DNA from: a virus
Lineage: Duplodnaviria > Heunggongvirae > Uroviricota > Caudoviricetes
DNA: 43,689 nucleotides
Virus record (IMG/VR): IMGVR_UViG_3300045988_038444
Coordinates: 1-43,689 of that record
Strand: one strand, 5' to 3'
In this document: positions 1 through 43,689 of the stretch, piece by piece
Position numbering within the stretch: the stretch's first letter is position 1
How the letters are laid out: every line of letters starts with the position of its first letter
Program-made: the position numbers and the translations under genes
The notes under the pieces: generated by a model
Databases searched by the model: none
Seen by the model: only the letters and a program-made list of their open reading frames with translations
Told to the model about the DNA's origin: nothing

Positions 1-105
1 CCTGTAGCAGCGCCTACACCAGCGGCAGCACCTGTAGCAGCGCCTACACCAGCGGCAGCACCTGTAGCAGCGCCTACACCAGCGGCAGCACCTGTAGCAG
101 CGCCT
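1..105 (+). repeat. Coding tandem repeat, 30-bp unit cctgtagcagcgcctacaccagcggcagca x3 plus a partial fourth copy
   Basis: Three exact 30-bp copies at 1-90 and a diverged partial copy after; in frame 1 they encode PVAAPTPAAA repeats. Confidence 0.9.
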
Positions 106-249
106 GTGAAGGTGATGACTGAAAAAGCAGGTGGTGTAACTTACGAACAGTTTATTGCGCAAGGTTGGAACGATGAACAACTGATCGCTAACGGTTATAT
201 GGTAATGACCACCCCGGCCCCGAATTTTCTCAACGGTAACGGTTACTGA
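1..249 (+). CDS. 3' part of a Pro/Ala-rich repeat protein (5' end lies outside or across the window edge)
   Basis: Frame 1 is open from nt 1 to TGA at 247-249; encodes (PVAAPTPAAA)x3 then KVMTEKAGGVTYEQFIAQGWNDEQLIANGYMVMTTPAPNFLNGNGY. Not in ORF track because no start in window. Confidence 0.5.
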   Translation, partial: PVAAPTPAAAPVAAPTPAAAPVAAPTPAAAPVAAPVKVMTEKAGGVTYEQFIAQGWNDEQLIANGYMVMTTPAPNFLNGNGY

Positions 250-289
250 TAGTTACTGGAACTGGGACGACATACCGCTTTAAACAGAC

Positions 290-312
290 ATGGGGCCATA
301 GTGCCCCATTTA
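290..312 (+). promoter_or_regulatory. Conserved 17-nt element ccatagtgccccattta (copy 1), with 7-bp hairpin atggggc/gccccat
   Basis: Sits 16 nt upstream of ATG 328; same 17-mer recurs at 595-611 upstream of the next gene. Confidence 0.3.
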
Positions 313-327
313 TCAACGAGGTATAAA

Positions 328-582
328 ATGAATCAAGAACAATTTGTACAAGAACAAGAAATGTTTGAAAAATTATCTTTAGAAGACCAATTGTCATACG
401 TAAAGAAACACGGAGTGATTCAAAAAAGATTTAATAGCGTTTTAAGAACTTCCCGTGAAAATTTTGGTAAATTTTATTTCGCGTATGAAGTGCAAAACGG
501 TTATGGGTGGCGATTTGCACGCGCTTCTACAAAAGAAGAAAGTGATCGGTTATATAATGAATGGGTCAATAAGCGTTCATAA
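328..582 (+). CDS. Hypothetical protein
   Basis: Track ORF 301..582; start moved to internal ATG 328 (MNQEQFVQ...) preceded by gagg and matching the arrangement of the next gene. Confidence 0.5.
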   Translation: MNQEQFVQEQEMFEKLSLEDQLSYVKKHGVIQKRFNSVLRTSRENFGKFYFAYEVQNGYGWRFARASTKEESDRLYNEWVNKRS

Positions 583-594
583 CTGAAAACGGGA

Positions 595-611
595 CCATAG
601 TGCCCCATTTA
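595..611 (+). promoter_or_regulatory. Conserved 17-nt element ccatagtgccccattta (copy 2)
   Basis: Exact 17-nt repeat of 296-312; 18 nt upstream of ATG 629. Confidence 0.3.
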
Positions 612-628
612 CTTATCAGGGTTTTATT

Positions 629-2485
629 ATGTCAGATGCTTACGTTCACGATATTGAAAACTATCCTAATGTTTTTCTGTTCGGTGCTATTCACGCGTTA
701 ACTGAAACACCTTATATTTTTGAGATTTCACATCGTCGCGATGATCGTCAGGCTTTTTACCTGTTCACAGAATATTTGCGTGAACATCGTGCTGAAGAAG
801 TTGGTTATAACAATCTGGGTTACGACTATCCTGTTCAGCATTCTATTTTGAACAACATCATGTATATCACCAACGCAGACATTTACAAAAAAGGTGATTC
901 GATAATTAACGCTGGTGATGAAAATCGTTTTGCTCATATGGTGTGGGAAAAAGACTGGATAGTTCCCCAACTTGATTTGTATAAAATTCATCATTTCGAC
1001 AATCAGGCAAAACGAACAAGTCTGAAAACACTTGAATTCAATATGAGAATGGAAAACATTGAAGACCTTCCGTTTACCCCAGGGACTTATTTAACCGATT
1101 CTCAAATTGATACGCTTCGTCAATATCTGATACACGATTTGAAAGCGACTTTGATGTTTTATAAACACAGTAAAAAGCTGATAGATTTTCGTCGTGAACT
1201 TTCTGCTAAATACGGTCGTAATTTCATGAACCATAATGACACGAAAATCGGTAAAGACTATTTCATTATGGAACTTGAAAAATCAGGTATTCAATGTTTC
1301 GAACCGTGTAGCAGAAAACCACGACAGACGCACAGACCATCAATCGCATTGAACAGTGTGATTTTCCCTTATGTCCGTTTTGAACAGCCTGAATTTAATC
1401 GTGTTCTTAACTGGTTACGTCAGCAGGTCATCACTGAAACAAAAGGTGTATTTACAGATTTAAGCGCAGACATTAACGGGTTCTCGTTTGATTTTGGTAC
1501 GGGTGGTATCCACGGGTCTATTGAATCTCAAACTATCAGGTCCACTGAAAATTATGTGATCATCGATCTGGACGTTGCCAGTTTTTACCCGAACCTTGCG
1601 ATCAGTAATGAACTTTATCCGGCACATCTGGGAAAACAATTTTGCACCATTTATAAAAATGTTTACGACATGCGTTCCAGTTACCCGAAAGGTACACCAG
1701 AAAATGCAATGTTAAAACTGGCGTTAAACGGTGTGTATGGTGACAGTAATAACGTATACAGTCCATTCTACGATCCTGCTTATACAATGGCTATTACGAT
1801 TAATGGACAGTTACTTTTGTGCATGTTGGCTGAAGAACTTCTGAAAATCCCTGGTTTGTCCATGATCCAGGCTAACACAGATGGTCTTACGGTTTACGTA
1901 CCACGAGTGTTTACCGGACAAGTAGAACAGGTTCGTCACGCGTGGGAAAAATTAACCAGACTCCAGCTTGAAGAAGCGATTTATGACGTGATGTTTATTC
2001 GCGATGTAAATAATTACATCGCTGTTTATGAAGGCGGTAAGAAAGTTAAACGTAAAGGCGCTTATTGTCACAGTGTTGATCTGGGTTGGCATCAAAACCA
2101 CAGTATGCAGGTTGTTGCAAAAGCGGCTGAAGCAGCACTGGTACACAATAAAGACATTCATGATTTTATAACATCACACGAAGACATTCACGATTTCATG
2201 TTAGTGACGAAAGTACCGCGTAACAGCAAGTTATTATGGGGTGATAAACAGGTTCAGAACATTACCCGTTATTACGTCAGTACAGATGGTGCACCTTTGA
2301 CAAAAGTCATGCCACCGCTGGCAAAATCACTGAAACTGAACCCTGATGCGCCTGAACGCCGCATGTCCGTGTGCAAAGGTTGGTTGACCACTGAGTGCAA
2401 CGACATGAAACGTTTTAACCGGGCAACGCTAAATTATGATTTTTACATCAAAGAAGCTGAAAAACTCGTTGCACCACTTCGGTAA
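629..2485 (+). CDS. Family B DNA polymerase, compact phi29-like (protein-primed type) with 3'-5' exonuclease motifs
   Basis: 618 aa. Motifs read directly: HDIENYP (Exo I DxE), YLIHDLKA (Exo III-like), DLDVASFYPNL (motif A, Dx2SLYPS-like), KLALNGVYGDS (motif B, Kx3NSxYG-like), ANTDGLTV (motif C-like). Confidence 0.7.
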   Translation: MSDAYVHDIENYPNVFLFGAIHALTETPYIFEISHRRDDRQAFYLFTEYLREHRAEEVGYNNLGYDYPVQHSILNNIMYITNADIYKKGDSIINAGDENRFAHMVWEKDWIVPQLDLYKIHHFDNQAKRTSLKTLEFNMRMENIEDLPFTPGTYLTDSQIDTLRQYLIHDLKATLMFYKHSKKLIDFRRELSAKYGRNFMNHNDTKIGKDYFIMELEKSGIQCFEPCSRKPRQTHRPSIALNSVIFPYVRFEQPEFNRVLNWLRQQVITETKGVFTDLSADINGFSFDFGTGGIHGSIESQTIRSTENYVIIDLDVASFYPNLAISNELYPAHLGKQFCTIYKNVYDMRSSYPKGTPENAMLKLALNGVYGDSNNVYSPFYDPAYTMAITINGQLLLCMLAEELLKIPGLSMIQANTDGLTVYVPRVFTGQVEQVRHAWEKLTRLQLEEAIYDVMFIRDVNNYIAVYEGGKKVKRKGAYCHSVDLGWHQNHSMQVVAKAAEAALVHNKDIHDFITSHEDIHDFMLVTKVPRNSKLLWGDKQVQNITRYYVSTDGAPLTKVMPPLAKSLKLNPDAPERRMSVCKGWLTTECNDMKRFNRATLNYDFYIKEAEKLVAPLR

Positions 2486-2524
2486 ACCGTATAGAATTAT
2501 TTAAAACTTATTGAGGCGATAACA

Positions 2525-3061
2525 ATGCATACTTCACACAAATTTGTAACTGGTTCACCGATTGGTGTCTTTACTCCCGGTAAAATTTACAACCGTGTTG
2601 ACGGGTTCACCCGTGACGGTCGTTCCCGTGGTTTTTATATTGATGACCGTGGTGAATTCCGTTTAACAGATGATGATATGTTCGAACCTGCAGAACAGAT
2701 CCAACTGCGTTTACCACAGATGCCAATGTTTCCGGCCCGTCAGGAACGTCTTAAACTGGCTGCACGCTGGGGAACGTCTGAAATCAGTATCAGTAACTGG
2801 TACAAAGTTGATGACCTGATGAAACCGTGGCGCATCGGTGACGCTATCTGTGGTACTCGTGTTCTTACAGAACCTAATACAACGACGTTTAAACCCGGTG
2901 AACTGGCTGAACTGGCTAATTCCCGTGGTTATCTGCTGTCAGAATTATCCGTTCGTTGGGGGTGGCATTATGGATGTGAAACTTTACACACTATCAGCAT
3001 GGATCCGCGTCGTGTTGCGCTTATCTGGGATATGTTAGAAGGAATGAATCGTCATGACTGA
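2525..3061 (+). CDS. Hypothetical protein
   Basis: 178-aa ORF, ATG start, packed in plus-strand operon. Confidence 0.5.
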   Translation: MHTSHKFVTGSPIGVFTPGKIYNRVDGFTRDGRSRGFYIDDRGEFRLTDDDMFEPAEQIQLRLPQMPMFPARQERLKLAARWGTSEISISNWYKVDDLMKPWRIGDAICGTRVLTEPNTTTFKPGELAELANSRGYLLSELSVRWGWHYGCETLHTISMDPRRVALIWDMLEGMNRHD

Positions 3062-3401
3062 TTACAGTAAGATGGATGATAGAGATATTGATCGCCTTGT
3101 TTTGAAAGTTATTTACGGTGTTCATGCTGACGATAAAGATATCCAAGGTTGTTGGTCACGGGGCGGTTTCAAATATACCACTAATCCGACTGACGCAATG
3201 CCGATTATTATTGAAAATAAAATTAGTATTGTTTCAACAGATTCATCGTGGATCGCTTTACCTGACAATGCTGCTATTGATGGAATTACTGGTGATGCGA
3301 CAGAAATGATTTATGCGGATGACTCATGTGTTATTCACGCTAACCCACTCCGTGCCGCAATGATTGTGTTCTTACAGATGCAGGAAAACAACCATGATTA
3401 A
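3054..3401 (+). CDS. Hypothetical protein
   Basis: 115-aa ORF overlapping neighbours by a few nt (coupled arrangement). Confidence 0.45.
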   Translation: MTDYSKMDDRDIDRLVLKVIYGVHADDKDIQGCWSRGGFKYTTNPTDAMPIIIENKISIVSTDSSWIALPDNAAIDGITGDATEMIYADDSCVIHANPLRAAMIVFLQMQENNHD

Positions 3402-3744
3402 ACTCTGTTACATTGCCGGGCCTTATCGTGCTGATTGTGCGCTTAAAACATCCCGTAACGTGTCGCGCGCTGAACAGGCAGGTAAACGACTTGCTTTACA
3501 ACGTCCGGGGTGGTTCCCGGTTATCCCTCACAAGAACACCGAATTGTGGGACTTTGACGGCGGTTTACGCAATATACAACCCGAATACTACTTGTCAGGC
3601 ACATTAGAAGTTATGCGCCGTTGTGATGCCGTTCTGGTACTTCCTGATTATCGTCGTTCGTCCGGGACTATTGCGGAAATTGCAGAAGCTGAACGTCTGG
3701 GTATTCCTGTGTATTACAGTGTGGAGAGTATCCCACATGGTTGA
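3394..3744 (+). CDS. Nucleoside 2-deoxyribosyltransferase-like protein (DUF1937/DUF4406-type fold)
   Basis: Start taken at internal ATG 3394 (MIKLCYIAGPYRA...). N-terminal IAGPY motif and C-terminal SSGTIAEIAEAERLGIPV resemble the NDT family catalytic Glu motif. Confidence 0.45.
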   Translation: MIKLCYIAGPYRADCALKTSRNVSRAEQAGKRLALQRPGWFPVIPHKNTELWDFDGGLRNIQPEYYLSGTLEVMRRCDAVLVLPDYRRSSGTIAEIAEAERLGIPVYYSVESIPHG

Positions 3745-4516
3745 TGTTAAGTTATTTAATCAAGATTGTTTGTTCATGATGAACTTCATTACTGAAAAAT
3801 CTATTGATTTAATTCTTACAGATCCTCCGTATGGTACAACTGCTTGCAAATGGGATTCGATAATAGATTTAGATTTAATGTGGTCAAATTTAAATCGAAT
3901 CATTACGGATAAAGGGGCAATCGTTCTTACGGCAACACAACCATTTGCAAGTATTTTAGTAAATTCAAACATCAAAATGTTTAAATACGATTGGGTGTGG
4001 AATAAATCAAAACGAACTGATTTTGTAAGAGCAAAACTAAAACCAATGGGTGGTCACGAAAGCGTTTTGGTTTTCAGTAAAGGTTCTGTTGCGAATGGTG
4101 CATCTTCAATGATGAACTATTACCCACAAGGTTTGAAACGTATTAATAAAGTAGCTAAAAACGGCGGCGGTGGTTCTGGTTTTTTGGGTCGTAATGGTGA
4201 AAATTTAGGACCAAATAACAAGCTACACAAACCTACGTATATTCAAGAATTTACAGGATACCCATGCACTCAATTGAATATTCAGAGTGAGAATAAAACA
4301 GTTCATCCCACGCAAAAACCTGTAGAGTTAATGGAATATCTTATTTTAACTTACACAAAAGAAGGTGATACGGTTTTAGATTTCACAATGGGTAGTGGAA
4401 CAACAGGTGTTGCTGCCGTGAAAACTAATCGTAATTTTATCGGTATAGAGTTAGATAAAGAATATTTCGAAATTGCTAATAAACGTATTAATTTGGCATT
4501 GATGGGTATTTACTAA
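3737..4516 (+). CDS. DNA methyltransferase, beta-class N6-adenine/N4-cytosine type (DPPY ... FxGxG order)
   Basis: Start at ATG 3737 overlapping the upstream stop; motif IV DPPYG near N-terminus, motif I LDFTMGSGTTGVAA near C-terminus. Confidence 0.85.
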   Translation: MVDVKLFNQDCLFMMNFITEKSIDLILTDPPYGTTACKWDSIIDLDLMWSNLNRIITDKGAIVLTATQPFASILVNSNIKMFKYDWVWNKSKRTDFVRAKLKPMGGHESVLVFSKGSVANGASSMMNYYPQGLKRINKVAKNGGGGSGFLGRNGENLGPNNKLHKPTYIQEFTGYPCTQLNIQSENKTVHPTQKPVELMEYLILTYTKEGDTVLDFTMGSGTTGVAAVKTNRNFIGIELDKEYFEIANKRINLALMGIY

Positions 4517-4531
4517 CAAAGAGGATTGCTT

Positions 4532-4765
4532 ATGTCCACAATCGTTGAATTCAACCCTATGGATCCTGCTAAACGCCCGACAGGACGCTTTGCAAGATTG
4601 CCACAAACACGCGAACAGTTTTTTCCATTGTTAAACATGCGAGGGATTAAAACAGACCCACACGGGTTGATAGGAACATCCTTGTTTATGTACCGGACTG
4701 AATATCCGGTTCCTGCATCGTGGATTGAAGTATCGGTTGAAGATTTACTTAAGACTGTCTACTAA
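4532..4765 (+). CDS. Hypothetical protein
   Basis: Track ORF 4526..4765; ATG 4532 follows aagagga. Confidence 0.4.
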   Translation: MSTIVEFNPMDPAKRPTGRFARLPQTREQFFPLLNMRGIKTDPHGLIGTSLFMYRTEYPVPASWIEVSVEDLLKTVY

Positions 4766-4993
4766 CGCATTATGCATAGTTGCACATTTGAAATAAATAT
4801 CTAACCACTGGTCATTAACATCTGTTGAATCATTTCCTGTCAGACCGTTCAGCCGTGGAAGGTTTTCGGTCTGACACTTCTGAACTAATGCGGCCTGATA
4901 AACGGGCTTCTGCTTCGGTAACTCGTTCGTTGTACAGGCGTTGATATTCAGAAGTAAGACACTCATTACGAAAAACAGTATTAGTCTTTTCAT
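4745..4993 (-). CDS. Putative o-spanin (Rz1-like outer-membrane lipoprotein), start embedded in the i-spanin gene
   Basis: N-terminal signal-like MKRLILFFVMSVLLLNINAC with Cys after hydrophobic core; overlaps the 3' part of ORF 4830..5228 in another frame. Confidence 0.45.
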   Translation of the reverse strand: MKRLILFFVMSVLLLNINACTTNELPKQKPVYQAALVQKCQTENLPRLNGLTGNDSTDVNDQWLDIYFKCATMHNALVDSLK

Positions 4994-5228
4994 GTCGTAT
5001 TTCCACGATTTTAGTATTCTGTGACCAGCCAGCTAAACCACGAAGTACATCATCCGCCAGTTCCTGTTGTGCCTTTAACCGTTGTTGTTCCCGTTGTGCA
5101 TCGTCTAAACGTTCCTGACGTTCTTCATTTACCCGTACTTTATATCCCGCGTGGTAACACGTATACGCACCTACGCTTAACACAAGAACGGTCGCAACAA
5201 CGGTGATTAACACACTACGGGTTGTCAT
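4830..5228 (-). CDS. Putative i-spanin (Rz-like)
   Basis: N-terminal TMD (VLITVVATVLVLSVGAY) then charged coiled-coil-like region; position in lysis cassette. Confidence 0.5.
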   Translation of the reverse strand: MTTRSVLITVVATVLVLSVGAYTCYHAGYKVRVNEERQERLDDAQREQQRLKAQQELADDVLRGLAGWSQNTKIVEIRHEKTNTVFRNECLTSEYQRLYNERVTEAEARLSGRISSEVSDRKPSTAERSDRK

Positions 5229-5445
5229 TTGGCGTACCTCGTTGTTTATCTACAGCGATTTTTTTAGCACCAACATACTGACCTATACAGAAACCGAAAT
5301 AGGTTAACAACACTGTATCATCAAGTGTGCGGTCCACGGCCTGGTAAATCAGAATGCCTGTTACCACGAGGAAGCCTAAAGCCGCTTGTGCGCGGCTTAA
5401 AGAGATCCCCCCGGTTGTGTTACGTAATATACTGAATTTATCCAT
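5215..5445 (-). CDS. Small membrane protein, holin or antiholin candidate
   Basis: Start taken at internal Met (MDKFSIL...); hydrophobic segments ALGFLVVTGILIY and LLTYFGFCIG; next to endolysin. Confidence 0.4.
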   Translation of the reverse strand: MDKFSILRNTTGGISLSRAQAALGFLVVTGILIYQAVDRTLDDTVLLTYFGFCIGQYVGAKKIAVDKQRGTPNDNP

Positions 5446-5455
5446 GATTGTTATC

Positions 5456-5845
5456 TCACGCGGGATATTTCGCATGTGGTAACTGGAAGTGTGGACCATC
5501 TTTCAGTGTTTTCCAGTCACCACCCCATTCAACAGGGATATTCAGTTCTTTTGCAGCCTGTTTAAATGCAGTGGCAATTTGTTCGTAATACTTCCACTCC
5601 CACGACCCGGCAGATGTAGGATAAGCAAATACATCCACGGCGTGACCCGAAATATGGCGACTGTTCATCGTCTGACTTTTACCTGCAGCAACCAGTTGTC
5701 GTTGTCGTTCAACAGTTCGTAAACCTTCTGTGATACCGAAATCAACGGGTGATAACTGAAGTGCCCGACGCACGATTTTCACAAGATCTGAATTAACCCC
5801 TTTCAGATTATTTTCACTTCTCTGACTGAATTTAAAGTTACTCAT
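5456..5845 (-). CDS. Endolysin, L-alanyl-D-glutamate peptidase (peptidase M15, T5 Lys-like)
   Basis: 129 aa; ISGHAVDVF and WGGDW...DGPHFQL motifs typical of T5-type M15 endolysins. Confidence 0.8.
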   Translation of the reverse strand: MSNFKFSQRSENNLKGVNSDLVKIVRRALQLSPVDFGITEGLRTVERQRQLVAAGKSQTMNSRHISGHAVDVFAYPTSAGSWEWKYYEQIATAFKQAAKELNIPVEWGGDWKTLKDGPHFQLPHAKYPA

Positions 5846-6165
5846 TGCTTACTCCCGGTTTTACGTTGTTCCGCTTTCAAACCTTCAATAACAACTTTCA
5901 GGTCATTTGTTGACTGTGTTAGCTCTTTAACACTGGTGAGGATTTCAGCGTTCTGTGTTGCCTGATATTCAATTTTGATATCATGGACATCTACACGGGA
6001 TTCCACTCGTTTTGCCAGATTGAGCGCCTCGTGCGCATAGGTTTTTGCATCTACAATATCTTTTTCATTAGAATTGATTTGGTTTTGAGTTACCCCGTAA
6101 CCTACCAACCCCGTGGCAACAAATGCTATTATAGGCCAATACCTCAACACTGGGTTATCAGACAT
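5842..6165 (-). CDS. Membrane protein with N-terminal TMD and coiled-coil region (holin candidate)
   Basis: WPIIAFVATGLVGYGV hydrophobic segment; immediately upstream of endolysin with 4-nt overlap. Confidence 0.4.
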   Translation of the reverse strand: MSDNPVLRYWPIIAFVATGLVGYGVTQNQINSNEKDIVDAKTYAHEALNLAKRVESRVDVHDIKIEYQATQNAEILTSVKELTQSTNDLKVVIEGLKAEQRKTGSKQ

Positions 6166-6191
6166 TGTTCTACACTCCTGGAGACTTAAAG

Positions 6192-9164
6192 ATGGCTAAC
6201 TGTAACGATTATATCAGTGCTGATGATTTGAAAACAGGCAAACAAGCGATTTTACATATTGAACACGTTGCGAAAAGTCGTGATGCTAACGGTAATCATG
6301 CGTTGGATGTTACCGATACGATCCGTGATCAATCAGTTACCAACAAGACGCTTGATGGTTTAGAAAACCTGTACAATCAGGCTATATCTCAGGTTGGCTA
6401 TATCACAATGGATAGCTTCGAAGATGGCGCGACATTAACATTGCCTAACCAGGTGTTGCGATATAAGTCGACAGGAGAATATTACCGATGGGACGGTGAA
6501 TTTCCTAAAACCGTTTCTTCTGGTTCAACACCTGAAACTGCTGGTGGCGTTGGTCTTGGCGCGTGGGTTAGTGTTGGTGACGCTTCATTAAGAAGCCAGG
6601 TTTCTGACCCTGATGGCGCAACAAAATATCCAGATTTGCAGATCGCAAGATGGAGAGACACATTCGACCCGCGCGGGTGGAATGCAAAAGGTGATGGGGT
6701 CACCGATGACACCTCAGCGCTTAATGGCGTATTAAACGCCGCACCAGTTGGTCAGAAAATTAATGGCAATGGGAAGACATATAAGGTCACATCCCTGCCT
6801 GACATTAGTAGATTCGTCAATACTCGTTTTGTATATGAACGTATTCCTGGTCAGCCTCTTTTTTATGCTTCTGAAGATTTTATCCAGGGACAGTTATTTA
6901 AAATTACAGATACACCGTGGTACAACGCCTGGACGCAGGATAAAACGTTTGTATATGACAATGTCATCTATGCGCCTTTTATGGCTGGAGACCGCCATGG
7001 TGTAAATAACCTCCATGTTGCATGGGTTCGCTCAGGAGATGACGGGAAGACCTGGACAACGCCGGAATGGCTTACAGATTTACATGAAAACCATCCCACA
7101 GTTAACTATCACTGCATGAGTATGGGGGTTGTCAGAAATCGCCTTTTTGCTGTAATTGAGACGCGGACCGTGAGAGGAAATAAACTGCAGGTTGCAGAGT
7201 TGTGGGATCGCCCAATGAGTCGCAGCCTTCGCGTTTATGGTGGTATAACGAAAGCAGCAAATCAGCAAGTCGCTTATATTCGCATTACTGATCACGGATT
7301 ATTTGCTGGTGATTTTGTCAACTTCTCAAACTCTGGTGTTACAGGTGTTACCGGGAATATGACGGTGACTACTGTTATTGATAAAAATACTTTTACAGTT
7401 ACGACGCAAAATACCCAGGATGTGGATCAGAATAACGAGGGTGGATACTGGAGTTTTGGTACATCATTTCACTCGTCACCATGGAGAAAAACCAGTCTTG
7501 GAACTATTCCTTCTTTTGTTGACGGAAGCACTCCTGTTACTGAGATTCACAGTTTTGCGACGATTAGCGATAACAGTTTTGCTGTTGGCTACCATAATGG
7601 TGATATTGGTCCACGCGAGCTTGGGATACTCTATTTCTCTGATGCTTTCGGTTCTCCTGGTAGCTTTGTTCGCAGACGCATACCTGCAGAATATGAGGCG
7701 AATGCATCTGAGCCATGTGTAAAATATTATGATGGCATTCTGTATCTGACGACCAGGGGGACATTAAGTACTCAACCCGGTAGTTCATTGCACAGAAGCT
7801 CTGATTTAGGTATATCATGGAATTCTCTTCGCTTCCCAAATAATGTTCATCACTCAAACCTTCCTTTTGCCAAAGTTGGCGATGAGCTGATTATTTTTGG
7901 CAGTGAGCGCGCATTTGGTGAGTGGGAAGGAGGAGAACCTGATAACCGTTATGCAGGAAACTATCCAAGAACATTTATGACCAGAGTTAACGTCAATGAG
8001 TGGAGTCTGGATAATGTAGAGTGGGTTAATGTTACTGATCAGATTTATCAGGGCGGAATAGTTAACTCTGCGGTTGGTGTTGGTTCAGTTTGTATCAAAG
8101 ACAACTGGCTGTACTACATTTTCGGTGGGGAAGACTTTCTAAACCCATGGAGCATAGGGGATAACAACAAAAAATATCCTTATGTTCACGATGGTCACCC
8201 GGCTGATTTGTATTGTTTCAGGGTGAAAATTAAACAGGAAGAATTTGTTTCAAGGGATTTTGTCTACGGAGCCACTCCTAACAGAACGCTTCCTACTTTT
8301 ATGTCGACGTCAGGCGTGAGGACGGTTCCTGTACCCGTTGATTTCACAGATGATGTTGCCGTCCAGTCACTGACTGTCCATGCAGGTACATCAGGACAAG
8401 TTCGCGCGGAAGTCAAACTTGAGGGTAATTACGCCATTATTGCGAAGAAAGTACCGTCTGATAATGTTACCGCTCAGAGATTAATCGTTAGCGGCGGTGA
8501 AACAACGTCTTCAGCAGATGGTGCAATGATAACGTTGCATGGTTCCGGAAGCAGTACTCCACGTCGCGCGGTATATAACGCACTCGAACATCTTTTTGAG
8601 AACGGAGATGTTAAACCTCATCTTGATAATGTAAATGCTCTTGGTGGGCCTAGCAACCGTTTCACCACTGCATACCTCGGAAGCAACCCTATTGTTACTT
8701 CTAACGGAGAGAAGAAAACGGAGCCGGTAGTTTTTGATGATGCTTTCCTGGATGCCTGGGGTGACGTTCACTACATCATGTACAAGTGGTTAGATGCTAT
8801 TCAACTGAAAGGCAATGATGCTCGTATTCACTTCGGGGTTATTGCTCAGCAAATTCGTGATGTATTCATTGCACATGGTCTGATGGACGAAAACAGTACG
8901 GATTGTCGTTATGCCGTTCTGTGCTATGACAAGTATCCACGGATGACCGATATGGTATTTTCGCACAATGAAATCGTTGAACACACTGACGATGAGGGTA
9001 ATGTCACTACCACGGAAGAACCTGTATACACCGAGGTGGTTATTCACGAAGAGGGTGAGGAATGGGGTGTTCGGCCTGACGGAATTTTCTTTGCTGAAGC
9101 TGCTTATCAGCGAAGAAAACTGGAAAGAATCGAAGCCAGACTTTCTGCTCTTGAACAGAAGTAA
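6192..9164 (+). CDS. Tailspike: endo-N-acetylneuraminidase (endosialidase) with C-terminal intramolecular chaperone domain
   Basis: Track ORF begins at TTG 6165; ATG 6192 follows ggag. Asp-box SGDDGKTWT; C-terminal ~150 aa (DAFLDAWGDVHYIMYKW...IHFGVIAQQIRDVFIAHGL) resembles the self-cleaving chaperone domain of endosialidases and T5-type fibers. Confidence 0.75.
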   Translation: MANCNDYISADDLKTGKQAILHIEHVAKSRDANGNHALDVTDTIRDQSVTNKTLDGLENLYNQAISQVGYITMDSFEDGATLTLPNQVLRYKSTGEYYRWDGEFPKTVSSGSTPETAGGVGLGAWVSVGDASLRSQVSDPDGATKYPDLQIARWRDTFDPRGWNAKGDGVTDDTSALNGVLNAAPVGQKINGNGKTYKVTSLPDISRFVNTRFVYERIPGQPLFYASEDFIQGQLFKITDTPWYNAWTQDKTFVYDNVIYAPFMAGDRHGVNNLHVAWVRSGDDGKTWTTPEWLTDLHENHPTVNYHCMSMGVVRNRLFAVIETRTVRGNKLQVAELWDRPMSRSLRVYGGITKAANQQVAYIRITDHGLFAGDFVNFSNSGVTGVTGNMTVTTVIDKNTFTVTTQNTQDVDQNNEGGYWSFGTSFHSSPWRKTSLGTIPSFVDGSTPVTEIHSFATISDNSFAVGYHNGDIGPRELGILYFSDAFGSPGSFVRRRIPAEYEANASEPCVKYYDGILYLTTRGTLSTQPGSSLHRSSDLGISWNSLRFPNNVHHSNLPFAKVGDELIIFGSERAFGEWEGGEPDNRYAGNYPRTFMTRVNVNEWSLDNVEWVNVTDQIYQGGIVNSAVGVGSVCIKDNWLYYIFGGEDFLNPWSIGDNNKKYPYVHDGHPADLYCFRVKIKQEEFVSRDFVYGATPNRTLPTFMSTSGVRTVPVPVDFTDDVAVQSLTVHAGTSGQVRAEVKLEGNYAIIAKKVPSDNVTAQRLIVSGGETTSSADGAMITLHGSGSSTPRRAVYNALEHLFENGDVKPHLDNVNALGGPSNRFTTAYLGSNPIVTSNGEKKTEPVVFDDAFLDAWGDVHYIMYKWLDAIQLKGNDARIHFGVIAQQIRDVFIAHGLMDENSTDCRYAVLCYDKYPRMTDMVFSHNEIVEHTDDEGNVTTTEEPVYTEVVIHEEGEEWGVRPDGIFFAEAAYQRRKLERIEARLSALEQK

Positions 9165-9171
9165 TAAACAA

Positions 9172-9197
9172 AACCCCGCTTCGGCGGGGTTGTTTTA
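9172..9197. terminator. Bidirectional rho-independent terminator
   Basis: aaccccgc-ttcg-gcggggtt hairpin flanked by T-runs on both strands, between convergent genes. Confidence 0.65.
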
Positions 9198-9200
9198 TCA

Positions 9201-9611
9201 TCAGAACGGAATGTCGTCTGAAAAGTCCATCGGAGGCTCATTGCCTCCTTGTGGGCTTTGTTGTTTTTGTGGCTGCTGTTGCTGATTTGTTACCCATCCG
9301 CCTTGAGGTTGTTGGCCTGATTGCTGGCGCGGTTGCTGACCAGAATCATCACGTTTACCACCAAGCATCTGCATAACGCCACCCATCTGTGGAATGACAA
9401 TCTCCGTAGTGTATCGGTCTACGCCGTTGCTGTCAGACCACTTACGAGTGTGCAGCTGTCCTTCGATATAAACCTGTGAACCTTTGCGAAGGTATTCTCC
9501 TGCAACTTCCGCAAGTTTCCCGAAGATGACTATGCGATGCCATTCAGTCTGTTCCTTCTTTTCTCCTGTTTGCTTGTCTTTCCACTGCTCAGATGTTGCA
9601 ACAAAAAACAA
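9201..9611 (-). CDS. ssb: Single-stranded DNA-binding protein homologue, N-terminally truncated (host SSB-like), with DDIPF tail
   Basis: [56 protein letters not shown]...DRYTTEIV aligns with E. coli SSB from about residue 33 (sequence recalled from memory); TTG start, in-frame TAA four codons upstream, no obvious SD. Confidence 0.6.
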
Positions 9612-9632
9612 GCCAACGGCTTAGATAACTTG

Positions 9633-12164
9633 TTATAAATCATCCTGATAATAACGTGCATCGTAATTGATGCACGTTAAACCTACCTGATAGTTATTAT
9701 CCCTTCCTGACGGTTCCATACTCTGAACAAGCATTGCTAATTTGCTACGCTCATCATCAGCACGGATTACATATGCTGTACGGTCACGCAACCATCCTGT
9801 ATAAATTTCTTCAGATGGCTGGTAAGCCATTATCACGGAAAATTTATCATCCCCGGCAGTTACAGGAATGTTTTCAAGTGTTCCCAGTCGGTGTGTTAAC
9901 GTTATGCTGTATGTATTACCCGTGGCGAACGTAACAGGATCGCTAAGAATAAGTGTTAAACCATCAACATCGACTACAATGCCTTCATGCTGTTTCATAC
10001 GAGTGTTATCAATCATATCCACACGCATGCCTGGAGTAGCCTGTAACCCGATACTAAGCGCTGTACATTCGTGAGTAATACGTTGGTAACGCAACTTATT
10101 CATCTCACGATTAGCGCGAATATTTGCAAGATATCGCGATTGACATGCGACAAGATCTATCTTATTGAGATTTGTTTCTTCACCTTTAGTTACATACAAA
10201 TACGATTTTTCATCATGATCGAAGTATTTAACCTGAACACCCGTATATTCTTTAGGTGGTGCGAAAGAACGTGTGCGTTTATCACTGTCAGGGATCTTAA
10301 ACGCGTGACCAAACTGCATTGCTGACTGGTCCTGCGGTAATTCAGGCCAGAAATACAATACACTACCGATCTGATACGGTTTAACATTCACCGTGTTACA
10401 GATAGTGTCCAATCCTTCTTCGTACGTCGTACTGTTGTTATCAAATGTATAACCAACTTCAATTGCTCGTTGGTCACCAAAATATTCAAGAATTTGTGCC
10501 TGAACAGCATATAAAGCATCACGATCAATGGTGTCTAATGTGCGACGACCAAATAAAGGATCTGTATGCATTGACATTACAACATCTGCAAAATTACTAC
10601 TTGCAACACCATCGTATACGCGCGTTGCAATCATGTTTAATTTACGTTCTTTTTGTTTCAGTGCAGCGTTTGTTGCTTTTGTCACTGTATGAATCAATGT
10701 CACATCACCATAGGAACGCGGAGAAACGTTCGTTATAGCGTATAAATCACGCCACTTGATATTATCAACAACAGATCCTTCAAAATCTTTATCTGTGTTT
10801 GATAGTCGTCTTACAGACACGTTGACAGGGCCGTCAAACGGGTTATCCACAATTAACGAATTACCTACGGCTTCTGTATAACGACCGCGGACAGACATAG
10901 AGTGTGTCACATTCGCTTTCACACCGTTCGGGTCCGACAAAACTACCTGGAAGTCACAGGTAAACGGATAAATGTCACCATCAGTTTTATACACTCCATT
11001 CTGTGCATAAAGATTAATCATCAACTTATCCGCACTGTCAATCAGATAAGGTCCGACAATATACGGCGTGGTACTGTCAAGAGACGGTGAAAACTTGTAT
11101 AAAATACTTCCGCTTCCTTCAATGGTTTCAAGTTCCCAGTAACCATCGTTTCGCAAATAAGCCTGTGTATATGCAGCCTGACCACTTTCAGACAGAGCAT
11201 CCCAACCTTCACGACCAGTAGTATCAATGATTAACGTATTCTCATCTGCATAAATAACGTCATATTCACCGGATAGATCATTACGTACATACGTGTTTAA
11301 CGGTAAAGTATTAGGTGTAAAACTGTAAAATTGTGATAAACGAATTTTACTACCGATTGGTGCACGTTCTGACCAGTCGATTGTAGTGTTATCGTCGCTG
11401 GAAATCGTAGTATCAATTTCACCTGTGCTGTAAATTTTAAAATTTGCTTTACTAATATCAGCATAGTTTGGTGGCTTAACTTCAGATCCGTCTGCTTCGT
11501 TCGATGACTTAGCAACCATGATCGGAAAAGTGTTAATATCAATCGCACCACCGATATTCATATATGGAGAACCATACCCTGGTGCATTACCTTTTTTATA
11601 AAAGTCTAATTTTTCACCGCTGATATTTACCGCAGGTGTAATACCATCACGAACGTCTTCGACTTCGTATTCACCAGCACCCAGACACAGAAACTGAACT
11701 TCGTATTCTGTTCGGTCAATGAAGATTCGGTAATCCATTAACAAATCAGGGTATACCAGTACACGACCACGAATATCAGAGATACGCTCACCCGGTCGCG
11801 AAGCATTAGTACGCCCCTGAAGCGCGTTGTTAGACGACGCTGAACGTGAGTTCTTAAGATTAGCCGATGCACTGGTATTCGGCATGAACAATTTTAAAAT
11901 GGGGTTTAAAATTGTGCTAATAACTTTCGTTATTGCACTAACCACTCCACCTTTTGGTAGTTCATAAATATGATAAACAGCGTCAGAATCAGTCAATACG
12001 CTGGGGTCAGTAACCCACTTTTGGGTAATATTTTCATCGTTTTTATAAATCAGTAACCCACGCGGGCGAACAGTACCCACGGGCCAGCGTTTCAGCATCC
12101 ATTCACCAAAGTCAACGTTATCAGCGTGTTCAACAGGATTAGTATGATAGATGACTTTAGACAC
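9633..12164 (-). CDS. Tail tip / host-specificity protein (J-like), putative
   Basis: 843-aa ORF at the distal end of the tail module; assignment by size and position only. Confidence 0.45.
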   Translation of the reverse strand: MSKVIYHTNPVEHADNVDFGEWMLKRWPVGTVRPRGLLIYKNDENITQKWVTDPSVLTDSDAVYHIYELPKGGVVSAITKVISTILNPILKLFMPNTSASANLKNSRSASSNNALQGRTNASRPGERISDIRGRVLVYPDLLMDYRIFIDRTEYEVQFLCLGAGEYEVEDVRDGITPAVNISGEKLDFYKKGNAPGYGSPYMNIGGAIDINTFPIMVAKSSNEADGSEVKPPNYADISKANFKIYSTGEIDTTISSDDNTTIDWSERAPIGSKIRLSQFYSFTPNTLPLNTYVRNDLSGEYDVIYADENTLIIDTTGREGWDALSESGQAAYTQAYLRNDGYWELETIEGSGSILYKFSPSLDSTTPYIVGPYLIDSADKLMINLYAQNGVYKTDGDIYPFTCDFQVVLSDPNGVKANVTHSMSVRGRYTEAVGNSLIVDNPFDGPVNVSVRRLSNTDKDFEGSVVDNIKWRDLYAITNVSPRSYGDVTLIHTVTKATNAALKQKERKLNMIATRVYDGVASSNFADVVMSMHTDPLFGRRTLDTIDRDALYAVQAQILEYFGDQRAIEVGYTFDNNSTTYEEGLDTICNTVNVKPYQIGSVLYFWPELPQDQSAMQFGHAFKIPDSDKRTRSFAPPKEYTGVQVKYFDHDEKSYLYVTKGEETNLNKIDLVACQSRYLANIRANREMNKLRYQRITHECTALSIGLQATPGMRVDMIDNTRMKQHEGIVVDVDGLTLILSDPVTFATGNTYSITLTHRLGTLENIPVTAGDDKFSVIMAYQPSEEIYTGWLRDRTAYVIRADDERSKLAMLVQSMEPSGRDNNYQVGLTCINYDARYYQDDL

Positions 12165-12516
12165 TTTTCATTCTCCAGAACGTGATTTCTTTATGTGCTG
12201 TCTTGATTATACTTAAAGGTGATCTGATTGTCTGTCCTGGTGAATCACCAGGTGGCTGATAACAATGATGAACCATTCCGCAATCCCACACGCCGACATG
12301 AAAACCGCCTGAATATCTGTTCTTCATCAGTACAAGCGCGCCTTGTTCCGGTGTGGTAATTGGTGAAAAACGTTTTCGCATCCATCTGACAAACGCAATA
12401 TCCCATTCATCACCTGAAACAGTTTTTAATATATGTGGGTAGTTGTGGACCTGATACCACTGACTAACCTCGTGTGTACAATTCCATTTGTCAATATCGT
12501 AGCGGTCACCGATCAT
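12157..12516 (-). CDS. Tail assembly protein, NlpC/P60-like (gpK C-terminal-type) candidate
   Basis: Cys...His...His spacing (WNCTHEV ... GFHVGVWDCGMVHHC); position between minor tail proteins and J-like gene. Confidence 0.35.
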   Translation of the reverse strand: MIGDRYDIDKWNCTHEVSQWYQVHNYPHILKTVSGDEWDIAFVRWMRKRFSPITTPEQGALVLMKNRYSGGFHVGVWDCGMVHHCYQPPGDSPGQTIRSPLSIIKTAHKEITFWRMKSV

Positions 12517-13031
12517 GTTGCATACGCCAGCAATGTAGGAAAACGTTCAAACGTATATAATTCACCTGTCCCGGCAAAGTTCGTAATAGGTGGTGATGCT
12601 GTGAACGTACAACCCTGTGGTTCGGTAGTAATGTCACCAGATTCCAGAAGATATGGCCCATCCTGAATATCAGACATGGAACCATCTTCACGATAAACAA
12701 ACGTTCGTAACTCAACAGATGGTTTTTCATTACTGTCAAGCGGAATTAAGTCCAGATATACACCGACAACTTCATTCAGATCCTGAATGGTGAATGAATA
12801 ATCCTGTGATAAATCGTTTTGTTTATTCGCCTTCTTGACGGACATCGGAACGTATTCGTACTCATATTCCTTACCGTCTTCATGTACAGCGATAAATCCC
12901 GGATAAACACTGGTGATGTATAGCGGATTAGGCCATGAACTATGATTCAGTTTCACACCGTCAACAACACCTTTACCAGTTGTTGCAACGGTTAATAATT
13001 CACGCAGTTCGTCTTTCATTCTGGTGTCCAC
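12513..13031 (-). CDS. Minor tail protein (putative)
   Basis: 172-aa ORF, position after tape measure, overlapping stops and starts. Confidence 0.4.
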   Translation of the reverse strand: MDTRMKDELRELLTVATTGKGVVDGVKLNHSSWPNPLYITSVYPGFIAVHEDGKEYEYEYVPMSVKKANKQNDLSQDYSFTIQDLNEVVGVYLDLIPLDSNEKPSVELRTFVYREDGSMSDIQDGPYLLESGDITTEPQGCTFTASPPITNFAGTGELYTFERFPTLLAYAT

Positions 13032-13519
13032 GCGTTATTTAAGAGTAAGCCAGTATCAATAATTTCTTTAAGGTAACAAGCAGCATAATCACCCTGGCAT
13101 TTAGTGATTAACAATCGTGATGCCATTGCACAACGGTCGATTACCGGAACAGCTTGTAACTGTAAATCGACAGATCCTTTCCATCCTACAACAGAGGATG
13201 AAGGGTTACTGACAATCTGAACAACGTGTTCCTGAATCAAACCGTTCACAAACAGTTGCATCACAAACCGCTTACTACCTTCAGCGATTTCCAGATTATA
13301 AAAATCGTCCCACCACTGAAGCATCGCCGGACTATATAACTGAATTGTACACGATACCTGAGCAGGTCCACCAAAGGCGCTACGACCTAACCGTGATAAC
13401 GTCCCGGAAACATCAGATTTAGTTACACCCCACGGTGGGCTATAACTGTAATTATCACGCTCAGGTAACACCATTTTCGCGCCGTACTCAAGCCGTGGTA
13501 AATCATCTGTATTGCTCAT
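13016..13519 (-). CDS. Minor or distal tail protein (putative)
   Basis: 167-aa ORF immediately downstream of tape measure gene. Confidence 0.4.
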   Translation of the reverse strand: MSNTDDLPRLEYGAKMVLPERDNYSYSPPWGVTKSDVSGTLSRLGRSAFGGPAQVSCTIQLYSPAMLQWWDDFYNLEIAEGSKRFVMQLFVNGLIQEHVVQIVSNPSSSVVGWKGSVDLQLQAVPVIDRCAMASRLLITKCQGDYAACYLKEIIDTGLLLNNAWTPE

Positions 13520-16101
13520 TATATTTTCCTGTTCGCATCATAGTTAGACCTGAACGCTTTATTCGTCTGACTGTACGGGTCATTCCATTGTGCCGCTGAT
13601 TGTCGTGGGAATTCTTCACCTATGATAAGCACTACGTCATCCCGTGTTAATCCTTGTTTCACCTGAACACGTTCGCCACCGTAGTTATGAACCTGAATAT
13701 TAGGTGATGAACCACCTTCAGATCCGGGGGTGTATGTCCCACGATTCATTGCTTCCAGAGTGCTACGATAACGACTCGTAGCCTGTTTGGTACTGACAAA
13801 TTCACCATTACTCAAACGTGCGTTTATACTGTCACTCTGACCTGTACCCGGACCTTTAACATAACCACCCGTTGCAAAACCTGTTGCGGCCACAGACTGA
13901 ATGTTACCTAACACGCTTGTCCCGTATGATAAAGCCTGTGCAATGAACGGAATATTCGCCGGGAACGGCAACGCCATAGCCTGACTAACGGCTGTCCACA
14001 GGTTAATACTCGCCTGTGCGATACTAAAGGCTTTAGACAGTGCAAACATCGCTTTATATGCGTTTGATTGCTCACCTTTAGATTGTGCCAGACCAGCAGC
14101 CATTTGACCCAAAAAATCAGCACTGGATTGTAGCAACAAGCTGTAGTTAGCATTTGCAAGATTCATACGGGCTTGTTCCCCGGCCTGTTGAATCTGCGTT
14201 TTCATGTCCTGGTATTGTTGCTCGTTAATTAAATCTTGTTCACGGGCTTGTTGTATGACAGTAAGGCGTTGTGCTTCCTGTTGATTAACCTGATCAACCT
14301 GTGATTGATACGGGTTTAACTCACCCTGTACATCGGTTTGTACCTGTGAAACCTGACCAGCTAACTGTTGCGCCTGCTGTTGACGTTGCAATGCAGCCAC
14401 ATGTGCATCAACAGCGGCACGTTCAGCATCAGTCGCGTCTTTATTCAGTCGTGACTGTGCTTCTGCCTGTTGTGATGCCAGCGTTAACTGTTGACGTACC
14501 TGATATTCTTTCTGATATGTTGCTGTAAGTTGTTCAACAGACGACCCCTGTGTTAAGGCAATCTGAACCTGTTCACGGGCTAACTGAACATCATAATTAC
14601 CAGCATTGATTTTATCCTGAAGCGTTTTCAGGTATTTCTGGTTAGCAGCCTGATTACGTTCCAGTTCTTTCTGTGCACGTTTAGCCGCAGATGCTTCAGC
14701 ACTCGCTGATTTCTTCTGGTTTTTTTGATTTTCTTTATATTCTGCCTGTTGTTTCAACAACGCAGCATAGTCTGCAATCTGTTCCTTAGTTGCTTTATTA
14801 CCCAGTTTCTGACTTGCTGCCAGTTCATAGTTACCGTCAGCAAGCGCCTGGGTGTAGGTGATCTGTTCTTTCAGGTTTTTAATCTGTTTTTGTGCTTTCG
14901 CGTCTGATGCATTTGTCCCTTTTATAGAAATAGGTTTTGTAGCATCACGGTTTTTTTTAGCTTGTTCGTATCCAGCCGCAGATGCTTTAACAAATCTATC
15001 AACCTGGTCATTGTACGCTTTTGCATTATTTACATCATCGTTTGACCAGACCAGATCAGCAAGGGATGCCCCAGTAGCACCTGGTTGTAACTTAGATATT
15101 ACGCCAGCTATTGACCACAATTTATCAGCAGTTGTTGAATCATCGCCTAATTTATTGATGAAACCTGTAAGTGTATCAATAGCGTTTACAGCAAGATTTG
15201 ATGCTCCAGTCACGTCATTCATGCTTGCAACAAGCGTGGCTAACGATACAGATAACGAATTCGTAGCTTGATCTAAAGACCGTGGCAATTTGCTAAATTC
15301 TTCATCAACATTTTGCGTTTGACGAATAATAGCATTCAATGCTTGTTCCGCTGTGAGTTCACCATCCAGCATTTGCTGACGTAACTCACCCATTGAAACA
15401 CCTAAACCAGCAGCCATCTGTCTTGCCAGTTCTGGCATCTGTTCAACAATGCTGTTAAATTCTTCCGCACGAACTACACCAGATGAAATTGACTGACCAA
15501 ACTGACGTAATGCGTTAGACATTTCTTCAGCAGATGAACTACCAACACGACCTATTTTTTGAAGTGTTTCAGTTAATCGTAATATCTGATCGTTTGTTGC
15601 GCCGCTATCCTTTAATGACGATGATAAGGTTTCCCATAAACGTTCAGTATCAGCAAGACCACCACCTGTTTTAGAGGCAATATCCGCGAGTGTTTGAAAT
15701 GTTTGTTCGGCTGATGATGTACTCCCGGTCAATCTTGCAATACGAGCTTCGAGTTGATTAGCTGCATCACCCGCAACAATAAACGCTTTTCCTAACTCAA
15801 TAGCAGAAGACACCGCACCTATTGCCATAAAACCACGAACGGCGTTTGTTGCAAGATTTACGCCAGATGCCATCGACTTTAAAGATGATGTAGCGTTACC
15901 AGTATTTGACGCCATTACTTGTGCAGATTTTGCAGCTTGCTGTTCACTTTTTGATAAAGTGTTTGCCGCTTGTGCAGCAGATTTTGCAGAATTAGCTGTT
16001 TGGTCTAACTGGTTATTAAGGCTGTTAAGATTTCTGTCAGCGTTACCAGTGTCTATTTTTATATCAATCGGATACTGTGCCATTGTGGTTAACCTTTTCA
16101 C
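13519..16101 (-). CDS. Tail tape measure protein
   Basis: 860 aa, long low-complexity alpha-helical Q/A/E-rich sequence, downstream of tail chaperone genes. Confidence 0.75.
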   Translation of the reverse strand: MKRLTTMAQYPIDIKIDTGNADRNLNSLNNQLDQTANSAKSAAQAANTLSKSEQQAAKSAQVMASNTGNATSSLKSMASGVNLATNAVRGFMAIGAVSSAIELGKAFIVAGDAANQLEARIARLTGSTSSAEQTFQTLADIASKTGGGLADTERLWETLSSSLKDSGATNDQILRLTETLQKIGRVGSSSAEEMSNALRQFGQSISSGVVRAEEFNSIVEQMPELARQMAAGLGVSMGELRQQMLDGELTAEQALNAIIRQTQNVDEEFSKLPRSLDQATNSLSVSLATLVASMNDVTGASNLAVNAIDTLTGFINKLGDDSTTADKLWSIAGVISKLQPGATGASLADLVWSNDDVNNAKAYNDQVDRFVKASAAGYEQAKKNRDATKPISIKGTNASDAKAQKQIKNLKEQITYTQALADGNYELAASQKLGNKATKEQIADYAALLKQQAEYKENQKNQKKSASAEASAAKRAQKELERNQAANQKYLKTLQDKINAGNYDVQLAREQVQIALTQGSSVEQLTATYQKEYQVRQQLTLASQQAEAQSRLNKDATDAERAAVDAHVAALQRQQQAQQLAGQVSQVQTDVQGELNPYQSQVDQVNQQEAQRLTVIQQAREQDLINEQQYQDMKTQIQQAGEQARMNLANANYSLLLQSSADFLGQMAAGLAQSKGEQSNAYKAMFALSKAFSIAQASINLWTAVSQAMALPFPANIPFIAQALSYGTSVLGNIQSVAATGFATGGYVKGPGTGQSDSINARLSNGEFVSTKQATSRYRSTLEAMNRGTYTPGSEGGSSPNIQVHNYGGERVQVKQGLTRDDVVLIIGEEFPRQSAAQWNDPYSQTNKAFRSNYDANRKI

Positions 16102-16145
16102 GAAGCATATACACAGTTTAACACGGGTCTAAAAAGCGACAAACG

Positions 16146-16190
16146 TTTAAAATAATTCTTGACGGATTACACAATGATGTGTAACCTACA
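16146..16190 (+). promoter_or_regulatory. Conserved early promoter copy: A/T-rich UP-like tttaaaataattc, -35 TTGACG (16159-16164), 17-nt spacer, -10 taacct
   Basis: One of at least nine near-identical plus-strand copies of tttaaaataattcTTGAC. Confidence 0.7.
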
Positions 16191-16217
16191 ATCAACAAAA
16201 CAACGGAGAGTTACAAA

Positions 16218-16397
16218 ATGGCTACTTTCATCATTCTTTTCTTAATCGCTGCTGTATATCTGATCCCAGCACTCATCGCGATTAACGTTAAACATAAACA
16301 ACAAACAGCAATTATTTTACTTAACATCTTTGCGGGTTGGACATTCGTCGGTTGGTTAGGTGCGTTAATCTGGTCTGTGTTAAAAAGCGACAAATAA
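16218..16397 (+). CDS. Superinfection-immunity-like small membrane protein (59 aa)
   Basis: Below track cutoff. ggagag RBS; MATFIILFLIAAVYLIPALIAINVKHKQQTAIILLNIFAGWTFVGWLGALIWSVLKSDK matches my recollection of the Imm_superinfect family pattern. Confidence 0.55.
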   Translation: MATFIILFLIAAVYLIPALIAINVKHKQQTAIILLNIFAGWTFVGWLGALIWSVLKSDK

Positions 16398-16398
16398 G

Positions 16399-17310
16399 AT
16401 GAGTAGGAAACGTTTAACCACAGAAGAGTTTATCACGCGTGCCCGTGAAGTTCATGGGCACAAATACGATTACTCACTAGTGGAGTATTTGAATTGGCGC
16501 ACACCTGTGAAAATCATCTGTCCTATACATGGAGTGTTTGAACAAATTCCTAATAATCATTTAAAAGGACGCAAGTGTTTATTCTGTGCAGGAAATCAAC
16601 AATCAAATACCAATGAATTTATCACAAGGGGGCGCGAAGTTCATGGGGGTAAGTATGGTTATTCGTTGGTGAAATATAAAGACTCTCGGACCAAAGTGAA
16701 AATCATTTGTCCAATACACGGAATGTTTGAACAACGTCCATATAGTCACTTGCAGCAAAAAGCAGGTTGCCCACAATGTGCTTGGGAACAATTGTCTGAA
16801 CAAAGACGTTTATCCGCCGAAGAATTCATTACTCGTGCTCGCGAAGTTCACGGGGACCGTTACGACTATTCGTTGGTGGAGTATGTTAACAATTCCACCC
16901 CTGTAAAAATTATTTGTTCAGAACACGGTGTGTTTGAACAGACACCGGGCAATCACACATTTATGAAAGCTGGCTGTCCCCAGTGCGCTGAAACAGGTTT
17001 TAATCCGTCAGAACCCGGCACGTTATATGTACTCGCTGATGATAAACAGTATCCCACTCTGATTAAAATTGGTATTACAAACGACTTAAAACAGCGACTA
17101 CGACAACTACAACGACGAACTCCGCATCTTGTGGTTAAACTTGTATCGTATCCGTTCCCACATGGCGCTGACGCTTACAAACTGGAACAAGAGGTACACA
17201 AGGTCTTTCACGAACTTAATGCGCGTCTCAAAGGCTTTGACGGTGCTACAGAGTGGTTTAAATACTCTCCTGCAATCCTCGATTACATAAATGAAAAAGC
17301 CCGGAACTAA
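16399..17310 (+). CDS. T5orf172-domain (GIY-YIG-like) protein with three N-terminal zinc-ribbon-like repeats; homing-endonuclease-like
   Basis: Three ~60-aa repeats EEFITRAREVHGxKYDYSLVEY...PVKIICPIHGVFEQ...GCPQC; C-terminal YVL...KIGIT...TEWF matches the T5orf172 pattern. Confidence 0.65.
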   Translation: MSRKRLTTEEFITRAREVHGHKYDYSLVEYLNWRTPVKIICPIHGVFEQIPNNHLKGRKCLFCAGNQQSNTNEFITRGREVHGGKYGYSLVKYKDSRTKVKIICPIHGMFEQRPYSHLQQKAGCPQCAWEQLSEQRRLSAEEFITRAREVHGDRYDYSLVEYVNNSTPVKIICSEHGVFEQTPGNHTFMKAGCPQCAETGFNPSEPGTLYVLADDKQYPTLIKIGITNDLKQRLRQLQRRTPHLVVKLVSYPFPHGADAYKLEQEVHKVFHELNARLKGFDGATEWFKYSPAILDYINEKARN

Positions 17311-17330
17311 CCGGGCTTATGTTTATTTTT
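17299..17330. terminator. Rho-independent terminator (gcccgg-aactaa-ccgggc plus T-rich tail)
   Basis: Hairpin overlaps the stop codons of convergent genes 16399..17310 and 17307..17591. Confidence 0.55.
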
Positions 17331-18025
17331 CTTCATCTCGACAACACGTGCAGACCGCAATGCTGTTAACAATTTCCATAGGAACTGTACATCAACGTTG
17401 TACACCCGTGCGTAACGTTCACAGGCAACCCAATCACTATTTATCAAATCAAGATAAGCATACCAATAAAAAACAGCATCAGGTCGCAATTCAGGACGTT
17501 TCTGTACAACAACCGGAACAGATATACCACGTGCAGCCGCCCCTTGTGTAACCCAGTCCAGGTCGTCCCCGTCTGTCTTATCGTTCCACAAGAGGAAGTC
17601 GATCAGTTTTTTTCAATCTGTTTTTCCCATTCGTCCTGGAAGAATGCGGAATTAATTGCGAACTGAATAACACGGCTGTAGATCACCTGACCAAAACGTT
17701 CATCACTTAACAATTCAATAGCTTCTTCGACACTGAATGGTTCCGGTTTGTCATCTTCACCAATCAGTTTCCAGTCCAGCATAAGAACGTTAGCCACAAA
17801 CTTAACACCTTCTGGTGTATATTCCTGATTCCACAGTTTTTCAAAGAAGTTTTCAGACAACACACCGTTCTGTTTTACATAGTCCGCGACTGTTACGTTA
17901 TATACCTGGTTAGCGGTGTTCAGGTTCAACACGGTGATACTGAAATTTTCATTTAAAATCAGTTCAGCAGAAGACTTCAGCACCAGTGGAGAAAGTGCTT
18001 TTTTCAGATGGTCAAACTTTGACAT
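17307..18025 (-). CDS. Tail assembly chaperone fusion (GT-like) made by -1 programmed frameshift
   Basis: Minus-strand GAAAAAAAC with heptamer A_AAA_AAC at 17606-17612 just before the G stop; the -1 frame continues KKLIDFLLWNDKTDGDD..., matching track ORF 17307..17591. Confidence 0.55.
17603..18025 (-). CDS. Tail assembly chaperone (G-like)
   Basis: 140-aa acidic protein immediately upstream of a slippery run and the overlapping T-like ORF. Confidence 0.6.
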   Translation of the reverse strand: MSKFDHLKKALSPLVLKSSAELILNENFSITVLNLNTANQVYNVTVADYVKQNGVLSENFFEKLWNQEYTPEGVKFVANVLMLDWKLIGEDDKPEPFSVEEAIELLSDERFGQVIYSRVIQFAINSAFFQDEWEKQIEKN

Positions 18026-18091
18026 GGTTTTTTTACCTTTTATGTAGTAGACGATTAGATAGTAATAGTTCTGTACAAATTACGCAAGAGA

Positions 18092-18136
18092 TTTAAAATA
18101 ATTCTTGACGAATTACATCTGTTAAGGTATCTTTAA
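18092..18136 (+). promoter_or_regulatory. Conserved early promoter copy (-35 TTGACG 18105-18110, -10 tatctt)
   Basis: gatttaaaataattcttgacgaattaca. Confidence 0.7.
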
Positions 18137-18165
18137 CTCAACGAAACGAACTGAGGGTAAGAGGG

Positions 18166-18486
18166 ATGGCGATTATTAACATGGGTTGGCATAGTTCTGT
18201 TTTTGAAGGAAATGTTAAACTCCTGGAAGGGGCATATAGTCCTATCCATCGTAATGATATTGGTGGCGATTACCCACCATCTTATTTTCTATACGAAACT
18301 GATCATGGGTGCTGTATCAAAGAACGTGAACGTAACGGTTACCATGATTCAGATTTTGAAATGTTAATATGGAACCCTGAAACAAAAAAGCGCTTCATGG
18401 TATACATTTGCAACTACCCGTGGTTGGTGTTATCCATGCTATGGTTCACGCCCAGATGCAACACCAGAAGTTTTAGAAGCATATAA
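18166..18486 (+). CDS. Hypothetical protein (frame-1 part of a possibly frame-split gene)
   Basis: 106-aa ORF after the promoter; an overlapping frame-2 ORF continues to 18790. Confidence 0.4.
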   Translation: MAIINMGWHSSVFEGNVKLLEGAYSPIHRNDIGGDYPPSYFLYETDHGCCIKERERNGYHDSDFEMLIWNPETKKRFMVYICNYPWLVLSMLWFTPRCNTRSFRSI

Positions 18487-18790
18487 TATTTATGAACAAC
18501 AGCAAGAGGAAAAACGGCAACGTTATTGCAAAATAAAAAGAGTAAACAAGCAACGCAAACTGAACGCACAGTTTAGATTAATAGTACGTGAATTTGGTGT
18601 TGATCGCGAACAAGTTGAAAAACTTTATAAATTATATCACCCAGATATGTTCCCTGTATTTTGTAAACTTCTTAACAGTAATTTACGTTCTGATTTCCGT
18701 AAAAGTTTACGTAAACAACTAGTTGATTGGTTAAAAGGGAACGGTAAGTACGATAAACCATTTTCACCTAAACAAATTCAGTATTTATGA
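18368..18790 (+). CDS. Frame-2 continuation ORF with no start codon (possible frameshifted 3' part of the 18166 gene)
   Basis: 140 sense codons from stop at 18365-18367 to TGA 18788-18790; no ATG/GTG/TTG near its 5' end; A6 run at 18384-18389 in the overlap. Confidence 0.3.
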   Translation, partial: YGTLKQKSASWYTFATTRGWCYPCYGSRPDATPEVLEAYNIYEQQQEEKRQRYCKIKRVNKQRKLNAQFRLIVREFGVDREQVEKLYKLYHPDMFPVFCKLLNSNLRSDFRKSLRKQLVDWLKGNGKYDKPFSPKQIQYL

Positions 18791-18791
18791 A

Positions 18792-18819
18792 TAAAAAAGC
18801 CCCGGTTTAACGCCGGGGC
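18792..18819 (-). terminator. Rho-independent terminator after the major tail protein gene
   Basis: gccccgg-tttaacg-ccggggc hairpin followed on the minus strand by a T6 run. Confidence 0.6.
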
Positions 18820-18839
18820 AACCACTACCAACCACCATG

Positions 18840-20297
18840 TCATGCTGTAGGCAGATATGGGAACAAGCTGAACCCAATCATAAAACCGATCGACTCTTCT
18901 TCGTGGGCGTTACCGCTAACAGTGACTTTCACTTTTTCGCCCGTCACAAGGTTTTTGGAACCGTCGCCCAGTGTCATCGCAGGAATGTTAACCACGATTG
19001 CACCGTCACCGTTTACCCCGGCAAGTTCGAAGTTGACTGTTGCGTTGTTACGGATCGCAGCCAGTACAGCACCGTCTGTCATCACCGTTTCAGTTTCCAT
19101 TGTGATTTCCAGGTTACCGATGTTGGTAAACGCAGCACCCATCACGCCCAGCACGTTTTCACCTGACACGTTGTTATTCACGGTGACAGTAACGTCTTTC
19201 AGGAACGTACTGAGTCCACTATCATCGATCCCGGTCAGTCGTACACGGTTCAGGTTCGTTACGGTGTTGTACGCTTCGTTAGCCACGAATTCAACATACC
19301 CGGAACCCGGCAGCGCGGTTTCTGACGGTGCTGATAAATCCTGTGCTACAAACGTCAGATCCATTGTCATTTTTTCAGTCAACGGTGCGTTGATCGTCAT
19401 CTGGTTTGCAGCTACAGCACGCGCATATTCATAAATAACAGGTGTCGTGTTGTAACGTACTTCCATTGTGTATTCAGTTTTAACGAACTCTGCAGAGTCA
19501 ACAGGAACGTTTCGAACAAAACTGGAAACAAATAAACGTACAGTTTTACCCGTACCTTCTTCAGTGGTGAATTCACTGTTAGCGAGAGTCAGAATATGAT
19601 CACCAACCATAGTCACACGGGCCATTTTACTGGTTACGGACTGTGTTAGACCATCAATATAAACATACTGTCCCGGTACTAAACCCAGTGTGGAAAAATC
19701 CAGGGTGGTAGACGTCAACTGACCATTACTGTTAACAGCGATTTCACCAGACGCTGCAGCATGCCCCACGAGATATAAACGAGCTTCAGCAGGCGGTGAC
19801 GCTTCGGCACTAAGCCCTGACACGTTGATAGCAGTAGTGGTACTATCAGCGCCTACAGTTTTCAAACCGTTGTTTGCAGCCAGTGTAAAACCTGTCGCAT
19901 AAACAAGAGCACCTTTAGGTAATGCCGCATCAAGAGTAGTAACGTTATAAGCATCAGCGCCAACACTGGTAACGTCAATATCAATTGCACCAGCACCGAC
20001 CCATTTACTATAAAGGAATCCGTCACCCCAGTAGCGGAACGTATCAAGTGTCAGGTCTGTCTGAAAGCCCGGTGCAACTTCAACGTTAGTTACCGTGCCT
20101 TTACGTGCAGATCGGTCCGTACTGATCGGTGTACGCTGAGTCTTTGTAATATCAGCACTGTAAGAACTGATTTCATTCGGTTGTTGAACCGTCCAGGGTG
20201 TACCAAAAACAGGTTCACAGACTTTTGCCACACTGAGTCGTGTTGCGTTTACATCAGTCGCAGGTGTTTGCGAACATTTAAAAATTGATTCAGCCAT
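18840..20297 (-). CDS. Major tail protein (putative)
   Basis: 485-aa Thr/Val/Gly-rich beta-type ORF upstream of the chaperones and followed by a terminator; assignment by position. Confidence 0.5.
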   Translation of the reverse strand: MAESIFKCSQTPATDVNATRLSVAKVCEPVFGTPWTVQQPNEISSYSADITKTQRTPISTDRSARKGTVTNVEVAPGFQTDLTLDTFRYWGDGFLYSKWVGAGAIDIDVTSVGADAYNVTTLDAALPKGALVYATGFTLAANNGLKTVGADSTTTAINVSGLSAEASPPAEARLYLVGHAAASGEIAVNSNGQLTSTTLDFSTLGLVPGQYVYIDGLTQSVTSKMARVTMVGDHILTLANSEFTTEEGTGKTVRLFVSSFVRNVPVDSAEFVKTEYTMEVRYNTTPVIYEYARAVAANQMTINAPLTEKMTMDLTFVAQDLSAPSETALPGSGYVEFVANEAYNTVTNLNRVRLTGIDDSGLSTFLKDVTVTVNNNVSGENVLGVMGAAFTNIGNLEITMETETVMTDGAVLAAIRNNATVNFELAGVNGDGAIVVNIPAMTLGDGSKNLVTGEKVKVTVSGNAHEEESIGFMIGFSLFPYLPTA

Positions 20298-20333
20298 TGT
20301 TCTAAGCCTCGTTTGATTGCAATCATTCGTAGT

Positions 20334-20759
20334 TTAATATATTTCTTCGTATTCGTAACTAAGTACGACGTTCGTTAAAAACCACGCGTTATCACGACCC
20401 TGATGACGAATATCAACACTCGTGTAAATTAACGGGCGGTCCTGCCAGACACCTTCAAATAATTTTGCAAGCCGATCCGCAATATCAATACTCAAAGTGT
20501 CCATGCCATACTGAGCAGGTGTGCGTACCTGTAAAAAAACGTTTCCTGTTCTTAAACGACGACGACAAACACCTTCCCCACCCAGCGTGGTTATTGTCCA
20601 CGGACCGGGATTGTGTGTCAGAATCAGACCGGGTTTTTCTGTAGTGTCATCAGGGAGTTGACCAGAAGCGATTGTAAATCTGTCAGGCGTAATTTCCACG
20701 GGGAGATTCGCCAGAACGCGATTATAAACAATTCCTGAAACATCTGAGAGTGTCATCAC
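20334..20759 (-). CDS. Neck / tail terminator-type protein (putative)
   Basis: 141-aa ORF between head-completion and major tail genes. Confidence 0.35.
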   Translation of the reverse strand: MMTLSDVSGIVYNRVLANLPVEITPDRFTIASGQLPDDTTEKPGLILTHNPGPWTITTLGGEGVCRRRLRTGNVFLQVRTPAQYGMDTLSIDIADRLAKLFEGVWQDRPLIYTSVDIRHQGRDNAWFLTNVVLSYEYEEIY

Positions 20760-21181
20760 TGATTAAACCTCACCATTATTCCGGCTTTTAATATAGCACG
20801 TTCGACAAACCCGGAAGGTGTCTGTGTACTGCTACCACCATTGAGAACCCCAATGTAAGGAACGTTGTTAGTAATATGCAGTTCCTGACCATTAACTTTA
20901 ATACTGCTGATAGTGACTGTATCCTGTTCGATACGTGCTTTACTGGCTTCAACATTACCTGTTGGTGTATCAGGACTATTAGCGGGTTGCCCCTGATCGA
21001 ACCACCAGTTGTTGCTTGCCCAGCCACTCAATATTGGTGTACCATCAGGAGGCTCACTTATGAGTATGTTACGTAGTGTTAAAACATATCTAATGACTTG
21101 ACGATCCGTAAAATCTTGTAAGTCGGCTTTTATGTCTTTAAACACTCCAGTAATACGATTTATATCATTGATTTTGCTAGT
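20756..21181 (-). CDS. Head-tail joining protein (putative)
   Basis: Track ORF 20756..21250; start moved to internal Met 21181 (MTSKINDINR...) because the 5' extension collides with the divergent plus gene. Confidence 0.35.
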   Translation of the reverse strand, partial: TSKINDINRITGVFKDIKADLQDFTDRQVIRYVLTLRNILISEPPDGTPILSGWASNNWWFDQGQPANSPDTPTGNVEASKARIEQDTVTISSIKVNGQELHITNNVPYIGVLNGGSSTQTPSGFVERAILKAGIMVRFNQ

Positions 21182-21206
21182 CATTGACAAACCTAAAGGT
21201 AGAAAA

Positions 21207-22103
21207 ATGGGCGGTAAAAGACTAACCAAAGAACAACTAGAGCATAACATAAAAGATATTTGTCAATCAAAAAATTACAAATTTATAAAATGGAAAGACG
21301 GGTTTAAAAACAAAGAATCACGAATTATTTTATCTTGTGTTACACACGGGGAATGGGACACTAAATGTTATCATTTTTTGAATGGTTCTGGTTGTCCGAT
21401 CTGTGGTGGAACACGAACCACAAAAGGGTTAAGAATTGCACAGATTAAAGACAGTTTAACAAATTCTAAATCAAAGTTTATTAAATTTAAAACTAATTTT
21501 CAAAATGGAAATTCTGTTTGTTTGCTGAGCTGTATTGATCATGGTGGATGGGAGACAACAGTCAATAGACTAATCTTTACATCTGTTGATTGCCCGTTGT
21601 GTATAACGAATAGACAGAAAACTAAACAAGAACGAGAAATTGAAATAACAAATAGATGTAAAGAAACAGGGTTGTTTTTTAATAAGATATTCGACGAACA
21701 TCCGACATGGAAATCTAAAATATCATTAAAGTGTTCAACGCATGGTGATTTTGTTACAACAATTAATTCTTTTCTTAGTAAACAAAAAGGTTGTCCAAAC
21801 TGTAGTAAAACAGGGTTTAAAGCTGGTAAGTATGCAACACTTTATGTCTTGCGGTCCACATGCGGTCGTTACGTTAAAATAGGTATCAGTAATTGTGTAG
21901 AGCAAAGAATTAATACACTTCGTAGAAAAACACCATTTGATTTTCAAGTAATAGAAAAATTGAATGGACACGGGGCAACCATTCGTTCACTTGAAAAAGA
22001 TTTTCATTCTCATTTTGAATCTGCAGGATTAACCGGGTTCGATGGTTGTACAGAGTGGTTAAAATGGAATCCAAATATAACCACTCTGATACGGATGTTA
22101 TAG
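21207..22103 (+). CDS. T5orf172-domain (GIY-YIG-like) protein with zinc-ribbon-like repeats, second copy
   Basis: Start taken at ATG 21207 (MGGKRLTKEQ...). Repeats with HG...GCPxC modules and C-terminal TLYVL...VKIGIS...TEWLKW. Confidence 0.65.
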   Translation: MGGKRLTKEQLEHNIKDICQSKNYKFIKWKDGFKNKESRIILSCVTHGEWDTKCYHFLNGSGCPICGGTRTTKGLRIAQIKDSLTNSKSKFIKFKTNFQNGNSVCLLSCIDHGGWETTVNRLIFTSVDCPLCITNRQKTKQEREIEITNRCKETGLFFNKIFDEHPTWKSKISLKCSTHGDFVTTINSFLSKQKGCPNCSKTGFKAGKYATLYVLRSTCGRYVKIGISNCVEQRINTLRRKTPFDFQVIEKLNGHGATIRSLEKDFHSHFESAGLTGFDGCTEWLKWNPNITTLIRML

Positions 22104-22481
22104 TTATACCGCTCCAACAGGATGAATAAATGCCATATCATCCCCTAACAATCGTGGGTTTTGACGATCAAGAAGGCGATATTCTTTACCACGTTCATCA
22201 ACCACAACATCACCCCGATCAGGAACAAATCGTGGTTCAAAACTCTGACTATCCATAATTACCATCGTTGTGGTTATTCTGGTCATAGTAGTCGGATCCC
22301 ACTTTTCTAATGGGTAAATATAACCACGACACGTATGCGATTCAGTAACGGTTGTACCCGGTAATGTAGGATTAGACGGGTTGGGAACTGTTATCACACG
22401 TTTTACCGTCAAATCCTCACCTACTTCAGCAAGTGCACGAGTAACACCTTTCAGGACACTTTGACGTTTGTCTGCCATCAC
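22104..22481 (-). CDS. Head-tail connector / head completion protein (putative)
   Basis: 125-aa ORF, position. Confidence 0.35.
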   Translation of the reverse strand: MMADKRQSVLKGVTRALAEVGEDLTVKRVITVPNPSNPTLPGTTVTESHTCRGYIYPLEKWDPTTMTRITTTMVIMDSQSFEPRFVPDRGDVVVDERGKEYRLLDRQNPRLLGDDMAFIHPVGAV

Positions 22482-22888
22482 CGTTCACCCTCGTTAAGTG
22501 CACGACCACCGCTTTCAAGTGTTACAGGTGGGTTGTCGAACTGACCACGTTGAATAGCAGGTTGCATACCAGCGCCAGTTAATGTAGCTCCACCAACACC
22601 CATAAAACTACCTAACAAACCGCCACCTGAATCAGCGCCAGTATTAATACGTAAAATAAAATCTTTTTTAAGTTTATTCCAGGCGTCTGCTGACTGACTA
22701 CTGCTGAGTGAGATCGGACCTACTTTAATGTCAGTATCGTTGCTGGCAATAGACGCCATATAATCACAGAGAGCGACGCAAATACTGAGAGGATTTGTAT
22801 AACCGTTGTCAATGTACCACTGAATTTGTTCATCAGTAACATCAGGGACACTGATCAAATAACGAATACCTTCAACTGTAATAGCCAT
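22478..22888 (-). CDS. Structural protein (putative head-tail adaptor)
   Basis: Track ORF runs to 23062 but the extension reads through a terminator hairpin; start taken at ATG 22888 (MAITVEG) after aggtga. Confidence 0.4.
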   Translation of the reverse strand: MAITVEGIRYLISVPDVTDEQIQWYIDNGYTNPLSICVALCDYMASIASNDTDIKVGPISLSSSQSADAWNKLKKDFILRINTGADSGGGLLGSFMGVGGATLTGAGMQPAIQRGQFDNPPVTLESGGRALNEGER

Positions 22889-22927
22889 GTGATCACCTGT
22901 GAGAAATGTTTTCGTTATATTAGCACG

Positions 22928-22953
22928 AAAAAAAGCCGTCTTAAACAGACGGC
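22928..22953 (-). terminator. Rho-independent terminator (gccgtc-tgtttaa-gacggc plus T7 on the minus strand)
   Basis: Plus strand shows A7 then gccgtcttaaacagacggc; lies about 40 nt upstream of gene start 22888. Confidence 0.55.
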
Positions 22954-23161
22954 AAATGGCTCTGGGTGATAATGAGGGTTTTACATAACTGGTCATCCAC
23001 ACCTGACGTCCCAACATACCCCTATGCGTGACACGTGAATAACCAGTTATGTAAAACGACACGCAGTTCAGGATGTTTCACAACATGCTTTACCCACGAT
23101 TTGCGGCTTTCCCGCCAGCAAGATAAGGATCACCTCCTTATCAGCGAGTGTTTGGGTTGTG

Positions 23162-23205
23162 GCGGTTGGAATCGAACCAACTCCCATCGGTGCGATTCCA
23201 ACCGC
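23162..23205 (-). other. tRNA-like structured element: 13-bp perfect inverted repeat, T-loop-like GTTGG-TTCGATT-CCAAC on the minus strand
   Basis: gcggttggaatcg (23162-23174) and cgattccaaccgc (23193-23205); minus strand carries a consensus T-arm followed by CGCCACA, but no canonical anticodon arm could be folded by eye. Confidence 0.25.
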
Positions 23206-23459
23206 AGTACGCGCAGCGGTCCGCTACATGACTAGTATTTTCACGGTCGCCTATCTGCTAGCTCGCCATTGAGCTTCACCACAACGGAAAGAGCACTGGA
23301 ACTTGGGCTGAGTATTACCGCATGTCTTTCGACTTCGAACCAAGGCTGACATTACCCAATGCTCTTACCTGTTATGTGCCGGTTACGTTTATCCGGCGTC
23401 TTTCGACCGATTAAGTGATAGTGTCTGCTATGCAGTTCTGTCACTGACTTAACAATAGG

Positions 23460-23813
23460 TCAAGAATAGTTATATGTCAAGCCTTGTGATTCACACCATT
23501 TAGCAGCGGCACTTTTACTACTAAACGATTCTGAATTCATCGGCATACCCATAACATAAACATTATAGGTTTTTGGCGCATCACGTCGGATTTCAGCCGC
23601 AGTGGTTGATGCCGATTCTTCGGTTGCTACAGTCACTGGTTCTTCAACGGTCGCAGTAGCTGGTTCAATGTGGCGCATACGCACAAGGGCGTTTAAAACA
23701 GCCGGGGTAGCTTTTGATGTTGATACTTTATCGCCAGCGGACATCTGTTTACCGTTCCACAGCATCGGACGGGTGAAAACATATTTCAGTGACGGATCAT
23801 ATGAATTACGCAT
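23460..23813 (-). CDS. Hypothetical protein downstream of the major capsid gene
   Basis: Track ORF 23460..23867; start moved to ATG 23813 (MRNSYDP) after gagg because the extension encodes the terminator hairpin. Confidence 0.4.
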   Translation of the reverse strand: MRNSYDPSLKYVFTRPMLWNGKQMSAGDKVSTSKATPAVLNALVRMRHIEPATATVEEPVTVATEESASTTAAEIRRDAPKTYNVYVMGMPMNSESFSSKSAAAKWCESQGLTYNYS

Positions 23814-23828
23814 GATTTTAACCTCATG

Positions 23829-23856
23829 AAAAAAGGGGCAGCATAAGCCACCCCTT
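23829..23856 (-). terminator. Rho-independent terminator after the major capsid gene
   Basis: Minus strand GGGGTGGC-TTAT-GCTGCCCC (two G.U pairs) followed by T6. Confidence 0.5.
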
Positions 23857-23875
23857 AATGATATCACAGTTGTTA

Positions 23876-24895
23876 TTAAACCGCGTCGTAGAACAGAACG
23901 CCCAGGTCAGGTGCAACCATCTGAACATCAATGGCAAATTCCGCTTCAACGAAATTACCACGACGGCCTTCGACACCCGGATAGGTACGGATAGACGGAC
24001 CGTTGTTAACGCCCAGACCGATGAACTCGTTCCACACGAAGCCCGCAGCCGCAACAGGTTTCATATTGCCAACAGTCGGTTCAACATAGTTGAGCATCAG
24101 CACACCAGTTTTAGCAAACCGGAAGTCTGACAGCGGATTGCCGTTACTGTCTTCAACGCCATCAGCAGCCATGTTGACCACAGACTGCATGATTTCCAGT
24201 TCGTCAACTTCCAGCAGTGCAGCCAGTGCCTGTTTAGTCACGATCCCAGGGTTCTGAGTGGTAGAACCACCGTTAATACGGTCAATAACAGCCGGGCTAC
24301 GGGTCAGTGCGTCATACACGTCCAGCGTCATCAGTGCTTTGTTCCAGCGACGACCACCGGATGCCAGAGAGAACGCAACACGACGTGACAGGATATCACC
24401 AATCGGATCGGCATTCGCATTAGACCATTTCAGGAATCCACCCGTGGACGGAGACGAGCCTTTACCCTGGAAATCAAGACCCCATTTACCAGCGGTCAGG
24501 AATTTTTCAGCAAAATCCACTTCTTTGTTGATCAGCAACGCATCTGTGGTTACTGCTGACGCTTCCATATCCAGTTGCTGACCGTTTTGAACGTTTGCAC
24601 GTTTTTTGTCAGAAATAAAGATACGGATCGCATCGTCATCAACGGTGTAACCCTGGTTTTTGGTTTTGTAACCAATAGTATTAGCAACACCATCTTCGGC
24701 ACGTTTGGAGTTAACCGGACGACCGAAATAACCTTTCGGGTAAGTCAGGAATTTACCAGCAGCCTGGTTAACAGGAACTACCGGGAAATAACGAGTACCG
24801 ACAAACAGTGACGTATCCTGCCAGTAACTTACAGAAAAGTTAGACAGGAATGTATCTGGTGCGCCAACGTCGCGAAAATTCTGTTTGTAACTCAT
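23876..24895 (-). CDS. Major capsid protein (putative)
   Basis: 339-aa ORF between scaffold-like gene and a terminator, typical position; no motif-level confirmation. Confidence 0.6.
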   Translation of the reverse strand: MSYKQNFRDVGAPDTFLSNFSVSYWQDTSLFVGTRYFPVVPVNQAAGKFLTYPKGYFGRPVNSKRAEDGVANTIGYKTKNQGYTVDDDAIRIFISDKKRANVQNGQQLDMEASAVTTDALLINKEVDFAEKFLTAGKWGLDFQGKGSSPSTGGFLKWSNANADPIGDILSRRVAFSLASGGRRWNKALMTLDVYDALTRSPAVIDRINGGSTTQNPGIVTKQALAALLEVDELEIMQSVVNMAADGVEDSNGNPLSDFRFAKTGVLMLNYVEPTVGNMKPVAAAGFVWNEFIGLGVNNGPSIRTYPGVEGRRGNFVEAEFAIDVQMVAPDLGVLFYDAV

Positions 24896-24898
24896 CGG

Positions 24899-25309
24899 TT
24901 ATGCTCCTTTAGAATACGGTGCAATAAGTAATGCGGTAACTACCTGGTCTTCTTCAGTGGCTGCAGTTTGAGAAATAGCCACGACCAGTTGTGTATCAGT
25001 AGCGGTCTGGAATCGTCCGTCAGCACCAACAGCAAGCTCAACACCTGTGTCGAACGTTGCAGCAGCTTTTACTGGTACGAATTTTTCTTTTTCGTTTACC
25101 AGGTCGAAGAATACACCAGCAGTGGCATCATCAACAGCTACACCGTCGATACGACCGTCAGCCGTTGGGAATTTGTATTTAGGTACACACTGGTTAGTGT
25201 CACCTAAACTGGTATCCAGAACAAGACCAACACCTGCCGAAATAGCCACGGATGCAACGGCACGGGTCGGGCGCTCATAGTTCCAGTAGATTTTGCTGTT
25301 CTTAGCCAT
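24899..25309 (-). CDS. Head decoration or accessory capsid protein (putative)
   Basis: 136-aa ORF immediately upstream of the major capsid gene. Confidence 0.35.
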   Translation of the reverse strand: MAKNSKIYWNYERPTRAVASVAISAGVGLVLDTSLGDTNQCVPKYKFPTADGRIDGVAVDDATAGVFFDLVNEKEKFVPVKAAATFDTGVELAVGADGRFQTATDTQLVVAISQTAATEEDQVVTALLIAPYSKGA

Positions 25310-26568
25310 TATTCGTCACCTCGCATCGCTTCGATTGCTTCCTGACCTTTTTTAGTTGCAGAAACTGCCTGCATAGCCTGGGTGCGTGTTTTACCCGGAT
25401 TTGCTTTCAGCCATTCGTTGATCATGTCTTCCAGTGCACTGGAACCTTTACCACTACCGTTCGGCGCTGCTGGCTCTTTACGTGCTTTCCAGAGTTCGTC
25501 GGCCTGTTTGAGTTTTTCAACCAGAAAGTTACGATCCGCTTCCGGTAAACGCTCAAGAGTCATGACCATTTGGGTTTTCTGTACCATTTCACCCGGAATG
25601 TGTGCGAAATCAGCGTTCACGGTTTTTTCAGCTTTCGCCAGTGCCGCTTCAGTCTGTGCTTTGCGAAGTTGTTCGTCCTGAGATTTCAGAACATCATACA
25701 TCGGACCAGCTACAGACTTCTGAACAACCTGACCAGCAATCGTGGTAAACGATTCATCAGCCTGTTTAGCCATCGTCACGAGGGCATCGCGAGCAGTGGC
25801 ATCCATTTTACGGAATGCTTCCTGATCAGATTCAGGCAGAGAATTATGATACGCCTTATGGACGTCGTTCATCTCAGCCAGGGCTTTGTATTTTTCCAGT
25901 TCGGACATTTCGATTTCCTCTGCCGTTTTTAAAACTTGAGGTACTTCCTGGTCCGGGTGTAATTTTTTCCACGCGGATCGGACTTTGTTTTTCACACCTG
26001 CTAAATCGGCTTCAGGGATTTCAACTTTGTTACCGCGATAACCCGGACCTAATGCAGCAAGTGCAGCGCCTACAATACGCGCATCAGGTTCACCGCCAGG
26101 GGTAGCTGTTAAACGAAGTTTCCAGGTTGAAGGTTTTTCTGGATCTGGCACATATGCATAATCAGATGCCGGGAAAACTTCACCGTCTTCAGTTTTACCA
26201 CCTTTCGCTTTATTCATCGAAATACCAGCGGCCTGTTGCAACGTTATAATATATTCATTTACCGCGTCACGCAATGCTGCTTGTTTATCGGTAACAGAAT
26301 CATCTTTTGCAATATCCTCTGCTGCTTCATAAAGCGCATCGTTCAACATCCACGAATTAGAGAGGAAATCACGAACTTTCTGTTCAAGTTCTTTTTCAGC
26401 CAGTGCCGCGCTGAATGTTGACTTTAAAAGAACAACAGCAGGCGGTTCTGAATGTGATTTAAGAACAAGAGCATTTGCTCCCTCGTGAGCAGGTTTTGTC
26501 ACGCCGGACAGAAAACCGATCTTCATCGATTTAGCGCGGCGTAAATGATTAGTACCATCTGTACGCAT
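25309..26568 (-). CDS. Capsid scaffolding-like protein (putative)
   Basis: 419 aa with a long charged alpha-helical C-terminal half; ATG overlaps the upstream stop (taATG). Confidence 0.35.
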   Translation of the reverse strand: MRTDGTNHLRRAKSMKIGFLSGVTKPAHEGANALVLKSHSEPPAVVLLKSTFSAALAEKELEQKVRDFLSNSWMLNDALYEAAEDIAKDDSVTDKQAALRDAVNEYIITLQQAAGISMNKAKGGKTEDGEVFPASDYAYVPDPEKPSTWKLRLTATPGGEPDARIVGAALAALGPGYRGNKVEIPEADLAGVKNKVRSAWKKLHPDQEVPQVLKTAEEIEMSELEKYKALAEMNDVHKAYHNSLPESDQEAFRKMDATARDALVTMAKQADESFTTIAGQVVQKSVAGPMYDVLKSQDEQLRKAQTEAALAKAEKTVNADFAHIPGEMVQKTQMVMTLERLPEADRNFLVEKLKQADELWKARKEPAAPNGSGKGSSALEDMINEWLKANPGKTRTQAMQAVSATKKGQEAIEAMRGDE

Positions 26569-26978
26569 TATTCCACATCCTCATAATATGCAGTTCCACC
26601 GATACTATATCCCGTATATTCACCAGTCTGAAACTTTTTCAAAACTTCGTCATCAGTTATCAACGTACCAACAATGACGCCTGTCTGATCCAGTTTATCA
26701 ACCAGTCCAAAACTTGCTGCAATGTCTTCGGTCATCGGGAACGCAAACACAACTTTCCCAACAGGTTGTTGATTATGCATATTATCCATGATGCGCTGAT
26801 CAGAATTCATGAAGTCCAACCATGCTTTCAGAGTGACATCCTCGGGAAATTGCTCGTTGTCCGTGTCTGTGTAAATTTCTAACTGACCTGTCTCCTGATT
26901 ACGTTTTTTACAGATACTACCCCAACCGAATACCATACGTAGTGAGTTGTCAACCTTATTAACTTTTACGTTAATCAC
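26568..26978 (-). CDS. Hypothetical head-module protein
   Basis: 136-aa ORF in the head gene block. Confidence 0.35.
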   Translation of the reverse strand: MINVKVNKVDNSLRMVFGWGSICKKRNQETGQLEIYTDTDNEQFPEDVTLKAWLDFMNSDQRIMDNMHNQQPVGKVVFAFPMTEDIAASFGLVDKLDQTGVIVGTLITDDEVLKKFQTGEYTGYSIGGTAYYEDVE

Positions 26979-27385
26979 GGGGATTGTCCTCGTATTGTTT
27001 CAACATGACTAAATTCTAACATTTCGGATGAATAATTGCACTGGTGATACACGCTGTTTACAACGTTACCGAATATCTCAGAAAGATTCTTGATCGGTTC
27101 AACAGCAGTCGTTACTGGTTCAACAGCAGTCGTTACTGGTTCAACAGTAGTCGTTACCGGTTCAACAGTAGTCGTTACCGGTTCAACAGCAGTCGTTACT
27201 GGTTCAACAGCGTCCAGATGTTCAGCGACAACCTGGAAAAACACTGTGTTAGTTTCACGGTCAATAATAACCACTGTGCTGGAACTATCTTCAACAATGC
27301 TGAATGAGTAGTCGTAACGATCACCGTGAATTTTACGGGCGCGACGAATGAATTCGTCTGTAGCAACTCTGATGTTCGGATCCAT
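26975..27385 (-). CDS. Repeat protein: N-terminal KYDYS module followed by six VEPVTT(A/T) heptad repeats
   Basis: Start taken at ATG 27385 (MDPNIRVATDEFIRRARKIHGDRYDYS...); the N-terminal module matches the repeat unit of the T5orf172 genes. Confidence 0.5.
   Translation of the reverse strand: MDPNIRVATDEFIRRARKIHGDRYDYSFSIVEDSSSTVVIIDRETNTVFFQVVAEHLDAVEPVTTAVEPVTTTVEPVTTTVEPVTTAVEPVTTAVEPIKNLSEIFGNVVNSVYHQCNYSSEMLEFSHVETIRGQSP
27105..27218 (-). repeat. Coding tandem repeat, 21-bp unit (ttcaacagcagtcgttactgg on the plus strand), about 5.5 copies
   Basis: Direct repeats visible at 27105-27218; encode VEPVTTA heptads on the minus strand. Confidence 0.85.
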
Positions 27386-27411
27386 ACATTCAACCCTTCT
27401 TGTTCTCTTAA

Positions 27412-27456
27412 CCACAGGGTAGTTGTGTCGGTGTAATCCGTCAAGAATTATTTTGC
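27412..27456 (-). promoter_or_regulatory. Inverted copy of the conserved early promoter, reading leftward
   Basis: Plus gtaatccgtcaagaattatttt is the reverse complement of aaaataattcttgacggattac; downstream leader nearly matches the plus copy at 27742. Confidence 0.6.
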
Positions 27457-27526
27457 GTATAGATTCATGGGAAGTATGCGACCCCCTATACCTTTTAAAC
27501 CTCTCCTACTTGCAGCAACTTTTACT

Positions 27527-27640
27527 ACTTATACTACTCTTCTATTTATCTATGTTTATTATGTTTTCTATAAAAAGATAACAAAAAGAATAAGATAGAG
27601 AGGGGTTGGTTAAAAAGTAAACATGACGAAATATATGAAT
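27527..27640. repeat. Conserved ~110-bp noncoding element, copy A (core 27567-27632)
   Basis: Core tctataaaaagataacaaaaagaataagatagagaggggttggttaaaaagtaaacatgacgaaat recurs at 42643-42708 with 4 mismatches in 66 nt. Confidence 0.8.
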
Positions 27641-27652
27641 CTATGATCTACT

Positions 27653-27733
27653 AATACACGTTCTGTATTAGCCGCAACTCAAAATCATGAAACCTATGTA
27701 GAACTATGTGCAGTTAGTACACGTTCTGTATTA
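27653..27733. promoter_or_regulatory. Two operator-like inverted repeats aataca-cgttc-tgtatt, 63 bp apart
   Basis: aatacacgttctgtatt at 27653-27669 and gtacacgttctgtatta at 27716-27733, just upstream of the promoter at 27742. Confidence 0.4.
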
Positions 27734-27741
27734 ACTGCATC

Positions 27742-27786
27742 TTTAAAATAATTCTTGACGGATTACACCGACGCAACTATCTTGTG
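27742..27786 (+). promoter_or_regulatory. Conserved early promoter copy (-35 TTGACG 27755-27760, -10 tatctt 27778-27783)
   Basis: ctttaaaataattcttgacggattacaccgacgcaactatctt. Confidence 0.7.
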
Positions 27787-27814
27787 GTTAACAGGAAGAA
27801 AAAGGAGACATGCA

Positions 27815-27883
27815 ATGATTTACTACATACTGGCTTTCATGATTTTCGCAGCACCTGTGATCGTAGGAATAGTAAGAGGTTAA
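27815..27883 (+). CDS. Possible 22-aa hydrophobic leader peptide (MIYYILAFMIFAAPVIVGIVRG)
   Basis: aggaga 6 nt upstream of ATG 27815; lies between promoter and first long gene. Confidence 0.25.
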   Translation: MIYYILAFMIFAAPVIVGIVRG

Positions 27884-27887
27884 CAGT

Positions 27888-28436
27888 ATGAACGAACTGA
27901 CAAACACCAACGTTGATTTCACAATGTCCAGCCTGGATTTCTTGAAGAATGTTATCAACCCAGCACGTGTGGCTGAAGGTGAGGAAGTCTGGGTCCGTCA
28001 TAATGATTTCTTAGCCAGAGTTAAGGATGAATTAGAAGGTCAAGTTTTGGTTACGAAACTTTTCACACCCAAACTTCAGGGAAGAGGTGGCAATAGAAAA
28101 CCGTTTGAAGTGGTCGATCTAAACATGGATCAAATGCTTCTTGTGGGTATGCGTGAATCTAAAGCCGTTCGCAAAGCTGTATTAGCCAAATTAAAGAAGT
28201 TGAATAACCACCAACACCAACCGTTACTACAGTTACAGTGTGAAATCGGAGAATTGCACAAACAGAATGACGAACTACGTAACGAAATTGAAGTCGATCG
28301 TAAGACCTATGATTTGTTGTTGGTAGACATGAAAAAGTTATGGGAAGAGAAAGAAAATCTGCAAAAAGAATTAACTGCTTTGCGTAAACAGGATGATGTT
28401 CGTAAACGTGCGCTTAAACTTTTACTTGGGTTATAA
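27888..28436 (+). CDS. Hypothetical early protein with C-terminal coiled-coil
   Basis: 182-aa ORF; agagg RBS; heptad-like charged C-terminus. Confidence 0.5.
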   Translation: MNELTNTNVDFTMSSLDFLKNVINPARVAEGEEVWVRHNDFLARVKDELEGQVLVTKLFTPKLQGRGGNRKPFEVVDLNMDQMLLVGMRESKAVRKAVLAKLKKLNNHQHQPLLQLQCEIGELHKQNDELRNEIEVDRKTYDLLLVDMKKLWEEKENLQKELTALRKQDDVRKRALKLLLGL

Positions 28437-28439
28437 CCT

Positions 28440-28601
28440 ATGGGTAAAAAGAAACGGAAACAGCCTGTCAAGAAAGAACCATATAACCCACGGCATGTTA
28501 ATGAGTTATGGGCTAAAGATGTGGACGATTTTACTGAATCTGACTGGAGTAAAGTCACAAGGTTGATCGTTAAATTAAGACGACTATCGAGGTACGCGTA
28601 A
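28440..28601 (+). CDS. Small basic protein (53 aa)
   Basis: Below track cutoff; ATG 28440 three nt after the upstream stop; its stop overlaps the next ATG (taATG). Confidence 0.35.
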   Translation: MGKKKRKQPVKKEPYNPRHVNELWAKDVDDFTESDWSKVTRLIVKLRRLSRYA

Positions 28602-28876
28602 TGTGTTACTGTATGAAAAAAGTTGGTGACGAACTTCAAAAACGTCTGATGGAAAAAGTACCAGTAGGTTCGGAAGTCAGCACTAACCTGTTTGATAAAG
28701 TTGGCTGGGATAATCAGTGTTTCGGTCTGACGTCTGGTAAAACTTACGTTATGTTGAAATATCGTCTTGCATACCGTGCTAAAAAGAAAAACGGTGAACT
28801 GGCGAAGAACTTCACGCGCCTGGAAACCAACATCAAAATGTCTTATTGTCCATTCTGCGGGGAGAAACAGGAGTAA
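28601..28876 (+). CDS. Hypothetical protein with C-terminal CPFCG zinc-ribbon-like motif
   Basis: 91-aa ORF; Cys pairs at both ends. Confidence 0.45.
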   Translation: MCYCMKKVGDELQKRLMEKVPVGSEVSTNLFDKVGWDNQCFGLTSGKTYVMLKYRLAYRAKKKNGELAKNFTRLETNIKMSYCPFCGEKQE

Positions 28877-29114
28877 TCGCTATGGGAATGAAACAAATAT
28901 GGGATGGTAAAACCTTCCTTCTGTTGGTTGTGAAGTATTGATCCATCTGGCAAGCATTAACAAGTGGGTGGCACGAACTGTTCAGGGTTATGAAATATGG
29001 CCTTCTGTTTATGAAAATGATACGGCACATCACAGGGTAAACATAAAATTTGAAGATAATGTTCGTCTGTTATGTGATGTGCGACCTCTTGACTGGCGTG
29101 AACCTGATTAACTT

Positions 29115-29176
29115 GGTTCGATGGCTGTACTGAGTGGTTAAAATGGAATCCAAATATAACCACTCTAATACGTATA
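29115..29176 (+). pseudogene. Remnant of the 3' end of a T5orf172-type gene
   Basis: ggttcgatggctgtactgagtggttaaaatggaatccaaatataaccactctaatacg is near-identical to 22038-22095 (end of gene 21207..22103); encodes FDGCTEWLKWNPNITTLIR but has an in-frame TGA at 29105-29107 just upstream. Confidence 0.6.
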
Positions 29177-29177
29177 A

Positions 29178-30137
29178 TCACGGGATAACATTTATATCTT
29201 GAGGGAGAGAATAAGCAACCCGGCAACGACAATTAATCACGTTCGCAGCACTACCGTTAGGATCACGAGGAAACATAAGTGGTCCTAACGGCGTTGAAAA
29301 CGGTCTGTCCATTGGTATCCAGCCGTTCGTTTCACCTGTAGAAATATGCGCATCACGTGTCCGACCATCTTTTCTATATAACCAGCGCTTCAGCAATTCA
29401 TTACTAATAGCCCCGGTAATCTGTCCCTGACGTATTGCCTGATCCTGACCAACTGATACAGCACGAAGTGATTCAGTACGCGCTATTGTCTCTGTACGCT
29501 GTTTTACATAACGCAAGCGTGTCTGTTCGATTATCTGGTCAATCTTCACCTGTGATAGTTTCCCGGCACTTACAGCGTTCTTCGCACTGTCTGTAACAGT
29601 GGTCAGACTGTTCACATAACCTGCTTCACCTTTTTCCAGTGCTGATCGTAGACGTTGAACCGTCATTTCCTGCCGTGTGGTTAACCCTATTGATGATCGA
29701 AAATCACGGGCTATCTGACGCGGATTTCGTCCGGTTACCATACCCTGGTTAACTGCAATCTGAACAGCTTTGACTGTTTCGTCACTGACTTCACGGATCA
29801 GTTGTCCGACATAGTTGTTGATATATGTGCTGACCTGTGGGGTGACCAGACTGAACACAACCGGACCTGTTACAGCCGCTTTCGGTAGAACCTGAACGAC
29901 TACACGACCTGATTCAGCGATCGCATCTTCAATAACCGGGCGCAACTGTGCACTAAGTTCATCAGGAAGTGTTTCAAGAATGGGGAGTAACCCGGCAATA
30001 CCTTGGGTTTCAATAATGTATTCCAGGTTGGCTAACGACTCACTACGACGCACGTTTTCCCACACAACATCAAGTGCTTCGCGAATGCGAGCGTCATACT
30101 TGTCTGAAATATCCGGGTATGGGTCTTTAGTAGCCAT
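29178..30137 (-). CDS. Head morphogenesis protein (Mu F / SPP1 gp7-like minor head protein)
   Basis: 319 aa; C-terminal DGRTRDAH ... NCRC pattern typical of the Phage_Mu_F family. Confidence 0.65.
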   Translation of the reverse strand: MATKDPYPDISDKYDARIREALDVVWENVRRSESLANLEYIIETQGIAGLLPILETLPDELSAQLRPVIEDAIAESGRVVVQVLPKAAVTGPVVFSLVTPQVSTYINNYVGQLIREVSDETVKAVQIAVNQGMVTGRNPRQIARDFRSSIGLTTRQEMTVQRLRSALEKGEAGYVNSLTTVTDSAKNAVSAGKLSQVKIDQIIEQTRLRYVKQRTETIARTESLRAVSVGQDQAIRQGQITGAISNELLKRWLYRKDGRTRDAHISTGETNGWIPMDRPFSTPLGPLMFPRDPNGSAANVINCRCRVAYSLPQDINVIP

Positions 30138-30165
30138 AAAAAAGCCTCAGTTAACACACTGAGGC
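30138..30165 (-). terminator. Hairpin plus T6 immediately upstream of the head morphogenesis start codon
   Basis: Minus strand GCCTCAG-tgtgttaa-CTGAGGC-TTTTTT followed directly by ATG 30137. Confidence 0.45.
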
Positions 30166-30310
30166 CGATTATATCACGTGTTACGGACGTGGAAGATTAC
30201 GTTTTTCAGTTCCCTGAATGCGGTTCTTAACTTCGCGGATCTGTTCTTCCAGAAACTGTAACGCTTTTTGTGCTCGTTCGTAGTCTATTTCAAGTTCACG
30301 TAATAATTTT

Positions 30311-30505
30311 TCATCTTTTGTCACGATTATAACGTCCTTTAAAACCGGGTCTGACCATCAACTTACCATTCACCACCGCGTGAAATTCACCATTGGTGTC
30401 ATCCATATATTTATAAACTGTCGCTTTGTTACACCCAATCCTCCTAGCAAGTTCTGTCACGTTGCCATAAACGGTGGGTAGTAATTCAGAAATAGTTTGA
30501 ACCAT
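30311..30505 (-). CDS. Small helix-turn-helix DNA-binding protein (putative regulator)
   Basis: VTELARRIGCNKATVYKYM resembles an HTH. Confidence 0.4.
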   Translation of the reverse strand: MVQTISELLPTVYGNVTELARRIGCNKATVYKYMDDTNGEFHAVVNGKLMVRPGFKGRYNRDKR

Positions 30506-30687
30506 TATAATAGTTCCCCTCTGTCACGTGCCACACGTTCGATTAACCGAATCGTGGCAGACCGTTTATCACCGTCATAAGGTTCTTCATAACGAAGATC
30601 GTCTGTGAAAACGATTTGTTCACGGTCACAGTGAATAACAATAATGTCGTATTTGACCAGAAGGTCGAATGCTTGTTCACCGTTCAT
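30505..30687 (-). CDS. Hypothetical protein
   Basis: 60-aa ORF, overlapping stops and starts. Confidence 0.35.
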   Translation of the reverse strand: MNGEQAFDLLVKYDIIVIHCDREQIVFTDDLRYEEPYDGDKRSATIRLIERVARDRGELL

Positions 30688-31312
30688 CGTTAAGATATTC
30701 CTCTGCGTGTAATGCTGCGTAACTGATCAGATCTTCCAGACTGTCACGATGTGGTGTTTCAGTGTCGGAATAGAAACGAACCGCTTTTAACAACATCAGG
30801 AACAACCATCCTTCACCCGGTGTTAAATCGCGCCCGGTAATTGTGTTAAACGCAGCAACGATTTTAGCTGACGAACGTTCCTGACCAGACGTGTCATACT
30901 GCTTACCACGTTCTGTCAGTAGCTGTTCAGCCTGTTTCAGTAAATCAGACGCTGTTGATGGTTGTTGAACAGGTGTGAATAGATGCGCCAGGTGTAAGTC
31001 TGCTAATGACTGTTGTTTATATTTTGTTATTTCATCATTAGTACGAATAGAATAACCATGTATGGCTAACTTGTCGTCATTAACACGAGTAACCATTACA
31101 TCCCGTGGTGAGACTGCAGGACGTTTTTCAACGATTTCCCAGAAATTTTCACTGCTCATTGTAAATTCAGTACCTGTTTCAATTCTTATCATGCGTGCAG
31201 ATACACGGGGTTCTTCTGACCAGTGATAGTCAACACTGAATTTATTAATTTTTGGTTTAACAACACAAGTAGCCCAGTCCGGTGCTTCACTCCAGTTAAT
31301 GTTATGCATCAT
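30677..31312 (-). CDS. Hypothetical protein
   Basis: Track ORF to 31369 would overlap the promoter; start taken at Met 31312 (MMHNINW). Confidence 0.4.
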   Translation of the reverse strand: MMHNINWSEAPDWATCVVKPKINKFSVDYHWSEEPRVSARMIRIETGTEFTMSSENFWEIVEKRPAVSPRDVMVTRVNDDKLAIHGYSIRTNDEITKYKQQSLADLHLAHLFTPVQQPSTASDLLKQAEQLLTERGKQYDTSGQERSSAKIVAAFNTITGRDLTPGEGWLFLMLLKAVRFYSDTETPHRDSLEDLISYAALHAEEYLNDER

Positions 31313-31342
31313 TCGTTCCTCATTGGTTAACGTTGACAGAAG

Positions 31343-31388
31343 TTTAAAATAATTCTTGACACATTGCAAGCAGTAACACTAACATTTG
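31343..31388 (+). promoter_or_regulatory. Conserved early promoter copy (-35 TTGACA 31356-31361)
   Basis: gtttaaaataattcttgacacattgcaagcagtaacactaacat. Confidence 0.65.
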
Positions 31389-31419
31389 TCACGAACGAAA
31401 CACACTGAGGAATCAAACA

Positions 31420-31923
31420 ATGACTAACCTGTATATCAAAAAACTAACACCCCACGCTGAACTTCCAACACGTGTAACACCAGACAGCGCCGGGTTAGAC
31501 GTTCGTGCTTGCCTATGGGAAGAATCGGTAACTATATTCACAGAATCAGGCGCTAAAGTGGAACGTCCGGTTGTTGCAGGAACAATCGCATTATGGCCCG
31601 GCGACCGCGCTATGATCCCCACTGGTCTGAAAATGTCAGTTGATAACGGATATTGCATTAAATTTTATCCACGTTCCGGCATGAGTCTTAAACACGGTTT
31701 GTCACTGATCAACTGTGTGGGTATCGGTGATCGTGATTACAAAGAAGAATACTACGTTACGCTGACTAACCACGGACAGAAATTACAGACTATCGCAGAC
31801 GGTGAACGCGTTTGCCAGCTTATGGTTGAACGTGTCGAACCTGTTAATCTGGTTGAAGTGGAAGAATTACCAGATGTTGATAGTCAGCGTAATGGCGGGT
31901 TTGGATCAACAGGACGGGTATGA
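31420..31923 (+). CDS. dut: dUTP diphosphatase (dUTPase)
   Basis: Motifs AGLDV, IPTGL, RSG, GVIDxDY-like (GIGDRDYKEEY), GERVCQL, and C-terminal RNGGFGSTG. Confidence 0.85.
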   Translation: MTNLYIKKLTPHAELPTRVTPDSAGLDVRACLWEESVTIFTESGAKVERPVVAGTIALWPGDRAMIPTGLKMSVDNGYCIKFYPRSGMSLKHGLSLINCVGIGDRDYKEEYYVTLTNHGQKLQTIADGERVCQLMVERVEPVNLVEVEELPDVDSQRNGGFGSTGRV

Positions 31924-32249
31924 TGAACAATCGTGATTTATTAGTCAACGCAGCACGGGCTGCTGAAATCCAGGGTAAATATTACGTCGCGTACGACGAA
32001 CGTTATATAAACGAAGGTATTGATATAGGTAATGGTCGCCTGTGGAACCCTCTTACACGTAATGAGGATGCTTTCAGTCTGATGGTTAACATGTACATGG
32101 ATCTGGATGTTCGTGACAACGAAGTGACGGTTAATAACCCTGACACTGGCGTTAGTTATAAGCAACCAGTTAGCCACGGAGAAGATCGTGAAAAAGCAAC
32201 GCGTTTAGCGATCGTCAACTGTGCAGCAATTGTGGGGTCGTATTTATGA
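31920..32249 (+). CDS. Hypothetical protein
   Basis: 109-aa ORF, ATGA overlap with dut. Confidence 0.45.
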   Translation: MMNNRDLLVNAARAAEIQGKYYVAYDERYINEGIDIGNGRLWNPLTRNEDAFSLMVNMYMDLDVRDNEVTVNNPDTGVSYKQPVSHGEDREKATRLAIVNCAAIVGSYL

Positions 32250-32494
32250 CGATATTTAAAAACTCAATGGGCGATACTGTCGCGTATCTACCGAAAGTCA
32301 TTATTGCAGATCCATCCTGTGTTGATTACCCACACTGCAAGCAATCTGAAGCGACCTACAACGACCTGTGCGCTGATATTATGCGTGGTTGTGACATCGG
32401 TATTGAACGACTTCAGAAACTGCGGGAGGAATACGAAAAACGGTCTGTTCAGGCAGCAATGGGTTTACCGCCTGTATACGATAATTTAAAATAA
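32246..32494 (+). CDS. Hypothetical protein
   Basis: 82-aa ORF whose stop lies inside the next promoter copy. Confidence 0.4.
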   Translation: MTIFKNSMGDTVAYLPKVIIADPSCVDYPHCKQSEATYNDLCADIMRGCDIGIERLQKLREEYEKRSVQAAMGLPPVYDNLK

Positions 32495-32530
32495 TTCTTG
32501 ACGGATTACACAAGGACGTGTAACCTACAA
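32485..32530 (+). promoter_or_regulatory. Conserved early promoter copy (-35 TTGACG 32498-32503, -10 taacct)
   Basis: atttaaaataattcttgacggattacacaaggacgtgtaacct. Confidence 0.7.
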
Positions 32531-32556
32531 ACATCAAAACAAAGGAGGACACAATC

Positions 32557-32901
32557 ATGTTATTCGCTATTTTATGGGTTCTTTTCTCTCTGATTATCGC
32601 GGGTGTTGCCAAACAAACGGGTCGCAACCCTGGTGCATGGTTCTTTATCGCATTTCTCACAAGTCCTGTGATCGGTGGTCTGATTCTGTTAATCGCATAT
32701 CTGTTTAACGGTAAGGTCGTAAGGGAACAACCGAAAGTGGTAACCACGGGGATGTTTAGTAACTACCTTGCAGCCTATAACTATGTTAATGAACATTACA
32801 CCATTGATACTGACTACCGGGCAGAAGCAGCCAGTGACCTGTTTAAGTATGCTACCTGTCGCGAGGACTGTGATAAACTGATCGCGAAGTACGTTAACTG
32901 A
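32557..32901 (+). CDS. Small inner-membrane protein (two predicted TMDs)
   Basis: aaaggagg RBS; hydrophobic segments ILWVLFSLIIAGV and WFFIAFLTSPVIGGLILLIAYL. Confidence 0.5.
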   Translation: MLFAILWVLFSLIIAGVAKQTGRNPGAWFFIAFLTSPVIGGLILLIAYLFNGKVVREQPKVVTTGMFSNYLAAYNYVNEHYTIDTDYRAEAASDLFKYATCREDCDKLIAKYVN

Positions 32902-32916
32902 CAGGAGAAAACTTAA

Positions 32917-33249
32917 ATGCGTTTTGAAATTCTTGAGCTTGTTAAATATGACAAGACTGCTGCTGAAATTCTGGTTGATGCAGTTGCTGACAACGAAGTG
33001 AAATTTAAACTACTTAACAAGGTCTGGAAATACATTGTAACCACGACTATTGTTGAGCAAGCATCACAGTTTAAAGAAGTTGTTGCTGATATGTACGCGT
33101 TCACTGGCGATGATGAGGTTAAACTACAACTGCTTGATAAAACGCTGGAACGTGCGATCAACAACAGTTATCCGTTACAGACTCGTATTCAGACTGCGGT
33201 TGATGAAGCGAGTAAATTACTGTCAATCGTGCAGCCTGAAACTAAGTAA
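32917..33249 (+). CDS. Hypothetical protein
   Basis: 110-aa ORF; aggaga RBS. Confidence 0.45.
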   Translation: MRFEILELVKYDKTAAEILVDAVADNEVKFKLLNKVWKYIVTTTIVEQASQFKEVVADMYAFTGDDEVKLQLLDKTLERAINNSYPLQTRIQTAVDEASKLLSIVQPETK

Positions 33250-33256
33250 AAATTAA

Positions 33257-33279
33257 GGGACCAGAAACGGTCCCTTTTT
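33257..33279. terminator. Bidirectional rho-independent terminator (gggacc-agaaac-ggtccc, T-runs both sides)
   Basis: Between convergent genes 32917..33249 (+) and portal (-). Confidence 0.65.
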
Positions 33280-33282
33280 AAT

Positions 33283-34638
33283 TCAGTCGTCAATAGACGG
33301 TAACCCATCCCCGGCTTTATCAATCCCCGTAATAGGTAGACCCGCCTCTTTATATACGTATTCCTGAAGGTCTGGATCCGGGAATACAGGCGCGCCAGCT
33401 TGTGCAAGTCGTGCAAGTGCAGTGGTCAACGTTTCGATACTGTCTTTACTGATCGACCCGGCGCGAATCGACGGGCGGTATTCATCAGGAAATGCGTTTA
33501 ACGACCATAACTGCGGTATCAACTGACGATTAACACATTCTACAATGCTGTCAATACGTGATTGCATTGCGCGGATCCATAATTCAGTACGACTACCCAG
33601 GTTAGCATTATTCCCGGTATTACCACCCGTTCCGAAAAACATGAAATCAGCCAGTAACGCACGGGCAATACTGGTATCCAGGCGTTTAATCGTCCGGTCA
33701 ATATCCACAGAACTGGTCTGATTAGGTGTAACGAATTCCAGTTTCACCTGTTGTTCACCACCATACGTGGTAACACCTGTTTCGTTATCGTAACCCGTGA
33801 TATACGGTTTAGAATAAATCACCAGTCCTGATTGTTCATTGCGTTTGATATTAGCGACGATGTTTTCATAGTTATCAATCATCGCCTGTGCTGCCTGACG
33901 TTGTTGTTCAGGAACGTTGGGGTCATTAGCCGCTTTCTTAATATCTGCGTTAACAGTAATTACCGGGAACCCTGTACCACGTTCGGCAAGTATGGATTCG
34001 ATTTCCATATTCACTTTTTTGTAGTACCACGGACGATAAGCTGTGCGCAGCAGTGATAAACCTTCCGGGTTACCTTTATTCGGACTTGAAATCAAATGAA
34101 GCGAACGGTCACGCGTGATTAACGTCGTTGTACCCTGGTTAGGTGAACGTTGATAAATACCACGAACATAACCTGTCGGTTCTTCAATGTCCCAGCCAGC
34201 AAGCGTTTCAGGTGCTACAGGAACCAGACGGGCAATACCCACCGTGCCATCATCAAGGTCTTTCACCCAGATGTCATACCAACCCCAGCCAAACACATCA
34301 ACGTCTGTCCATGTCTGAACGAACGCGGACCAGGTATCGTCCGGGAGTGCACCACGCGGATCACCCATTTTATTTTCAACAGCATCCTGTAACCATTCTG
34401 AATAACGAATAGCTTCTGGATCATCTTTGTCAGACGGGTCAAAAATCCACTGTACAGAACGATAAACGCTACTCATAGCGAATAACACACCGCCAATAGT
34501 TTCGTCGTTCTCAGCCATCTGACGCAGAATACGACGGCCTTGTTTACCGTTCAGCTTAGGAAGGAAATCGTCGTTTACCTGGTTGCCTGTTCGACTGTAC
34601 CCGGCAACGGCTAGTTGTTCGAATTGTTGATCAGCCAT
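33283..34638 (-). CDS. Portal protein
   Basis: 451-aa ORF between the terminase and head morphogenesis genes; size and position fit a portal; no motif check possible. Confidence 0.7.
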   Translation of the reverse strand: MADQQFEQLAVAGYSRTGNQVNDDFLPKLNGKQGRRILRQMAENDETIGGVLFAMSSVYRSVQWIFDPSDKDDPEAIRYSEWLQDAVENKMGDPRGALPDDTWSAFVQTWTDVDVFGWGWYDIWVKDLDDGTVGIARLVPVAPETLAGWDIEEPTGYVRGIYQRSPNQGTTTLITRDRSLHLISSPNKGNPEGLSLLRTAYRPWYYKKVNMEIESILAERGTGFPVITVNADIKKAANDPNVPEQQRQAAQAMIDNYENIVANIKRNEQSGLVIYSKPYITGYDNETGVTTYGGEQQVKLEFVTPNQTSSVDIDRTIKRLDTSIARALLADFMFFGTGGNTGNNANLGSRTELWIRAMQSRIDSIVECVNRQLIPQLWSLNAFPDEYRPSIRAGSISKDSIETLTTALARLAQAGAPVFPDPDLQEYVYKEAGLPITGIDKAGDGLPSIDD

Positions 34639-34707
34639 GTTCTACAGGCTCCATACGGTTTACGGTTCTTAACGTATGTTATATCAGTGATGGTTTTTTT
34701 GCACGGT

Positions 34708-34752
34708 GTTAAAATAATTCTTGACGAATTGCAAACGTGCGATTATGCTTTA
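34708..34752 (+). promoter_or_regulatory. Conserved early promoter copy (-35 TTGACG 34721-34726, -10 tatgct)
   Basis: gttaaaataattcttgacgaattgcaaacgtgcgattatgct. Confidence 0.7.
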
Positions 34753-34780
34753 GTCATCAAATGAACGAAGGGTGATAACT

Positions 34781-35092
34781 ATGAAACCGAATGAAAATAT
34801 TACACAACTGGATATTGCTTTTGGACCTAAAAACATTGCTGAATTTCTCCCGGCGATGGGTAGTATTCCGAAAGAATTTTTCGAAAATTCTAACCCGTGG
34901 AATCAGTGGGTCAGCAAATGGTTCTTCAACGGTCTGAAAGAATACGCAGTTGCTGTTGAAGGTGTGAACTTTAAAGATGCTCACGCGCATATCAAAGTGA
35001 TCCTGGGTAGTTTCGAACCTAAACACGAACATAAAATTGCCGGGTGTGCGTATCTCGCGTCAATGTGGTTTGTACCGGAGACAGTTAAATGA
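34781..35092 (+). CDS. Hypothetical protein
   Basis: Track ORF 34772..35092; ATG 34781 chosen. Confidence 0.45.
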   Translation: MKPNENITQLDIAFGPKNIAEFLPAMGSIPKEFFENSNPWNQWVSKWFFNGLKEYAVAVEGVNFKDAHAHIKVILGSFEPKHEHKIAGCAYLASMWFVPETVK

Positions 35093-35235
35093 ATCCAAGA
35101 AATATTAGTCGCCCGTGGGTTGAAAATTCACGCTCCGATCACTTCGAACGCCGTAAAGCAGAAGTTAAACGCTTGGTTGCCGCTGGTCACACTAAAAAAC
35201 GTGCACAACAAATTGCTAAAAGTAAGGGGTTTTGA
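35089..35235 (+). CDS. Small basic protein (48 aa)
   Basis: Below track cutoff; ATGA overlap with upstream stop; MNPRNISRPWVENSRSDHFERRKAEVKRLVAAGHTKKRAQQIAKSKGF. Confidence 0.35.
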   Translation: MNPRNISRPWVENSRSDHFERRKAEVKRLVAAGHTKKRAQQIAKSKGF

Positions 35236-35238
35236 ATT

Positions 35239-35397
35239 ATGGTATATGTTCTGATTTTCATTCTTAGTAGTAACATGATCGGTAGTGCTGAATTTAATAG
35301 TAAATCTGCATGTGAACAAGTAAACAAAGATATTCGTACAGCCGGACACCACGTGTGGGCGAAATGTTATCCGAAAGGTATGATAAACGGAGAATAA
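35239..35397 (+). CDS. Small protein with signal-peptide-like N-terminus (52 aa)
   Basis: Below track cutoff; MVYVLIFILSSNMIGSAEF... Confidence 0.3.
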   Translation: MVYVLIFILSSNMIGSAEFNSKSACEQVNKDIRTAGHHVWAKCYPKGMINGE

Positions 35398-35399
35398 TC

Positions 35400-35735
35400 A
35401 TGAATCATGTAAACGCTATTCGCTGTAATGATGAATATCAGTGTTCACACTGTGGTAAATCGTGGGATATCCACGAAGAAGCGCCAGATTGTAAAATGAC
35501 ACTGGTTAGTGCAGATGTGTATAAAACTGTCAATTATTTTGGTTTGTCTTTAACTGTTCCTGAAGATATTGACTATATAGCCACGAATAGTTACGGGGTT
35601 GTTTACGGGTATTTTAGTGAACCAGAACTATGTGATGAATTTTGGGATAATCATCGTTACGGTATCCCAAAAGTGAGGCTTGCAACTGTAAACCTACACG
35701 GGCTGAACTGGCGGGAGACTCTAAGAAAATGTTAA
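35400..35735 (+). CDS. Hypothetical Cys-rich protein
   Basis: Track ORF 35355..35735; ATG 35400 after ggag (MNHVNAIRCNDEYQCSHCGKSWD...). Confidence 0.45.
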   Translation: MNHVNAIRCNDEYQCSHCGKSWDIHEEAPDCKMTLVSADVYKTVNYFGLSLTVPEDIDYIATNSYGVVYGYFSEPELCDEFWDNHRYGIPKVRLATVNLHGLNWRETLRKC

Positions 35736-35890
35736 TTGGCTATGTACTGGTGCTTGTTCTACACGGTGTGGCTATTGAACCTGTGACAGAACGTATTATG
35801 ACGTTCGAACAGTGTCAGGGTGCTTTACAAGCTGAACAGGCTTACAACCCTGATAAAAATTACGGGTGTGCTGAAGTTTATCGGGACTAA
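35729..35890 (+). CDS. Small protein (53 aa)
   Basis: Below track cutoff; start overlaps upstream stop. Confidence 0.3.
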   Translation: MLIGYVLVLVLHGVAIEPVTERIMTFEQCQGALQAEQAYNPDKNYGCAEVYRD

Positions 35891-35895
35891 TTATT

Positions 35896-36051
35896 ATGGA
35901 ATACATGTACATTGCTTTCTCACTTCTGTTAATGATTGTTGTCGTTATTACAACTGAGAAAAAAAGAACAAGGTGTGATGGGTTTAGCAGTTGCTCTGAT
36001 TCGTGTTCTTTCAATCATGTTGCTGGTAACCAGTTTTTCAATTGCTTTTGA
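35896..36051 (+). CDS. Small membrane ORF (frame-1 part of a possible frame-split membrane protein)
   Basis: MEYMYIAFSLLLMIVVVITTEKK...; an A7 run at 35954-35960 separates it from the overlapping frame-2 ORF. Confidence 0.3.
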   Translation: MEYMYIAFSLLLMIVVVITTEKKRTRCDGFSSCSDSCSFNHVAGNQFFNCF

Positions 36052-36172
36052 CATCGTGGAATTACAAAGCGATTATTACGGTTTTGTGAAACTTCAACAT
36101 CAGTTGACATACGCCGTCATATTCGGTTTAGGTTCTGTTAGCCTCGCTGTTCTTTCATCTTTCAGACATTGA
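35978..36172 (+). CDS. Small membrane protein
   Basis: Track ORF 35936..36172; hydrophobic MGLAVALIRVLSIMLLVTSFSIAF and AVIFGLGSVSLAVL. Confidence 0.4.
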   Translation: MGLAVALIRVLSIMLLVTSFSIAFDIVELQSDYYGFVKLQHQLTYAVIFGLGSVSLAVLSSFRH

Positions 36173-36198
36173 AAAAAAGCCCCGGACAGTTCCGGGGC
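36172..36198 (-). terminator. Rho-independent terminator after the large terminase gene
   Basis: Minus strand GCCCCGGA-actg-TCCGGGGC followed by T7. Confidence 0.6.
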
Positions 36199-36299
36199 GA
36201 AGTCGATTAGTAAAACGTGAACGCGGAAAACTGTAATGGTACTATGAACGGACTGGTAAACCCTCTGAAAACGGGCGGGAATAATCCCGCCACACTGTT

Positions 36300-38063
36300 T
36301 TAAAAAATGTCACCGTATTCAGGAGTACCAACAGGATTCACACTACCAGTAAATGGTTCTTCGACAAATTCGGTGCGTTTTGGTGATAGTGCAATAACCG
36401 CAGCGTCGAAAAAGTTTGGTGACTTACTTCCGTTTGGTTTCTTGTCGATCACAATCTTCCCGGCACCGTTACTGGTATACGTTGGCTGACTTAACTCAGC
36501 TTCTAACCGTTGTGCGTTTTCCAGTGACGGATCAATCAGAATGATTTCGTCCGGATCCTGTGGTTGACCTTCCACATACCATTTATAAATTCGCTGACAA
36601 CGCAGGCGTAACGCCCACGATGCTTGTGCTTTATAATTTGAGAAATAATCTTTGTTTGATTTACGGTCTTTGTCACCAGGTTTTGTACCACCGATAATAT
36701 CACCACCCGGATCCACAACTTTTCCATTCGGTAACCACGGGCGCACACGGAAGCGTAAAATATCTTTCCGGTCATTTGCCGCTACTTTAACGCCTGTACC
36801 AACACCGTTAACTTCGTACCAGTATTCATCAACACCCAGCATATTAGCCATCGTCAACATTCCCGGTGCAGCCAGTTCAGCACCCCTGTGGTCAAGTTGC
36901 AGATGTGTCAGGAATACACCGTGAGCAATTACCAGCGCACTGGCATCTTCCCCACCGTCTGCTGCGTCCTGTCCGGCAATACGTTGACCTGTTGGTGTAA
37001 GTAGTCCATTAACTTTGCGCCATTCTGTGTCACGGAAAGCGTCAAAAGCAGCGCGTACCCATTCAGCTTTAATCAACACCCCCTGAACAGCAGCGGCATA
37101 ATCGCGGTCAACTTCCTGTGCGAAAATATGCTGTAAACCTTTTTCAGCGAACGATTGTTTTTCTCGCTTATACCATTCATCGTCTTTAGCCGGGTGATCA
37201 CGCCAGTCAAGAACCATTACACGCAATTTACCACGGGGTAATTTCTTGCCCGGTTCCCATTCCAGACCAGCTTTACGATTACGATAAAAAACGTTACCAA
37301 CACCGTTAACTGAACTGATGTCGATACGAACGTTGGTGTTAGCTGACAACGACGCTTCAATCAGTTCAGGACGGTCTACGTGTGCCGCTTCGTCCAAGAA
37401 GTAGACAGATTTACGACCACCACGACCGATGTTGTCACCAGCTTCACCAGTAATTGTTGCACCGTTTTCAGGGTTGATACATTTCATGTAAACCAGATGG
37501 TCTTTTTCACGCAGACCAACAGGACGTAATTCCGGTGGTAATGCGCGGATAATCTGGCGAATCTTTTCAAAAATACTATCCGGGTCACCCAGTTTATCGA
37601 CAAGCTGCTCTTTACGTGACCCCCAGCCAACTGAAGAACCAGGACGATACAGCCACGCCCACACGGATAAACCACAGGCTACCCAGGTCGCACCATAGTC
37701 TCGTGATTTTTCCCAAAGTCCTTTTTCTTTGTCTTCAAGCGCTTCATAAACAAACTGAACCATATCGATCTGACGTTCGAAAAGGCAGAAAGGCATGTTG
37801 GGTGGATATTCAGTACCGACGTTACGCGGGTCGTAAGTAAACGCCCAGTCGAGGATAAACGCTACCGGGTTTGTTTCGTAATACTTTTTCAGCACCGGGA
37901 CAATTGCCCGATCCGTGCGCATACGGTTTAACAGGTTAATACGGTCAATGTAACACTGCTTGTAATCCGGGCGTGGCTGACCTTTTCGCCAGATACGTTC
38001 GTCATTTGCGTAGGCATCACGCCAGCGCGGGTAATTATGAATATTTCCAGTAAACTTATTCAT
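36300..38063 (-). CDS. terL: Terminase large subunit
   Basis: 587-aa ORF; size and position upstream of portal fit a TerL; no motif-level confirmation. Confidence 0.8.
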   Translation of the reverse strand: MNKFTGNIHNYPRWRDAYANDERIWRKGQPRPDYKQCYIDRINLLNRMRTDRAIVPVLKKYYETNPVAFILDWAFTYDPRNVGTEYPPNMPFCLFERQIDMVQFVYEALEDKEKGLWEKSRDYGATWVACGLSVWAWLYRPGSSVGWGSRKEQLVDKLGDPDSIFEKIRQIIRALPPELRPVGLREKDHLVYMKCINPENGATITGEAGDNIGRGGRKSVYFLDEAAHVDRPELIEASLSANTNVRIDISSVNGVGNVFYRNRKAGLEWEPGKKLPRGKLRVMVLDWRDHPAKDDEWYKREKQSFAEKGLQHIFAQEVDRDYAAAVQGVLIKAEWVRAAFDAFRDTEWRKVNGLLTPTGQRIAGQDAADGGEDASALVIAHGVFLTHLQLDHRGAELAAPGMLTMANMLGVDEYWYEVNGVGTGVKVAANDRKDILRFRVRPWLPNGKVVDPGGDIIGGTKPGDKDRKSNKDYFSNYKAQASWALRLRCQRIYKWYVEGQPQDPDEIILIDPSLENAQRLEAELSQPTYTSNGAGKIVIDKKPNGSKSPNFFDAAVIALSPKRTEFVEEPFTGSVNPVGTPEYGDIF

Positions 38064-38123
38064 GGTTATCGGCCCGTTTGTAACTGTTCTGTATAGTTTA
38101 CCACGGGTGATTGGTGGTGACAG

Positions 38124-38168
38124 AGATTTAAAATAATTCTTGACAGATTGCAGAAGTGGTGTCAGACT
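38124..38168 (+). promoter_or_regulatory. Conserved early promoter copy (-35 TTGACA 38140-38145; weak -10)
   Basis: gatttaaaataattcttgacagattgcagaagtggtgtcagact. Confidence 0.6.
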
Positions 38169-38200
38169 CTGATTATCAATTGAACAGGAGTAACACAGGT

Positions 38201-38533
38201 ATGAATATTAAAGACCACAACGGATTATTTAAAGAAGTTCTTACCGTTCGTCTTGAACGTAATGCACAACCTGAATACGGGCAAAATGCCGTTTACTGTG
38301 TTCATTTTAAAGACACTACATTTTCATATTTTGAAGATGATGTAGACACTGTTGAAATTGGTGGCGACCTTTCAATATTCGTAAAACTTTATAATACTGA
38401 ACTTATGACTTACATGCTTCAAACGGTCCTGAATACGTTCGGTCGCACTGACGGGGTGTGTGTCACTACTCAGACAAAACAACAGGTGTTGCAAAACATC
38501 CGTGAACTACTGGAGCGCGTCGACCATGGGTGA
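38201..38533 (+). CDS. Hypothetical protein
   Basis: Track ORF 38156..38533; ATG 38201 after ggag. Confidence 0.45.
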   Translation: MNIKDHNGLFKEVLTVRLERNAQPEYGQNAVYCVHFKDTTFSYFEDDVDTVEIGGDLSIFVKLYNTELMTYMLQTVLNTFGRTDGVCVTTQTKQQVLQNIRELLERVDHG

Positions 38534-38708
38534 TAAACCAAGTCTGACACCGTGGCGGATCCGTTTAAATGGTGATGATATTAGTACCATTTATGCTTAT
38601 CAGGATAAACCACGAAATTTAGCGCTGGGGCAATACGCGCAATTATTCATGTTGTCGTCCTGGCAAATTGTGCAACGCACACTGGAAAAGATTAAAAGGG
38701 GTTGTTGA
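38526..38708 (+). CDS. Hypothetical small protein
   Basis: Internal ATG 38526 of track ORF 38460..38708, overlapping the upstream stop. Confidence 0.35.
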   Translation: MGDKPSLTPWRIRLNGDDISTIYAYQDKPRNLALGQYAQLFMLSSWQIVQRTLEKIKRGC

Positions 38709-38859
38709 TGATCATGAAACGCGTCGCCATTTCTGGTGTGGCCATTTTAATTCTTATAATAGTGTTTAGCATATTAATAGATAAAGGTGTGGATAATTTA
38801 TGTTTGCTTAATTTTATCAGTGTTACTTCTTTTTACCTTGGGTTATGGTGTTCAAAATA
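38708..38859 (+). CDS. Small membrane protein (50 aa)
   Basis: Below track cutoff; MIMKRVAISGVAILILIIVFSILI...; tgATG overlap. Confidence 0.3.
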
Positions 38860-39249
38860 ATGTGGAACATCTGTCATAAATCCGGGCGAGTACTGTTCAC
38901 TACGAATGATGAACGGACCGCTATGAATCGTGCTAAATATGGGTGGAGGGTTAAAAAAGTGGATGACCGTTACGAAATTGCAAAACAGCACGGAATGTCG
39001 ATAGAGTTCATCGACTGGTTTTGGGAGAACAAGAAAGCCAGTTTAGGTAGTGTCTGGTTTATCACTATGAGTACAATGTGGGAAGGGTGGAAAGGCGCGT
39101 TAGGTGATCCCGTGGGTGAAATTGTTGAAAGACCGTGTGAAGCAGAACTACGTTCTCCCGGTGAAACATACAAATACCTGCGTGGAAAACTCAACATGGA
39201 ACGTATGCCAGTAGGTACAAAGTTTTACGCCAGCCGAAACCCCTGTTAA
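38860..39249 (+). CDS. Hypothetical protein
   Basis: Track ORF 38845..39249; ATG 38860 overlaps the upstream stop. Confidence 0.4.
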   Translation: MWNICHKSGRVLFTTNDERTAMNRAKYGWRVKKVDDRYEIAKQHGMSIEFIDWFWENKKASLGSVWFITMSTMWEGWKGALGDPVGEIVERPCEAELRSPGETYKYLRGKLNMERMPVGTKFYASRNPC

Positions 39250-39320
39250 ATTATTGTAAAACCCATACCATTCTTACCAGTTCCGCACTACCCTGAAACT
39301 ATCAAACAGGAGTGCGGAAC

Positions 39321-39527
39321 ATGTTCAGATACGTTTTAAAATTACTCGCCATTATTGCAACATGGCTAATCATACAGTCCGGGTATGACCTGCGTGTTCG
39401 TAACCAATGTTCAGACTATCAACGCATTACACGAACTGCGACAATCTACAGTCACGGTATTTGTTACGCGGCAGACAGTGACGGACAGTTTAAAATAATT
39501 CTTGACGGTTTACACATCATCAGATAG
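39321..39527 (+). CDS. Hypothetical small protein with hydrophobic N-terminus
   Basis: ggag RBS; 3' end overlaps the next promoter copy. Confidence 0.35.
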   Translation: MFRYVLKLLAIIATWLIIQSGYDLRVRNQCSDYQRITRTATIYSHGICYAADSDGQFKIILDGLHIIR

Positions 39528-39533
39528 ACTTCA
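39489..39533 (+). promoter_or_regulatory. Conserved early promoter copy (-35 TTGACG 39502-39507, -10 tagact)
   Basis: gtttaaaataattcttgacggtttacacatcatcagatagact. Confidence 0.65.
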
Positions 39534-39562
39534 GTTTGTGTAAAACAACTGGAGTTATCACC

Positions 39563-39829
39563 ATGTTTAAAACTGGTCAACACGTAGAAGTCACCAGTCC
39601 ACGACTGTTAGAAGTTCTCGCACGTCGCAAATCTAAACCGTTCGGCACTGTTGTAGCGGTCGATCCGCAAGCTGAATACCCGGTTAAAGTTCGCATCACT
39701 GACGATACAGGGTTTCAAATCCCCTTCACGTTCAACGGTGAACAGTGCGATTACACTTTCTCATTTACTATGAACGGTCATCATGACCATCGTAGCCTGA
39801 CACCTGATTTAAGAGTGGTGAATGTATGA
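39563..39829 (+). CDS. Hypothetical protein
   Basis: Track ORF 39536..39829; ATG 39563 after ggag. Confidence 0.45.
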   Translation: MFKTGQHVEVTSPRLLEVLARRKSKPFGTVVAVDPQAEYPVKVRITDDTGFQIPFTFNGEQCDYTFSFTMNGHHDHRSLTPDLRVVNV

Positions 39830-40068
39830 TGAGTACGAAAACAACAATTATCAACTGTTTTCGGAAAGTTACTGGGTACGATCCGAATGTAATTATCACC
39901 GCCAACGGTTTGTATTATTCGGTAGATAATTATGGTCTGAACAATACTTTATGGAGTGTTCCACCACAACAAATTATTACTGACCATAAACAACCACATC
40001 GTAAAACAGGTATTGCAAAAGCCCGACGCGATGCGAAGAAAAGAAGGAACCGGAAATTAAACGGTTGA
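39826..40068 (+). CDS. Hypothetical protein with basic C-terminus
   Basis: 80-aa ORF; ATGA overlap. Confidence 0.4.
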
Positions 40069-40102
40069 TTATCTCATTCACAAATTAAACAGGAAAACAA
40101 AT

Positions 40103-41017
40103 ATGAACTTCTTTAAAAACGCTATTATTTATCGTCTGACTAATCCTATGGCACTAATGGCCCAGTTGCCAACACTGGAAGACAGCCTGTGTGCGTTTCA
40201 ATTCAATCCATGTGGTTCACAGGATATGGCGCGTACTGGTTGGGTTCCGGCAACTGAACAACATCATACGCTGGTTCACCAGGCTAATGGGCAATATCTG
40301 CTGACCATCCAGAAACAGGAAAAGATTATTCCTGGTCCGGTCATTAAACAGCATCTGAACGCGCGAATCGCCAAACTGGAAGCGGAACAGGCGCGTAAAC
40401 TGAAGAAAACAGAGAAAGATAGCCTGAAAGATGAAGTATTGCACAGTCTGTTACCACGAGCATTCGTTAAAAACAGTCGTACACAGTTGTGGATTGATAT
40501 CACTAGCGGGTTGATCGTGGTTGATGCGTCCAGTGCTAAACGGACTGAAGACGCATTAGCACTATTGCGTAAATCCCTGGGTAGTCTGCCAGTCGTCCCA
40601 CTGACAACTGAAAACCCTGTTGAACTGACAACAACGGAGTGGGTACGTTCAGGAAACGCGCCAACAGGTTTCACAATGGGTGATTCTGCGGAATTGAAAG
40701 CAATCCTGACTGACGGCGGTGTTGCACGCGTTAAAAAACAGGATTTAACCAGTGATGAAATAGCCACGCATATTGAAGCAGGAAAAGTTGTTACAAAACT
40801 GGCTCTGAACTGGCTGCAGCGGGTAACGTTTACGCTAACTGACAGCATGACGTTAAACCGTGTGAAATTCTGCGACGGGTTGCTCGACCAGAACGACGAT
40901 ATCGATCGTGAAGACAGTCTGACACGATTTGACGCTGATTTTGTACTAATGACAGGTGAACTTCAGGCGCTGATCAAACAACTTATCACTGCTTTGGGTG
41001 GGGAGGCTAAACGATGA
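40103..41017 (+). CDS. rdgC: Recombination-associated protein RdgC homologue
   Basis: 304 aa; long collinear similarity to E. coli RdgC as recalled (FKN..YRL start, [64 protein letters not shown] end). Confidence 0.8.
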
Positions 41018-41346
41018 GAACAGAACAGGAACGTATTATTCAGTGGTTATGTTCTGGTGAAACCGGACTAAGCTCTAAAACGATGGTCTGCATTCACACG
41101 GGTAATGAAATGGGTTACGGCTGGGAGTTTAGAGCACCCTTTGACGTTTCTGATTTTCGCCGTTGTTGGTTCCTGGTTGAAGCTGTGCCAGAAATCAGAA
41201 ACAGTTTTCCGTTGATTGCTGAAAAGTGTCCGGCGTTTAAAGGTGTGATTGAAAACTGGGACGTTATTAGCGCAGCTTATGAACGTGAACGCGGATCCGG
41301 TAAATGTCCTGAAACGTATCGGTTACTGAAAGAAAGTTTAAAATAA
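41014..41346 (+). CDS. Hypothetical protein
   Basis: 110-aa ORF; stop lies within the next promoter copy. Confidence 0.45.
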
Positions 41347-41381
41347 TTCTTGACGGGTTGCACAAGGAAGTGTAATATTAC
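41337..41381 (+). promoter_or_regulatory. Conserved early promoter copy (-35 TTGACG 41350-41355, extended -10 tgtaatat)
   Basis: gtttaaaataattcttgacgggttgcacaaggaagtgtaatat. Confidence 0.7.
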
Positions 41382-41412
41382 CTCATTGAAACGAATTATG
41401 AGGAACCGGAAA

Positions 41413-41604
41413 ATGTTATTTACAAAAGAATGGTATGAAATCATGGAGTCTTTCGAAAAGAATTGCAAAGGGCGTTTTCGTTTTGACCGTGAAGAAAAAG
41501 AAATGTGGAAAATTGGTGCGTACTATCAGCAAGGAGAATGTAACGAGTGGTTCAAAATGTTTCTTGCTGGTTATATGGCTGGTCGTGCTACTTATCTCAA
41601 CTAA
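41413..41604 (+). CDS. Hypothetical small protein
   Basis: Track ORF 41350..41604; ATG 41413 after gagga. Confidence 0.4.
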   Translation: MLFTKEWYEIMESFEKNCKGRFRFDREEKEMWKIGAYYQQGECNEWFKMFLAGYMAGRATYLN

Positions 41605-41614
41605 TGCGTAAAAC

Positions 41615-41636
41615 GCCCCGTAAGGGGCTTTCTTAT
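41615..41636 (+). terminator. Rho-independent terminator (gcccc-gtaa-ggggc plus tttctt)
   Basis: Directly after the stop of gene 41413..41604. Confidence 0.55.
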
Positions 41637-41697
41637 ATCACCCTGTACCCTTGCACCACCCATCAACAGATCGTCGAAACGCAAACGGTTTCCGGCG

Positions 41698-42333
41698 TTA
41701 TTTAAGCGCTTTCTGATACAGTTGCGCGATGTCGTCAATAGTTGCACCTTCAGGAACACTCTGAACCACGTTTCCAACCACACCAGACAATTCCACACGG
41801 TCGATACTGTTCCCGGTGATCTTATCCAGTTGTTCAGACGCTTTTGCACGAGTTTTCGGGTCGAACAGTTCACGTGTCACCAGAATGTATCCACCCAGCA
41901 TGTAACGTTTGTAGCAAACTACGTACTGTTGTAGATGGCTGGGGATATCGTCGGTACTGTTCACCCACAGGTGTTTCGCTTCCGTGTCGTCTTCACCAGG
42001 AACGATGACACGCTGACAATACGGTTCCAGTAATTCTTCAGCCGTGCTTGCCGCTCGTTTCCACCACTCGACACGACTCGTTAACGATTCCCCTACAGAC
42101 TCAAGCGCATGACTTCCCATCGCGTCCAGATAGTTCAACACCTTCGTATTCGACAGGAGGCGATGTGCGGTCGTTGCAGCCGCTGCATCAGACGTGTGAC
42201 CCGGATAAGCCTCTAAAACACATCGCGTATTGCTGAAGCCGTTATTGACACGATCTAACCACAGGTTGGCGAACTTGAGCTGTTCCGGCGACAACTCCAG
42301 AGCAGCCCTTTTAGCCCGGTCTGAAATTTTCAT
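41698..42333 (-). CDS. Terminase small subunit-like protein (Terminase_2-type N-terminus)
   Basis: Start at Met 42333 after gggaga; LSPEQLKFANLWLDRVNNGFSNTRCVLEAYPGHTSDAAAATTAHRLLSNTKVLNYLD fits the small-terminase DNA-binding pattern as I recall it. Confidence 0.5.
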   Translation of the reverse strand: MKISDRAKRAALELSPEQLKFANLWLDRVNNGFSNTRCVLEAYPGHTSDAAAATTAHRLLSNTKVLNYLDAMGSHALESVGESLTSRVEWWKRAASTAEELLEPYCQRVIVPGEDDTEAKHLWVNSTDDIPSHLQQYVVCYKRYMLGGYILVTRELFDPKTRAKASEQLDKITGNSIDRVELSGVVGNVVQSVPEGATIDDIAQLYQKALK

Positions 42334-42602
42334 AAATTTGTCTCCCATAAATTTTAAATTAGTTTCCCACAGATACCCACGGGTTGTCCACACGCCCTGT
42401 TTTACAGCTAATACAATGTTAATATTAAGTTTACAGTTAGTGCACAATATGCATTAATTTTCGACTATATACATAAATACGTAGCCCATAATCACAATGA
42501 TTTCAAAGACTTGCATAAAAACATAGATTACAATAGGTATCTCCCAGACTTTTATTTTAGCTCTATTTACAGCTAATACACTATATGCACTATCTCTATC
42601 TT

Positions 42603-42712
42603 TCTATACTACTTCTTCTTTATATCTATGTTTTCTATGTTATCTATAAAAAGATAATAAAAAGAATAAGATAGAGAAGGGTCGGTTAAAAAATAAACAT
42701 GACGAAATCTAT
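42603..42712. repeat. Conserved ~110-bp noncoding element, copy B (core 42643-42708)
   Basis: Matches 27527-27640; core 62 of 66 nt identical. Confidence 0.8.
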
Positions 42713-42729
42713 GTTAAGTATAACTTTAA

Positions 42730-42855
42730 TGCACAACATGCACTATATAATTCACAACGTGCATTAGCTGTGCCAACATAGATACACAACGTGCACTAAC
42801 AGTTAATACACAACGTGCATCTTGCACTAACTGCTAAAGCACAACATGCACTAAG
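42730..42855. repeat. Iteron array: five direct repeats of cACAAC(A/G)TGCA(C/T)TA
   Basis: Copies at about 42731, 42752, 42784, 42807 and 42839, spaced 21-32 bp, upstream of the HTH repeat-protein gene. Confidence 0.7.
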
Positions 42856-42938
42856 TGTAAATACACTAACATATAAAGCACGTCTTGCACTAGCTGCTAA
42901 TGCACGTTATGATTTATCCGTGGTCAAACAAGAAGGGT

Positions 42939-43689
42939 ATGATAATGAAAAAGAACCTTTTAGACGAATTAATAGATTTAAAAGGCGGGGTACAAAACGC
43001 TGTTGAATACCTTAATCGTCGAGGTGTTAAGGTGACTGTTGGTCGTTACAACCAATGGTTAAGCGGTAGGTTTCATCCTAAATATGAAACGATCAGTATT
43101 ATTCTTGAAGAGATTACTGACTTCACACTGTCACCCTTGCCAGTACAACATTCTGACGAAAACATTGTTCTTAAACACACAATACCGGTTACCGAACTGC
43201 GTCAGAAATTACCACACAGACGTTTTGCTAATAACTACTGGCAACGTGTCAGATACGTTGATTCACAGATCCTGGAAGCTGTTCACGGTCACGACGTGTG
43301 GACACGGTTTGAGGCGATGTGTGGTAATTTTGAATGTGCAAGATATGTGCTACGCAGAAATTTAAACGAACACACAATTACTGACAGTTGGATTCAAAAT
43401 GGTTTGCGCCGGGGATGGATCCCGGAATGTGTAAACGTAATGGTCGATTTGCTTGAAAAATACGAAGGCACCGGGACACCGTTTAACGTAATGGTTTGTG
43501 AACCACCTGTATCACGAGTGGAACCACCTGTATCACGAGTGGAAGCACCTGTATCACGAGTGGAACCACCTGTATCACGAGTGGAAGCACCTGTAGCACG
43601 AGTTGAAGCACCTGTAGCACGATTTGAACCGCCTGTAGTCGATGTCAGCGATTTGAAGGAGAAAATCAGACTGTATGCGTTATCACACA
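42939..43689 (+). CDS. 5' part of an XRE-type HTH protein with Pro-rich heptad repeats (3' end beyond the window edge)
   Basis: ATG 42939 after aagaaggg; open to the last base of the window, so absent from the track; NAVEYLNRRGVKVTVGRYNQWLSG is HTH-like; C-terminus is (E[PA]PV[SA]RV)x6. Confidence 0.55.
   Translation, partial: MIMKKNLLDELIDLKGGVQNAVEYLNRRGVKVTVGRYNQWLSGRFHPKYETISIILEEITDFTLSPLPVQHSDENIVLKHTIPVTELRQKLPHRRFANNYWQRVRYVDSQILEAVHGHDVWTRFEAMCGNFECARYVLRRNLNEHTITDSWIQNGLRRGWIPECVNVMVDLLEKYEGTGTPFNVMVCEPPVSRVEPPVSRVEAPVSRVEPPVSRVEAPVARVEAPVARFEPPVVDVSDLKEKIRLYALSH
43500..43640 (+). repeat. Coding tandem repeat, 21-bp unit gaaccacctgtatcacgagtg with variants, about 6.5 copies
   Basis: Direct repeats visible; encode EPPVSRV / EAPVARV heptads. 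Confidence 0.85.

What the first reader, a model, noticed from the sequence alone, without database searches (positions are those of the whole stretch)
26975..27385. Third Pro-rich heptad-repeat protein, transcribed from the inverted early promoter
This gene encodes six VEPVTT(A/T) repeats, similar in composition to the EPPVSRV and PVAAPTPAAA repeats of the gene at the window ends. Repeat number is likely unstable, and three such arrays in one small genome is unusual.
Basis: seen in the sequence. Interest (0 to 1): 0.4.

Follow-up and report, generated by a model that had tools for sequence, protein, structure and literature searches.

The report
Decayed homing-endonuclease gene with variable repeat
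The small repeat-containing gene is the nuclease-less remnant of a selfish homing-endonuclease gene wedged in front of a phage's head-protease gene, and its 7-residue repeat is a length-variable linker (1 to 10 copies between isolates): an ordinary stage in the decay of such elements.

Summary
A minus-strand ORF (26975-27385, 136 aa) carries a 21-nt tandem array (27096-27211): five full VEPVTT[A/T] units plus a partial one. An inverted copy of a promoter-like element sits just upstream; that element occurs nine more times on the + strand.

The window is about 75% of a 9NA-like (Nonanavirus/Sashavirus) E. coli siphophage genome. The gene is a relic of a free-standing T5orf172 (GIY-YIG clan) homing endonuclease.
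- Residues 4-60 are one DUF723/CapR-type DNA-binding module with all four zinc ligands lost.
- A metagenomic relative has a full-length 239-aa allele at the same locus, with the same N-terminus, 1.5 repeat units, an intact Zn module, a T5orf172 domain and the same C-terminal tail.
- The window allele lacks that second module and the nuclease core.
- 9NA, Sasha and Carvaje lack the gene altogether.

Copy number runs from 1 to 10 across more than 100 independent assemblies. Constraint is relaxed: omega is about 0.23 (N-terminus) and 0.76 (C-terminus), against 0.04 for the adjacent protease gene.

The protein is not Pro-rich. The two arrays at the window ends lie in two different genes. The window is not a whole small genome.

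Verdict: new member of a known kind, low interest.

The parts
26975..27385 (-). CDS, 136 aa: nuclease-less relic of a T5orf172/DUF723 homing-endonuclease gene. Its TGA stop overlaps the GTG start of the downstream XkdF-like protease gene (GTGA at 26975-26978).
   Evidence: ORF and sequence. The same locus holds a full-length 239-aa allele in L007. The ORF is intact in 15 of 15 short-form loci found by a DNA pattern.
27212..27385 (-). Codons 1-58: one degenerate DUF723/CapR-type module (helix FIRRARKIHGDRYDYS, then three strands). All four predicted Zn ligands (C, H, C, C) are replaced.
   Evidence: Exhaustive HMMER search: 13,555 hits, all through residues ~4-60, in proteins with 5-14 such modules that Pfam calls DUF723/DUF4379/CapR. 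BLASTP to the window paralogue gives E = 5e-11. Module alignment shows the ligand columns lost. AF2 gives a helix plus 3 strands at pLDDT ~60. Omega is ~0.23.
27096..27211 (-). 21-nt tandem array, 5.5 copies, encoding VEPVTT[A/T]. It starts where the second zinc knuckle (GCxxC) of a normal module would be and acts as a length-variable linker.
   Evidence: TRF; found only here in the window; 1-10 units in relatives; pLDDT < 50.
26975..27095 (-). C-terminal tail IKNLSEIFGNVVNSVYHQCNYSSEMLEFSHVETIRGQSP. The last ~20 residues match the C-terminal end of the full-length T5orf172 allele. The last codons contain the CGAGGA Shine-Dalgarno of the protease gene (26987-26992).
   Evidence: Protein and DNA alignment to P0154/L007. 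Omega is ~0.76, near neutral. CGAGGA is also the SD upstream of the protease gene in 9NA, Sasha and Carvaje.
27394..27454 (-). Inverted copy of the repeated promoter-like element: A/T-rich AAAATAATTC, -35 TTGACG (27439-27444), 17-nt spacer, -10 TACCCT (27416-27421), SD GAAGGG (27394-27399).
   Evidence: (I1, D1/D5). Conserved in all 16 related loci. Function as a promoter is inferred, not shown.
27745..27805 (+). Partner arm of the inverted repeat: promoter-like element of the divergent + strand gene block (TTGACG, 17 nt, TATCTT).
26568..26978 (-). Downstream XkdF-like prohead protease gene, first gene of the head operon (protease, 419 aa, 136 aa, major capsid). In relatives without the relic it directly follows the intergenic region.
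   Evidence: Pfam Peptidase_S78_2, 7.8e-8. Synteny in PDP46, PJ16, Bas82, AVIO78A, Sasha, 9NA and Carvaje.

Best explanation
The gene is the degenerating remnant of a free-standing homing-endonuclease gene (HEG) of the T5orf172 type. Such genes combine a GIY-YIG-clan nuclease with N-terminal DUF723/CapR/DUF4379 zinc-finger DNA-binding modules.

How it arose (shown by comparison):
- The HEG inserted into the 5' leader of the head-protease (XkdF-like) gene of a 9NA-like coliphage, between the leader sequence TACCC(G)TGGTTAA and the protease Shine-Dalgarno CGAGGA.
- In this lineage a copy of the phage's repeated TTGACG-type promoter element lies in front of it.
- An internal deletion then removed the second, intact zinc module and the nuclease core.

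What is left: one module without zinc ligands, a short linker that has expanded by slippage or unequal recombination of a 21-nt unit, and about 40 C-terminal residues whose 3' end overlaps the protease gene's ribosome-binding site and start codon.

What it does (inferred):
- It cannot cut DNA. It probably cannot bind DNA the way CapR-type modules do.
- It is dispensable for head assembly.
- It persists mainly because it now forms the promoter-proximal leader ORF of the head operon and because it disrupts the site the HEG would re-invade.
- The repeat is a near-neutral, always in-frame, length-variable linker.
For: (1) Module homology. Exhaustive HMMER with the 1-unit orthologue gives 13,555 hits, all through residues 4-60, in proteins carrying 5-14 tandem modules that Pfam names DUF723/DUF4379/CapR, often with T5orf172. 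BLASTP to the window's own T5orf172 gene (16399-17310) gives E = 5e-11.
(2) Full-length allele at the same locus. P0154 (239 aa) lies directly upstream of the same 136/419/136/339-aa head genes. Its first 68 residues and 417 nt of upstream and 5' DNA are 97% identical to the window. It continues with an intact Zn module and T5orf172 (Pfam 5.9e-13) and ends KYSSEMLDYISNRYRGQSP, against NYSSEMLEFSHVETIRGQSP in the target. L007 positions 418-871 are replaced by 142 nt in the window.
(3) Its central part is only 79% identical in DNA to the window paralogue, so it is an old paralogue and not a recent conversion.
(4) Presence/absence. 9NA, Sasha and Carvaje have no gene here; the protease gene directly follows the intergenic region.
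(5) No T5orf172 hit in the target at E <= 10. All four Zn ligand columns are lost. In CapR the four cysteines are required for DNA binding (PMC8096241).
(6) Relaxed constraint. Omega is 0.23 (N-terminus) and 0.76 (C-terminus), against 0.04 for the adjacent protease gene (Fisher p = 0.01 and 1e-4).
(7) Repeat count runs 1-10 with nearly invariant flanks. Residues 54-136 have pLDDT < 50.
(8) The same genome holds two intact T5orf172 HEGs, one of them absent from Bas82, and another 70-nt HEG relic.
(9) T5orf172 HEGs are reported to cluster next to capsid and other essential genes (PMC10448857).
Against: - The N-terminal module is not evolving neutrally: 9 nonsynonymous against 11 synonymous changes, binomial p = 0.001 against a crude neutral expectation.
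- The ORF is intact in all 15 short-form loci sampled by DNA pattern. Some protein-level or mRNA-level function may therefore remain.
- Homology of the middle 20 residues (IKNLSEIFGNVVNSVYHQCN) to the T5orf172 C-terminal half is only collinear and suggestive, not significant against shuffles.
- The direction of change (deletion from a full-length allele, or rebuilding of one) is inferred from one full-length allele.
- Promoter activity, timing and translational coupling are untested.
- The AF2 model is of low confidence overall (mean pLDDT 43.6), so 'disordered' is a weak statement.
Confidence: 0.78

Rival explanations
1. Domesticated HEG fragment. The Zn-less DUF723/CapR-like module plus flexible linker is a functional small protein. 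It could be a regulator of the divergent promoter region or head operon, as PLE CapR represses the ICP1 capsid operon, or a decoy or immunity factor against related homing endonucleases. Linker length might tune its activity.
For: N-terminal omega ~0.23, significantly below a crude neutral expectation. The ORF is intact in 15 of 15 DNA-sampled loci, and the short form is by far the commonest allele. It sits at the head of the capsid operon, beside operator-like repeats. CapR is a precedent for a nuclease-less HEG DNA-binding domain acting on a capsid operon (PMC8096241).
Against: All four Zn ligands are gone, and in CapR the quadruple Cys mutant no longer binds DNA. The same degenerate module already exists in the full-length allele, where an intact second module is available for binding. 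The C-terminal part is near neutral (omega 0.76). The gene is absent from 9NA, Sasha and Carvaje, which have the same head genes and intergenic layout. A linker that varies from 1 to 10 units argues against a tuned spacing. AF2 confidence is low.
Confidence: 0.15
2. A structural or assembly protein of the head module with a Pro-rich repeat domain, related in function to the other two repeat-bearing proteins.
For: It is the first gene of the head operon and is translationally linked to the protease gene. Three coding arrays of linker-like composition lie in one genome.
Against: It is absent from relatives with 90-93% identical protease and the same head genes. It is homologous to HEG DNA-binding modules, not to any virion protein. 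It has only 1 Pro per 7 residues. The other arrays lie in a Gp2.5-like SSB and an unnamed 251-aa protein (Bas82_0094) of unrelated sequence. The PHROG 'holin' and Pfam collagen/adhesin hits fall only on the repeat and are below threshold.
Confidence: 0.03
3. The 21-bp array works at the DNA level, as iterons or binding sites (for example for a HEG module, replication or packaging protein), and the coding capacity is incidental.
For: A 21-bp period is two helical turns. The array lies 200-300 bp from a regulatory region containing other direct repeats.
Against: Copy number ranges from 1 to 10, and the whole gene is missing in related phages. The unit occurs nowhere else in the window. The reading frame through the array is continuous with conserved flanks.
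Confidence: 0.03

Closest known systems
Free-standing T5orf172 homing endonucleases with repeated DUF723/CapR/DUF4379 zinc-finger modules. Examples: ICP1 Gp53/121/130/165/174, T5 Orf141, and in this window the genes 16399-17310 and 21132-22103.
   Same: The N-terminal module is homologous. The C-terminal tail matches the end of a T5orf172 allele at the same locus. The gene is free-standing, next to capsid genes, and shows presence/absence polymorphism between related phages, as described for this family (PMC10448857).
   Different: There is no T5orf172 nuclease domain, only one module, and that module has no zinc ligands. A 21-nt tandem array replaces the second zinc knuckle and linker.
CapR of the Vibrio cholerae satellite PLE: a nuclease-less DNA-binding protein derived from T5orf172 HEG modules that represses the ICP1 capsid operon (PMC8096241).
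   Same: It is a small protein consisting of a HEG-type DNA-binding module without the nuclease, and it is associated with a capsid morphogenesis operon.
   Different: CapR keeps its CxxC...CxC cysteines and needs them to bind DNA; the target has none. CapR is encoded by a satellite and acts in trans on the phage; the target sits in cis in the phage itself. No DNA binding is shown here. The Pfam CapR model does not hit the target.
Degeneration stage of the homing-endonuclease life cycle: invasion, fixation, decay, loss (Goddard and Burt model; my own knowledge, not checked in a paper here).
   Same: Three states coexist among close relatives: empty site (9NA, Sasha, Carvaje), full-length HEG (L007) and internally deleted, relaxed-constraint relic (window and more than 100 others).
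   Different: The relic has become the leader ORF of an essential operon, with its stop overlapping the protease start. This may slow its loss.
Length-variable coding tandem repeats (VNTR-like linkers) in phage and bacterial proteins, such as Pro/Ala/Thr-rich inter-domain linkers (general knowledge).
   Same: The unit is a multiple of 3 nt, the composition is low-complexity V/T/P/A/E, the region is predicted unstructured, and copy number differs between isolates. The same genome has two more such arrays, in a Gp2.5-like SSB and in the unnamed 251-aa protein Bas82_0094, which also differ in copy number from Bas82.
   Different: Here the linker joins a decayed domain to a vestigial tail, so length variation is probably inconsequential rather than adaptive.

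Membership tests
T5orf172 homing endonucleases (GIY-YIG clan) | T5orf172 nuclease domain (Pfam PF10544) | tested here: not met
   No hit at E <= 10 in the target or its orthologues. The full-length allele P0154 hits at 5.9e-13 and the window paralogue at 4.4e-13. About 130 residues, including the LYVL...KIGIT core, are deleted.
T5orf172 homing endonucleases (GIY-YIG clan) | N-terminal DUF723/CapR/DUF4379-type DNA-binding module(s) | tested here: met
   Residues 4-60 match thousands of such modules (Pfam naming of hits). BLASTP gives 5e-11 to the window paralogue. The Pfam HMMs themselves do not reach E <= 10 on the target, although PF05265 is precomputed for about 20 of 98 orthologues.
T5orf172 homing endonucleases (GIY-YIG clan) | Zinc ligands of the module (C...H...C..C in DUF723; CxxC...CxC in CapR) | tested here: not met
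   Alignment with eight canonical modules shows C replaced by D42, the HG histidine replaced within TNTVF, and the GCxxC knuckle replaced by AVEPVTT.
T5orf172 homing endonucleases (GIY-YIG clan) | Free-standing gene with presence/absence polymorphism at a fixed site among related genomes | tested here: met
   Empty site in 9NA, Sasha and Carvaje; full-length allele in L007; relic in the window, 6 GenBank phages and 8 metagenomic or viral contigs.
T5orf172 homing endonucleases (GIY-YIG clan) | Site-specific cleavage and homing | not testable with these tools
   This needs co-infection or in vitro cleavage assays. Absence of the nuclease domain predicts no activity.
CapR-like domesticated HEG DNA-binding proteins | Sequence-specific DNA binding that represses a capsid operon | not testable with these tools
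   Only the position (head of the capsid operon) is analogous. The loss of the cysteines that CapR requires argues against the same mechanism.
CapR-like domesticated HEG DNA-binding proteins | Match to the CapR homology domain (PF21817) | tested here: not met
   No hit in the target. The window gene 21132-22103 hits at 3.3e-18.
Coding VNTR / variable linker | Tandem unit that is a multiple of 3 nt, with copy number varying between isolates and flanks conserved | tested here: met
   21-nt unit; 1-10 units; protein lengths 108-171 aa in steps of 7; flanks nearly invariant.

The most novel reading that the evidence does not exclude
The relic is not junk but a domesticated, zinc-independent CapR-like module kept under selection (N-terminal omega ~0.2). 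It would act in cis-proximity on the divergent promoter region or on incoming related homing endonucleases. This would make it a phage-encoded counterpart of the satellite repressor CapR, sitting at the head of its own capsid operon, with a hypervariable linker.
Probability: 0.1. Interest if true: 0.5.

Novelty: new member of a known kind. Interest (0 to 1): 0.2.

Why it matters
The result gives an evolutionary origin and a better name to a 'hypothetical protein' (called 'DUF723 family protein' in one record) present in the six GenBank 9NA-like coliphages checked here and in many metagenomic contigs. It should be annotated as a truncated T5orf172-type homing-endonuclease remnant.

It also provides a clean natural series at one site: empty site, intact HEG and internally deleted relic. 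That series could be used to study HEG decay and how a selfish gene becomes fixed as the leader of an essential operon.

The 21-nt array is a usable strain-typing marker for these phages. Otherwise the finding is ordinary: HEG decay and coding VNTR linkers are both well known.

Tried and rejected
- Direct Pfam, PHROGs and NCBIfam scans of the target gave only sub-threshold hits on the repeat (DUF3439, pAdhesive_17, Collagen_mid, phrog_526 'holin' at E = 0.0095). I rejected these as low-complexity matches.
- PDB sequence searches with the protein and with a module profile found nothing usable.
- The AlphaFold2 model built on the shallow orthologue alignment had mean pLDDT 43.6, too poor for a fold search, so none was run.
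- I tested whether the middle 20 residues are a recognisable T5orf172 remnant. The alignment is collinear but not better than shuffles at either DNA or protein level.
- I tested whether the full-length allele is a recent conversion from the window paralogue. It is only 79% identical, so this was rejected.
- I considered the GTG at 27415 as the start. It lies inside the promoter element, and the ATG at 27385 has the SD, so it was rejected.
- I considered the + strand ORFs across the array (27044-27307, 27090-27311). They are by-products of the repeat.
- The J Virol 2019 paper on 9NA-like phages (PMC6819911) is not held, so published promoter or transcription data could not be checked.
- Scans of viral and metagenome contigs with a 27-mer gave only 8 extra loci.

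Full report
**What is there**

On the minus strand an ORF runs 26975-27385 from an ATG (136 aa). The ORF listing extends it to a GTG at 27415, which lies inside the promoter element. Tandem Repeats Finder reports a 21-nt array at 27096-27211 with 5.5 copies, 95% matches and score 204. The unit occurs nowhere else in the window, and no matches are expected from shuffles.

In the gene's frame the array reads VEPVTTA VEPVTTT VEPVTTT VEPVTTA VEPVTTA VEP. That is five full units and a partial one, Val/Thr-rich, with one Pro per unit. The TGA stop overlaps the GTG start of the next gene (GTGA), which encodes an XkdF-like prohead protease (Pfam Peptidase_S78_2, 7.8e-8). The rest of the head operon follows: a 419-aa protein, a 136-aa scaffold-like protein and the major capsid protein.

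**Genome context**

The window is 92-97% identical to E. coli phages of the 9NA group: PJ16, PDP46, Bas82 (KarinMuster), AVIO78A, Sashavirus 536P12 and BDX09P1. These genomes are 56-58 kb. Aligned to Bas82, the window covers Bas82 52402..58508 plus 1..38187, so about 14 kb of the genome is missing.

The two window ends therefore fall in two different genes. One is a Gp2.5-like ssDNA-binding protein with PVAAPTPAAA repeats. The other is an unnamed 251-aa protein (Bas82_0094) with EPPV[S/A]RV repeats. There are indeed three coding arrays, but they lie in three unrelated genes of a larger genome, and the contig evidently broke at the two longer arrays.

**Promoter element**

The 15-mer AAAATAATTCTTGAC occurs ten times exactly. 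Nine copies are on the + strand, in front of + strand gene blocks. One is on the minus strand at 27440-27454 (families D1/D5). All copies have TTGAC(G/A), a 17-nt spacer and a TAnnnT-like hexamer.

The minus copy reads TTGACG, 17 nt, TACCCT. The -10 is followed by 30 nt that include GAAGGG 8 nt before the ATG. It forms a 61-nt, 85% inverted repeat with the + strand copy at 27745-27805 (I1) and is conserved in all 16 related loci examined. Activity and 'early' timing are inferred only.

**Identity of the protein**

- Direct family scans give nothing above threshold.
- An exhaustive HMMER search with the one-unit orthologue P0097 finds 13,555 proteins at E <= 1e-3. All match through residues ~4-60, which recur 5-14 times in tandem in the best hits.
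- Pfam names those modules DUF723, DUF4379 (treble-clef zinc finger) and CapR homology domain. Many of the proteins end in a T5orf172 domain.
- This is the architecture described for T5orf172 homing endonucleases of phages (PMC10448857; PMC8096241).
- The window itself has two intact genes of this kind, 16399-17310 and 21132-22103. The target's module matches the first at E = 5e-11.
- Aligned with eight canonical modules, the target keeps the FI..A...HG..YDYS helix and strand but has lost all four zinc ligands. The GCxxC knuckle is replaced by the first repeat unit.

**The decisive relative**

P0154 (239 aa) begins with the same 68 residues, including VEPITTAVEPV. It continues with an intact zinc module and a T5orf172 domain (5.9e-13). 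It ends KYSSEMLDYISNRYRGQSP, against the target's NYSSEMLEFSHVETIRGQSP.

It is encoded at exactly the same locus, directly upstream of 136-, 419-, 136- and 339-aa head genes. At DNA level the promoter and first 417 nt are 97% identical to the window. L007 positions 418-871 (second module plus nuclease core) correspond to only 142 nt in the window, made of extra repeat units and 58 nt of diverged sequence. The 3' end plus protease gene is 86% identical.

The central part of P0154 is only 79% identical in DNA to the window paralogue, so it is an old resident and not a recent conversion. A collinear but statistically weak match (PxK.LS.[LI]F ... V.N.V[FY]H[EQ].N ... YSSEML) suggests that the tail is what remains of the T5orf172 C-terminal half after further small deletions.

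**Empty sites**

In 9NA, Sasha and Carvaje the protease gene is 90-93% identical in protein but no gene precedes it. The intergenic region runs ...TG(A)TAT(T/C)AT..TACCCGTGGTTAAC..CGAGGA..ATG. In the window the same TACCC(T)GTGGTTAA precedes the relic, and CGAGGA lies in its last codons. The HEG therefore sits inside the protease gene's leader. In this clade the extended -10-like sequence is replaced by the TTGACG element, and the protease starts with GTG.

Empty site, intact HEG and relic thus coexist among relatives. This is the expected picture for a homing element in decay (general knowledge of the HEG life cycle).

**Repeat instability and selection**

- Ninety-eight protein clusters of close orthologues (77-100% identity) have lengths of 108-171 aa. 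Apart from a few proteins called from upstream start codons, these are steps of 7 residues, corresponding to 1-10 units, with nearly invariant flanks.
- Fifteen short-form loci retrieved by a DNA 27-mer or as BLAST hits all have an intact ORF ending in the GTGA overlap.
- Because the unit is 21 nt, frame preservation by itself says nothing about selection.
- Counting changes across these 15 loci gives omega ~0.23 for codons 1-59 (11 synonymous, 9 nonsynonymous; p = 0.001 against a crude neutral expectation).
- Omega is ~0.76 for the last 41 codons, which is compatible with neutrality, and ~0.04 for the protease gene.
- Constraint is therefore 6- to 20-fold relaxed relative to the neighbour but not absent in the N-terminal module.
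- AlphaFold2 on the shallow alignment gives a helix plus three strands at pLDDT ~60 for residues 1-54 and pLDDT < 50 for 54-136. This is consistent with, but not proof of, an unstructured linker and tail.

**Mechanism**

Shown: the gene lacks the nuclease domain and the zinc ligands, it is dispensable in related phages, and its repeat changes length freely.

Inferred:
- It neither cleaves DNA nor binds it in the CapR manner. CapR's four cysteines are required for binding.
- It survives as the promoter-proximal leader ORF of the head operon and as a disrupted, and hence HEG-immune, target site.
- The array grows and shrinks by slippage or unequal recombination.

The main rival is domestication as a small regulator or decoy, by analogy with CapR. 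The N-terminal constraint and the dominance of the short allele keep it alive, and I give it about 0.15.

**Comparison with what is known, and novelty**

T5orf172 HEGs next to capsid genes, their modular zinc-finger arrays and their domestication are all described (PMC10448857, PMC8096241). HEG decay and coding VNTR linkers are textbook. This specific relic appears unannotated beyond 'hypothetical' or 'DUF723 family protein'. It is a new member of a known kind, of low general interest. It is useful for annotation, as a natural empty/intact/relic series, and as a typing marker.

Noticed in passing
window 1-105 and 43500-43689: Both contig ends fall inside tandem arrays of two different genes: a Gp2.5-like SSB (Bas82_0067, PVAAPTPAAA, 9 units in Bas82) and an unnamed 251-aa protein (Bas82_0094, EPPV[S/A]RV, 6.6 units here against about 4 in Bas82). 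About 14.2 kb of the genome (helicase, primase, ParB and others) is missing between them. The assembly probably broke at the arrays.
   Followed up: partly
window 16149, 18095, 27745, 31346, 32488, 34711, 38130, 39492, 41340 (+) and 27440 (-): Ten exact copies of AAAATAATTCTTGAC. Each is followed by a 17-nt spacer and a TAnnnT-like hexamer. Each + strand copy precedes a block of + strand, mostly small, genes interspersed among minus-strand virion genes. This is a phage-wide promoter family with an A/T-rich upstream part.
   Followed up: partly
window 21132-22103 (+) and 16399-17310 (+): Two intact T5orf172 homing-endonuclease genes with CapR/DUF723 modules. The first is absent from Bas82 (window 21170-22110 has no counterpart), so it is a presence/absence polymorphism between neck and tail genes. 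The second corresponds to Bas82_0047, next to the tape-measure gene.
   Followed up: partly
window 29106-29175: A 70-nt stretch is 91% identical to the 3' end of the HEG at 22027-22096 and encodes the GFDG.TEW motif. It lies in no ORF, just past the stop of the head-morphogenesis gene. It is a second, more advanced HEG relic (D7/D8, 32).
   Followed up: no
window 27538-27747 and 42614-42900: A 100-nt A/T-rich segment is duplicated (27538-27637 and 42614-42713, 90%). Next to it are two operator-like direct repeats containing the palindrome TA(A/G)TACACGTTCTGTATTA (27632-27684, 27695-27747). 9NA, Sasha and Carvaje have two phage-specific ~20-nt repeats at the same position. 42700-42900 holds many TACACAACGTGCACTA-type repeats upstream of the Bas82_0094-like gene.
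   Followed up: no
window 43500-43637: The 21-bp EPPVSRV array lies inside the gene that follows the iteron-like repeat field. Whether it doubles as protein-binding iterons inside the coding sequence, as in the lambda O gene origin, was not examined.
   Followed up: no
window 26568-26978 (-): The XkdF-like prohead protease is named 'DNA methyltransferase' in the RefSeq or GenBank records of 9NA, Sasha and Bas82. It matches only the C-terminal third of phrog_1530 and does match Pfam Peptidase_S78_2, so the name is probably a transferred mis-annotation.
   Followed up: partly
window 26400-27600 versus L007 1-1500: Nucleotide identity to the contig carrying the full-length HEG steps from 97% upstream of the deletion to 86% downstream. 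This fits the reported tendency of nuclease genes to mark boundaries of genetic exchange (PMC10448857).
   Followed up: no
L008-L010 positions ~2950-3000, against window 27386-27460: In 9NA, Sasha and Carvaje the protease gene is preceded by TGATATTAT, TGATATCAT or TGATACTAT (extended -10-like) and starts with ATG. In the E. coli clade this is replaced by the TTGACG-type element plus the HEG relic, and the protease starts with GTG. The + strand partner promoter also carries GTGGTTAAC, which in the other phages occurs only on the protease side. This suggests an inverted duplication or conversion of about 61 nt.
   Followed up: partly

Follow-up and report, generated by a model that had tools for sequence, protein, structure and literature searches.

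A composite intergenic region with three predicted promoters and a putative operator pair upstream of the head operon in a 9NA-like phage of Escherichia coli

What do two promoter-like elements in opposed orientation, with a pair of palindromes between them, control at the point where the head operon of a phage parts from genes on the opposite strand? We examined this in a stretch of viral DNA of 43,689 nt (hereafter the window), whose source is a virulent 9NA-like (Nonanavirus/Sashavirus) E. coli siphophage without lysogeny genes. An earlier note on this DNA had proposed one regulated switch serving both an early operon and the head genes. We favor, with a probability of about one half for the explanation as a whole, a composite intergenic region (region A) with three predicted promoters and one putative operator pair, likely read by the host σ70 RNA polymerase, in which the palindromes would be operators for the product of the gene beginning at 42939. 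Gene control at this locus would probably be of the ordinary phage kind, with a protein domain and its sites swapped jointly between related phages. The published accounts of Sergei, AVIO78A, PDP46 and the BASEL collection are silent on this control region.

A repeat search recovered the two opposed elements as the arms of an inverted repeat (27394-27454 and 27745-27805) that are 61 nt long, 85% complementary and 290 nt apart, with a score of 35; the best inverted repeats of 100 dinucleotide-shuffled sequences averaged 10.3 and never exceeded 24. An exact 21-mer, TTCTTGACGGATTACACCGAC, is found on both strands (27427-27447, minus; 27752-27772, plus), for which the shuffles give an expectation of 0. 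The opposed promoter copies of the earlier note are thus real and lie where it had placed them, and the ~45 nt that it regarded as common to both, leader included, differ at 6 of 45 positions over its coordinates. The features on the two sides of the region are as follows:

27394-27454, minus strand: predicted promoter P(-), the left arm with its leader; -35 TTGACG at 27439-27444, 17-nt spacer, -10 TACCCT at 27416-27421, A/T-rich upstream element reaching 27457, predicted start ~27409
27742-27805, plus strand: predicted promoter P(+), the right arm; A/T-rich element at 27742-27754, -35 TTGACG at 27755-27760, -10 TATCTT at 27778-27783, predicted start ~27790, followed by a purine-rich leader
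26975-27385, minus strand: clade-specific gene for a 136-aa protein, directly downstream of P(-)
27815-27883, plus strand: first ORF after P(+), a 22-aa hydrophobic peptide, MIYYILAFMIFAAPVIVGIVRG
27888-28436, plus strand: next ORF, a 182-aa protein with an anti-repressor-like N-terminus

Both arms are copies of a multi-copy σ70-type promoter of the phage (TTTAAAATAATTCTTGACGGATTACA), in which an A/T-rich upstream element is followed by TTGACG, 17 nt and TAnnnT; the window contains ~10 copies of it, and the genomes of relatives ~15 each. When both strands of the window were searched for its 23-nt core, AAAATAATTCTTGACGGATTACA, at up to 3 mismatches, it was found at nine plus-strand positions (16149, 18095, 27745, 31346, 32488, 34711, 38130, 39492 and 41340), whereas the minus strand has only the copy at 27432-27454, plus a degenerate one at 2481; the complete genome of Bas82 has 15 core copies, one of them degenerate with 5 mismatches. 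The arms match the core without a mismatch and are accompanied by 9 further copies in the window, which bears out the note's description of a conserved promoter. The P(+) hexamers (TTGACG-17-TATCTT) agree with the σ70 consensus at 9 of 12 positions, as befits a promoter of that class. P(-) has the same spacer length and a -35 hexamer (TTGACG) matching at 5 of 6 positions, but its -10 hexamer (TACCCT) matches at only 3 of 6, and it is not among the sites reported by a σ70 promoter scan, which as a whole returned no excess of promoter-like sites (5, vs 5.5 in shuffled sequence). The family resembles the early promoters of T4 and T5 in its A/T-rich upstream element, near-consensus -35 and 17-nt spacer, and in that a genome has ~15 almost identical copies, every one of them in front of a small gene cassette. 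Unlike those families, copies here stand back to back with virion genes of the opposite strand, and one appears to have been recruited to the head operon. The 61-nt homology that includes the leader is restricted to the window, PJ16 and BDX09P1 (three of the seven clade members), while in the other members only a ~26-nt core is common to both arms. The long inverted repeat is, on this distribution, best read as a by-product of cassette shuffling and not as a conserved regulatory design: in the three phages that have it, the spacer, -10 and leader of P(-) would have been copied to the plus side together with the 22-aa peptide gene, which would have generated the long repeat.

This apparent recruitment is a clade-specific event. 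P(-) is found only in the E. coli-infecting clade; in 9NA, Sasha, SP069 and the Klebsiella relatives the promoter is not present on the minus strand. P(-) stands exactly where these relatives carry a conserved promoter of the extended -10 type, TGATAnnAT, fixed 41 nt before the first ATG of the head operon (9NA, Sasha, SP069, KP13-27 and three IMG/VR contigs), which we take as ancestral. TGATAnnAT is missing from both the window and Bas82; in these two, the junction with the cassette falls precisely behind ...ATCTAT. We suggest that part of the cassette (its upstream element, -35 and spacer) became joined to the ancestral leader of the head operon (TACCC-GTGGTTAA), which would have destroyed the extended -10 promoter, and that the same clade gained the 136-aa gene. 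The end of this gene overlaps the start of the XkdF-like first gene of the head operon (26568-26978); it is absent from 9NA and Sasha. Its product has the N-terminal motif FIRRARKIHGDRYDYS and five and a half VEPVTTx heptads, which derive from 21-nt tandem repeats, and the PDP46 ortholog is annotated as a DUF723-family protein. P(-) thus appears, from the comparison of genomes, as a clade-specific replacement of the ancestral head-operon promoter and, given this replacement and the additional gene, it probably drives the head genes, as the earlier note had supposed: it is the sole recognizable promoter before the head operon in this clade. A reading of the late-gene upstream motif as a σ54 promoter was discarded, as it has no GG-N10-GC.

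Between the two arms lies a module of greater age:

27530-27637, plus strand: AT-rich block of ~109 bp, 76% A+T, with A5 tracts
27618-27647, plus strand: candidate rightward σ70 promoter P_O; TAAACA, 18 nt, TATGAT, with a predicted start at ~27654, inside O1
27652-27670: palindrome O1, TAATACA-CGTTC-TGTATTA
27709-27739: palindrome O2, with the core TAGTACA-CGTTC-TGTATTA at 27715-27733 and its center at 27724, about -66 of P(+)

No other non-coding part of the region is as well conserved throughout the phage group as the AT-rich block, which has a second copy in the window at 42605-42713 (89.9% identity over 109 bp); the complete Bas82 genome likewise has exactly two. The sequence from 27457 to 27745 has no homology in E. 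coli genomes, which argues that the block is not borrowed host DNA. A leftward promoter within the block (TTTACT-N18-TATCTT, minus strand) was considered and left unclaimed, as neither 9NA nor the Klebsiella relatives conserve it. P_O matches the σ70 consensus at 9 of 12 positions, which makes it a σ70 promoter candidate, albeit one with a weak -35 whose hexamers stand 19-20 nt apart in the second control region. Its pattern, TAAnCA-N18-TATG(A/T)T with the first palindrome 4-5 nt further on, recurs without exception among the region-A lineages compared (the window, Bas82, BDX09P1, Sasha, SP069, 9NA, KP13-27 and UViG_3300048904_000047); across these the hexamers are kept and the 18-nt spacer length is constant, while the spacer sequence varies. 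In the window the pattern is unique, with 0.10 occurrences expected. The two palindromes share TACACGTTCTGTATTA exactly (27655-27670 and 27718-27733), 63 bp from start to start within a 53-nt direct repeat. The earlier note had correctly seen two copies between the promoters, with the amendment that the second has one mismatch in an arm (TAGTACA vs TAATACA); the symmetry of O2 extends to 13-nt arms (27709-27721 and 27727-27739) that are 92% complementary. O1 covers the predicted start of P_O, and is hence a dyad-symmetric site placed on what is itself a predicted promoter. The distance from block to O1 is fixed at 43 bp across lineages, whereas that from O2 to P(+) varies by ~10 bp, and from one relative to another the palindrome centers readily turn up in either orientation, with the arms unchanged. 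We interpret the block, P_O and the two palindromes as an older conserved module, which by its sequence appears to be a short paralog of a second control region, region B, situated at the far end of the window:

41698-42333, minus strand: small terminase gene, divergent from the 42939 gene across region B; true start ATG at 42333
42334-42938: region B, with the second block copy (42605-42713) and an array of palindromes
42939-43689, plus strand: the 42939 gene for the candidate site-binding protein, running off the end of the window

The small terminase matches phrog_51 (E = 3e-11) and is 100% identical to the TerS of Sasha. Region B displays ~10 palindromes of the form TA(A/G)T(A/G)CAC-AAC-GTGCA to either side of the block, and the final ones overlap a predicted proximal promoter (TTGCAC-N17-TATGAT, 42885-42913). 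Half-sites of the W type (TA[AG]T[AG]CA) number 14 in region B, 4 in region A and 35 in the whole window. The region-B sites fold no better than shuffled sequence (z ~ -0.5), which favors protein binding over hairpins.

The protein likely to bind them is encoded by the 42939 gene, whose homologs include 9NA gp84, Sasha gp81 and Bas82_0094, and which combines an XRE-like N-terminal HTH domain with a conserved central domain and EPPVSRV heptad repeats. AlphaFold models the N-terminal domain as a confident four-helix bundle (pLDDT 76-90), the only confident part of the model, and positions 25-51 of the family profile match two multi-HTH_3 proteins among 1.84 billion (E = 5e-6). Three of the six N-terminal-domain types score 12-13 bits against the Pfam HTH_3 cut-off of 23 (E = 0.1-0.2), the whole protein has no Pfam match at E ≤ 0.01, and neither Pfam nor PHROGs yields a function, nor a PDB sequence search a match. 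From the model and the profile match we regard the domain as a probable XRE-type HTH. The folds closest to it in local Foldseek comparison are XRE-type DNA-binding domains, namely that of ComR and the N-terminal domains of DdrO and TP901-1 CI, though none is significant (all E > 1). The central and C-terminal parts of the protein are conserved.

What links this domain to the palindromes is their co-variation across seven lineages, in which the type of palindrome tracks the type of N-terminal domain with Sasha and BDX09P1 as the exceptions. In region B site and domain match in all lineages examined. Thus, 9NA and UViG_3300048904_000047 (both type 9) have type-9 sites in regions B and A, which in 9NA read TAACAC-N3-GTGTTA, and the Klebsiella phage KP13-27 (type K) has CTTACCAG... 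in both. SP069 is a double case: it encodes a type-9 and a K-like N-terminal domain, has sites of either type in region B, and carries a single site of each type in region A. BDX09P1 is a domain swap, in which the N-terminal domain is 42% identical to that of the window, the central domain 98%, and only the gene-adjacent site array has changed. In region A the match holds in five of the seven lineage types; Sasha combines a W-type protein with K-like sites, and BDX09P1 an X-type protein with W-like sites. A second gene with a K-type N-terminal domain was not found in Sasha; there is one homolog per genome except in SP069 and SP-062. Such non-cognate sites indicate that the region-A pair is either dispensable or that Sasha and BDX09P1 are recent recombinants. 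The earlier note had offered two small HTH proteins as binding candidates, of which the 42939 product gains support from the co-variation, whereas NinH (30311-30505) drops out: it has no domain-swap pattern, and its window and 9NA versions are 70% identical, though the sites of the two phages are unrelated. Its description of the palindromes as operator-like stands, as by comparison they behave like putative protein-binding sites.

From this anatomy, its conservation and the co-variation we infer how binding and regulation might proceed. The XRE-type N-terminal domain, as a dimer, would bind the palindromes as operators; the 42939 protein, made from region B, would repress its own promoters there; in region A it would occupy O1 over the start of P_O and repress this promoter, and on O2 it would abut the upstream element of P(+). 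The closest parallel is the lambdoid OL/OR system with CI and Cro, which likewise has several dyad-symmetric sites over promoters at two loci, an autoregulated regulator gene (as proposed here) and an HTH of the XRE class, and whose operators pass between heteroimmune phages as one cassette with the specificity of the protein. Unlike lambdoid immunity regions, the system proposed here belongs to a virulent phage without lysogeny genes; its loci are ~15 kb apart (~2 kb for OL and OR), and one putative operator locus comprises ~10 sites spread across 600 bp to the left and right of an AT-rich block. Unlike CI and Cro, the 42939 protein has a large extra domain limited to this phage group and a heptad-repeat linker.

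A doubtful alternative is that the two regions are replication origins, the block serving as DNA-unwinding element, the palindromes as iterons and the 42939 protein as initiator, whose variable N-terminal domain would sit on the origin while its conserved central and C-terminal parts recruit the phage helicase-primase; region B would be the primary and region A the secondary origin, and the flanking promoters would provide transcriptional activation. Palindromic repeats do adjoin a 76% A+T block twice per genome, as iterons adjoin AT-rich DNA, an arrangement that suits an origin equally well; non-cognate region-A sites in viable phages are what a dispensable secondary origin would lead one to expect; the heptad-repeat linker leads to a conserved acidic C-terminal tail; and the gene lies at the end of a helicase/primase/ParB-like gene cluster. 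In lambdoid O proteins, too, N-terminal domain and sites are exchanged together with the C-terminal part conserved, just as seen here. The likeness to lambda ori/O and to SPP1 oriL/oriR/G38P extends to palindromic repeats beside an AT-rich region and an N-terminal DNA-binding domain co-varying with them, to the conserved C-terminal part (O, G38P) and to the two copies per genome (SPP1). Unlike O and G38P, however, the 42939 protein has no detectable similarity to known initiators (Pfam, PHROGs, PDB sequences, folds), and its putative sites are intergenic and over predicted promoters, not inside the initiator gene. Scans of both regions revealed no DnaA boxes, IHF consensus sites or oriC-type 13-mers (a scan for Fis sites found none in region A and one consensus match in the region-B block), and the GC skew of the complete Bas82 genome mirrors gene orientation only, without an origin signal. 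Region A has only two sites, and the placement of O1 on a predicted start with fixed geometry, like that of the last region-B sites on the gene's promoter, is classical for operators, although the binding sites of plasmid Rep proteins can be placed similarly. A bolder extension, which we deem unlikely, is that the 42939 protein founds a phage-specific family of origin-binding initiators (or initiator-regulators) with an exchangeable XRE-type N-terminus, its two modules being paired origins that couple replication to the packaging and head genes. If true, replication start would be physically coupled to the expression of packaging and head genes in 9NA-like phages; the origin reading, if true, would provide the first mapped origins of the group.

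The single switch, in which a regulator on the two palindromes would turn the early promoter down and the head promoter up, is distinctly unlikely. It would resemble the p4/p6 switch of phi29 in the divergence of early-type and virion-gene promoters, with inverted-repeat sites and AT-rich, possibly bent, partly A-tract-phased DNA between early-type promoter and head operon; the block stands upstream of late operons (head, small terminase) at both locations, and the constant 43-bp geometry would also suit it. Yet the sites are ~200 bp upstream of P(-), equally far from the ancestral head promoter in relatives, and lie on or beside the two rightward promoters; P(-) is missing from most lineages, though all have block and sites, and the long inverted repeat is confined to a few clade members; and Sasha and BDX09P1 live with non-cognate sites. 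The ancestral head promoter is, moreover, of the extended -10 type, and such σ70 promoters normally work without an activator. Unlike in phi29, no p4 or p6 homolog was found, and the minus-strand promoter is of the same σ70 class as the early ones and present in one clade only. On these grounds the earlier note's design of one switch for the early operon and the head genes finds no support. That the region-A palindromes are a functionless remnant left by an incomplete duplication of region B, or act as DNA or RNA hairpins (terminators, processing sites), is quite improbable. As single strands O1 and O2 do fold at -5.0 and -9.4 kcal/mol (z = -3.6 and -5.4 vs shuffled), the flipping of centers is typical of hairpin-mediated inversion, and two lineages tolerate non-cognate pairs; but every lineage, the distant Klebsiella phages included, has retained a lineage-specific pair at these two positions, a more distant contig (L034) has other palindromes upstream of its head operon, and the region-B sites show no comparable folding. 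The stems are A/T-rich without a U-tract, a terminator scan of 27650-27745 was negative, as against an intrinsic terminator, and Rfam searches of both control regions at permissive thresholds and of the whole window at the gathering score gave only chance-level matches and no known RNA family. A packaging signal, with the block and repeats by the small terminase gene as the pac region and region A as its pac-like duplicate, is highly improbable, even though region B (not region A) abuts that gene and the GenBank records of 9NA, Sasha and Solent were opened inside it. 9NA does package headfuls from a pac site, with a single pac fragment (PMC4153490), as compared with two block copies. The site type, furthermore, tracks the N-terminal domain of the 42939 protein and not the terminase, whose N-terminus is 77-79% conserved between lineages with unrelated sites, and BDX09P1 has changed the array and that domain with the terminase-proximal sequence unchanged.

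The reading we prefer, of three predicted promoters and a putative operator pair, bears on a group (Nonanavirus/Sashavirus) that includes the BASEL phage Bas82 and phage-therapy candidates and whose molecular life cycle has hardly been studied. It offers a directly testable map of a central control region, with three predicted starts, two candidate operators and one candidate regulator. This regulator occurs naturally in four specificity variants, which together with the sites cognate to each would be a ready system for the co-evolution of HTH domains and operators and for cassette exchange. The apparent swap of a late-operon promoter for a copy of the generic phage promoter would, in turn, make the division into early and late genes less sharp in these phages.

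The window comes from a virulent siphophage in the 9NA group (Nonanavirus/Sashavirus). Across 27000-28500 its identity to Sashavirus BDX09P1 and to the E. coli phages PJ16, PDP46, Bas82 (KarinMuster), AVIO78A and 536P12 is 94-96%, and the Salmonella phages 9NA, Sasha, Sergei, Solent and SP069 are more distant relatives. As the window is oriented, its minus strand encodes the virion genes (small and large terminase, portal, an SPP1 gp7-like protein, the head operon and the tail genes), which are interrupted by short plus-strand gene cassettes. The features of the control region upstream of the head operon (region A, ~27394-27805) and of its paralogous counterpart (region B) are as follows.

26975-27385, minus strand: gene for a 136-aa protein, preceding the XkdF-like gene and overlapping its start
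27385, minus strand: start of the head operon
27394-27454, minus strand: repeat arm with promoter copy P(-)
27530-27637: AT-rich block, first copy
27618-27647, plus strand: candidate rightward promoter P_O, TAAACA-N18-TATGAT
27652-27670: palindrome O1, TAATACA-CGTTC-TGTATTA
27715-27733: core of palindrome O2, TAGTACA-CGTTC-TGTATTA
27745-27805, plus strand: repeat arm with promoter copy P(+)
27815-27883, after P(+): gene for a 22-aa hydrophobic peptide
41698-42333, minus strand: small terminase gene
42334-42938: region B, between the small terminase gene and the 42939 gene
42605-42713: AT-rich block, second copy
42939-43689, plus strand: gene for the 42939 protein, running off the window end

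A repeat search recovered the inverted duplicate described in the earlier note as arms of 61 nt, 85% complementary and 290 nt apart, with a score above that of all 100 dinucleotide shuffles and an exact 21-mer on both strands of the window (0 expected by chance). Both arms are indeed copies of a conserved promoter, whose family is defined by the core TTTAAAATAATTCTTGACGGATTACA and TAnnnT 17 nt after TTGACG. The window carries nine plus-strand copies and one good minus-strand copy, and the complete Bas82 genome (L013 and L014) 15 on both strands, one of them degenerate with five mismatches. P(+) reads TTGACG-17-TATCTT and matches the consensus at 9 of 12 positions; P(-) has the same upstream element and -35, and a weak -10, TACCCT. 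Spacer, -10 and leader are common to P(+) and P(-) only in the window, PJ16 and BDX09P1, in which the 22-aa peptide gene follows P(+); the plus side of Bas82, PDP46, 536P12, AVIO78A and 9NA has another spacer, -10, leader and first gene. Because of this limited sharing, we regard the 61-nt repeat not as a conserved feature but as a recent side effect of cassettes being shuffled at their common promoter core.

The other plus-strand family copies lie at 16149, 18095, 31346, 32488, 34711, 38130, 39492 and 41340. In the window and across the whole Bas82 genome, TTTAAAATAATTCTTGACGGATTACA-N-TAnnnT precedes almost all small plus-strand cassettes, and family promoters also adjoin, in a back-to-back arrangement, the starts of virion genes on the minus strand, among them those for large terminase, portal and tape measure. 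As the ~26-nt core is conserved far beyond the needs of sigma-70 recognition alone, even in Klebsiella relatives, an additional factor may read it. A further motif, (A)CCCGTGG(T/G)nAAC, precedes several virion genes (both terminase subunits, tape measure, head operon) by 35-60 nt and is also present in the P(+), P(-) and 42939-gene leaders (minus strand, 42372-42382, 38096-38106, 27407-27417 and 16116-16126; plus strand, 27782-27792 and 42918-42928); some copies read TGnTAAACT, resembling an extended -10.

The seven E. coli-infecting genomes all carry P(-), as do three IMG/VR contigs of their clade; 9NA, Sasha, SP069, Klebsiella phage KP13-27 and another three contigs lack it. Lineages without P(-) display a conserved extended -10 promoter (TGATATTAT, TGATATCAT, TGATACTAT or TGATAATAT) at a constant distance of 41 nt from the ATG of the XkdF-like gene, the first of the head operon there, with variation confined to the least constrained -10 positions and the leader TACCCGTGGTTAAC following it. 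The E. coli clade is identical to these lineages as far as ...ATCTAT, after which come the family upstream element, -35 and spacer, until the old leader resumes at TACCCTGTGGTTAA; these junctions indicate that the ancestral head promoter is replaced by a generic promoter cassette in this clade. P(-) is thereby left as its sole recognisable head-operon promoter, which supports the proposal that the minus-strand copy drives the head genes. The 136-aa gene is found in the same clade; its product combines an N-terminal motif, FIRRARKIHGDRYDYS, with 5.5 VEPVTTx heptads from 21-nt tandem repeats, is annotated DUF723 in its PDP46 orthologue and gave no significant match in a Pfam search.

The XkdF-like gene (26568-26978, minus strand) is labeled 'DNA methyltransferase' in Bas82; its product matches Pfam PF14550, the family of XkdF-type phage serine proteases, at E = 8e-8, and its similarity to phrog_1530 is limited to the C-terminal part of that entry. 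The label is probably an annotation carry-over. Within the head-tail gene block, between genes ending at 23460-23867 and starting at 23062, lies a ~350-nt minus-strand intergenic stretch without an ORF (23100-23460) that is strongly structured as RNA (-105.6 kcal/mol, z = -3.9 versus shuffles), contains a tRNA-like T-arm, GGTTCGATTCCAACC, at 23164-23178 and has a TTGACA-containing promoter-like sequence upstream (~23470-23500). ARAGORN found no tRNA and Rfam no family in it; we consider it a candidate non-coding RNA.

The paired palindromes between the promoters are also as first described, with the core TACACGTTCTGTATTA exact at 27655-27670 and 27718-27733; the symmetry of O2 reaches 13-nt arms (27709-27739). 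In region B, ~10 related sites with the form TA(A/G)T(A/G)CAC-AAC-GTGCA flank the block on either side, the last ones overlapping a proximal promoter, TTGCAC-N17-TATGAT (42885-42913). The window contains 35 half-sites of this specificity type (type W, TA[AG]T[AG]CA), of which region B accounts for 14 and region A for 4. O1 and O2 fold better than shuffled sequence, with A/T-rich stems lacking a T-run, and region-B sites no better; Rfam matched no family. Between relatives the 5-nt center flips orientation with the arms unchanged (CACGTTCTG to CAGAACGTG in O1 and/or O2; CCAGTTTGG to CCAAACTGG in K-type sites), as fits arms being read by a symmetric dimer. Together these observations favor DNA sites over hairpins.

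Site type follows the N-terminal domain of the 42939 protein across lineages.

Site types and N-terminal-domain types by lineage (lineage; N-terminal domain; region B; region-A pair)
Window, Bas82, contigs L020-L022; W; TGCACAACGTGCA-type; W-like
Sasha; W; TGCACAACGTGCA-type; K-like, not cognate
9NA, UViG_3300048904_000047; 9; TAACAC-N3-GTGTTA; type 9
Klebsiella phage KP13-27; K; CTTACCAG...; type K
SP069; stand-alone type-9 domain and full-length K-like protein (two genes); both types; one K-like and one type-9 site
BDX09P1; X; CTATGACAGGATTA right of block, W-like left; W-like, not cognate

BDX09P1 is the cleanest case: its 42939 protein is 42% identical to that of the window in the N-terminal domain and 98% in the central domain, and the site change is confined to the array between block and gene, the terminase-proximal sites and region A staying W type. 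In five of seven lineage types the region-A pair agrees with the resident protein; the exceptions are BDX09P1 and Sasha, and no second N-terminal-domain gene was found in Sasha. Of the two small HTH proteins suggested as binders, the 42939 product is favored by co-variation; NinH (30311-30505) is 70% identical between lineages with unrelated sites and shows no such swap, and the small terminase N-terminus (77-79% identity between such lineages) shows none either. In SP069 (L017, KC139651, 281-1170) and SP-062, a stand-alone 69-aa copy of the 9NA-type HTH domain lies directly upstream of the full-length protein with its different, K-like domain, with both site types nearby, an arrangement that resembles a natural intermediate in the exchange of cassettes, carrying two specificities.

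The 42939 protein, a homologue of 9NA gp84, Sasha gp81 and Bas82_0094, belongs to phrog_25538, a PHROGs entry without assigned function, and to a tiny family, with 10 clusters among 5.8 billion proteins and 12 representatives among 1.84 billion. It comprises a variable N-terminal domain (~65 aa), a conserved central domain containing LPHRRF...HGHDVWTRFE.MCGNF, EPPVxRx heptads in variable number and a conserved acidic C-terminal tail. AlphaFold predicts only its N-terminal domain, a four-helix fold, with confidence (pLDDT 76-90). Foldseek returned nothing significant, its best local matches being XRE-type DNA-binding domains of DdrO, TP901-1 CI and ComR; Pfam HTH_3 stayed below threshold on this domain, and family profile positions 25-51 match two multi-HTH_3 proteins (E = 5e-6). 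We conclude that the domain is an XRE-like HTH. Similar heptads from 21-nt tandem repeats occur in two unrelated genes (VEPVTTx in the 136-aa gene, 27096-27211; EPPVSRV in the 42939 gene, 43500-43637), their copy number varying greatly among relatives: 9NA has none, and Sasha an annotated repeat region of 282 bp. The window opens with a separate 30-nt repeat (1-105; 3.5 copies, 100% identity).

The best-conserved non-coding sequence across the phage group is the ~109-bp block (76% A+T), whose second copy is 90% identical and in the same orientation; Bas82 has exactly two. At each locus, virion genes on the minus strand (head operon; small terminase) flank the block on its left and a plus-strand gene flanks it on its right. 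In every lineage the right end of the region-A block reads TAAnCA, exactly 18 nt, TATGAT/TATGTT, 4-5 nt and the first palindrome, the spacer varying in sequence and ending in ATC. Hexamers and a spacer length that stay conserved as the spacer sequence varies freely characterize genuine sigma-70 promoters, and on this ground we predict P_O to be one. Its pattern is unique in the window, and its predicted start (~27654) falls inside O1. It is best supported in region A, since the same hexamers lie 19-20 nt apart in region B. The block is probably its upstream element; an A-tract immediately precedes the -35, and A-tract phasing is modest. In every lineage, ATCTATG (or TATCTATAC, tandem in 9NA) recurs within the block and also precedes each palindrome by 15-30 nt (window 27538-27650, 27680-27710 and 42620-42715; same positions in 9NA, Sasha and KP13-27), one copy providing the P_O -10. 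A more distant relative, L034 (IMGVR_UViG_3300036785_000282; XkdF-like protein 71% identical), has an unrelated AT-rich region in the equivalent place upstream of the XkdF-like gene, with three copies of the palindrome ATACCG-RAW-CGGTAT and several GTTTCAC/GTGTCAC repeats; hence it is the architecture, not the sequence, that is conserved beyond the 9NA group proper.

For binding and transcription in the region, the mechanism that we infer as most likely is that host RNA polymerase would fire at P(+), P(-) and P_O, with P(-) driving the head operon and the extra 136-aa gene. The 42939 protein, made from region B, would bind its own array and repress its own promoters, and would also sit at O1, over the P_O start, and at O2, centered at about -66 of P(+) and adjoining its upstream element. 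The suggested switch serving both an early operon and the head genes is not supported, as the palindromes lie ~200 bp from P(-) and nothing places that promoter under their control.

Two replication origins, each with iterons and an AT-rich region, served by an initiator with a swappable N-terminal domain, would fit the architecture and the dispensability of the region-A sites, but homology, DnaA or IHF motifs and skew lend this no support. A pac site agrees with the position of region B only and conflicts with the co-variation of sites and N-terminal domain; regarding the region-A palindromes as a relic or as hairpins conflicts with the site pair being kept in position in every lineage. Promoter families and HTH-operator modules are of known kinds; what is new is the 42939 protein family, the cassette-wise exchange of its specificity, the module present at two loci and the head-operon promoter replacement documented here.

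Follow-up and report, generated by a model that had tools for sequence, protein, structure and literature searches.

INTRODUCTION

At the replication origin of phage lambda, sites for the O protein lie beside an AT-rich region. The pac-type siphovirus SPP1 has two dispersed and related origins (oriL and oriR), both composed of initiator boxes together with an AT-rich region, and one of the two is located among late genes. In the phi29 switch, the DNA that separates promoters A2c and A3 is bent, and p4 (at its sites) and p6 act there. In DNA packaging, SPP1 G1P acts at pacL and P1 PacA acts at its hexamer repeats.

The Nonanavirus and Sashavirus groups contain virulent Salmonella, Escherichia coli, and Klebsiella phages that are used in biocontrol, and one of these phages, Bas82, is part of the BASEL collection. 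In the literature that we searched, which consisted of the 9NA announcement and other papers and did not cover the 2019 study of Zeng et al., we found no description of the element analyzed here, nor did we find a description of the origin(s) or the early/late control of 9NA-like phages.

The element, which is about 110 bp in length, is present twice in a 43,689-nt stretch of viral DNA from IMG/VR that we refer to as the window. A first-pass annotation of the window had described the element as noncoding and had suggested that it might be a small RNA, a shared regulatory platform, or a recombination site.

RESULTS

Two copies of a repeat lie between divergently oriented genes

The window covered about 75% of a 9NA-like siphovirus genome (Sashavirus/Nonanavirus), in reversed orientation relative to the deposited records. 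The closest relatives were Escherichia phages PDP46, AVIO78A, PJ16, and KarinMuster_Bas82 (Bas82), as well as the "Sashavirus" phages BDX09P1 and 536P12. Salmonella phages Sasha, Sergei, Solent, SP069, and 9NA were more distant relatives. Gene annotation was carried over from Bas82, Sasha, and 9NA.

A repeat finder identified a two-copy repeat family in the window, in which positions 27538 to 27637 and 42614 to 42713 aligned over 100 nt without a gap and with 90% identity. The 66-nt core that had been reported to be 94% identical was recovered exactly (62 of 66 positions; 27567 to 27632 versus 42643 to 42708). Beyond the 100-nt match, weaker similarity extended about 30 nt leftward when one 1-nt indel was allowed. 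We refer to the complete elements as copy A (27527 to 27640) and copy B (42603 to 42712), and the 100-nt match constitutes the well-conserved core of each. By chance alone, about 7e-33 pairs of 100-nt segments that match at 90 or more positions would be expected in the window, and this figure was 3e-8 when a match probability of 0.5 was used as a pessimistic model of AT-rich DNA. When the window was searched with a profile HMM of the element, exactly two copies were found, each with an E value of about 1e-26. Both copies had been placed in AT-rich DNA between divergently oriented genes, and this was true of each of them; copies A and B were also the GC minima of their own intergenic regions (21 to 26% GC).

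Copy A was located in a gap of about 290 bp that had two nearly identical, inverted consensus promoters at its sides and that separated the head operon from a small-gene cluster. The leftward promoter, P_L (27416 to 27454, minus strand; -35 at 27444; PWM score of 11.5), had an UP element and drives the head operon, which encodes a small repeat protein, an XkdF-like protein, a 419-aa protein, the scaffold, and the major capsid protein. The rightward promoter, P_R (27742 to 27783, plus strand; -35 at 27755; score of 11.1), also had an UP element and drives the small-gene cluster.

Copy B was located in a gap of about 600 bp, with a lone terS gene on its left and a lone plus-strand HTH gene on its right. 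The leftward terS gene (41698 to 42333, minus strand) encodes a phrog_51 terminase small subunit, is annotated as such in Bas82 and Sasha, and has a product that was 83 to 84% identical to the TerS proteins of 9NA and Klebsiella phage KP13-27. The HTH gene (42945 to 43689, plus strand) is cut off by the window end. It belongs to phrog_25538, and its homologues are 9NA gp84, Sasha gp81, and Bas82_0094. We refer to its product as the gp84-like protein.

The element is conserved at both positions and appears to be exchanged between copies

The first-pass annotation had proposed a search for the core in phage genomes, and in this search, all relatives examined, including phages of E. coli, Salmonella, and Klebsiella, carried the element at the two syntenic locations. 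Copy A orthologues, which were located upstream of the head operon, were found in 15 phage records, including those of 9NA and SP069, and also in KP13-27. Copy B orthologues, which were located in the interval between terS and the HTH gene, were found in 10 records. The repeat apparently breaks assemblies; several deposited records or contigs begin or stop inside the element. No match to the element was detected in 5,426 complete E. coli genomes, and the core pattern was absent from 185,579 GTDB species genomes. On the basis of these genome sets, a host-derived repeat or mobile element was rejected as a candidate. A degenerate 9-mer pattern matched about 120 unrelated AT-rich contigs in IMG/VR, and rescanning with the profile left two true copies (L036 and L068).

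In its generic order, the element consisted of a pyrimidine-rich arm, a set of 9-mers, a purine-rich center (AAAAAGATAAYAAAAAGAATAAGATAGAGA), a variable patch of 6 to 8 nt, and GGTTAAAAARTAAACATGACGAAAT. The arm, on the left of the plus strand, had the sequence TCTTCT.TT.ATCTATG. It was followed by three tandem 9-bp units, which were read from the sequence as TTATCTATG, TTTATTATG, and TTTTCTATA in copy A (27546 to 27572, plus strand) and as ATATCTATG, TTTTCTATG, and TTATCTATA in copy B (42622 to 42648, plus strand), with a TCTAT(G/A) core. Tandem 9-bp TCTAT(G/A) units were kept in all copies of A and B in all lineages, and an 11-nt insertion in copy A of PJ16 corresponded to extra units of the 9-bp type. 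In an alignment of 18 copies, the A-rich center (27572 to 27616 in copy A, plus strand) was near invariant and was composed of AAAAAGATAAYAAAAAGAATAAGATAGAGA, the variable patch, and GGTTAAAAA. The A5 tracts of copy A began at positions 27572, 27583, and 27612. Strand composition switched from pyrimidine rich to purine rich at the center, and the GC skew changed from -0.39/-0.58 to +0.44/+0.23.

Some B copies were diverged and shorter, namely, those of 9NA, KP13-27, and SP069. In 9NA and KP13-27, the A copy was full length, and the B copy retained the left part and the TAAAAAGTAA block and lacked the A-rich center of about 38 nt. SP069 agreed with this pattern as far as its contigs reached. 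In the group formed by Sasha and the E. coli phages, the B copy resembled the A copy (about 90%).

The element stood out as a conserved island in two comparisons. When the window was compared with Sasha, similarity in region A was limited to the element (79% identity), and the flanks were not alignable; when it was compared with BDX09P1, similarity in region B ended at the right edge of the element. The matrix of identities between copies was reticulate. For example, copy A of the window was 93% identical to copy B of 536P12 and 87% identical to copy A of Bas82, and copy A of Bas82 was 94% identical to copy B of the window. In addition, the variable-patch haplotypes GGGGTT, AGGGTC, and GAGGTT were common to A and B copies of different phages. 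The reticulate identities and the haplotypes common to both copies suggested that sequence was repeatedly exchanged between copies A and B and between phages, which points to gene conversion. The earlier idea of a recombination site was weakly supported in that sequence appears to pass between the copies and the edges of the element coincide with mosaic breakpoints, but we saw no recombinase and no other sign of a dedicated site.

Both copies are predicted to be easily melted and curved

In nearest-neighbor calculations, copies A and B were the two least stable 80-bp duplexes in the window, with values of -82.4 and -82.8 kcal/mol versus a window mean of -107.1 kcal/mol (standard deviation of 5.9). 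The two stability minima likewise corresponded to the two copies when the complete Bas82 genome or 31.6 kb of KP13-27 was analyzed, and in 9NA each copy was the stability minimum of its own 4- to 6-kb piece. Low duplex stability persisted even in the B copies with diverged sequences.

Across the whole window, predicted curvature was highest at position 27573, the center of copy A (31.7° versus 9.7 ± 5.2°), and the center of copy B, at position 42651, was at the 99.8th percentile of predicted curvature in the window; these values came from a wedge model with Bolshoy/Trifonov parameters and are indicative only. Cumulative GC skew across the complete Bas82 genome tracked gene orientation and gave no origin signal. 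Inspection by eye revealed no IHF consensus, and it likewise revealed no consensus DnaA box (TTATCCACA) within the element or next to it. The nearest DnaA-like 9-mer, TTGTCCACA, which was not conserved in 9NA, preceded copy B by about 210 bp on the left.

RNA, peptide, and promoter readings of the element

A product encoded on the plus strand, either a small structured RNA or a small hydrophobic (type-I-toxin-like) peptide, is a very improbable explanation for the element. The RNA fold z-scores of the window copies on the plus strand (-3.0 and -3.5 versus shuffles) were in favor of a structured RNA, but the scores ranged from -0.4 to +0.2 in copies A and B of 9NA, copy A of Sasha, and both KP13-27 copies. 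RNAalifold yielded -3.3 kcal/mol and compensatory changes in 3 of 24 pairs. A covariance search, which the first-pass annotation had also proposed and which took the form of an Rfam search, returned nothing at the gathering threshold, and the matches with E values below 1 were chance eukaryotic matches of 15 to 22 bits versus thresholds of 61 to 95. There was also no promoter/terminator pair around the element. The small RNA suggestion was thus left unsupported by the Rfam search, by fold z-scores that were not conserved, and by the lack of a bracketing promoter and terminator. When six copy types were folded as DNA, the element was not significant in any of them.

The peptide possibility was based on hydrophobic ORFs of 43 aa in copy A (27467 to 27598) and 29 aa in copy B, which shared a YKKI(T/I)KRIR end; one of the two is annotated in Bas82 (Bas82_0032). 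However, a comparison of all six frames in 17 copies indicated that the ORF was present only in E. coli-type copies. It was absent from 9NA, copy A of Sasha, and KP13-27, it was frameshifted by the 11-nt insertion in PJ16, and it was altered in copy B of BDX09P1. No Shine-Dalgarno sequence was seen by eye, the N termini of the A and B ORFs were unrelated, and pyrimidine-rich DNA followed by purine-rich DNA gives a "hydrophobic plus basic" peptide whatever the frame. On this comparison, the 43-aa and 29-aa ORFs are artifacts of composition. The claim that no conserved ORF is encoded therefore held, with the ORFs confined to the closest relatives and lost or frameshifted elsewhere.

A strong σ70 promoter inside the element was rejected, as the best PWM score there was 5.0 to 5.5 compared to 8 to 13 for evident promoters. 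No promoter-like match was found at a conserved position across all lineages, and the scan counts were equal to the shuffle expectation. The element was 118 to 260 bp from the inferred starts of P_L, P_R, the gp84 promoter, and the terS promoter-like site, and it was thus too distant to serve as an UP element for them.

It is also improbable that the element is a regulated promoter module. In such a module, the right end (AAAAAG plus TAAACA) would supply the UP element and the -35 of a weak rightward promoter, and the -10 (TATGAT in copy A and TATAAC in copy B) would lie just outside the repeat, where it would be covered by the first operator. A simple scan did find TAAACA-18-TATGAT at positions 27618 to 27647, and the succession of conserved block, variable 18-nt spacer, conserved ATCTATGWT, and operator recurred in the A copies of 9NA, Sasha, and KP13-27. 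Nevertheless, this match was under the PWM listing threshold of 5, nothing inside the copies scored above 5.5, and the B copies of 9NA and KP13-27 lacked the right-end part. Moreover, the module would account for only about 30 of the 100 conserved nucleotides.

Operator-like palindromes flank the element and co-vary with an HTH protein

Palindromes that matched TARTRCA-N5-TGYAYTA with no more than one mismatch were found only in regions A and B within the window, and exact matches in the complete Bas82 genome were likewise limited to regions A and B. Beside copy A there were two. The first, O_A1 (27652 to 27670; TAATACA-N5-TGTATTA), had no mismatches and was located 11 bp to the right of the copy. 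The second, O_A2 (27715 to 27733), also had no mismatches and was located just upstream of the UP element of P_R. Around copy B there were ten, and the copy was bracketed by them within 10 to 15 bp. Three were on the left (42409 to 42427, 42438 to 42456, and 42574 to 42592), the last of which stopped 10 bp short of the element. The pattern scan found seven on the right (between 42727 and 42916), starting at positions 42727, 42748, 42780, 42804, 42835, 42874, and 42898. The HTH gene had a promoter-like site (42885 to 42913, plus strand; TTGCAC-17-TATGAT; PWM score of 8.4), whose -35 and -10 were covered by the palindromes at 42874 and 42898. All lineages had a site at the same aligned position beside copy A, and in 9NA, Sasha, and KP13-27 its sequence was lineage specific.

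The gp84-like protein contained an N-terminal Xre/Cro-type HTH, a conserved central domain, a linker of EPPVSRV heptad repeats, and an acidic C-terminal tail. It was kept in all relatives examined and was specific to this phage group. No similarity to Phage_rep_O or to another known initiator family was found. A second HTH was considered for the central domain and rejected, as BLASTP found nothing and the hhalign probability was 7%.

In region B, the sequence of the sites co-varied with the N-terminal HTH of the adjoining gp84-like protein in four phage types. In the window type, the HTH recognition region was GRYNQWLSGRFHPK and the sites were TAATRCA palindromes. The recognition region TTRYREWTEGKITPK was accompanied by ATAACAC..GTGTTA sites in the 9NA type, and GR(F/Y)(T/N)EW(M/L)TGKRLPRAE was accompanied by CTTACCAG in the KP13-27/SP069 type. 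BDX09P1, with the recognition region GRYNEWMAGKQYP, carried ACTATGAYAGGATTA sites. SP069 had an extra stand-alone HTH gene of the 9NA type and had both types of sites. These data suggested that the flanking palindromes are binding sites for the gp84-like HTH protein.

Beside copy A, the type of site was equal to the B type in window-type phages, 9NA, KP13-27, and SP069, whereas it differed from the B type in the recombinants Sasha and BDX09P1. No HTH paralogue was found elsewhere in the window or in Bas82. The mismatched A sites of Sasha and BDX09P1, considered together with the lack of a paralogue in the window and Bas82, indicated that A-site/HTH pairing was not obligatory for viability. Of the proposals in the first-pass annotation, a noncoding regulatory platform fits the data, which revealed a conserved island with variable flanks and adjoining operator-like palindromes in two divergent control regions.

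Early/late control and packaging as possible functions of the element

The main rival to the origin reading given below, which is uncertain but only slightly less probable, is that the element is the architectural core of an early/late transcription switch. In this reading, the bent AT-rich element would be looped together with the HTH sites into a nucleoprotein complex, with a virion operon leading away to the left and an early-type promoter to the right. By repressing the early promoter, stimulating the late one, or both, the complex would act as p4 and p6 do between A2c and A3 in phi29. In both copies, virion genes were on the left (the head operon at A and terS at B) and a σ70-type promoter was on the right. 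The two palindromes on the -35 and -10 of the HTH gene promoter had the classic layout of autorepression, the centers of the two left-most B sites were at an estimated -53 and -82 relative to the inferred start of terS, the HTH was of the Xre/Cro repressor type, and intrinsic bends are common in such control regions. On the other hand, the divergent virion/small-gene junctions at 16.1, 18.1, 31.4, 34.7, and 38.1 kb had neither the element nor the palindromes. The distance of 118 to 260 bp between the element and every inferred start site also argued against a switch, as did the viability of mosaics with mismatched A sites. Furthermore, the second A site was shifted by about 5 bp relative to P_R between 9NA and the window, and helical phase was thus not kept.

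The element might instead be pac recognition DNA, in which case the TCTATG repeats, set in AT-rich and bent DNA, would be bound by the conserved TerS beside its own gene, but we regard this as unlikely. Copy B was about 270 bp upstream of terS, and the 83 to 84% conservation of TerS across lineages paralleled that of the 9-mers and not that of the palindromes. Seven of the nine TCTATG hexamers in the window were within regions A and B. The two that were outside these regions compared with an expectation of 8 to 16, which placed TCTATG among the 1% most depleted hexamers; this clustering and depletion would also fit a packaging signal. Consistent with a pac function, 9NA is a pac-type headful packager (PMC4153490). 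However, every genome had two copies that were 15 kb apart, and 9NA DNA gives a single pac fragment (PMC4153490). In addition, copy A had no packaging gene nearby. The pac sites of P22 and Sf6 are located inside terS, which also counts against the pac reading. Zeng et al. reportedly mapped a 170-bp pac cleavage region of 9NA in 2019.

An origin-type unwinding core is the tentatively preferred explanation

The element is probably a DNA-level control element, an origin core or an early/late switch, that acts as double-stranded DNA. Our first choice, which we put forward tentatively, is an origin-type unwinding and bending core that functions in a replication-origin mechanism. We ranked an origin above a switch and considered pac DNA less likely than either. 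At such an origin, the HTH protein would coat the flanking palindromes, ten of them at copy B beside its own gene and two at copy A, and a conserved factor would bind the 9-mers. Divergent transcription on either side would provide negative supercoiling. Together, the HTH coating, the 9-mer factor, and the supercoiling would open the AT-rich core, and the phage helicase/primase could then load. Of the two copies, B would serve as the main origin and A would have a secondary role, in a manner similar to oriL and oriR of SPP1. Protein binding, unwinding, and replication initiation at the element are thus predicted activities.

The origin was ranked first on the basis of several lines of evidence. 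These were the conserved genome-wide stability minima, the number of sites at copy B and their bracketing of that copy beside the protein's own gene, and the multidomain architecture of the gp84-like protein, which exceeds the needs of a repressor. The absence of the element from the five other virion/small-gene junctions was also taken into account, as was its position between divergent promoters, where negative supercoils build up. In the twin-domain model, it is between divergent promoters that negative supercoils gather. The lack of a strong promoter inside the element and its distance of 118 to 260 bp from the inferred starts were further points in favor of an origin, as were the predicted curvature peaks, the restriction of the palindromes to regions A and B, the site kept at one aligned position beside copy A, and the co-variation of HTH and site in region B.

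Other observations were not in favor of an origin. Palindromes over the gene's own promoter resemble the layout of a plain autoregulated repressor, copy A has just two sites, and HTH-site pairing is not obligatory there. The near invariance of 30 nt exceeds what an unwinding element requires, and AT-rich curved DNA is typical of upstream regulatory regions too.

A more elaborate proposal, which we consider rather unlikely as a whole, is a two-origin system. In this system, the element would be the melting core, phrog_25538 would be a previously unrecognized initiator family specific to the 9NA group, and swaps of the HTH would retarget the protein to new flanking sites. The core of 9-mers and A tracts would stay fixed, and gene conversion would keep the copies uniform.

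DISCUSSION

The element is of an ordinary kind, an AT-rich and bent control or origin region with flanking operators. It is of modest interest for its two copies that appear to be homogenized by exchange, for the apparent swapping of HTH/operator modules around a fixed core, and for the orphan protein family. For 9NA-like phages, this analysis identified the two best candidates for cis-acting control regions and the likely cognate protein. The swapped HTH/operator pairs may also serve as a natural example of modular retargeting, with mosaic breakpoints at a conserved noncoding island.

When the element is compared to the packaging sites SPP1 pacL and P1 pac, the similarities are short repeated motifs, AT-rich bent DNA, and, in the case of copy B, a location beside terS. 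The difference is that the element has its second copy beside head genes, at a distance of 15 kb. The phi29 switch region shares with the element intrinsically bent DNA, several regulator sites, and surrounding divergent early and late units. However, the phi29 switch is a single region of about 220 bp that has the promoters inside, whereas no promoter-like site is within 100 bp of the element, which is found at only two of about seven divergent junctions.

Like the DNA-unwinding element of oriC, which has three tandem AT-rich 13-mers, the element has three tandem short T-rich repeats at a stability minimum. The repeats here differ in that they are 9-mers with a TCTAT(G/A) core, and no consensus DnaA box was seen by eye. 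As in lambda ori, clustered dyad-symmetric sites for a phage-specific DNA-binding protein (with the binding here being putative) adjoin an AT-rich, bent, and easily melted segment. The gp84-like protein also resembles the lambda O protein in its architecture, in which a flexible linker connects a DNA-binding domain at the N terminus to a partner-type domain at the C terminus, and nearby transcription would be expected to aid opening in both cases. In contrast, lambda ori is contained within gene O, with its four sites on a single side, whereas the element is intergenic, has sites on both sides, is present in two copies per genome, and is paired with a protein that has no similarity to Phage_rep_O. 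SPP1 differs in that it shares no sequence or protein homology with the system described here and in that its oriL is located within the initiator gene. However, oriL and oriR have a counterpart in the two dispersed AT-rich regions with putative binding sites that we found in 9NA-like phages, which here are candidate origins only.

Promoter-like modules and motifs

A near-identical promoter module, TTTAAAATAATTCTTGACGGATTACA, which comprises an UP element and a -35 element, was present in about 10 copies in the window, and each copy was followed 17 to 18 nt later by a -10-like hexamer. Nearly all of the modules pointed rightward, into the small-gene clusters interspersed among the virion genes. 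The plus-strand copies were located at 16137-16208, 18083-18154, 27742-27804, 31334-31368, 32476-32547, 34699-34770, 38118-38189, 39480-39551, and 41328-41399, and a minus-strand copy was located at 27416-27454.

In region A, the gap from which a leftward promoter serves the head operon and a rightward promoter serves a small-gene cluster, the divergent promoters and their leaders (including GTGGTTAA) formed a 61-nt inverted repeat with arms at 27394-27454 and 27745-27805 that were 85% complementary. The leftward arm was missing in 9NA, Sasha, and KP13-27. In 9NA, an extended -10-like site, TGATATTAT, was found where the leftward promoter copy is missing, and Sasha and KP13-27 had counterparts of this site.

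A second motif, (A)CCCGTGG-TAAACT or TTAACT, preceded terS, terL, the tape-measure gene, and the head operon by 35 to 50 nt; it was also found upstream of head genes in 9NA and KP13-27. The pattern had six matches in the window, compared to 1.5 expected. Minus-strand occurrences were found at 42371-42382, 38095-38106, and 16115-16126 and, as the variant CCTGTGGTTAAG, at 27414-27425; the variant CCGTGGTCAAAC was on the plus strand at 42919-42930. The motif could represent an extended -10 promoter of the late type.

Shared sequence modules and restriction sites

The first gene of the head operon (137 to 146 aa), which lies beside copy A of the two-copy noncoding element, contained an internal 21-nt tandem repeat of six to seven copies at 27067-27231. 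The gene, which is annotated as DUF723 in PDP46, was missing at that position in 9NA, Sasha, and KP13-27. Two plus-strand ORFs of 303 and 323 aa, annotated as an endonuclease-like gene in Bas82, had sequence modules in common with it. Three 150-nt internal repeats were located at 16410-16955, an inverted module match of 79% linked 16819-16874 with 27303-27358, and shared module segments were located at 17233-17263, 22027-22096, and 29106-29175. The 70-nt repeat at 22.0 and 29.1 kb was 91% identical and contained the hairpin GAGTGGTTA...TAACCACTC.

Across the whole window, the palindromes AAGCTT (HindIII) and GGTACC (KpnI) were not observed, compared to 19 to 20 expected, and CAGCTG (PvuII) was observed twice, compared to 46 expected. 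The absence of the first two sites and the scarcity of the third suggested, from sequence counts, that this DNA avoids restriction sites.

Contig ends and the gp84-like gene

The window started with tandem CCTGTAGCAGCGCCTACACCAGCGGCAGCA repeats (1-117) and ended inside the gene for the gp84-like HTH protein, about 40 nt past a 21-nt tandem repeat (43479-43646) that encodes EPPV(S/A)RV heptads. Because both ends were in or next to tandem repeats, it seemed that the contig broke at repeats. Many deposited records and contigs also start or stop within copy B, the second copy of the noncoding element, or its 9-mers: 9NA (KJ802832, bp 1), Sasha (KX987158, end), PJ16 (bp 1), Solent (bp 1), PDP46, AVIO78A, and SP069 (contig KC139651). 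This pattern fits an opening convention for some records and, for others (SP069, PJ16, and Solent), assembly breaks at a two-copy repeat.

The number of heptads in gp84-like proteins ranged from roughly three to nine, depending on the phage, and 9NA-type proteins had none. In SP069, the full-length gp84-like gene, whose own HTH was KP13-27-like, was immediately preceded by an additional stand-alone 9NA-type HTH domain of 69 aa (KC139651, 281-490), and both 9NA-type and KP13-27-type sites were present in the SP069 control regions.

Follow-up and report, generated by a model that had tools for sequence, protein, structure and literature searches.

The short stretch of DNA that separates a small plus-strand gene from the convergent head-morphogenesis gene in the window, that is, in the whole 43,689-nt sequence analysed here, is very probably a non-functional scar left by the deletion of a free-standing putative homing endonuclease gene, which we call HEG3. 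Aligned sequences establish the homology of the stretch with HEG3, the exact deletion, the existence of three allelic states at the site and the co-inheritance with HEG3 of a recoded tail of the head-morphogenesis gene.

The window is the genome of a 9NA/Sasha-like siphophage of E. coli. Its closest relatives in GenBank are PJ16, PDP46, KarinMuster_Bas82, AVIO78A, Sashavirus 536P12 and BDX09P1, with ~95-96% identity, followed at 80-86% identity by the Salmonella phages 9NA, Sasha and SP069 and by the Klebsiella phages Carvaje, KP13-27 and BU9. The features considered in the window were the following:

28882..29111, plus strand: upstream gene of 76 aa, function unknown, whose stop codon TAA (29109..29111) is the left side of the deletion junction.
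29106..29112, no strand: deletion junction GATTAAC, which includes the stop codon TAA (29109..29111) of the upstream gene.
29106..29172, plus strand: 67-nt repeat shared with the 3′ end of the paralogue 21207..22103 (22027..22093), 62/67 identities.
29108..29188, plus strand: HEG3 relic, made of the last 26 codons and the stop codon (LTWFDGCTEWLKWNPNITTLIRIITG, then stop), collinear with positions 3726..3806 of the PDP46 locus (L001).
29114..29125, plus strand: two substitutions private to the relic of the window, 29114 G>T (Gly>Trp in the old frame) and 29125 T>C.
29132..29165, no strand: perfect 9-bp inverted repeat inside the relic, GAGTGGTTA-N16-TAACCACTC, with arms at 29132..29140 and 29157..29165.
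29178..29217, minus strand: recoded last 13 codons and stop codon of the head-morphogenesis gene (VAYSLPQDINVIP, then stop), from the codon table.
29178..30137, minus strand: head-morphogenesis gene (Mu F-like / SPP1 gp7-like; Pfam Phage_Mu_F, E 2.6e-10), invaded at its 3′ end.
21207..22103, plus strand: gene 2, intact, with CapR/DUF723 zinc-finger repeats and MUG113/T5orf172 (Pfam), between the neck and the tail-terminator genes.
16399..17310, plus strand: gene 1, intact, with three DUF723 modules and MUG113/T5orf172 (Pfam), a more distant paralogue.

The homologues of the head-morphogenesis gene are annotated in the relatives as head morphogenesis, prohead assembly or minor capsid protein 2; in the window its stop codon is at 29178..29180 on the minus strand, and the relic overlaps the gene by 11 nt. 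The 76-aa gene on the other side is frameshifted in the window by the loss of one A (A4 at 28909..28912), hence its translation ends after 19 codons. Ten related sequences have A5 at this position, and nine of them keep an intact 76-aa ORF; the tenth, CYGL01002343, has a later frameshift of its own in the same gene.

The first-pass annotation of this DNA had described about 60 nt, at 29115-29176, as near-identical (4 mismatches) to the 3′ end of gene 2, and had taken them as the decayed remnant of a third T5orf172-type gene. We counted 3 mismatches in 29115..29172, and the pairwise alignment that had been proposed as a check (blastn) gave 62/67 identities, ungapped, between 29106..29172 and 22027..22093 (E 9e-26). 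When the region 28700..29400 was compared with the whole window, 22027..22093 was the sole significant second match within it, with an E value (1.7e-22) that rules out a chance or low-complexity match. The peptide that had been quoted and the in-frame TGA upstream (29105..29107) are both correct, the frame being TGA TTA ACT TGG TTC..., i.e. a stop codon, LTWFDGCTEWLKWNPNITTLIRIITG and the stop codon of the relic at 29186..29188. The match is hence real, but its limits needed correction: the similarity to gene 2 ends at 29172, the relic itself runs to 29188, and its left edge is the GATTAAC of 29106..29112.

Compared with HEG3 of PDP46, the relic has 97.7% identity over 128 nt, flank included. 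The 26-aa relic peptide gave no match in Pfam, so the T5orf172/MUG113 domain is undetectable in the relic of the window, and the zinc-finger DNA-binding module (CapR/DUF723/DUF4379 type) has been deleted from it; the relic taken by itself hence does not qualify as a member of the family. What it matches, by homology and in collinear order, is the 3′ end of a bona fide T5orf172 family member that occupies this genomic position in relatives. The sequence TGGGTTCGATGGTTGT is present in the three other relics described below and in every intact copy, and the window has TTGGTTCGATGGCTGT in its place; on this comparison, the two private substitutions are the only decay that the relic has undergone after the deletion. 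The term remnant is thus appropriate, while a gradual decay is not what the alignments indicate, the loss consisting of one 918-bp deletion plus two later point substitutions.

A search of the relatives for an intact gene at this locus, which had also been proposed, was successful: a full 307-aa gene is present in PDP46, in KP13-27, in the IMG/VR sequence UViG_3300045988_029198 and in CYGL metagenome contigs. In PDP46 HEG3 is a 924-nt gene (L001 2883..3806; protein XNX38402.1) annotated as "hypothetical protein", whose product ends in LTGFDGCTEWLKWNPNITTLIRIITG, or, in a longer extract of the C-terminal end, in SAELTGFDGCTEWLKWNPNITTLIRIITG, in both cases followed by the stop codon. It is placed between the homologue of the window gene 28882..29111 and the head-morphogenesis gene, with which it has a tail-to-tail overlap of 11 nt. 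Klebsiella phage KP13-27 has an orthologue at the same site with 79% aa identity, and UViG_3300045988_029198, a 96-98% relative of the window, carries intact HEG3 and gene 21207..22103 in one genome. The contigs CYGL01002343 and CYGL01004237 have HEG3 at the same site as well, the copy of CYGL01004237 being cut within its 3′ end. CYGL01002343 has fold-back ends, and a 91-nt HEG 3′ fragment lies there beside ~200 nt of unmatched DNA; this extra fragment is either an assembly chimera or a second kind of relic, and we used this contig solely for its intact HEG3 copy.

[quoted passage not shown] Pfam finds in HEG3 of PDP46 three CapR modules, MUG113 (4e-11) and T5orf172 (2.7e-5), and in HEG3 of KP13-27 three CapR modules, MUG113 (3e-11) and T5orf172 (2.6e-6). 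HEG3 matches PHROG 681, 'endonuclease', with an E value of 1e-65, and the search of its sequence against solved structures gave nothing meaningful (best E 0.24).

We then compared the window with the PDP46 locus by blast. Window positions 28882..29112 correspond to L001 2576..2807, and window positions from 29108 onward correspond to L001 3726 onward; the two segments abut, with a 5-nt overlap at TTAAC. Precisely, the window is without exactly 918 bp relative to PDP46 (L001 2808..3725), and it reads CCTGATTAAC on the left and TGGGTTCGATGG on the right of the junction. The same junction is present in three further assemblies, the IMG/VR sequence UViG_3300014770_000007 and the metagenome contigs OQVO01000029 and OQVL01024742 (L012, L019 and L020), which rules out an assembly artefact of the window. 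Because the junction recurs in these three sequences, the deletion allele is real and circulating.

The right-hand breakpoint is AGTTGAC in PDP46 and GGATTAAC in the HEG3 alleles of the CYGL contigs (L017/L018), which would give a 7-nt direct repeat; GATTAAC is found at the right-hand end in the CYGL alleles and also in gene 21207..22103. The perfect microhomology at the junction is 2 nt when the PDP46 allele is considered, and it is 7 nt for the CYGL alleles only, after which the next base differs (C vs T). Since the end points sit in similar heptamers, the sequences suggest that the deletion was made by slippage or by microhomology-mediated joining, with a usable microhomology between 2 and 7 nt. 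In the right flank the window and the other scar carriers differ at 27/483 nt, and as their flanks differ substantially, the scar would either have spread by recombination or have arisen more than once.

Three allelic states are thus found at this site. The site is empty in PJ16, Bas82, AVIO78A, 536P12, BDX09P1, 9NA, Sasha, Carvaje and BU9, in which the two genes overlap or abut and the native tail of the head-morphogenesis gene is conserved; in PJ16, Bas82, AVIO78A and 536P12 the empty site is clean, the convergent genes overlapping by TTAA. The state with intact HEG3 is that of PDP46, KP13-27, UViG_3300045988_029198 and the CYGL contigs, and the relic state is that of the window and of the three assemblies that share its junction. 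A presence/absence polymorphism at one fixed site among collinear relatives is one of the criteria by which homing endonuclease genes are recognised, and it is what we observed. We also considered a divergent 1.6-kb segment that BDX09P1 has upstream of the head gene as a possible homing endonuclease gene, and rejected it: it contains unrelated small ORFs, and BDX09P1 has the native, HEG-less tail. The proposal that the same mobile family had been gained and lost at a third site is borne out by the intact, empty and relic states among the relatives, and by the fact that the two other T5orf172 genes of the window are polymorphic as well.

A further criterion is that changes close to the target travel with the gene (co-conversion), and the aligned sequences agree with it. 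We tabulated the last 25 codons of the head-morphogenesis gene in eleven genomes, 7 HEG-less and 4 with HEG3 or its relic. All 7 HEG-less phages, from E. coli, Salmonella and Klebsiella, have GTA CAG TAC AGT TTG/A CCG/A GAA GAT ATx GGT TCx yTG GGT/AGT and the stop codon. All 4 genomes with HEG3 or the relic have GTy GCy TAT TCT CTy CCw sAA GAT ATA AAy GTT ATC CCG and the stop codon, corresponding to VAYSLP(Q/E)DINVIP. The native protein tail, VQYSLPEDIGSLG, is present in eight HEG-less relatives from three host genera (the 7 tabulated and BDX09P1), with BU9 ending in S. In the recoded tail the protein is nearly unchanged and the DNA is rewritten: in the core block 10/19 nt differ, and single synonymous steps could not have produced some of the changes, such as AGT>TCT in a serine codon and TTG>CTC in a leucine codon.

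The boundary of the recoding is sharp. Over the eleven codons that precede the recoded part, KP13-27 does not differ from the HEG-less Carvaje, and its switch falls on the valine codon where that of the E. coli phages also falls. The window has 23 mismatches with PJ16 in 29178..29237 and 0-2 per 30 nt beyond, and no mismatch with PDP46 in 29178..29237. In the genomes with HEG3 the native tail (AAGATATTGGTTCGTTGGGTTAA, minus strand) is still there, duplicated and no longer coding, on the left side of the gene, and it is gone from the window through the deletion. The recoded tail is confined to HEG3-bearing and scar genomes, an association that is perfect across only ~8 such genomes and 8 HEG-less ones. 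Because of this restriction, and because the switch codon is the same in the E. coli and Klebsiella lineages, the tail is, judging from these sequences, part of the mobile cassette and not of a host lineage. It probably removes the putative target of HEG3 and would hence be a cleavage-resistant version, an immunity that we infer from analogy and from the perfect association just described.

The reading that we prefer can be set out as follows. HEG3 encodes three zinc-finger modules of CapR type, followed at the C-terminus by a nuclease domain of T5orf172 type (GIY-YIG superfamily), and it would once have separated the head-morphogenesis gene from the cluster of small plus-strand genes that converges on it. 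The mobile unit is a cassette, intact in PDP46 and KP13-27, made of its own promoter-like site, a hairpin with a T-run, a ribosome-binding region, the 924-nt gene and the replacement 13-codon tail of the head gene. By analogy with the intronless homing of the T4 seg/mob genes, HEG3 would cut the native tail in co-infecting HEG-less phages, and the repair of the double-strand break from the HEG3-bearing genome would copy in HEG3 together with the recoded, uncuttable tail, which would also shield its carriers from self-cleavage. The nuclease activity of HEG3, the location of its target and the resistance of the recoded tail are presumed in this scheme.

In the lineage of the window, a single deletion of 918 bp, with its ends at the short repeat GATTAAC / (A/G)(G/A)TT(G/A)AC, would have taken the regulatory region, 281/307 codons and the earlier head-gene tail that had been kept as a duplicate, leaving the last 26 codons; the final 11 nt of the relic now lie within the head-morphogenesis reading frame, on the opposite strand, and the two substitutions would have been acquired afterwards. 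On this reading the allele of the window is one in which the selfish gene has been shed and the altered target kept. It would stand for degeneration or loss in the homing cycle, and HEG3 could probably not invade it again. We also consider possible, though doubtful, that the scar (relic and recoded tail) is an HEG-free resistance allele that spreads by recombination in the 9NA/Sasha phages and protects from HEG3 cleavage and marker exclusion without the cost of the gene; this would fit because the identical junction occurs on two different flank backgrounds and because naive, invaded and scarred alleles coexist.

A different origin of the same allele, which we judge rather unlikely, is an aborted homing event. 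In this case HEG3 would have cut an HEG-less ancestor in a co-infected cell, and repair synthesis on the donor would have taken over the recoded tail together with ~80 nt from the HEG 3′ end before dissociating; the microhomology TTAAC/TTGAC would then have served to join the broken end with the left end, which had been resected, so that the lineage never had full HEG3. Such an event would leave the same product, in which the left flank is followed directly by a partial HEG 3′ end and the donor-type tail, and the native tail is gone; that phage homing involves co-conversion and resection by exonucleases is well documented (PMC2988022). A short conversion tract would also fit the right flank, which past ~29240 is nearer to the HEG-less PJ16, Bas82 and BDX09P1 (14-15/483 nt differ) than to PDP46 (35 differ). 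However, ordinary recombination is rampant in these phages and would account for such mosaic flanks just as well, and the finding of the identical junction in another background speaks for a single event whose product then spread. Moreover, this origin needs an illegitimate join in addition to the homing event, whereas the simple deletion of HEG3 that we favour is one step.

We also considered whether the retained fragment could be functional, its hairpin acting as an RNA 3′-end, stability or termination element and the end point of the deletion having been selected; this appears improbable to us. On either strand the hairpin at 29132..29165 is significantly more stable in folding than shuffled sequence (z -3.4 on the plus strand and -3.3 on the minus strand), it sits exactly between convergent genes, and the deletion end point is identical on two flank backgrounds. 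Gene 2 and every HEG3 copy share the inverted repeat, whose stem is constant in every relic and intact copy; precisely this invariance, however, leaves it without covariation support. The stem has 4/9 G-C pairs and a 16-nt loop, and it is followed by TAATACGTAT, hence by no T-run, so that it does not have the G+C-rich stem and T-run of an intrinsic terminator, and the terminator scan did not call it. No equivalent is present in the T5orf172 genes of JustaPhage, RCIP0063 and Vibrio 1.007.O or in gene 1, i.e. the hairpin is missing from the more distant homologues, and the HEG-less relatives have overlapping genes with no such element. The hairpin lies within coding sequence and its conservation is accounted for by the common 3′ module described below. 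For these reasons (no call by the scan, no covariation, absence from distant homologues) we regard a role as intrinsic terminator or conserved RNA element as unsupported.

As concerns the two paralogues, gene 2 is absent from 10/10 close GenBank relatives and present in UViG_3300045988_029198. Gene 1 is present in BDX09P1, 536P12 and Bas82, partial in PJ16 (90% of the query, in two pieces) and absent from six listed relatives, among them PDP46, Sasha, AVIO78A and 9NA. Because both are present or absent among close relatives, the comparison indicates that the T5orf172 family is mobile in this phage group. Gene 1 has 27-29% aa identity to gene 2 and HEG3, which have 45-47% aa identity to each other. 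The neck gene flanking gene 2 has, in its 5′ end (21010..21187), 6-15 mismatches per 30 nt with Bas82 while the protein is almost unchanged, and 0-1 mismatches per 30 nt are found farther from gene 2; this diverged flank is of ~180 nt, with mostly synonymous changes.

When aligned by codons, gene 2 and HEG3 have ~30-60% nt identity in their first ~750 nt, and the identity then rises from ~45-60% to ~90% for the final ~110 nt; the HEG3 alleles of the CYGL contigs have gene-2-type bases (GGATTAACCGGG...ACAGAG) in their 3′ segment. From these alignments, the common ~110-nt 3′ module probably comes from gene conversion between co-resident paralogues, and it is because of this near-identical module that a relic resembling gene 2 was spotted by eye. 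By its sequence the relic is an orthologue of HEG3 and not of gene 2: it is 16 nt longer than the similarity to gene 2, has a flank found with HEG3 only and is closer to HEG3 of PDP46, which rules out a copy of 21207..22103. The first-pass annotation was hence right about a third T5orf172-type gene, while the source of the sequence is the HEG3 orthologue instead of gene 21207..22103. That no third gene was ever at the site, the similarity being due to chance, to assembly collapse or to an ectopic patch from 21207..22103, has practically no likelihood left: it could appeal to the 3′ end of that gene being the only other copy within the window and to the CYGL alleles, in which the two paralogues do exchange 3′ sequence, but the E value of 1.7e-22 excludes chance, the relic, exactly like intact HEG3, goes on for 16 nt where gene 2 is no longer similar (GTATAATCACGGGATAA) and then into the recoded tail, and three independent assemblies have the same junction.

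Proteins with T5orf172 and CapR/DUF723 modules have been described as widespread putative phage homing endonucleases, encoded near essential genes and subject to domain swapping (Barth, Dunham & Seed 2023, PMC10448857). As for the genes described there in ICP1, T5-like, Plateaulake-like and VpaJT-like phages, HEG3 has zinc-finger repeats followed by a C-terminal T5orf172 domain, lies beside an essential structural gene, and shows presence/absence polymorphism and module exchange between paralogues. Unlike them, the window holds the last 26 codons only, with the domain undetectable. That work reports in-frame deletions and domain swaps, and its main text, which we searched, does not mention remnants, pseudogenes or recoding; the 9NA/Sasha group is not named among the enriched lineages in its section 20.

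Intronless homing with co-conversion and marker exclusion is established for the T4 seg/mob genes (Edgell, Gibb & Belfort 2010, PMC2988022). HEG3 resembles T4 seg (GIY-YIG) and mob (HNH) in being a free-standing gene between or at the end of conserved genes, with nucleotide differences in the neighbouring gene and co-inherited flanks (PMC2988022). It differs from them in that its nuclease is of T5orf172 type and its DNA-binding module consists of zinc-finger repeats, not of the I-TevI/Seg type, and in that its cassette replaces the last 13 codons of the target gene, with a tail-to-tail overlap; moreover, cleavage and homing by HEG3 are putative. Direct evidence on the domains comes from ICP1 and PLE: the nuclease activity of T5orf172 has been shown for ICP1 Odn (Gp88), the sole precedent here, where it is abolished by E180A (PMC8263062), so that the domain is an active nuclease dependent on a conserved glutamate, and the CapR zinc-finger module of PLE binds specific DNA (PMC8263062, PMC8096241). 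Odn and CapR have been domesticated for anti-satellite or regulatory roles, and nothing points to such a role for the relic or for HEG3.

The three states of the site can be compared with a general scheme of this kind of gene. In the cyclical model of homing endonuclease gene evolution reportedly put forward by Goddard and Burt in 1999, invasion, fixation, degeneration, loss and re-invasion follow one another. The homing endonuclease cycle is restated in passages of PMC13619312 and PMC5009752. In agreement with the model, the naive empty site, the intact gene and the relic with the gene deleted coexist at one site in one phage group. Two aspects differ from it: the loss occurred by one deletion and not by accumulated point mutations, and the altered target stays after the loss, so that a re-invadable site would need recombination with the native allele. 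The degeneration and loss of homing endonuclease genes, the co-conversion of flanks and the changes of the target site in genomes that bear them are well established, and the family had already been described as one of putative homing endonucleases. Specific to the present case are a documented T5orf172-type relic, a cassette that takes the place of the final 13 codons in an essential head gene, and the coexistence in one phage group of naive, invaded and scarred alleles together with 3′ exchange between paralogues.

For the annotation of the window, 29108..29188 should be given as a gene remnant and not as an ORF, and the neighbouring 76-aa gene should be flagged as frameshifted. Taken alone, the scar has little functional importance: apart from 11 nt that have come to serve the head-morphogenesis gene, it is non-coding debris. 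It is instead a marker that T5orf172/CapR-type genes are actively gained and lost in the 9NA/Sasha-like coliphages. The predicted target of HEG3 is the native sequence GTACAGTACAGTTTGCCGGAAGATAT at the end of the head-morphogenesis gene, which is testable, and isolated phages exist for two of the states, PDP46 with HEG3 and Bas82 or PJ16 with the empty site. The site hence offers natural material for testing T5orf172 homing, so far mostly inferred, and, if the scar is indeed a spreading resistance allele, it would be a tractable natural system for the homing-cycle dynamics of the little-studied T5orf172 endonucleases.

By its sequence, the head-morphogenesis gene (window 29178..30137, minus strand) is strongly mosaic near the scar, i.e. 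the last 26 codons of HEG3, the third T5orf172-type putative homing endonuclease gene (window 29108..29188, plus strand). Within window 29218..29700, the window departs from the three further scar carriers at 27 of 483 nt; over this stretch the window is like PJ16, Bas82 and BDX09P1, relatives without HEG3, and the other scar carriers are like 536P12 and PDP46. Against PDP46, which has an intact HEG3, there is a 90-nt patch with 19 mismatches (window 29358..29447).

The 'rewritten flank' signature of the scar is read also in the sequences bordering the intact T5orf172 paralogue, gene 2 (window 21207..22103), which is missing in all ten of the close GenBank relatives. On one side, the neck gene has at its 5′ end a block of about 180 nt (window 21010..21187) whose divergence is mostly synonymous, with 6-15 mismatches per 30 nt and only 0-1 farther off. 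On the other side (window 22104..22133), the neighbouring gene has an altered last codon and stop codon.

The 3′ ends of HEG3 and gene 2 were compared in two metagenome contigs with HEG3 alleles, CYGL01002343.1 (2960..3016) and CYGL01004237 (1..75), relative to window 22020..22093. In the final ~100 nt these alleles have gene-2-type bases (GGATTAACCGGG, ACAGAG), which is direct evidence that HEG3 and gene 2 swap 3′ ends. The first of these contigs, in which HEG3 is intact, also has, in 1..533 and 3524..3700, fold-back ends and a 91-nt gene-2-like 3′ fragment of a homing endonuclease gene, next to about 200 nt matching no other fetched sequence; it is a chimera produced by assembly or else a relic of another kind.

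Upstream of intact HEG3 there is a 12-bp hairpin (AACCTCCTGTTG...CAACAGGAGGTT; z -3.96), followed by TTTTATTTT and by a TTG start codon, in these positions of the fetched sequences:

Hairpin and TTG start region before intact HEG3
PDP46, 2826..2885
KP13-27, about 1943..2003

The 3′ arm of the hairpin contains a Shine-Dalgarno sequence, and a promoter-like TTGACC-N17-TAATAT places its -10 element in the loop. The hairpin looks like a terminator and a mask of the ribosome-binding site with an internal promoter, an arrangement that is reminiscent of the control of T4 endonuclease and late genes. In the window this whole region was lost in the deletion.

Directly upstream of the scar, the 76-aa gene (window 28882..29111) is frameshifted in the window: the A-run at 28909..28912 is A4 versus A5 in ten related sequences. 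Translation ends after 19 codons, and several substitutions lie close by. The gene may be a true pseudogene, or the short A-run may be a sequencing error in a homopolymer.

Upstream of the head-morphogenesis gene, the cluster of small plus-strand genes is a variable cassette region, occupied in BDX09P1 by 1.6 kb of unrelated small ORFs (1569..3169 of the fetched sequence). The intergenic region at window 27400..27800 has short inverted repeats that relatives have in common.

More distant T5orf172 genes were located as follows:

Distant T5orf172 genes and 3′-end overlaps
Window 16399..17310, T5orf172 gene (DUF723 x3) adjoining the tape-measure and tail-chaperone genes
Klebsiella phage RCIP0063, 1054..1065 of the fetched sequence, 3′-end overlap
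Vibrio phage 1.007.O, 1046..1068 of the fetched sequence, 3′-end overlap

The first was found in BDX09P1, 536P12 and Bas82, partially in PJ16 (two pieces, 90% of the query), and not in PDP46, Sasha, Solent, Sergei, AVIO78A and 9NA. In the unrelated phages RCIP0063 and 1.007.O, the T5orf172 gene lies on the strand opposite to the structural genes, and its 3′ end overlaps that of the convergent structural gene by 12-23 nt. HEG3 shares this arrangement of strand and overlap, which may be a habit of the T5orf172 family.

Follow-up and report, generated by a model that had tools for sequence, protein, structure and literature searches.

In SPP1, the gene for the small terminase subunit (terS) lies adjacent to that for the large subunit (terL). 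For phage 9NA, DNA packaging reportedly follows a pac-initiated headful mechanism, with cuts scattered over about 170 bp. Casjens et al. found that 9NA DNA shows a pac fragment, strongly suggesting headful packaging from a pac site, and small genes interspersed among the virion genes of 9NA have been described (Casjens 2014). Adjacency of terS and terL is typical but not universal, since TerS of the Pseudomonas phage E217 is encoded ~58 kb from TerL (review PMC9611059). Exchange of genes between conserved functions has been studied in T4-type phages, where recombination between the dispersed sigma-70-like promoter/stem-loop elements of the regulatory cassettes known as PeSLs drives modular shuffling (Arbiol et al. 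2010, PMC2839356; Comeau et al. 2014, PMC4122927).

The DNA analysed here, a stretch of 43,689 nucleotides referred to as the window, covers the greater part of the genome of a virulent siphophage of the 9NA-like type (Nonanavirus/Sashavirus; genome of ~57 kb). Its best megablast matches are the Escherichia phages AVIO78A, PDP46 and PJ16, with ~94 % identity over the aligned parts. The first-pass annotation had noted a small-terminase-like gene separated from terL by a plus-strand block, and had read the arrangement as the outcome of early cassettes having been inserted repeatedly into the packaging module. The split itself is real. Such a split terS-terL layout is already known for 9NA-like phages, i.e. 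the observation is correct but ordinary, and the insertion part of the claim is not supported by the layout of the relatives. As the best explanation, with a probability of roughly 85 %, we propose that the gene encodes a small terminase of the SPP1/SF6 G1P type and that it belongs to an ancestral interleaved layout with turnover of promoter-bounded cassettes.

The open reading frame as listed (41698..42447, minus strand) begins with a TTG; an internal ATG at 42333 gives a product of 211 aa (636 nt if the stop codon is counted). Since this ATG is preceded by the Shine-Dalgarno sequence GGGAGA 6 nt upstream and the close homologues are all 211 aa long, we consider 41698..42333 (minus strand) to be the correct terS gene. 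The first-pass annotation thus had the right gene and position, while the length that it gave, 212 aa, corresponds to 211 aa plus the stop codon. The product shows 100 % identity (tblastn) to annotated small terminases of the Escherichia phages AVIO78A, PDP46 and KarinMuster (Bas82), is ~99.5–100 % identical to that of Sasha, 99.5 % to those of Sergei and Solent, and 83 % to 9NA gp1, which is labelled hypothetical in KJ802832. Altogether, 31 phage records contain a full-length homologue (at least 99 % coverage, tblastn), several of them annotated as TerS. Across the 9NA-like TerS proteins (9NA gp1, Sasha gp01, Sergei gp01, AVIO78A_001, PDP46_0001 and KarinMuster Bas82), identity to the window protein is 83–100 % over 211 aa, and the genes are placed and oriented alike with respect to terL and the portal gene; we see no difference of substance.

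The protein also matches phrog_51 ‘terminase small subunit’ (E 8e-11). The single sequence matches Pfam Terminase_2 (PF03592) at E 0.044 with 14.9 bits, under the gathering threshold of 26.1 bits; a search of NCBIfam gave no match for TerS, TerL, the portal protein or the neighbouring gene, and searches of the PDB with the single TerS sequence (phmmer) or a shallow 11-sequence profile returned only noise. We therefore rely on the wider family, which comprises 42 close relatives and 45 representatives at E <= 1e-3, and on an alignment of 29 diverse members (A2). Terminase_2 is matched by 14 of these 29 members at E <= 0.01 (best E 3.2e-15). Searched against the PDB, the A2 profile finds the SF6 TerS (3zqp/3zqq, E 8.8e-6) in two collinear stretches, i.e. 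query residues 12–99 and 148–187, as well as the Pam5 TerS (E 5.5e-3).

An AF2 model built on A2 (mean pLDDT 79) consists of helices at 5–61, a long helix at 63–95 plus a further one at 98–105, strands at 107–153, a disordered stretch at 177–192 and a terminal helix. The sole significant Foldseek match of this model in the PDB is 3zqq_C (E 4.4e-4), from an entry described as ‘full-length small terminase from a SPP1-like bacteriophage’, whereas a first model from a shallower alignment was uninformative when searched against the PDB. The TM-scores with 3zqq_C are low (0.23/0.35), as one would expect when ring-forming proteins are compared as extended monomers. Against BFVD, all named matches at E <= 0.01 are labelled small terminase. 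SPP1/SF6 G1P (3ZQP/3ZQQ), of a pac-type headful phage, is thus the best fold match, with profile-level likeness in the N-terminal DNA-binding/oligomerisation part and in a C-terminal segment, at ~19 % identity. The window family differs by ~48 extra residues relative to the SF6 TerS (residues ~100–147, about 41893–42036 of the window), which are present family-wide and for which beta-strands are predicted with confidence (pLDDT about 76–93).

A better candidate next to terL was not found: neither the 15 plus-strand open reading frames between the portal gene and terS nor the gene upstream of terS have a PHROG or Pfam terminase match, and no terminase-family match was obtained for any other open reading frame tested between 34.7 and 43.7 kb. 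A six-frame hmmsearch of the window with the TerS family profile revealed no second terS copy, this being a weak check because the profile was made from the gene's own family. Taken together, the phrog_51, SF6 profile and 3zqq_C matches and the identity to annotated TerS proteins uphold the earlier assignment and identify the 211-aa protein as the small terminase subunit of this 9NA-like phage. Starting from a helical DNA-binding region of the HTH type at the N-terminus, it would continue with long helices for oligomerisation, a region rich in beta-strands and finally a helix at the C-terminus. By analogy with SPP1/SF6 G1P, it would recognise a pac region and recruit TerL for pac-initiated headful packaging.

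The terL gene (36300..38063, minus strand; 587 aa; phrog_2, E 4e-17; Terminase_6N, E 5.5e-4) encodes a protein that shares 96–99 % of its residues with TerL as annotated in 9NA, Sasha and AVIO78A, and is followed by the portal gene (33283..34638, minus strand; 451 aa; Portal_Mu, E 6e-24; phrog_113, E 2e-65). As the first-pass annotation had stated, both intervals are filled with genes on the plus strand. The gap of 3634 bp between terS and terL (38064..41697) is occupied by plus-strand open reading frames, the majority with a PHROG match (among them RdgC, E 3e-125), and the gap of 1661 bp between terL and the portal gene holds plus-strand genes at 34781..36172. Several of the mechanically listed open reading frames start too early, i.e. 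within promoters, and their starts were corrected.

Owing to three copies of a promoter-like repeat (at 38129, 39491 and 41339), the terS-terL block can be divided into three units. Cassette 1 (38129..39527, plus strand) consists of a putative promoter at 38129–38145 with a -10 at 38163–38168, followed by small genes at 38201–39527. Cassette 2 (39491..41346, plus strand) has its promoter at 39491–39507, the -10 at 39525–39530 and genes at 39563–41346, among them a full-length rdgC (40103–41017, plus strand; Pfam, E 7e-115). In cassette 3 (41339..41604, plus strand), the UP-like/-35 part at 41339–41355 and the -10 TAATAT at 41373–41378 precede a 63-aa ORFan (41413–41604, plus strand), which has no PHROG match and no homologue in eight relatives and is flanked by its own putative promoter (41339) and terminator (41615–41628); its position holds other genes in the relatives. 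Between the portal gene and terL lies block B (34710..36172, plus strand), with a promoter at 34710–34726, a -10 TATGCT at 34744–34749 and small genes at 34781–36172. The next plus-strand block past the portal gene (31420–33249) contains the dUTPase gene.

The repeat in question is the 17-mer TAAAATAATTCTTGACG, which occurs in ten copies at up to one mismatch in the window, compared with 0.24 expected and a maximum of two across 100 shuffled sequences. Nine copies lie on the plus strand (starting at 16148, 18094, 27744, 31345, 32487, 34710, 38129, 39491 and 41339) and one on the minus strand (27439–27455). Each copy comprises an UP-like element and TTGACR, followed by a 17-nt spacer and a -10 hexamer; eight of the ten hexamers fit TAnnnT (those found being TAACCT, TATCTT, TATGCT, TAGACT, TAATAT and TACCCT, with CAGACT and CTAACA as the poorer ones). 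All nine plus-strand copies are followed within 30–50 nt by a Shine-Dalgarno sequence and an ATG, and every plus-strand block or unit is headed by a copy. In their sequence, these elements look like strong sigma-70-type promoters for the host RNA polymerase. The cargo, i.e. RdgC, dUTPase, an anti-repressor-like protein, HNH endonucleases and many small proteins of unknown function, would fit early expression. Since the one copy on the minus strand stands at the start of the head-gene operon, with a protease-like gene (26568–26978) and the major capsid gene (23876–24895) among its members, strand does not cleanly equal timing and the label ‘early’ is insecure. Two HNH/homing-endonuclease genes lie on the plus strand within the minus-strand tail/head module (16399–17310 and 21132–22103; phrog_681, E 5e-85 and 4e-64); the former has a copy of TAAAATAATTCTTGACG (16148) ~250 bp upstream, ahead of a preceding 59-aa open reading frame (16218–16397).

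Generic scans were less informative than the repeat, with 27 promoters compared with 22.5 in shuffled sequences and 12 terminators compared with 10.4, neither above expectation; the case for promoters therefore rests on the repeated 17-mer. Hairpins from the terminator scan were found at block ends only (33255, 36179/36274 and 41615) and not beside each copy of TAAAATAATTCTTGACG. A putative bidirectional terminator at 33255–33276, between the portal gene and the dUTPase block, has annotated counterparts at this position in AVIO78A and Sasha. A convergent pair is formed by a hairpin at 36179–36198 (minus strand) after terL and one at 36274–36291 (plus strand) after block B. Between the converging plus-strand block and terS, the GC-rich hairpin GCCCCGTAAGGGGC followed by TTTCTT (41615..41628) is a predicted terminator for the plus-strand units and a possible weak one for terS, the T-tract on the minus strand having only 4 T. 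The repeat and the hairpins at block ends bear out the earlier statement that the plus-strand units have promoters and terminators of their own.

The upstream regions of the three packaging genes are distinct from the repeat. For the portal gene, the region at 34639..34709 (minus strand) contains the element CTGATATAACATACGTTAAGAA, invariant in seven phages, with an extended -10-like TGnTATAAC. The region upstream of terL (38064..38128, minus strand) carries the element GTGGTAAACT(G/A)TACAGAAC(A/T)GTT, which includes an extended -10-like TGnTAAACT and is placed back-to-back with the promoter of cassette 1; both GTGGTAAACT and TACAGAAC are unchanged in all seven phages aligned, including Klebsiella phage Carvaje. 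The leader and putative promoter region of terS (42334..42400, minus strand), with the Shine-Dalgarno sequence GGGAGA and a conserved GACAAnCnGTG..CTGTG.(G/A)AA block, is conserved in a seven-phage alignment, less clearly than the terL and portal elements. Judging from their conservation and position, all three regions may contain promoters. The octamer ACCCGTGG at 42377–42384 (minus strand) is common to the upstream regions of terS and terL but is also present at five unrelated sites. As a candidate common late promoter, TRTACAGAACWRTTAC was considered, with two perfect copies only, upstream of terL and of the gene at 17603–18025; once mismatches were allowed, its copies were not above chance. 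The same two genes share the 16-mer T(A/G)TACAGAAC(A/T)(G/A)TTAC at 38080–38095 and 18062–18077 (both minus strand; the gene at 17603–18025 is on the minus strand as well). This 16-mer likewise has two perfect copies only and, with mismatches permitted, does not exceed chance; it could be a late-promoter or regulator element.

From these elements, the following organisation can be proposed. The genes terS, terL and portal keep their canonical order and orientation, each as an isolated leftward unit, while the rightward units between them would each be driven by a copy of one conserved sigma-70-type promoter (an A/T-rich UP-like element, TTGACR, 17 nt and TAnnnT) and would end at hairpins that they have in common with the late gene converging on them. 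E217 resembles the window in that terS and terL need not be neighbours. It differs in belonging to another phage type with another TerS family and in having the two genes on opposite sides of the genome, whereas the order in the window is canonical and only interrupted.

We compared the layout with eight relatives, i.e. 9NA, Sasha, Sergei, AVIO78A, PDP46, Klebsiella phage Carvaje, Proteus phage PM-CJR (Gorganvirus) and Morganella phage Henu15. In all of them, terS, an opposite-strand block, terL, a second opposite-strand block, the portal gene and a third opposite-strand block with the dUTPase follow each other. In PM-CJR and Henu15, TerS is only 32 % and 33 % identical, respectively, to that of the window. 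The position of TerS is as in the 9NA-like group: it is encoded by the first gene of the virion module, on the strand of terL and portal, with an opposite-strand block before terL. A contiguous terS-terL or terL-portal arrangement was not found among the relatives inspected. Since the three slots (terS/terL, terL/portal and portal/next late gene) are occupied in every relative examined, we regard them as ancestral, i.e. the interleaving goes back to the ancestor of the entire 9NA/Gorganvirus group and does not stem from recent insertion in the phage of the window.

The slots differ considerably in what they hold. The terS-terL gap measures 893 bp in Sasha, 2091 bp in Henu15, 2496 bp in PM-CJR, 3138 bp in 9NA and 3554 bp in Carvaje, and reaches 3634 bp in the window, 4219 bp in AVIO78A, 4468 bp in PDP46 and 5425 bp in Sergei. 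Thus, it ranges from 0.9 to 5.4 kb even among phages with near-identical terminases, and its gene content is patchy: TerL of Sasha and of the window are 99 % identical, yet none of the ten block genes is shared. Such variation in size and content between close relatives, together with the two homing-endonuclease genes elsewhere in the virion module, which demonstrate that insertions do occur, would also be expected if a once-contiguous terS-terL-portal module had been broken recently by several independent insertions of early cassettes. We consider this unlikely, as no relative inspected has terS next to terL or terL next to portal, the Proteus and Morganella phages have filled slots with repeated promoters at the same places despite 32–33 % TerS identity, and even the smallest slot, the 893 bp of Sasha, still carries three opposite-strand genes. 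The repeated insertion proposed in the first-pass annotation is accordingly not supported by synteny, which is conserved down to the Proteus and Morganella phages; only the content of the slots turns over.

For the preferred reading, i.e. ancestral slots with turnover of promoter-bounded cassettes, the breakpoints between close relatives are most instructive. In AVIO78A, 9NA, Carvaje, Sasha, Sergei and PDP46, the corresponding positions carry the same 15-mer core of the promoter. The single promoter of Sasha is a hybrid, of which the left flank matches the window to 38145 (the terL side) and the right flank from 41356; likewise, the 9NA promoter is a hybrid with a left flank matching to 39507 and a right flank from 41356. 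Consequently, window positions 38146–41338 (cassettes 1 and 2, 3.2 kb) are missing from Sasha, with the junction within the promoter repeat, and positions 39508–41338 (the RdgC unit, 1.8 kb) are missing from 9NA, with both junctions on promoter repeats. These two segments are therefore promoter-to-promoter cassettes, with a crossover inside the repeat. Further breakpoints are found just downstream of the promoters, at 38152–38156 and at 34766–34802, each in PDP46, Sasha, Sergei, 9NA and Carvaje. AVIO78A has an additional ~2-kb minus-strand block after terL (AVIO78A_016-020, 6282–8330), which carries an annotated promoter and terminators, is missing from the window, and joins at window positions 36267–36273, i.e. 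at the convergent terminator pair. The slot content of the window is itself a new mosaic, e.g. with the ORFan at 41413–41604 and without the 2-kb block of the AVIO78A type.

These junctions suggest gain and loss of cassettes from promoter to promoter, as with the PeSLs of T4-like phages. Homologous recombination between dispersed promoter copies, and at terminators, would delete, insert or swap whole cassettes, and the flanking essential packaging genes would stay nearly identical while the cargo evolves. The hybrid junctions, of which two are fully resolved, fit recombination at the repeats and are equally compatible with insertion and deletion. The likeness to T4-type PeSLs lies in the many dispersed sigma-70-like promoter copies in variable regions between conserved core genes and in the indel or replacement junctions between close relatives that fall on repeats. 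In contrast to the PeSLs, the repeats reside in a ~57-kb siphovirus and not in a T4-like myovirus, the window repeat consists of a promoter alone, to which a stem-loop is not necessarily joined, and the variable regions are on the opposite strand, directly between packaging genes. An earlier description of the TAAAATAATTCTTGACG promoter repeats or of the junctions was not found in a limited literature search.

More distant relatives have repeats of their own at these places, i.e. AAAATATCGCTTGAC in Henu15 and GTTTAAA(G/A)TATnGCTTGAC(G/A) in PM-CJR, both lying directly ahead of terL and portal and pointing away from them. It is tempting to speculate, at somewhat less than even odds, that the 17-bp repeats and their diverged Proteus and Morganella counterparts are PeSL-like recombination linkers, which have kept terS, terL and portal separate between promoter-bounded hyperplastic cargo slots since before the genera diverged, the late genes being transcribed from extended -10-type promoters back-to-back with the cassette promoters.

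Upstream of terS, the 610-bp divergent region that extends to the next plus-strand gene contains, at 42440–42911, ~9 copies of a partly palindromic ~14-mer with a consensus of about ATACACAACGTGCA(C/T)TA and TGCAC...GTGCA symmetry, which look operator- or iteron-like. Two related copies, ATACAGAACGTGTA, are present at 27655 and 27718 (minus strand). Moreover, a segment of 109 bp is duplicated at ~88 % identity between this region (42605–42713) and the control region, likewise divergent, that precedes the head genes (27530–27637), and the two control regions, regulatory or origin, therefore look paralogous. We considered the repeats beside terS as a candidate pac site but did not retain this idea, given that the 109-bp part and similar repeats recur in the second control region at 27.5 kb; for the same reason, transcriptional or replication control fits them better. 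A 21-bp tandem repeat at 43500–43637 (6.6 copies, 93 % matches) is coding sequence and does not represent an iteron array. It lies inside the open reading frame that starts at 42945 and runs off the end of the window, and encodes a heptapeptide repeat (EPPVSRV-like) in a protein of phrog_25538 (E 1e-144; function unknown).

The position beside ~9 operator-like palindromic repeats, the sub-threshold Pfam match and the fact that N-terminal folds are common to TerS and HTH regulators could also indicate that the 211-aa protein is an HTH regulator or replication factor acting on the neighbouring iteron-like repeats, with the TerS function absent or supplied elsewhere. This is very unlikely, since both profile and fold searches pick solved small terminases rather than regulators, the canonical order and orientation of terS, terL and portal is kept in all relatives, and none of the open reading frames tested, be it in the 9 kb around terL or in the rest of the window, offers an alternative terminase-family match; in addition, the repeats begin 100 bp and extend to 580 bp upstream, and a second set of them occupies another control region at a distance from terS. 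That the interleaving is an artefact of ORF calling in a non-coding or minus-strand-coded region, as the short length (48–134 aa) and unknown function of many of the plus-strand open reading frames might suggest, has a practically negligible probability in view of the strong PHROG matches for most of them (e.g. 1e-50, 2e-49, 5e-39 and, for RdgC, 3e-125), the promoter, Shine-Dalgarno sequence and ATG of each unit, and the minus-strand frames in the gaps being short antisense shadows.

With a small terminase of the SPP1/SF6 G1P type in an ancestral interleaved layout as the preferred reading, the split terminase as such adds little, given that an identical TerS is in GenBank, interspersed genes were noted in 2014 and non-adjacent terS and terL are known from E217. 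The assignment is of value for annotation, as 9NA, SP069 and many phages of Klebsiella, Proteus and Morganella continue to list the gene as ‘hypothetical’. A modest lead, and perhaps the more interesting by-product, comes from the promoter-repeat junctions. The repeated promoter would provide a simple handle for engineering cargo slots in 9NA-like phages, and promoter-marked cassette junctions between essential packaging genes would extend PeSL-type shuffling beyond the T4-like phages.

Follow-up and report, generated by a model that had tools for sequence, protein, structure and literature searches.

The window analysed here, a whole stretch of 43,689 nucleotides, is a Sashavirus with 95% identity to Escherichia phage Bas82. 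Its right end (42300-43689) is 92-97% identical to Sashavirus and Nonanavirus phages (KarinMuster_Bas82 and the Salmonella phages Sasha, Sergei and Solent), and Salmonella phage 9NA is a more distant relative of the same region. Phages of the 9NA/Sasha type are virulent siphophages without lysogeny genes that package their DNA by the headful mechanism from a pac site, and their lifestyle has been described as unstudied (PMC4153490). Near the right end of the window the gene for the small terminase subunit and a gene that we call R diverge, both apparently monocistronic, from non-coding DNA that carries an array of short repeats next to a conserved AT-rich block. The features are the following:

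41698-42333, minus strand: small terminase subunit gene (phrog_51, E 8e-11, and a weak Pfam Terminase_2 match), divergent to R
42334-42944: non-coding region of 611 bp, GC 32%, with the terminase start placed as in the records of Sasha, Sergei and 9NA, at an ATG
42443-42456, plus strand: distal left site, CACAATATGCATTA, 1 mismatch, 110 bp upstream of the terminase start
42579-42592, plus strand: left-flank site, CACTATATGCACTA, 2 mismatches, 31 bp before the first tandem 9-mer and 12 bp before the 109-bp block
42605-42713: conserved AT-rich block of 109 bp, GC 24%, with tandem 9-mers followed by A-tracts
42624-42650: three tandem 9-mers, ATCTATGTT / TTCTATGTT / ATCTATAAA
42732-42745, plus strand: site S1, CACAACATGCACTA, exact, the first to the right of the AT-rich block
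42753-42766, plus strand: site S2, CACAACGTGCATTA, exact, 21 bp past S1
42785-42798, plus strand: site S3, CACAACGTGCACTA, exact, 32 bp past S2
42809-42829, plus strand: site S4, CACAACGTGCATCT, with an extra overlapping half-site TGCACTA at 42823-42829
42840-42853, plus strand: site S5, CACAACATGCACTA, exact, missing together with S6 in three relatives
42879-42892, plus strand: degenerate site S6, CACGTCTTGCACTA, 3 mismatches, with the TGCACTA half
42898-42911, minus strand: inverted site S7, CATAACGTGCATTA, 1 mismatch, 34 bp before the R start codon
42945-43689, plus strand: gene R, cut by the window end, with an N-terminal XRE-type HTH, a central domain and a coding repeat

The small terminase is annotated as such in the records of Sasha, Sergei and Bas82, and the two gene calls of the initial annotation, a small-terminase-like gene on the left and an HTH protein with a repeat on the right, were borne out. 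The DNA between them is AT-rich and divergent as had been described, but the length of some 490 bp that had been given for it is approached (497 bp) only with the longest-ORF TTG start of the terminase and is otherwise 611 bp. Two small ORFs that run across the array (42726-42827 on the minus strand, 42815-43006 on the plus strand) are absent as conserved ORFs from Sashavirus BDX09P1 and from 9NA and were treated as spurious. No RNA element above noise was returned by Rfam over 42200-43100. The records of the Sashavirus phages 536P12 and BDX09P1 both open at window position 42362/42363, 29 nt upstream of the terminase ATG and directly past a TATCTGTGGGAAA motif; this position may correspond to a DNA end that was mapped, to the start of a transcript or to a convention. 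In protein P0001 (316 aa), predicted from a JGI contig, the terminase ORF, with its N-terminal extension and first residues, is joined to R at residue 8 of the latter; either an inversion has taken place between these divergent genes or the protein is an assembly chimera.

Exact copies of the motif CACAACRTGCAYTA start on the plus strand at 42732, 42753, 42785 and 42840, and the fifth, at 42809, departs from the motif only in the final two bases. These are the copies that the initial annotation had listed as five regularly spaced direct repeats. Their positions were correct, but the spacing (21, 32, 24, 31 and 39 bp, with S6 included; 34-65 bp in 9NA) is only roughly regular, and neither here nor in 9NA is it clearly in phase with the helix, as in a spacing of about 22 bp. 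Nor are the copies plain direct repeats. Each unit is a 13-bp palindrome, TGCAC-AAC-GTGCA, with 5-bp arms and an asymmetric AAC centre, followed by an oriented YTA tail, and therefore looks like a dimer site that still has a direction. The motif family reaches beyond 42730-42855, with members at 42443, 42579 and 42879 on the plus strand and at 42898-42911 on the minus strand, so that the five same-orientation copies within 42732-42853 have four more close by. The additional TGCACTA half-sites that had been noticed in the vicinity are likewise real: 7 of the 11 copies in the window fall within 42438-42892.

A chance origin of the repeats is excluded by their numbers. With at most one mismatch, CACAACRTGCAYTA has 7 matches in 43.7 kb where 0.13 are expected, and six of the seven lie within 470 bp (42443-42911). 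In Markov randomisations none of 300 runs exceeded a single match per 500 bp, and at the composition of the intergenic region 0.004 matches are expected per 611 bp. The array is subject to recombination as well: 23-nt repeats at 42820-42842 and 42883-42905 have recombined in the window-type variants L020, L023 and L026 (IMG/VR and ENA contigs), deleting 63 bp with S5 and S6. Within the window type the relatives are about 95% similar, too close for the conservation of sites to be discriminated from that of spacers.

Only S6 and S7 overlap a promoter-like element, the weak TTGCAC-17-TATGAT. S6 overlaps its putative -35 hexamer TTGCAC (42885-42890), and S7, which sits between this hexamer and the -10-like TATGAT (42908-42913), is a candidate autorepression site for R. 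An inverted site just before the R start is also found in the Klebsiella-type phages, and in 9NA a site lies between promoter-like hexamers at the start of R. All statements on promoters are tentative, since a consensus scan found promoter-like sites to be no commoner than in shuffled sequence.

To the left of the array, positions 42574-42673 form the least stable 100-bp duplex of the window (z 4.3), the region of a second block being next (z 3.8). The first of the tandem 9-mers, ATCTATGTT, occurs in five exact copies in the window (42624, 42707 and 27548, and on the minus strand 42520 and 42775) against 0.46 expected, and all of them lie in these two loci. It constitutes a second motif family, and one that is independent of lineage. 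The core of the block and its three tandem 9-mers are kept in 9NA, in contig L025 and in the Klebsiella phages, though their flanks cannot be aligned with the window. Sites are found on both sides of the block, one or two on the left and five or six on the right. The left-flank position is occupied by an own-type site in 9NA, L025 and the Klebsiella phages, and in BDX09P1 only by a degenerate own-type match (3 mismatches). The distal left site is CACAACATGCACTA in most relatives. A hairpin or cruciform was rejected as a conserved feature of the block, its z value being modest (-2.5) in the 42.6-kb copy and -0.5 in the 27.5-kb copy.

The second block lies about 15 kb from the first, in the same orientation and with 90% identity, where genes again diverge and the head operon begins:

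27530-27735: second locus, a block copy followed by two palindromic sites
27530-27637: copy of the AT-rich block
27650-27671 and 27713-27735: second-locus sites CTAATACACGTTCTGTATTAGC and GTTAGTACACGTTCTGTATTAAC; minus-strand reading CAGAACGTGTAYTA, 2 mismatches from the motif

In 9NA the second locus has two perfect or near-perfect sites of the 9NA type, and in Klebsiella phage phi_270 it has two sites of the Klebsiella type. Since the window, 9NA and phi_270 all show this arrangement, the block and its cognate sites are paired at two loci in three lineages. The block recurs at the second locus of BDX09P1 too, there with window-type sites rather than its own.

The surroundings of the second block have further structure. 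It is bracketed by a 61-nt inverted repeat (27394-27454 and 27745-27805, 85% complementary), each arm of which holds an outward sigma-70-like promoter (right TTGACG-17-TATCTT, left TTGACG-17-TACCCT) and a gene start; the sequence of the right-arm promoter, AATAATTCTTGACGGATT, is conserved in 9NA and phi_270. The four genes that face outward from the two block loci all have a motif TAyCyyGTGGnnAA (42375-42366 and 27421-27410 on the minus strand, 42915-42926 and 27778-27789 on the plus strand) 25-35 nt upstream of their start codons; this motif occurs nowhere else in the intergenic DNA of the window and may represent a promoter or leader element that they have in common. On the left of the second block, the first gene (26975-27415, minus strand) encodes a protein of 146 residues with six tandem VEPVTT[AT] repeats, like the VEPPV-type repeat of R; it has no family match, and the gene is apparently missing from 9NA. 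The minimum of the detrended cumulative GC skew falls on the second block both in 9NA (16036, block at 15994-16105) and in BDX09P1 (19297, block at 19203-19310; all in record coordinates). As this minimum coincides with the start of the long head-tail operon, the skew was rejected as a diagnostic marker of an origin.

R consists of four parts. Its variable N-terminal domain of about 60 residues has an XRE-type HTH (residues 1-60) and is followed by a central domain that is conserved, by a linker in which 7 residues are repeated and, past the window end, by a C-terminal domain, likewise conserved, of about 45 residues. About 190 conserved residues lie outside the HTH. The closest structural matches of the N-terminal domain are repressors and anti-CRISPR-associated regulators. 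The linker (PPVSRVE/APVARVE, or PPVxRVE) is encoded by a 21-nt tandem repeat at 43500-43646 that is unrelated in sequence to the sites of the array; its copy number runs from 3 in Solent and BDX09P1 to 14 in Sasha, and is zero in 9NA. It is this coding repeat, not the intergenic sites, that is annotated as 'direct tandem repeat region' in Sasha and Sergei. The end of the window, and probably also that of the contig from which it comes, ERZ1035001 NODE-155 (locus L027), falls within the coding repeat or just past it, which suggests an assembly break.

Homologues of R are called 'hypothetical protein' in all records and fall into PHROG 25538, with 13 representatives among 1.84 billion proteins. 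For R no Pfam or NCBIfam family rose above threshold (NCBIfam gave only one match below it, to an unrelated family), a sequence search of the PDB was empty, and in Pfam there was no Rep_3 or winged-helix signature and no similarity to Phage_rep_O. In an hhalign comparison the central domain has a weak resemblance to the N-terminal one (P 1.9e-4 over 54 columns). One may speculate that the central domain is a second HTH, which would read the constant 9-mers. In the Klebsiella phages phi_270, VLCpiS10a and KP13-27 (L017-L019) the central domain is tandemly duplicated, which brings R to 308-311 residues.

A comparison of genomes reveals a clear association between the repeats and the N-terminal domain of R. 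Four N-terminal domains that differ clearly from one another occur at this place in the genomes, each with a repeat of its own:

Window type (14 genomes or contigs): repeat TGCACAACGTGCAYTA
9NA and contig L025: repeat TAACAC-N3-GTGTTA
Klebsiella phages phi_270, VLCpiS10a and KP13-27: repeat CAGCTTACCAGATGT
Sashavirus BDX09P1: repeat ACTATNANAGGATTA

BDX09P1 represents a natural swap. Its R differs only in residues 1-70, the central domain compared being 97% identical to that of the window and the C-terminal domain identical to that of relatives, and the main array has been exchanged along with these residues; the site just to the left of the block was probably exchanged too. In FSL SP-062 (L016, KC139637) a stand-alone domain of the 9NA type accompanies an R with a Klebsiella-like domain, and sites of both kinds are present. 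Here (281-1170) the extra domain is encoded by a 69-residue ORF directly before the full R and looks like the footprint of a domain replacement. Across the whole genome of 9NA all own sites with at most one mismatch fall in this intergenic region or at the second block, and in BDX09P1 own-type sites occur genome-wide only upstream of R. The N-terminal region of the terminase varies as well among the window, BDX09P1 and 9NA; between 9NA and BDX09P1 it differs at 8 of about 70 residues, with unrelated repeats.

Thus, the repeats are almost certainly the DNA docking sites of the N-terminal HTH of R, a reading based on four types, one swap and one hybrid. The initial annotation had proposed an operator cluster for the adjacent HTH protein, and as to which protein binds which sites this is strongly supported by the change of site sequence whenever the HTH changes; a purely transcriptional role is one rival reading among those weighed below. 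The association is not absolute, as the second locus and the distal left site of BDX09P1 are still of the window type (the latter a perfect copy) despite the other R domain. A second window-type HTH protein that would explain these orphan sites was sought in BDX09P1 by tblastn, and none was found. Binding at them is therefore dispensable, or another protein is involved; the mismatch fits a recent recombination and suggests that the outlying sites may be dispensable.

The anatomy of the region resembles that of a replication origin, because sites lie on both sides of an unstable block with 9-mers, the gene of the putative binder is adjacent, and an inverted site lies at its start. By this architecture the array and the block are a good but unproven candidate for the origin of the phage, a reading that the initial annotation had listed as well. 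We consider an initiator-iteron origin with autoregulation by R to be the best reading of the region and prefer it to a role as operators only, at a probability of roughly 0.45. Each 13-bp palindrome would take one R dimer, and R on the array would form the origin complex of a virulent phage, in which the array would bend and melt the AT-rich block. The central and C-terminal parts of R, on their flexible PPVxRVE linker, would recruit the helicase-primase of the phage. The last, inverted site over the R promoter would shut off R synthesis, as in iteron plasmids, and the second block with its two sites at 27.5 kb would serve as a second origin or an auxiliary site.

Further points count in favour. 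The array varies in copy number through recombination of its units. Among the genes of the phage are those of a polymerase, of a helicase and of a P4-family primase, but none is annotated as that of an initiator. The conserved central domain and the tethered C-terminal domain would suit the recruitment of a partner. Other points count against an origin. XRE-type HTH proteins are mostly transcription regulators, and R matches no known initiator family; the spacing of the sites has no clear helical regularity; the second locus and the distal left site of BDX09P1 do not match its R domain; a divergent promoter region offers an ordinary alternative reading for AT-richness and repeats; and in 9NA and BDX09P1 it is the second block, not this one, on which the GC-skew minimum falls.

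One parallel in design is with the origins of iteron plasmids, which combine initiator repeats with a DUE carrying 13-mers (PMC4980987). Common to the origins of pSC101, P1 (oriR), F (ori2), RK2 (oriV) and R6K and the present region are about five same-orientation sites beside an AT-rich element whose short tandem repeats are 13-mers in the plasmids and 9-mers in the window, the adjacent gene of the binder and an inverted copy of the site at its promoter. In pSC101, F and P1 such inverted repeats serve autoregulation. There are differences, too. The binder here has an XRE-type HTH and no Rep_3 or winged-helix signature, each site is palindromic and of the dimer type whereas iterons bind monomers, and the spacing is irregular. 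Moreover, the element resides in a virulent phage with its own helicase, primase and polymerase, and its replication function is putative.

A second parallel is the origin of phage lambda, where at least four palindromic repeats beside an AT-rich region are bound by dimers of the N-terminal domain of O. In lambda, phi80, 82 and P22 this domain and the repeats have been exchanged together while the C-terminal effector part stayed constant. The present phages share the joint exchange of domain and repeats, the constant C-terminal part and the palindromes near AT-rich DNA; the sites of lambda, however, lie inside the gene rather than upstream of it, and R has no similarity to Phage_rep_O. The genome of satellite phage P4 has the same repeats in two separate clusters, ori and crr, and a single initiator binds both. 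Two site clusters per genome are found here also, and the phages encode a P4-family primase. In P4, however, it is the alpha protein, the primase-helicase itself, that binds the repeats, and replication requires both clusters, whereas the second cluster of BDX09P1 does not match its R.

The origins of SaPIs have iterons on both sides of an AT-rich centre, read by an island-specific, separable DNA-binding domain (PMC9371898). The flanking of central AT-rich DNA by sites on both sides is shared with the window. In contrast to R, which has no ATPase domain, the SaPI binder is the Rep helicase, which acts via a winged-helix on iterons of 5-6 bp. Repeat-rich, AT-centred non-coding DNA upstream of the terminase gene is also found in distant relatives, Proteus phage PmiS-Isfahan (L034, 1349-2483) and Morganella phage Henu15 (L035, 1623-2459), whose terminases are 32-33% identical and which have 0.8-1.1 kb of non-coding DNA there with repeat families of their own. 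PmiS-Isfahan carries four to five copies of TAAAGTGAAACAC and three 21-bp tandem repeats. In Henu15, repeats of the GTGTTGCACTTT type flank an AT-rich centre on both sides, as in SaPI origins, those on the terminase side in opposite orientation. Henu15 gp31 was not significant as a homologue of R (P 0.013 over 27 columns) and was kept only as a positional analogue.

Taken further, R may be a new kind of phage initiator, in which an exchangeable XRE HTH would read lineage-specific iterons, a central HTH-like domain would read ATCTATGTT and recruitment of the helicase-primase would fall to a C-terminal domain held on a variable, proline-rich tether, with two origin-like loci per genome, at the terminase gene and at the head operon. 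In this full form the proposal is speculative and rather unlikely.

A purely transcriptional operator cluster is the most serious rival and quite possible. R would then be a Cro/CI-like regulator of a virulent phage, without a role in replication: its dimer would repress its own promoter and repress or activate promoters near both blocks (those of the terminase, the head operon and the small-gene cluster), while the DNA of the AT-rich block would belong to a promoter or an UP element. The structural matches of the N-terminal domain agree with this, and so do the palindromes, which are of ordinary operator size, and the position of S7 between promoter-like hexamers at R. In addition, a 9NA site lies in the terminase leader, the inverted site of the Klebsiella phages covers the ribosome-binding region of R, the second-locus sites are found some 60-130 bp upstream of the conserved TTGACG-17-TATCTT promoter, and the TAyCyyGTGGnnAA leader motif is shared by the four outward genes of the two loci. 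Cro/CI operator modules likewise have an XRE-fold HTH and palindromes of 13-17 bp between divergent genes, and their HTH and operators are exchanged as a cassette. However, eight or nine sites over 470 bp are many for a simple autoregulator and far more than in Cro/CI modules, and most of them are tied to the AT-rich block, which is coupled to sites at two loci, rather than to a promoter. The promoter scan, no richer than shuffled sequence, speaks against an operator role as well. At the second locus the window and 9NA differ in the distance between site and promoter by some half turn of the helix, as read from the sequences, and the conserved promoter there is so near to consensus that an activator should be unnecessary. 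The roughly 190 further conserved residues of R, including the tethered C-terminal domain, would be superfluous for a repressor, and Cro/CI modules differ in this respect too. Unlike the temperate phages that have Cro/CI modules, the group is virulent and has no lysogeny genes (PMC4153490).

It is improbable that the repeats have some other function, in a nucleoid-like or partition-like complex, as a host-defence decoy or as recombination hot spots, or that they are a relic or due to chance. The phage group does have several recombination genes and a ParB-like gene, the latter annotated in the records of Bas82, Sasha and Sergei, and the array changes in length by recombination, but chance is excluded statistically, the co-variation with the R domain across lineages requires selection on a protein-site pair, and nothing ties the sites to ParB.

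More improbable still is the packaging initiation region that the initial annotation had listed, a pac region at which the small terminase would recognise the repeats or the block, with R possibly as an accessory specificity factor, and make the first headful cut. The region does lie directly upstream of the small terminase gene, as does pacL of SPP1, and 9NA packages from a pac site (PMC4153490). Zeng et al. (2019) reportedly found the initiation cuts of 9NA to be spread over about 170 bp, a spread similar to the length of the array; papers that cite this mapping study give no coordinates for the 9NA pac cut. Several GenBank records have been opened inside the region, but at different places (window 42362, 42608, 42640 and 42690), and these starts therefore look like conventions rather than mapped ends. 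The terminase N-terminal region does vary among the lineages, but the few differences between 9NA and BDX09P1 stand against unrelated repeats, so that the sites follow R and not the terminase domain. Moreover, the DNA of 9NA yields a single pac fragment (PMC4153490), where block and cognate-type sites occur twice per genome in the window, 9NA and phi_270 and a single copy would be expected.

Among the records of 9NA/Sasha-type phages inspected, none annotates the array, names R or marks an origin or an early regulator. What appears to be new here is a specificity cassette of DNA-binding domain and repeat that has an XRE fold, resides in a virulent phage and is coupled to a duplicated block of the unwinding type. 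A putative DNA target can thereby be assigned to PHROG 25538, a family whose proteins are called 'hypothetical' throughout, and the natural specificity-swap experiment has already been done several times. Salmonella, E. coli and Klebsiella are common hosts of this type of phage, which is under development for biocontrol. Bas82 is a tractable member, for which E. coli K-12 serves as a host once its O-antigen is restored (PMC11990801), and the exact sites given here allow simple tests in this phage. If an origin with R as its initiator is indeed what the region represents, a protein of the XRE fold would join the known types of initiator; if not, the region would still be a clean case of co-evolution between operators and an HTH in a virulent phage.
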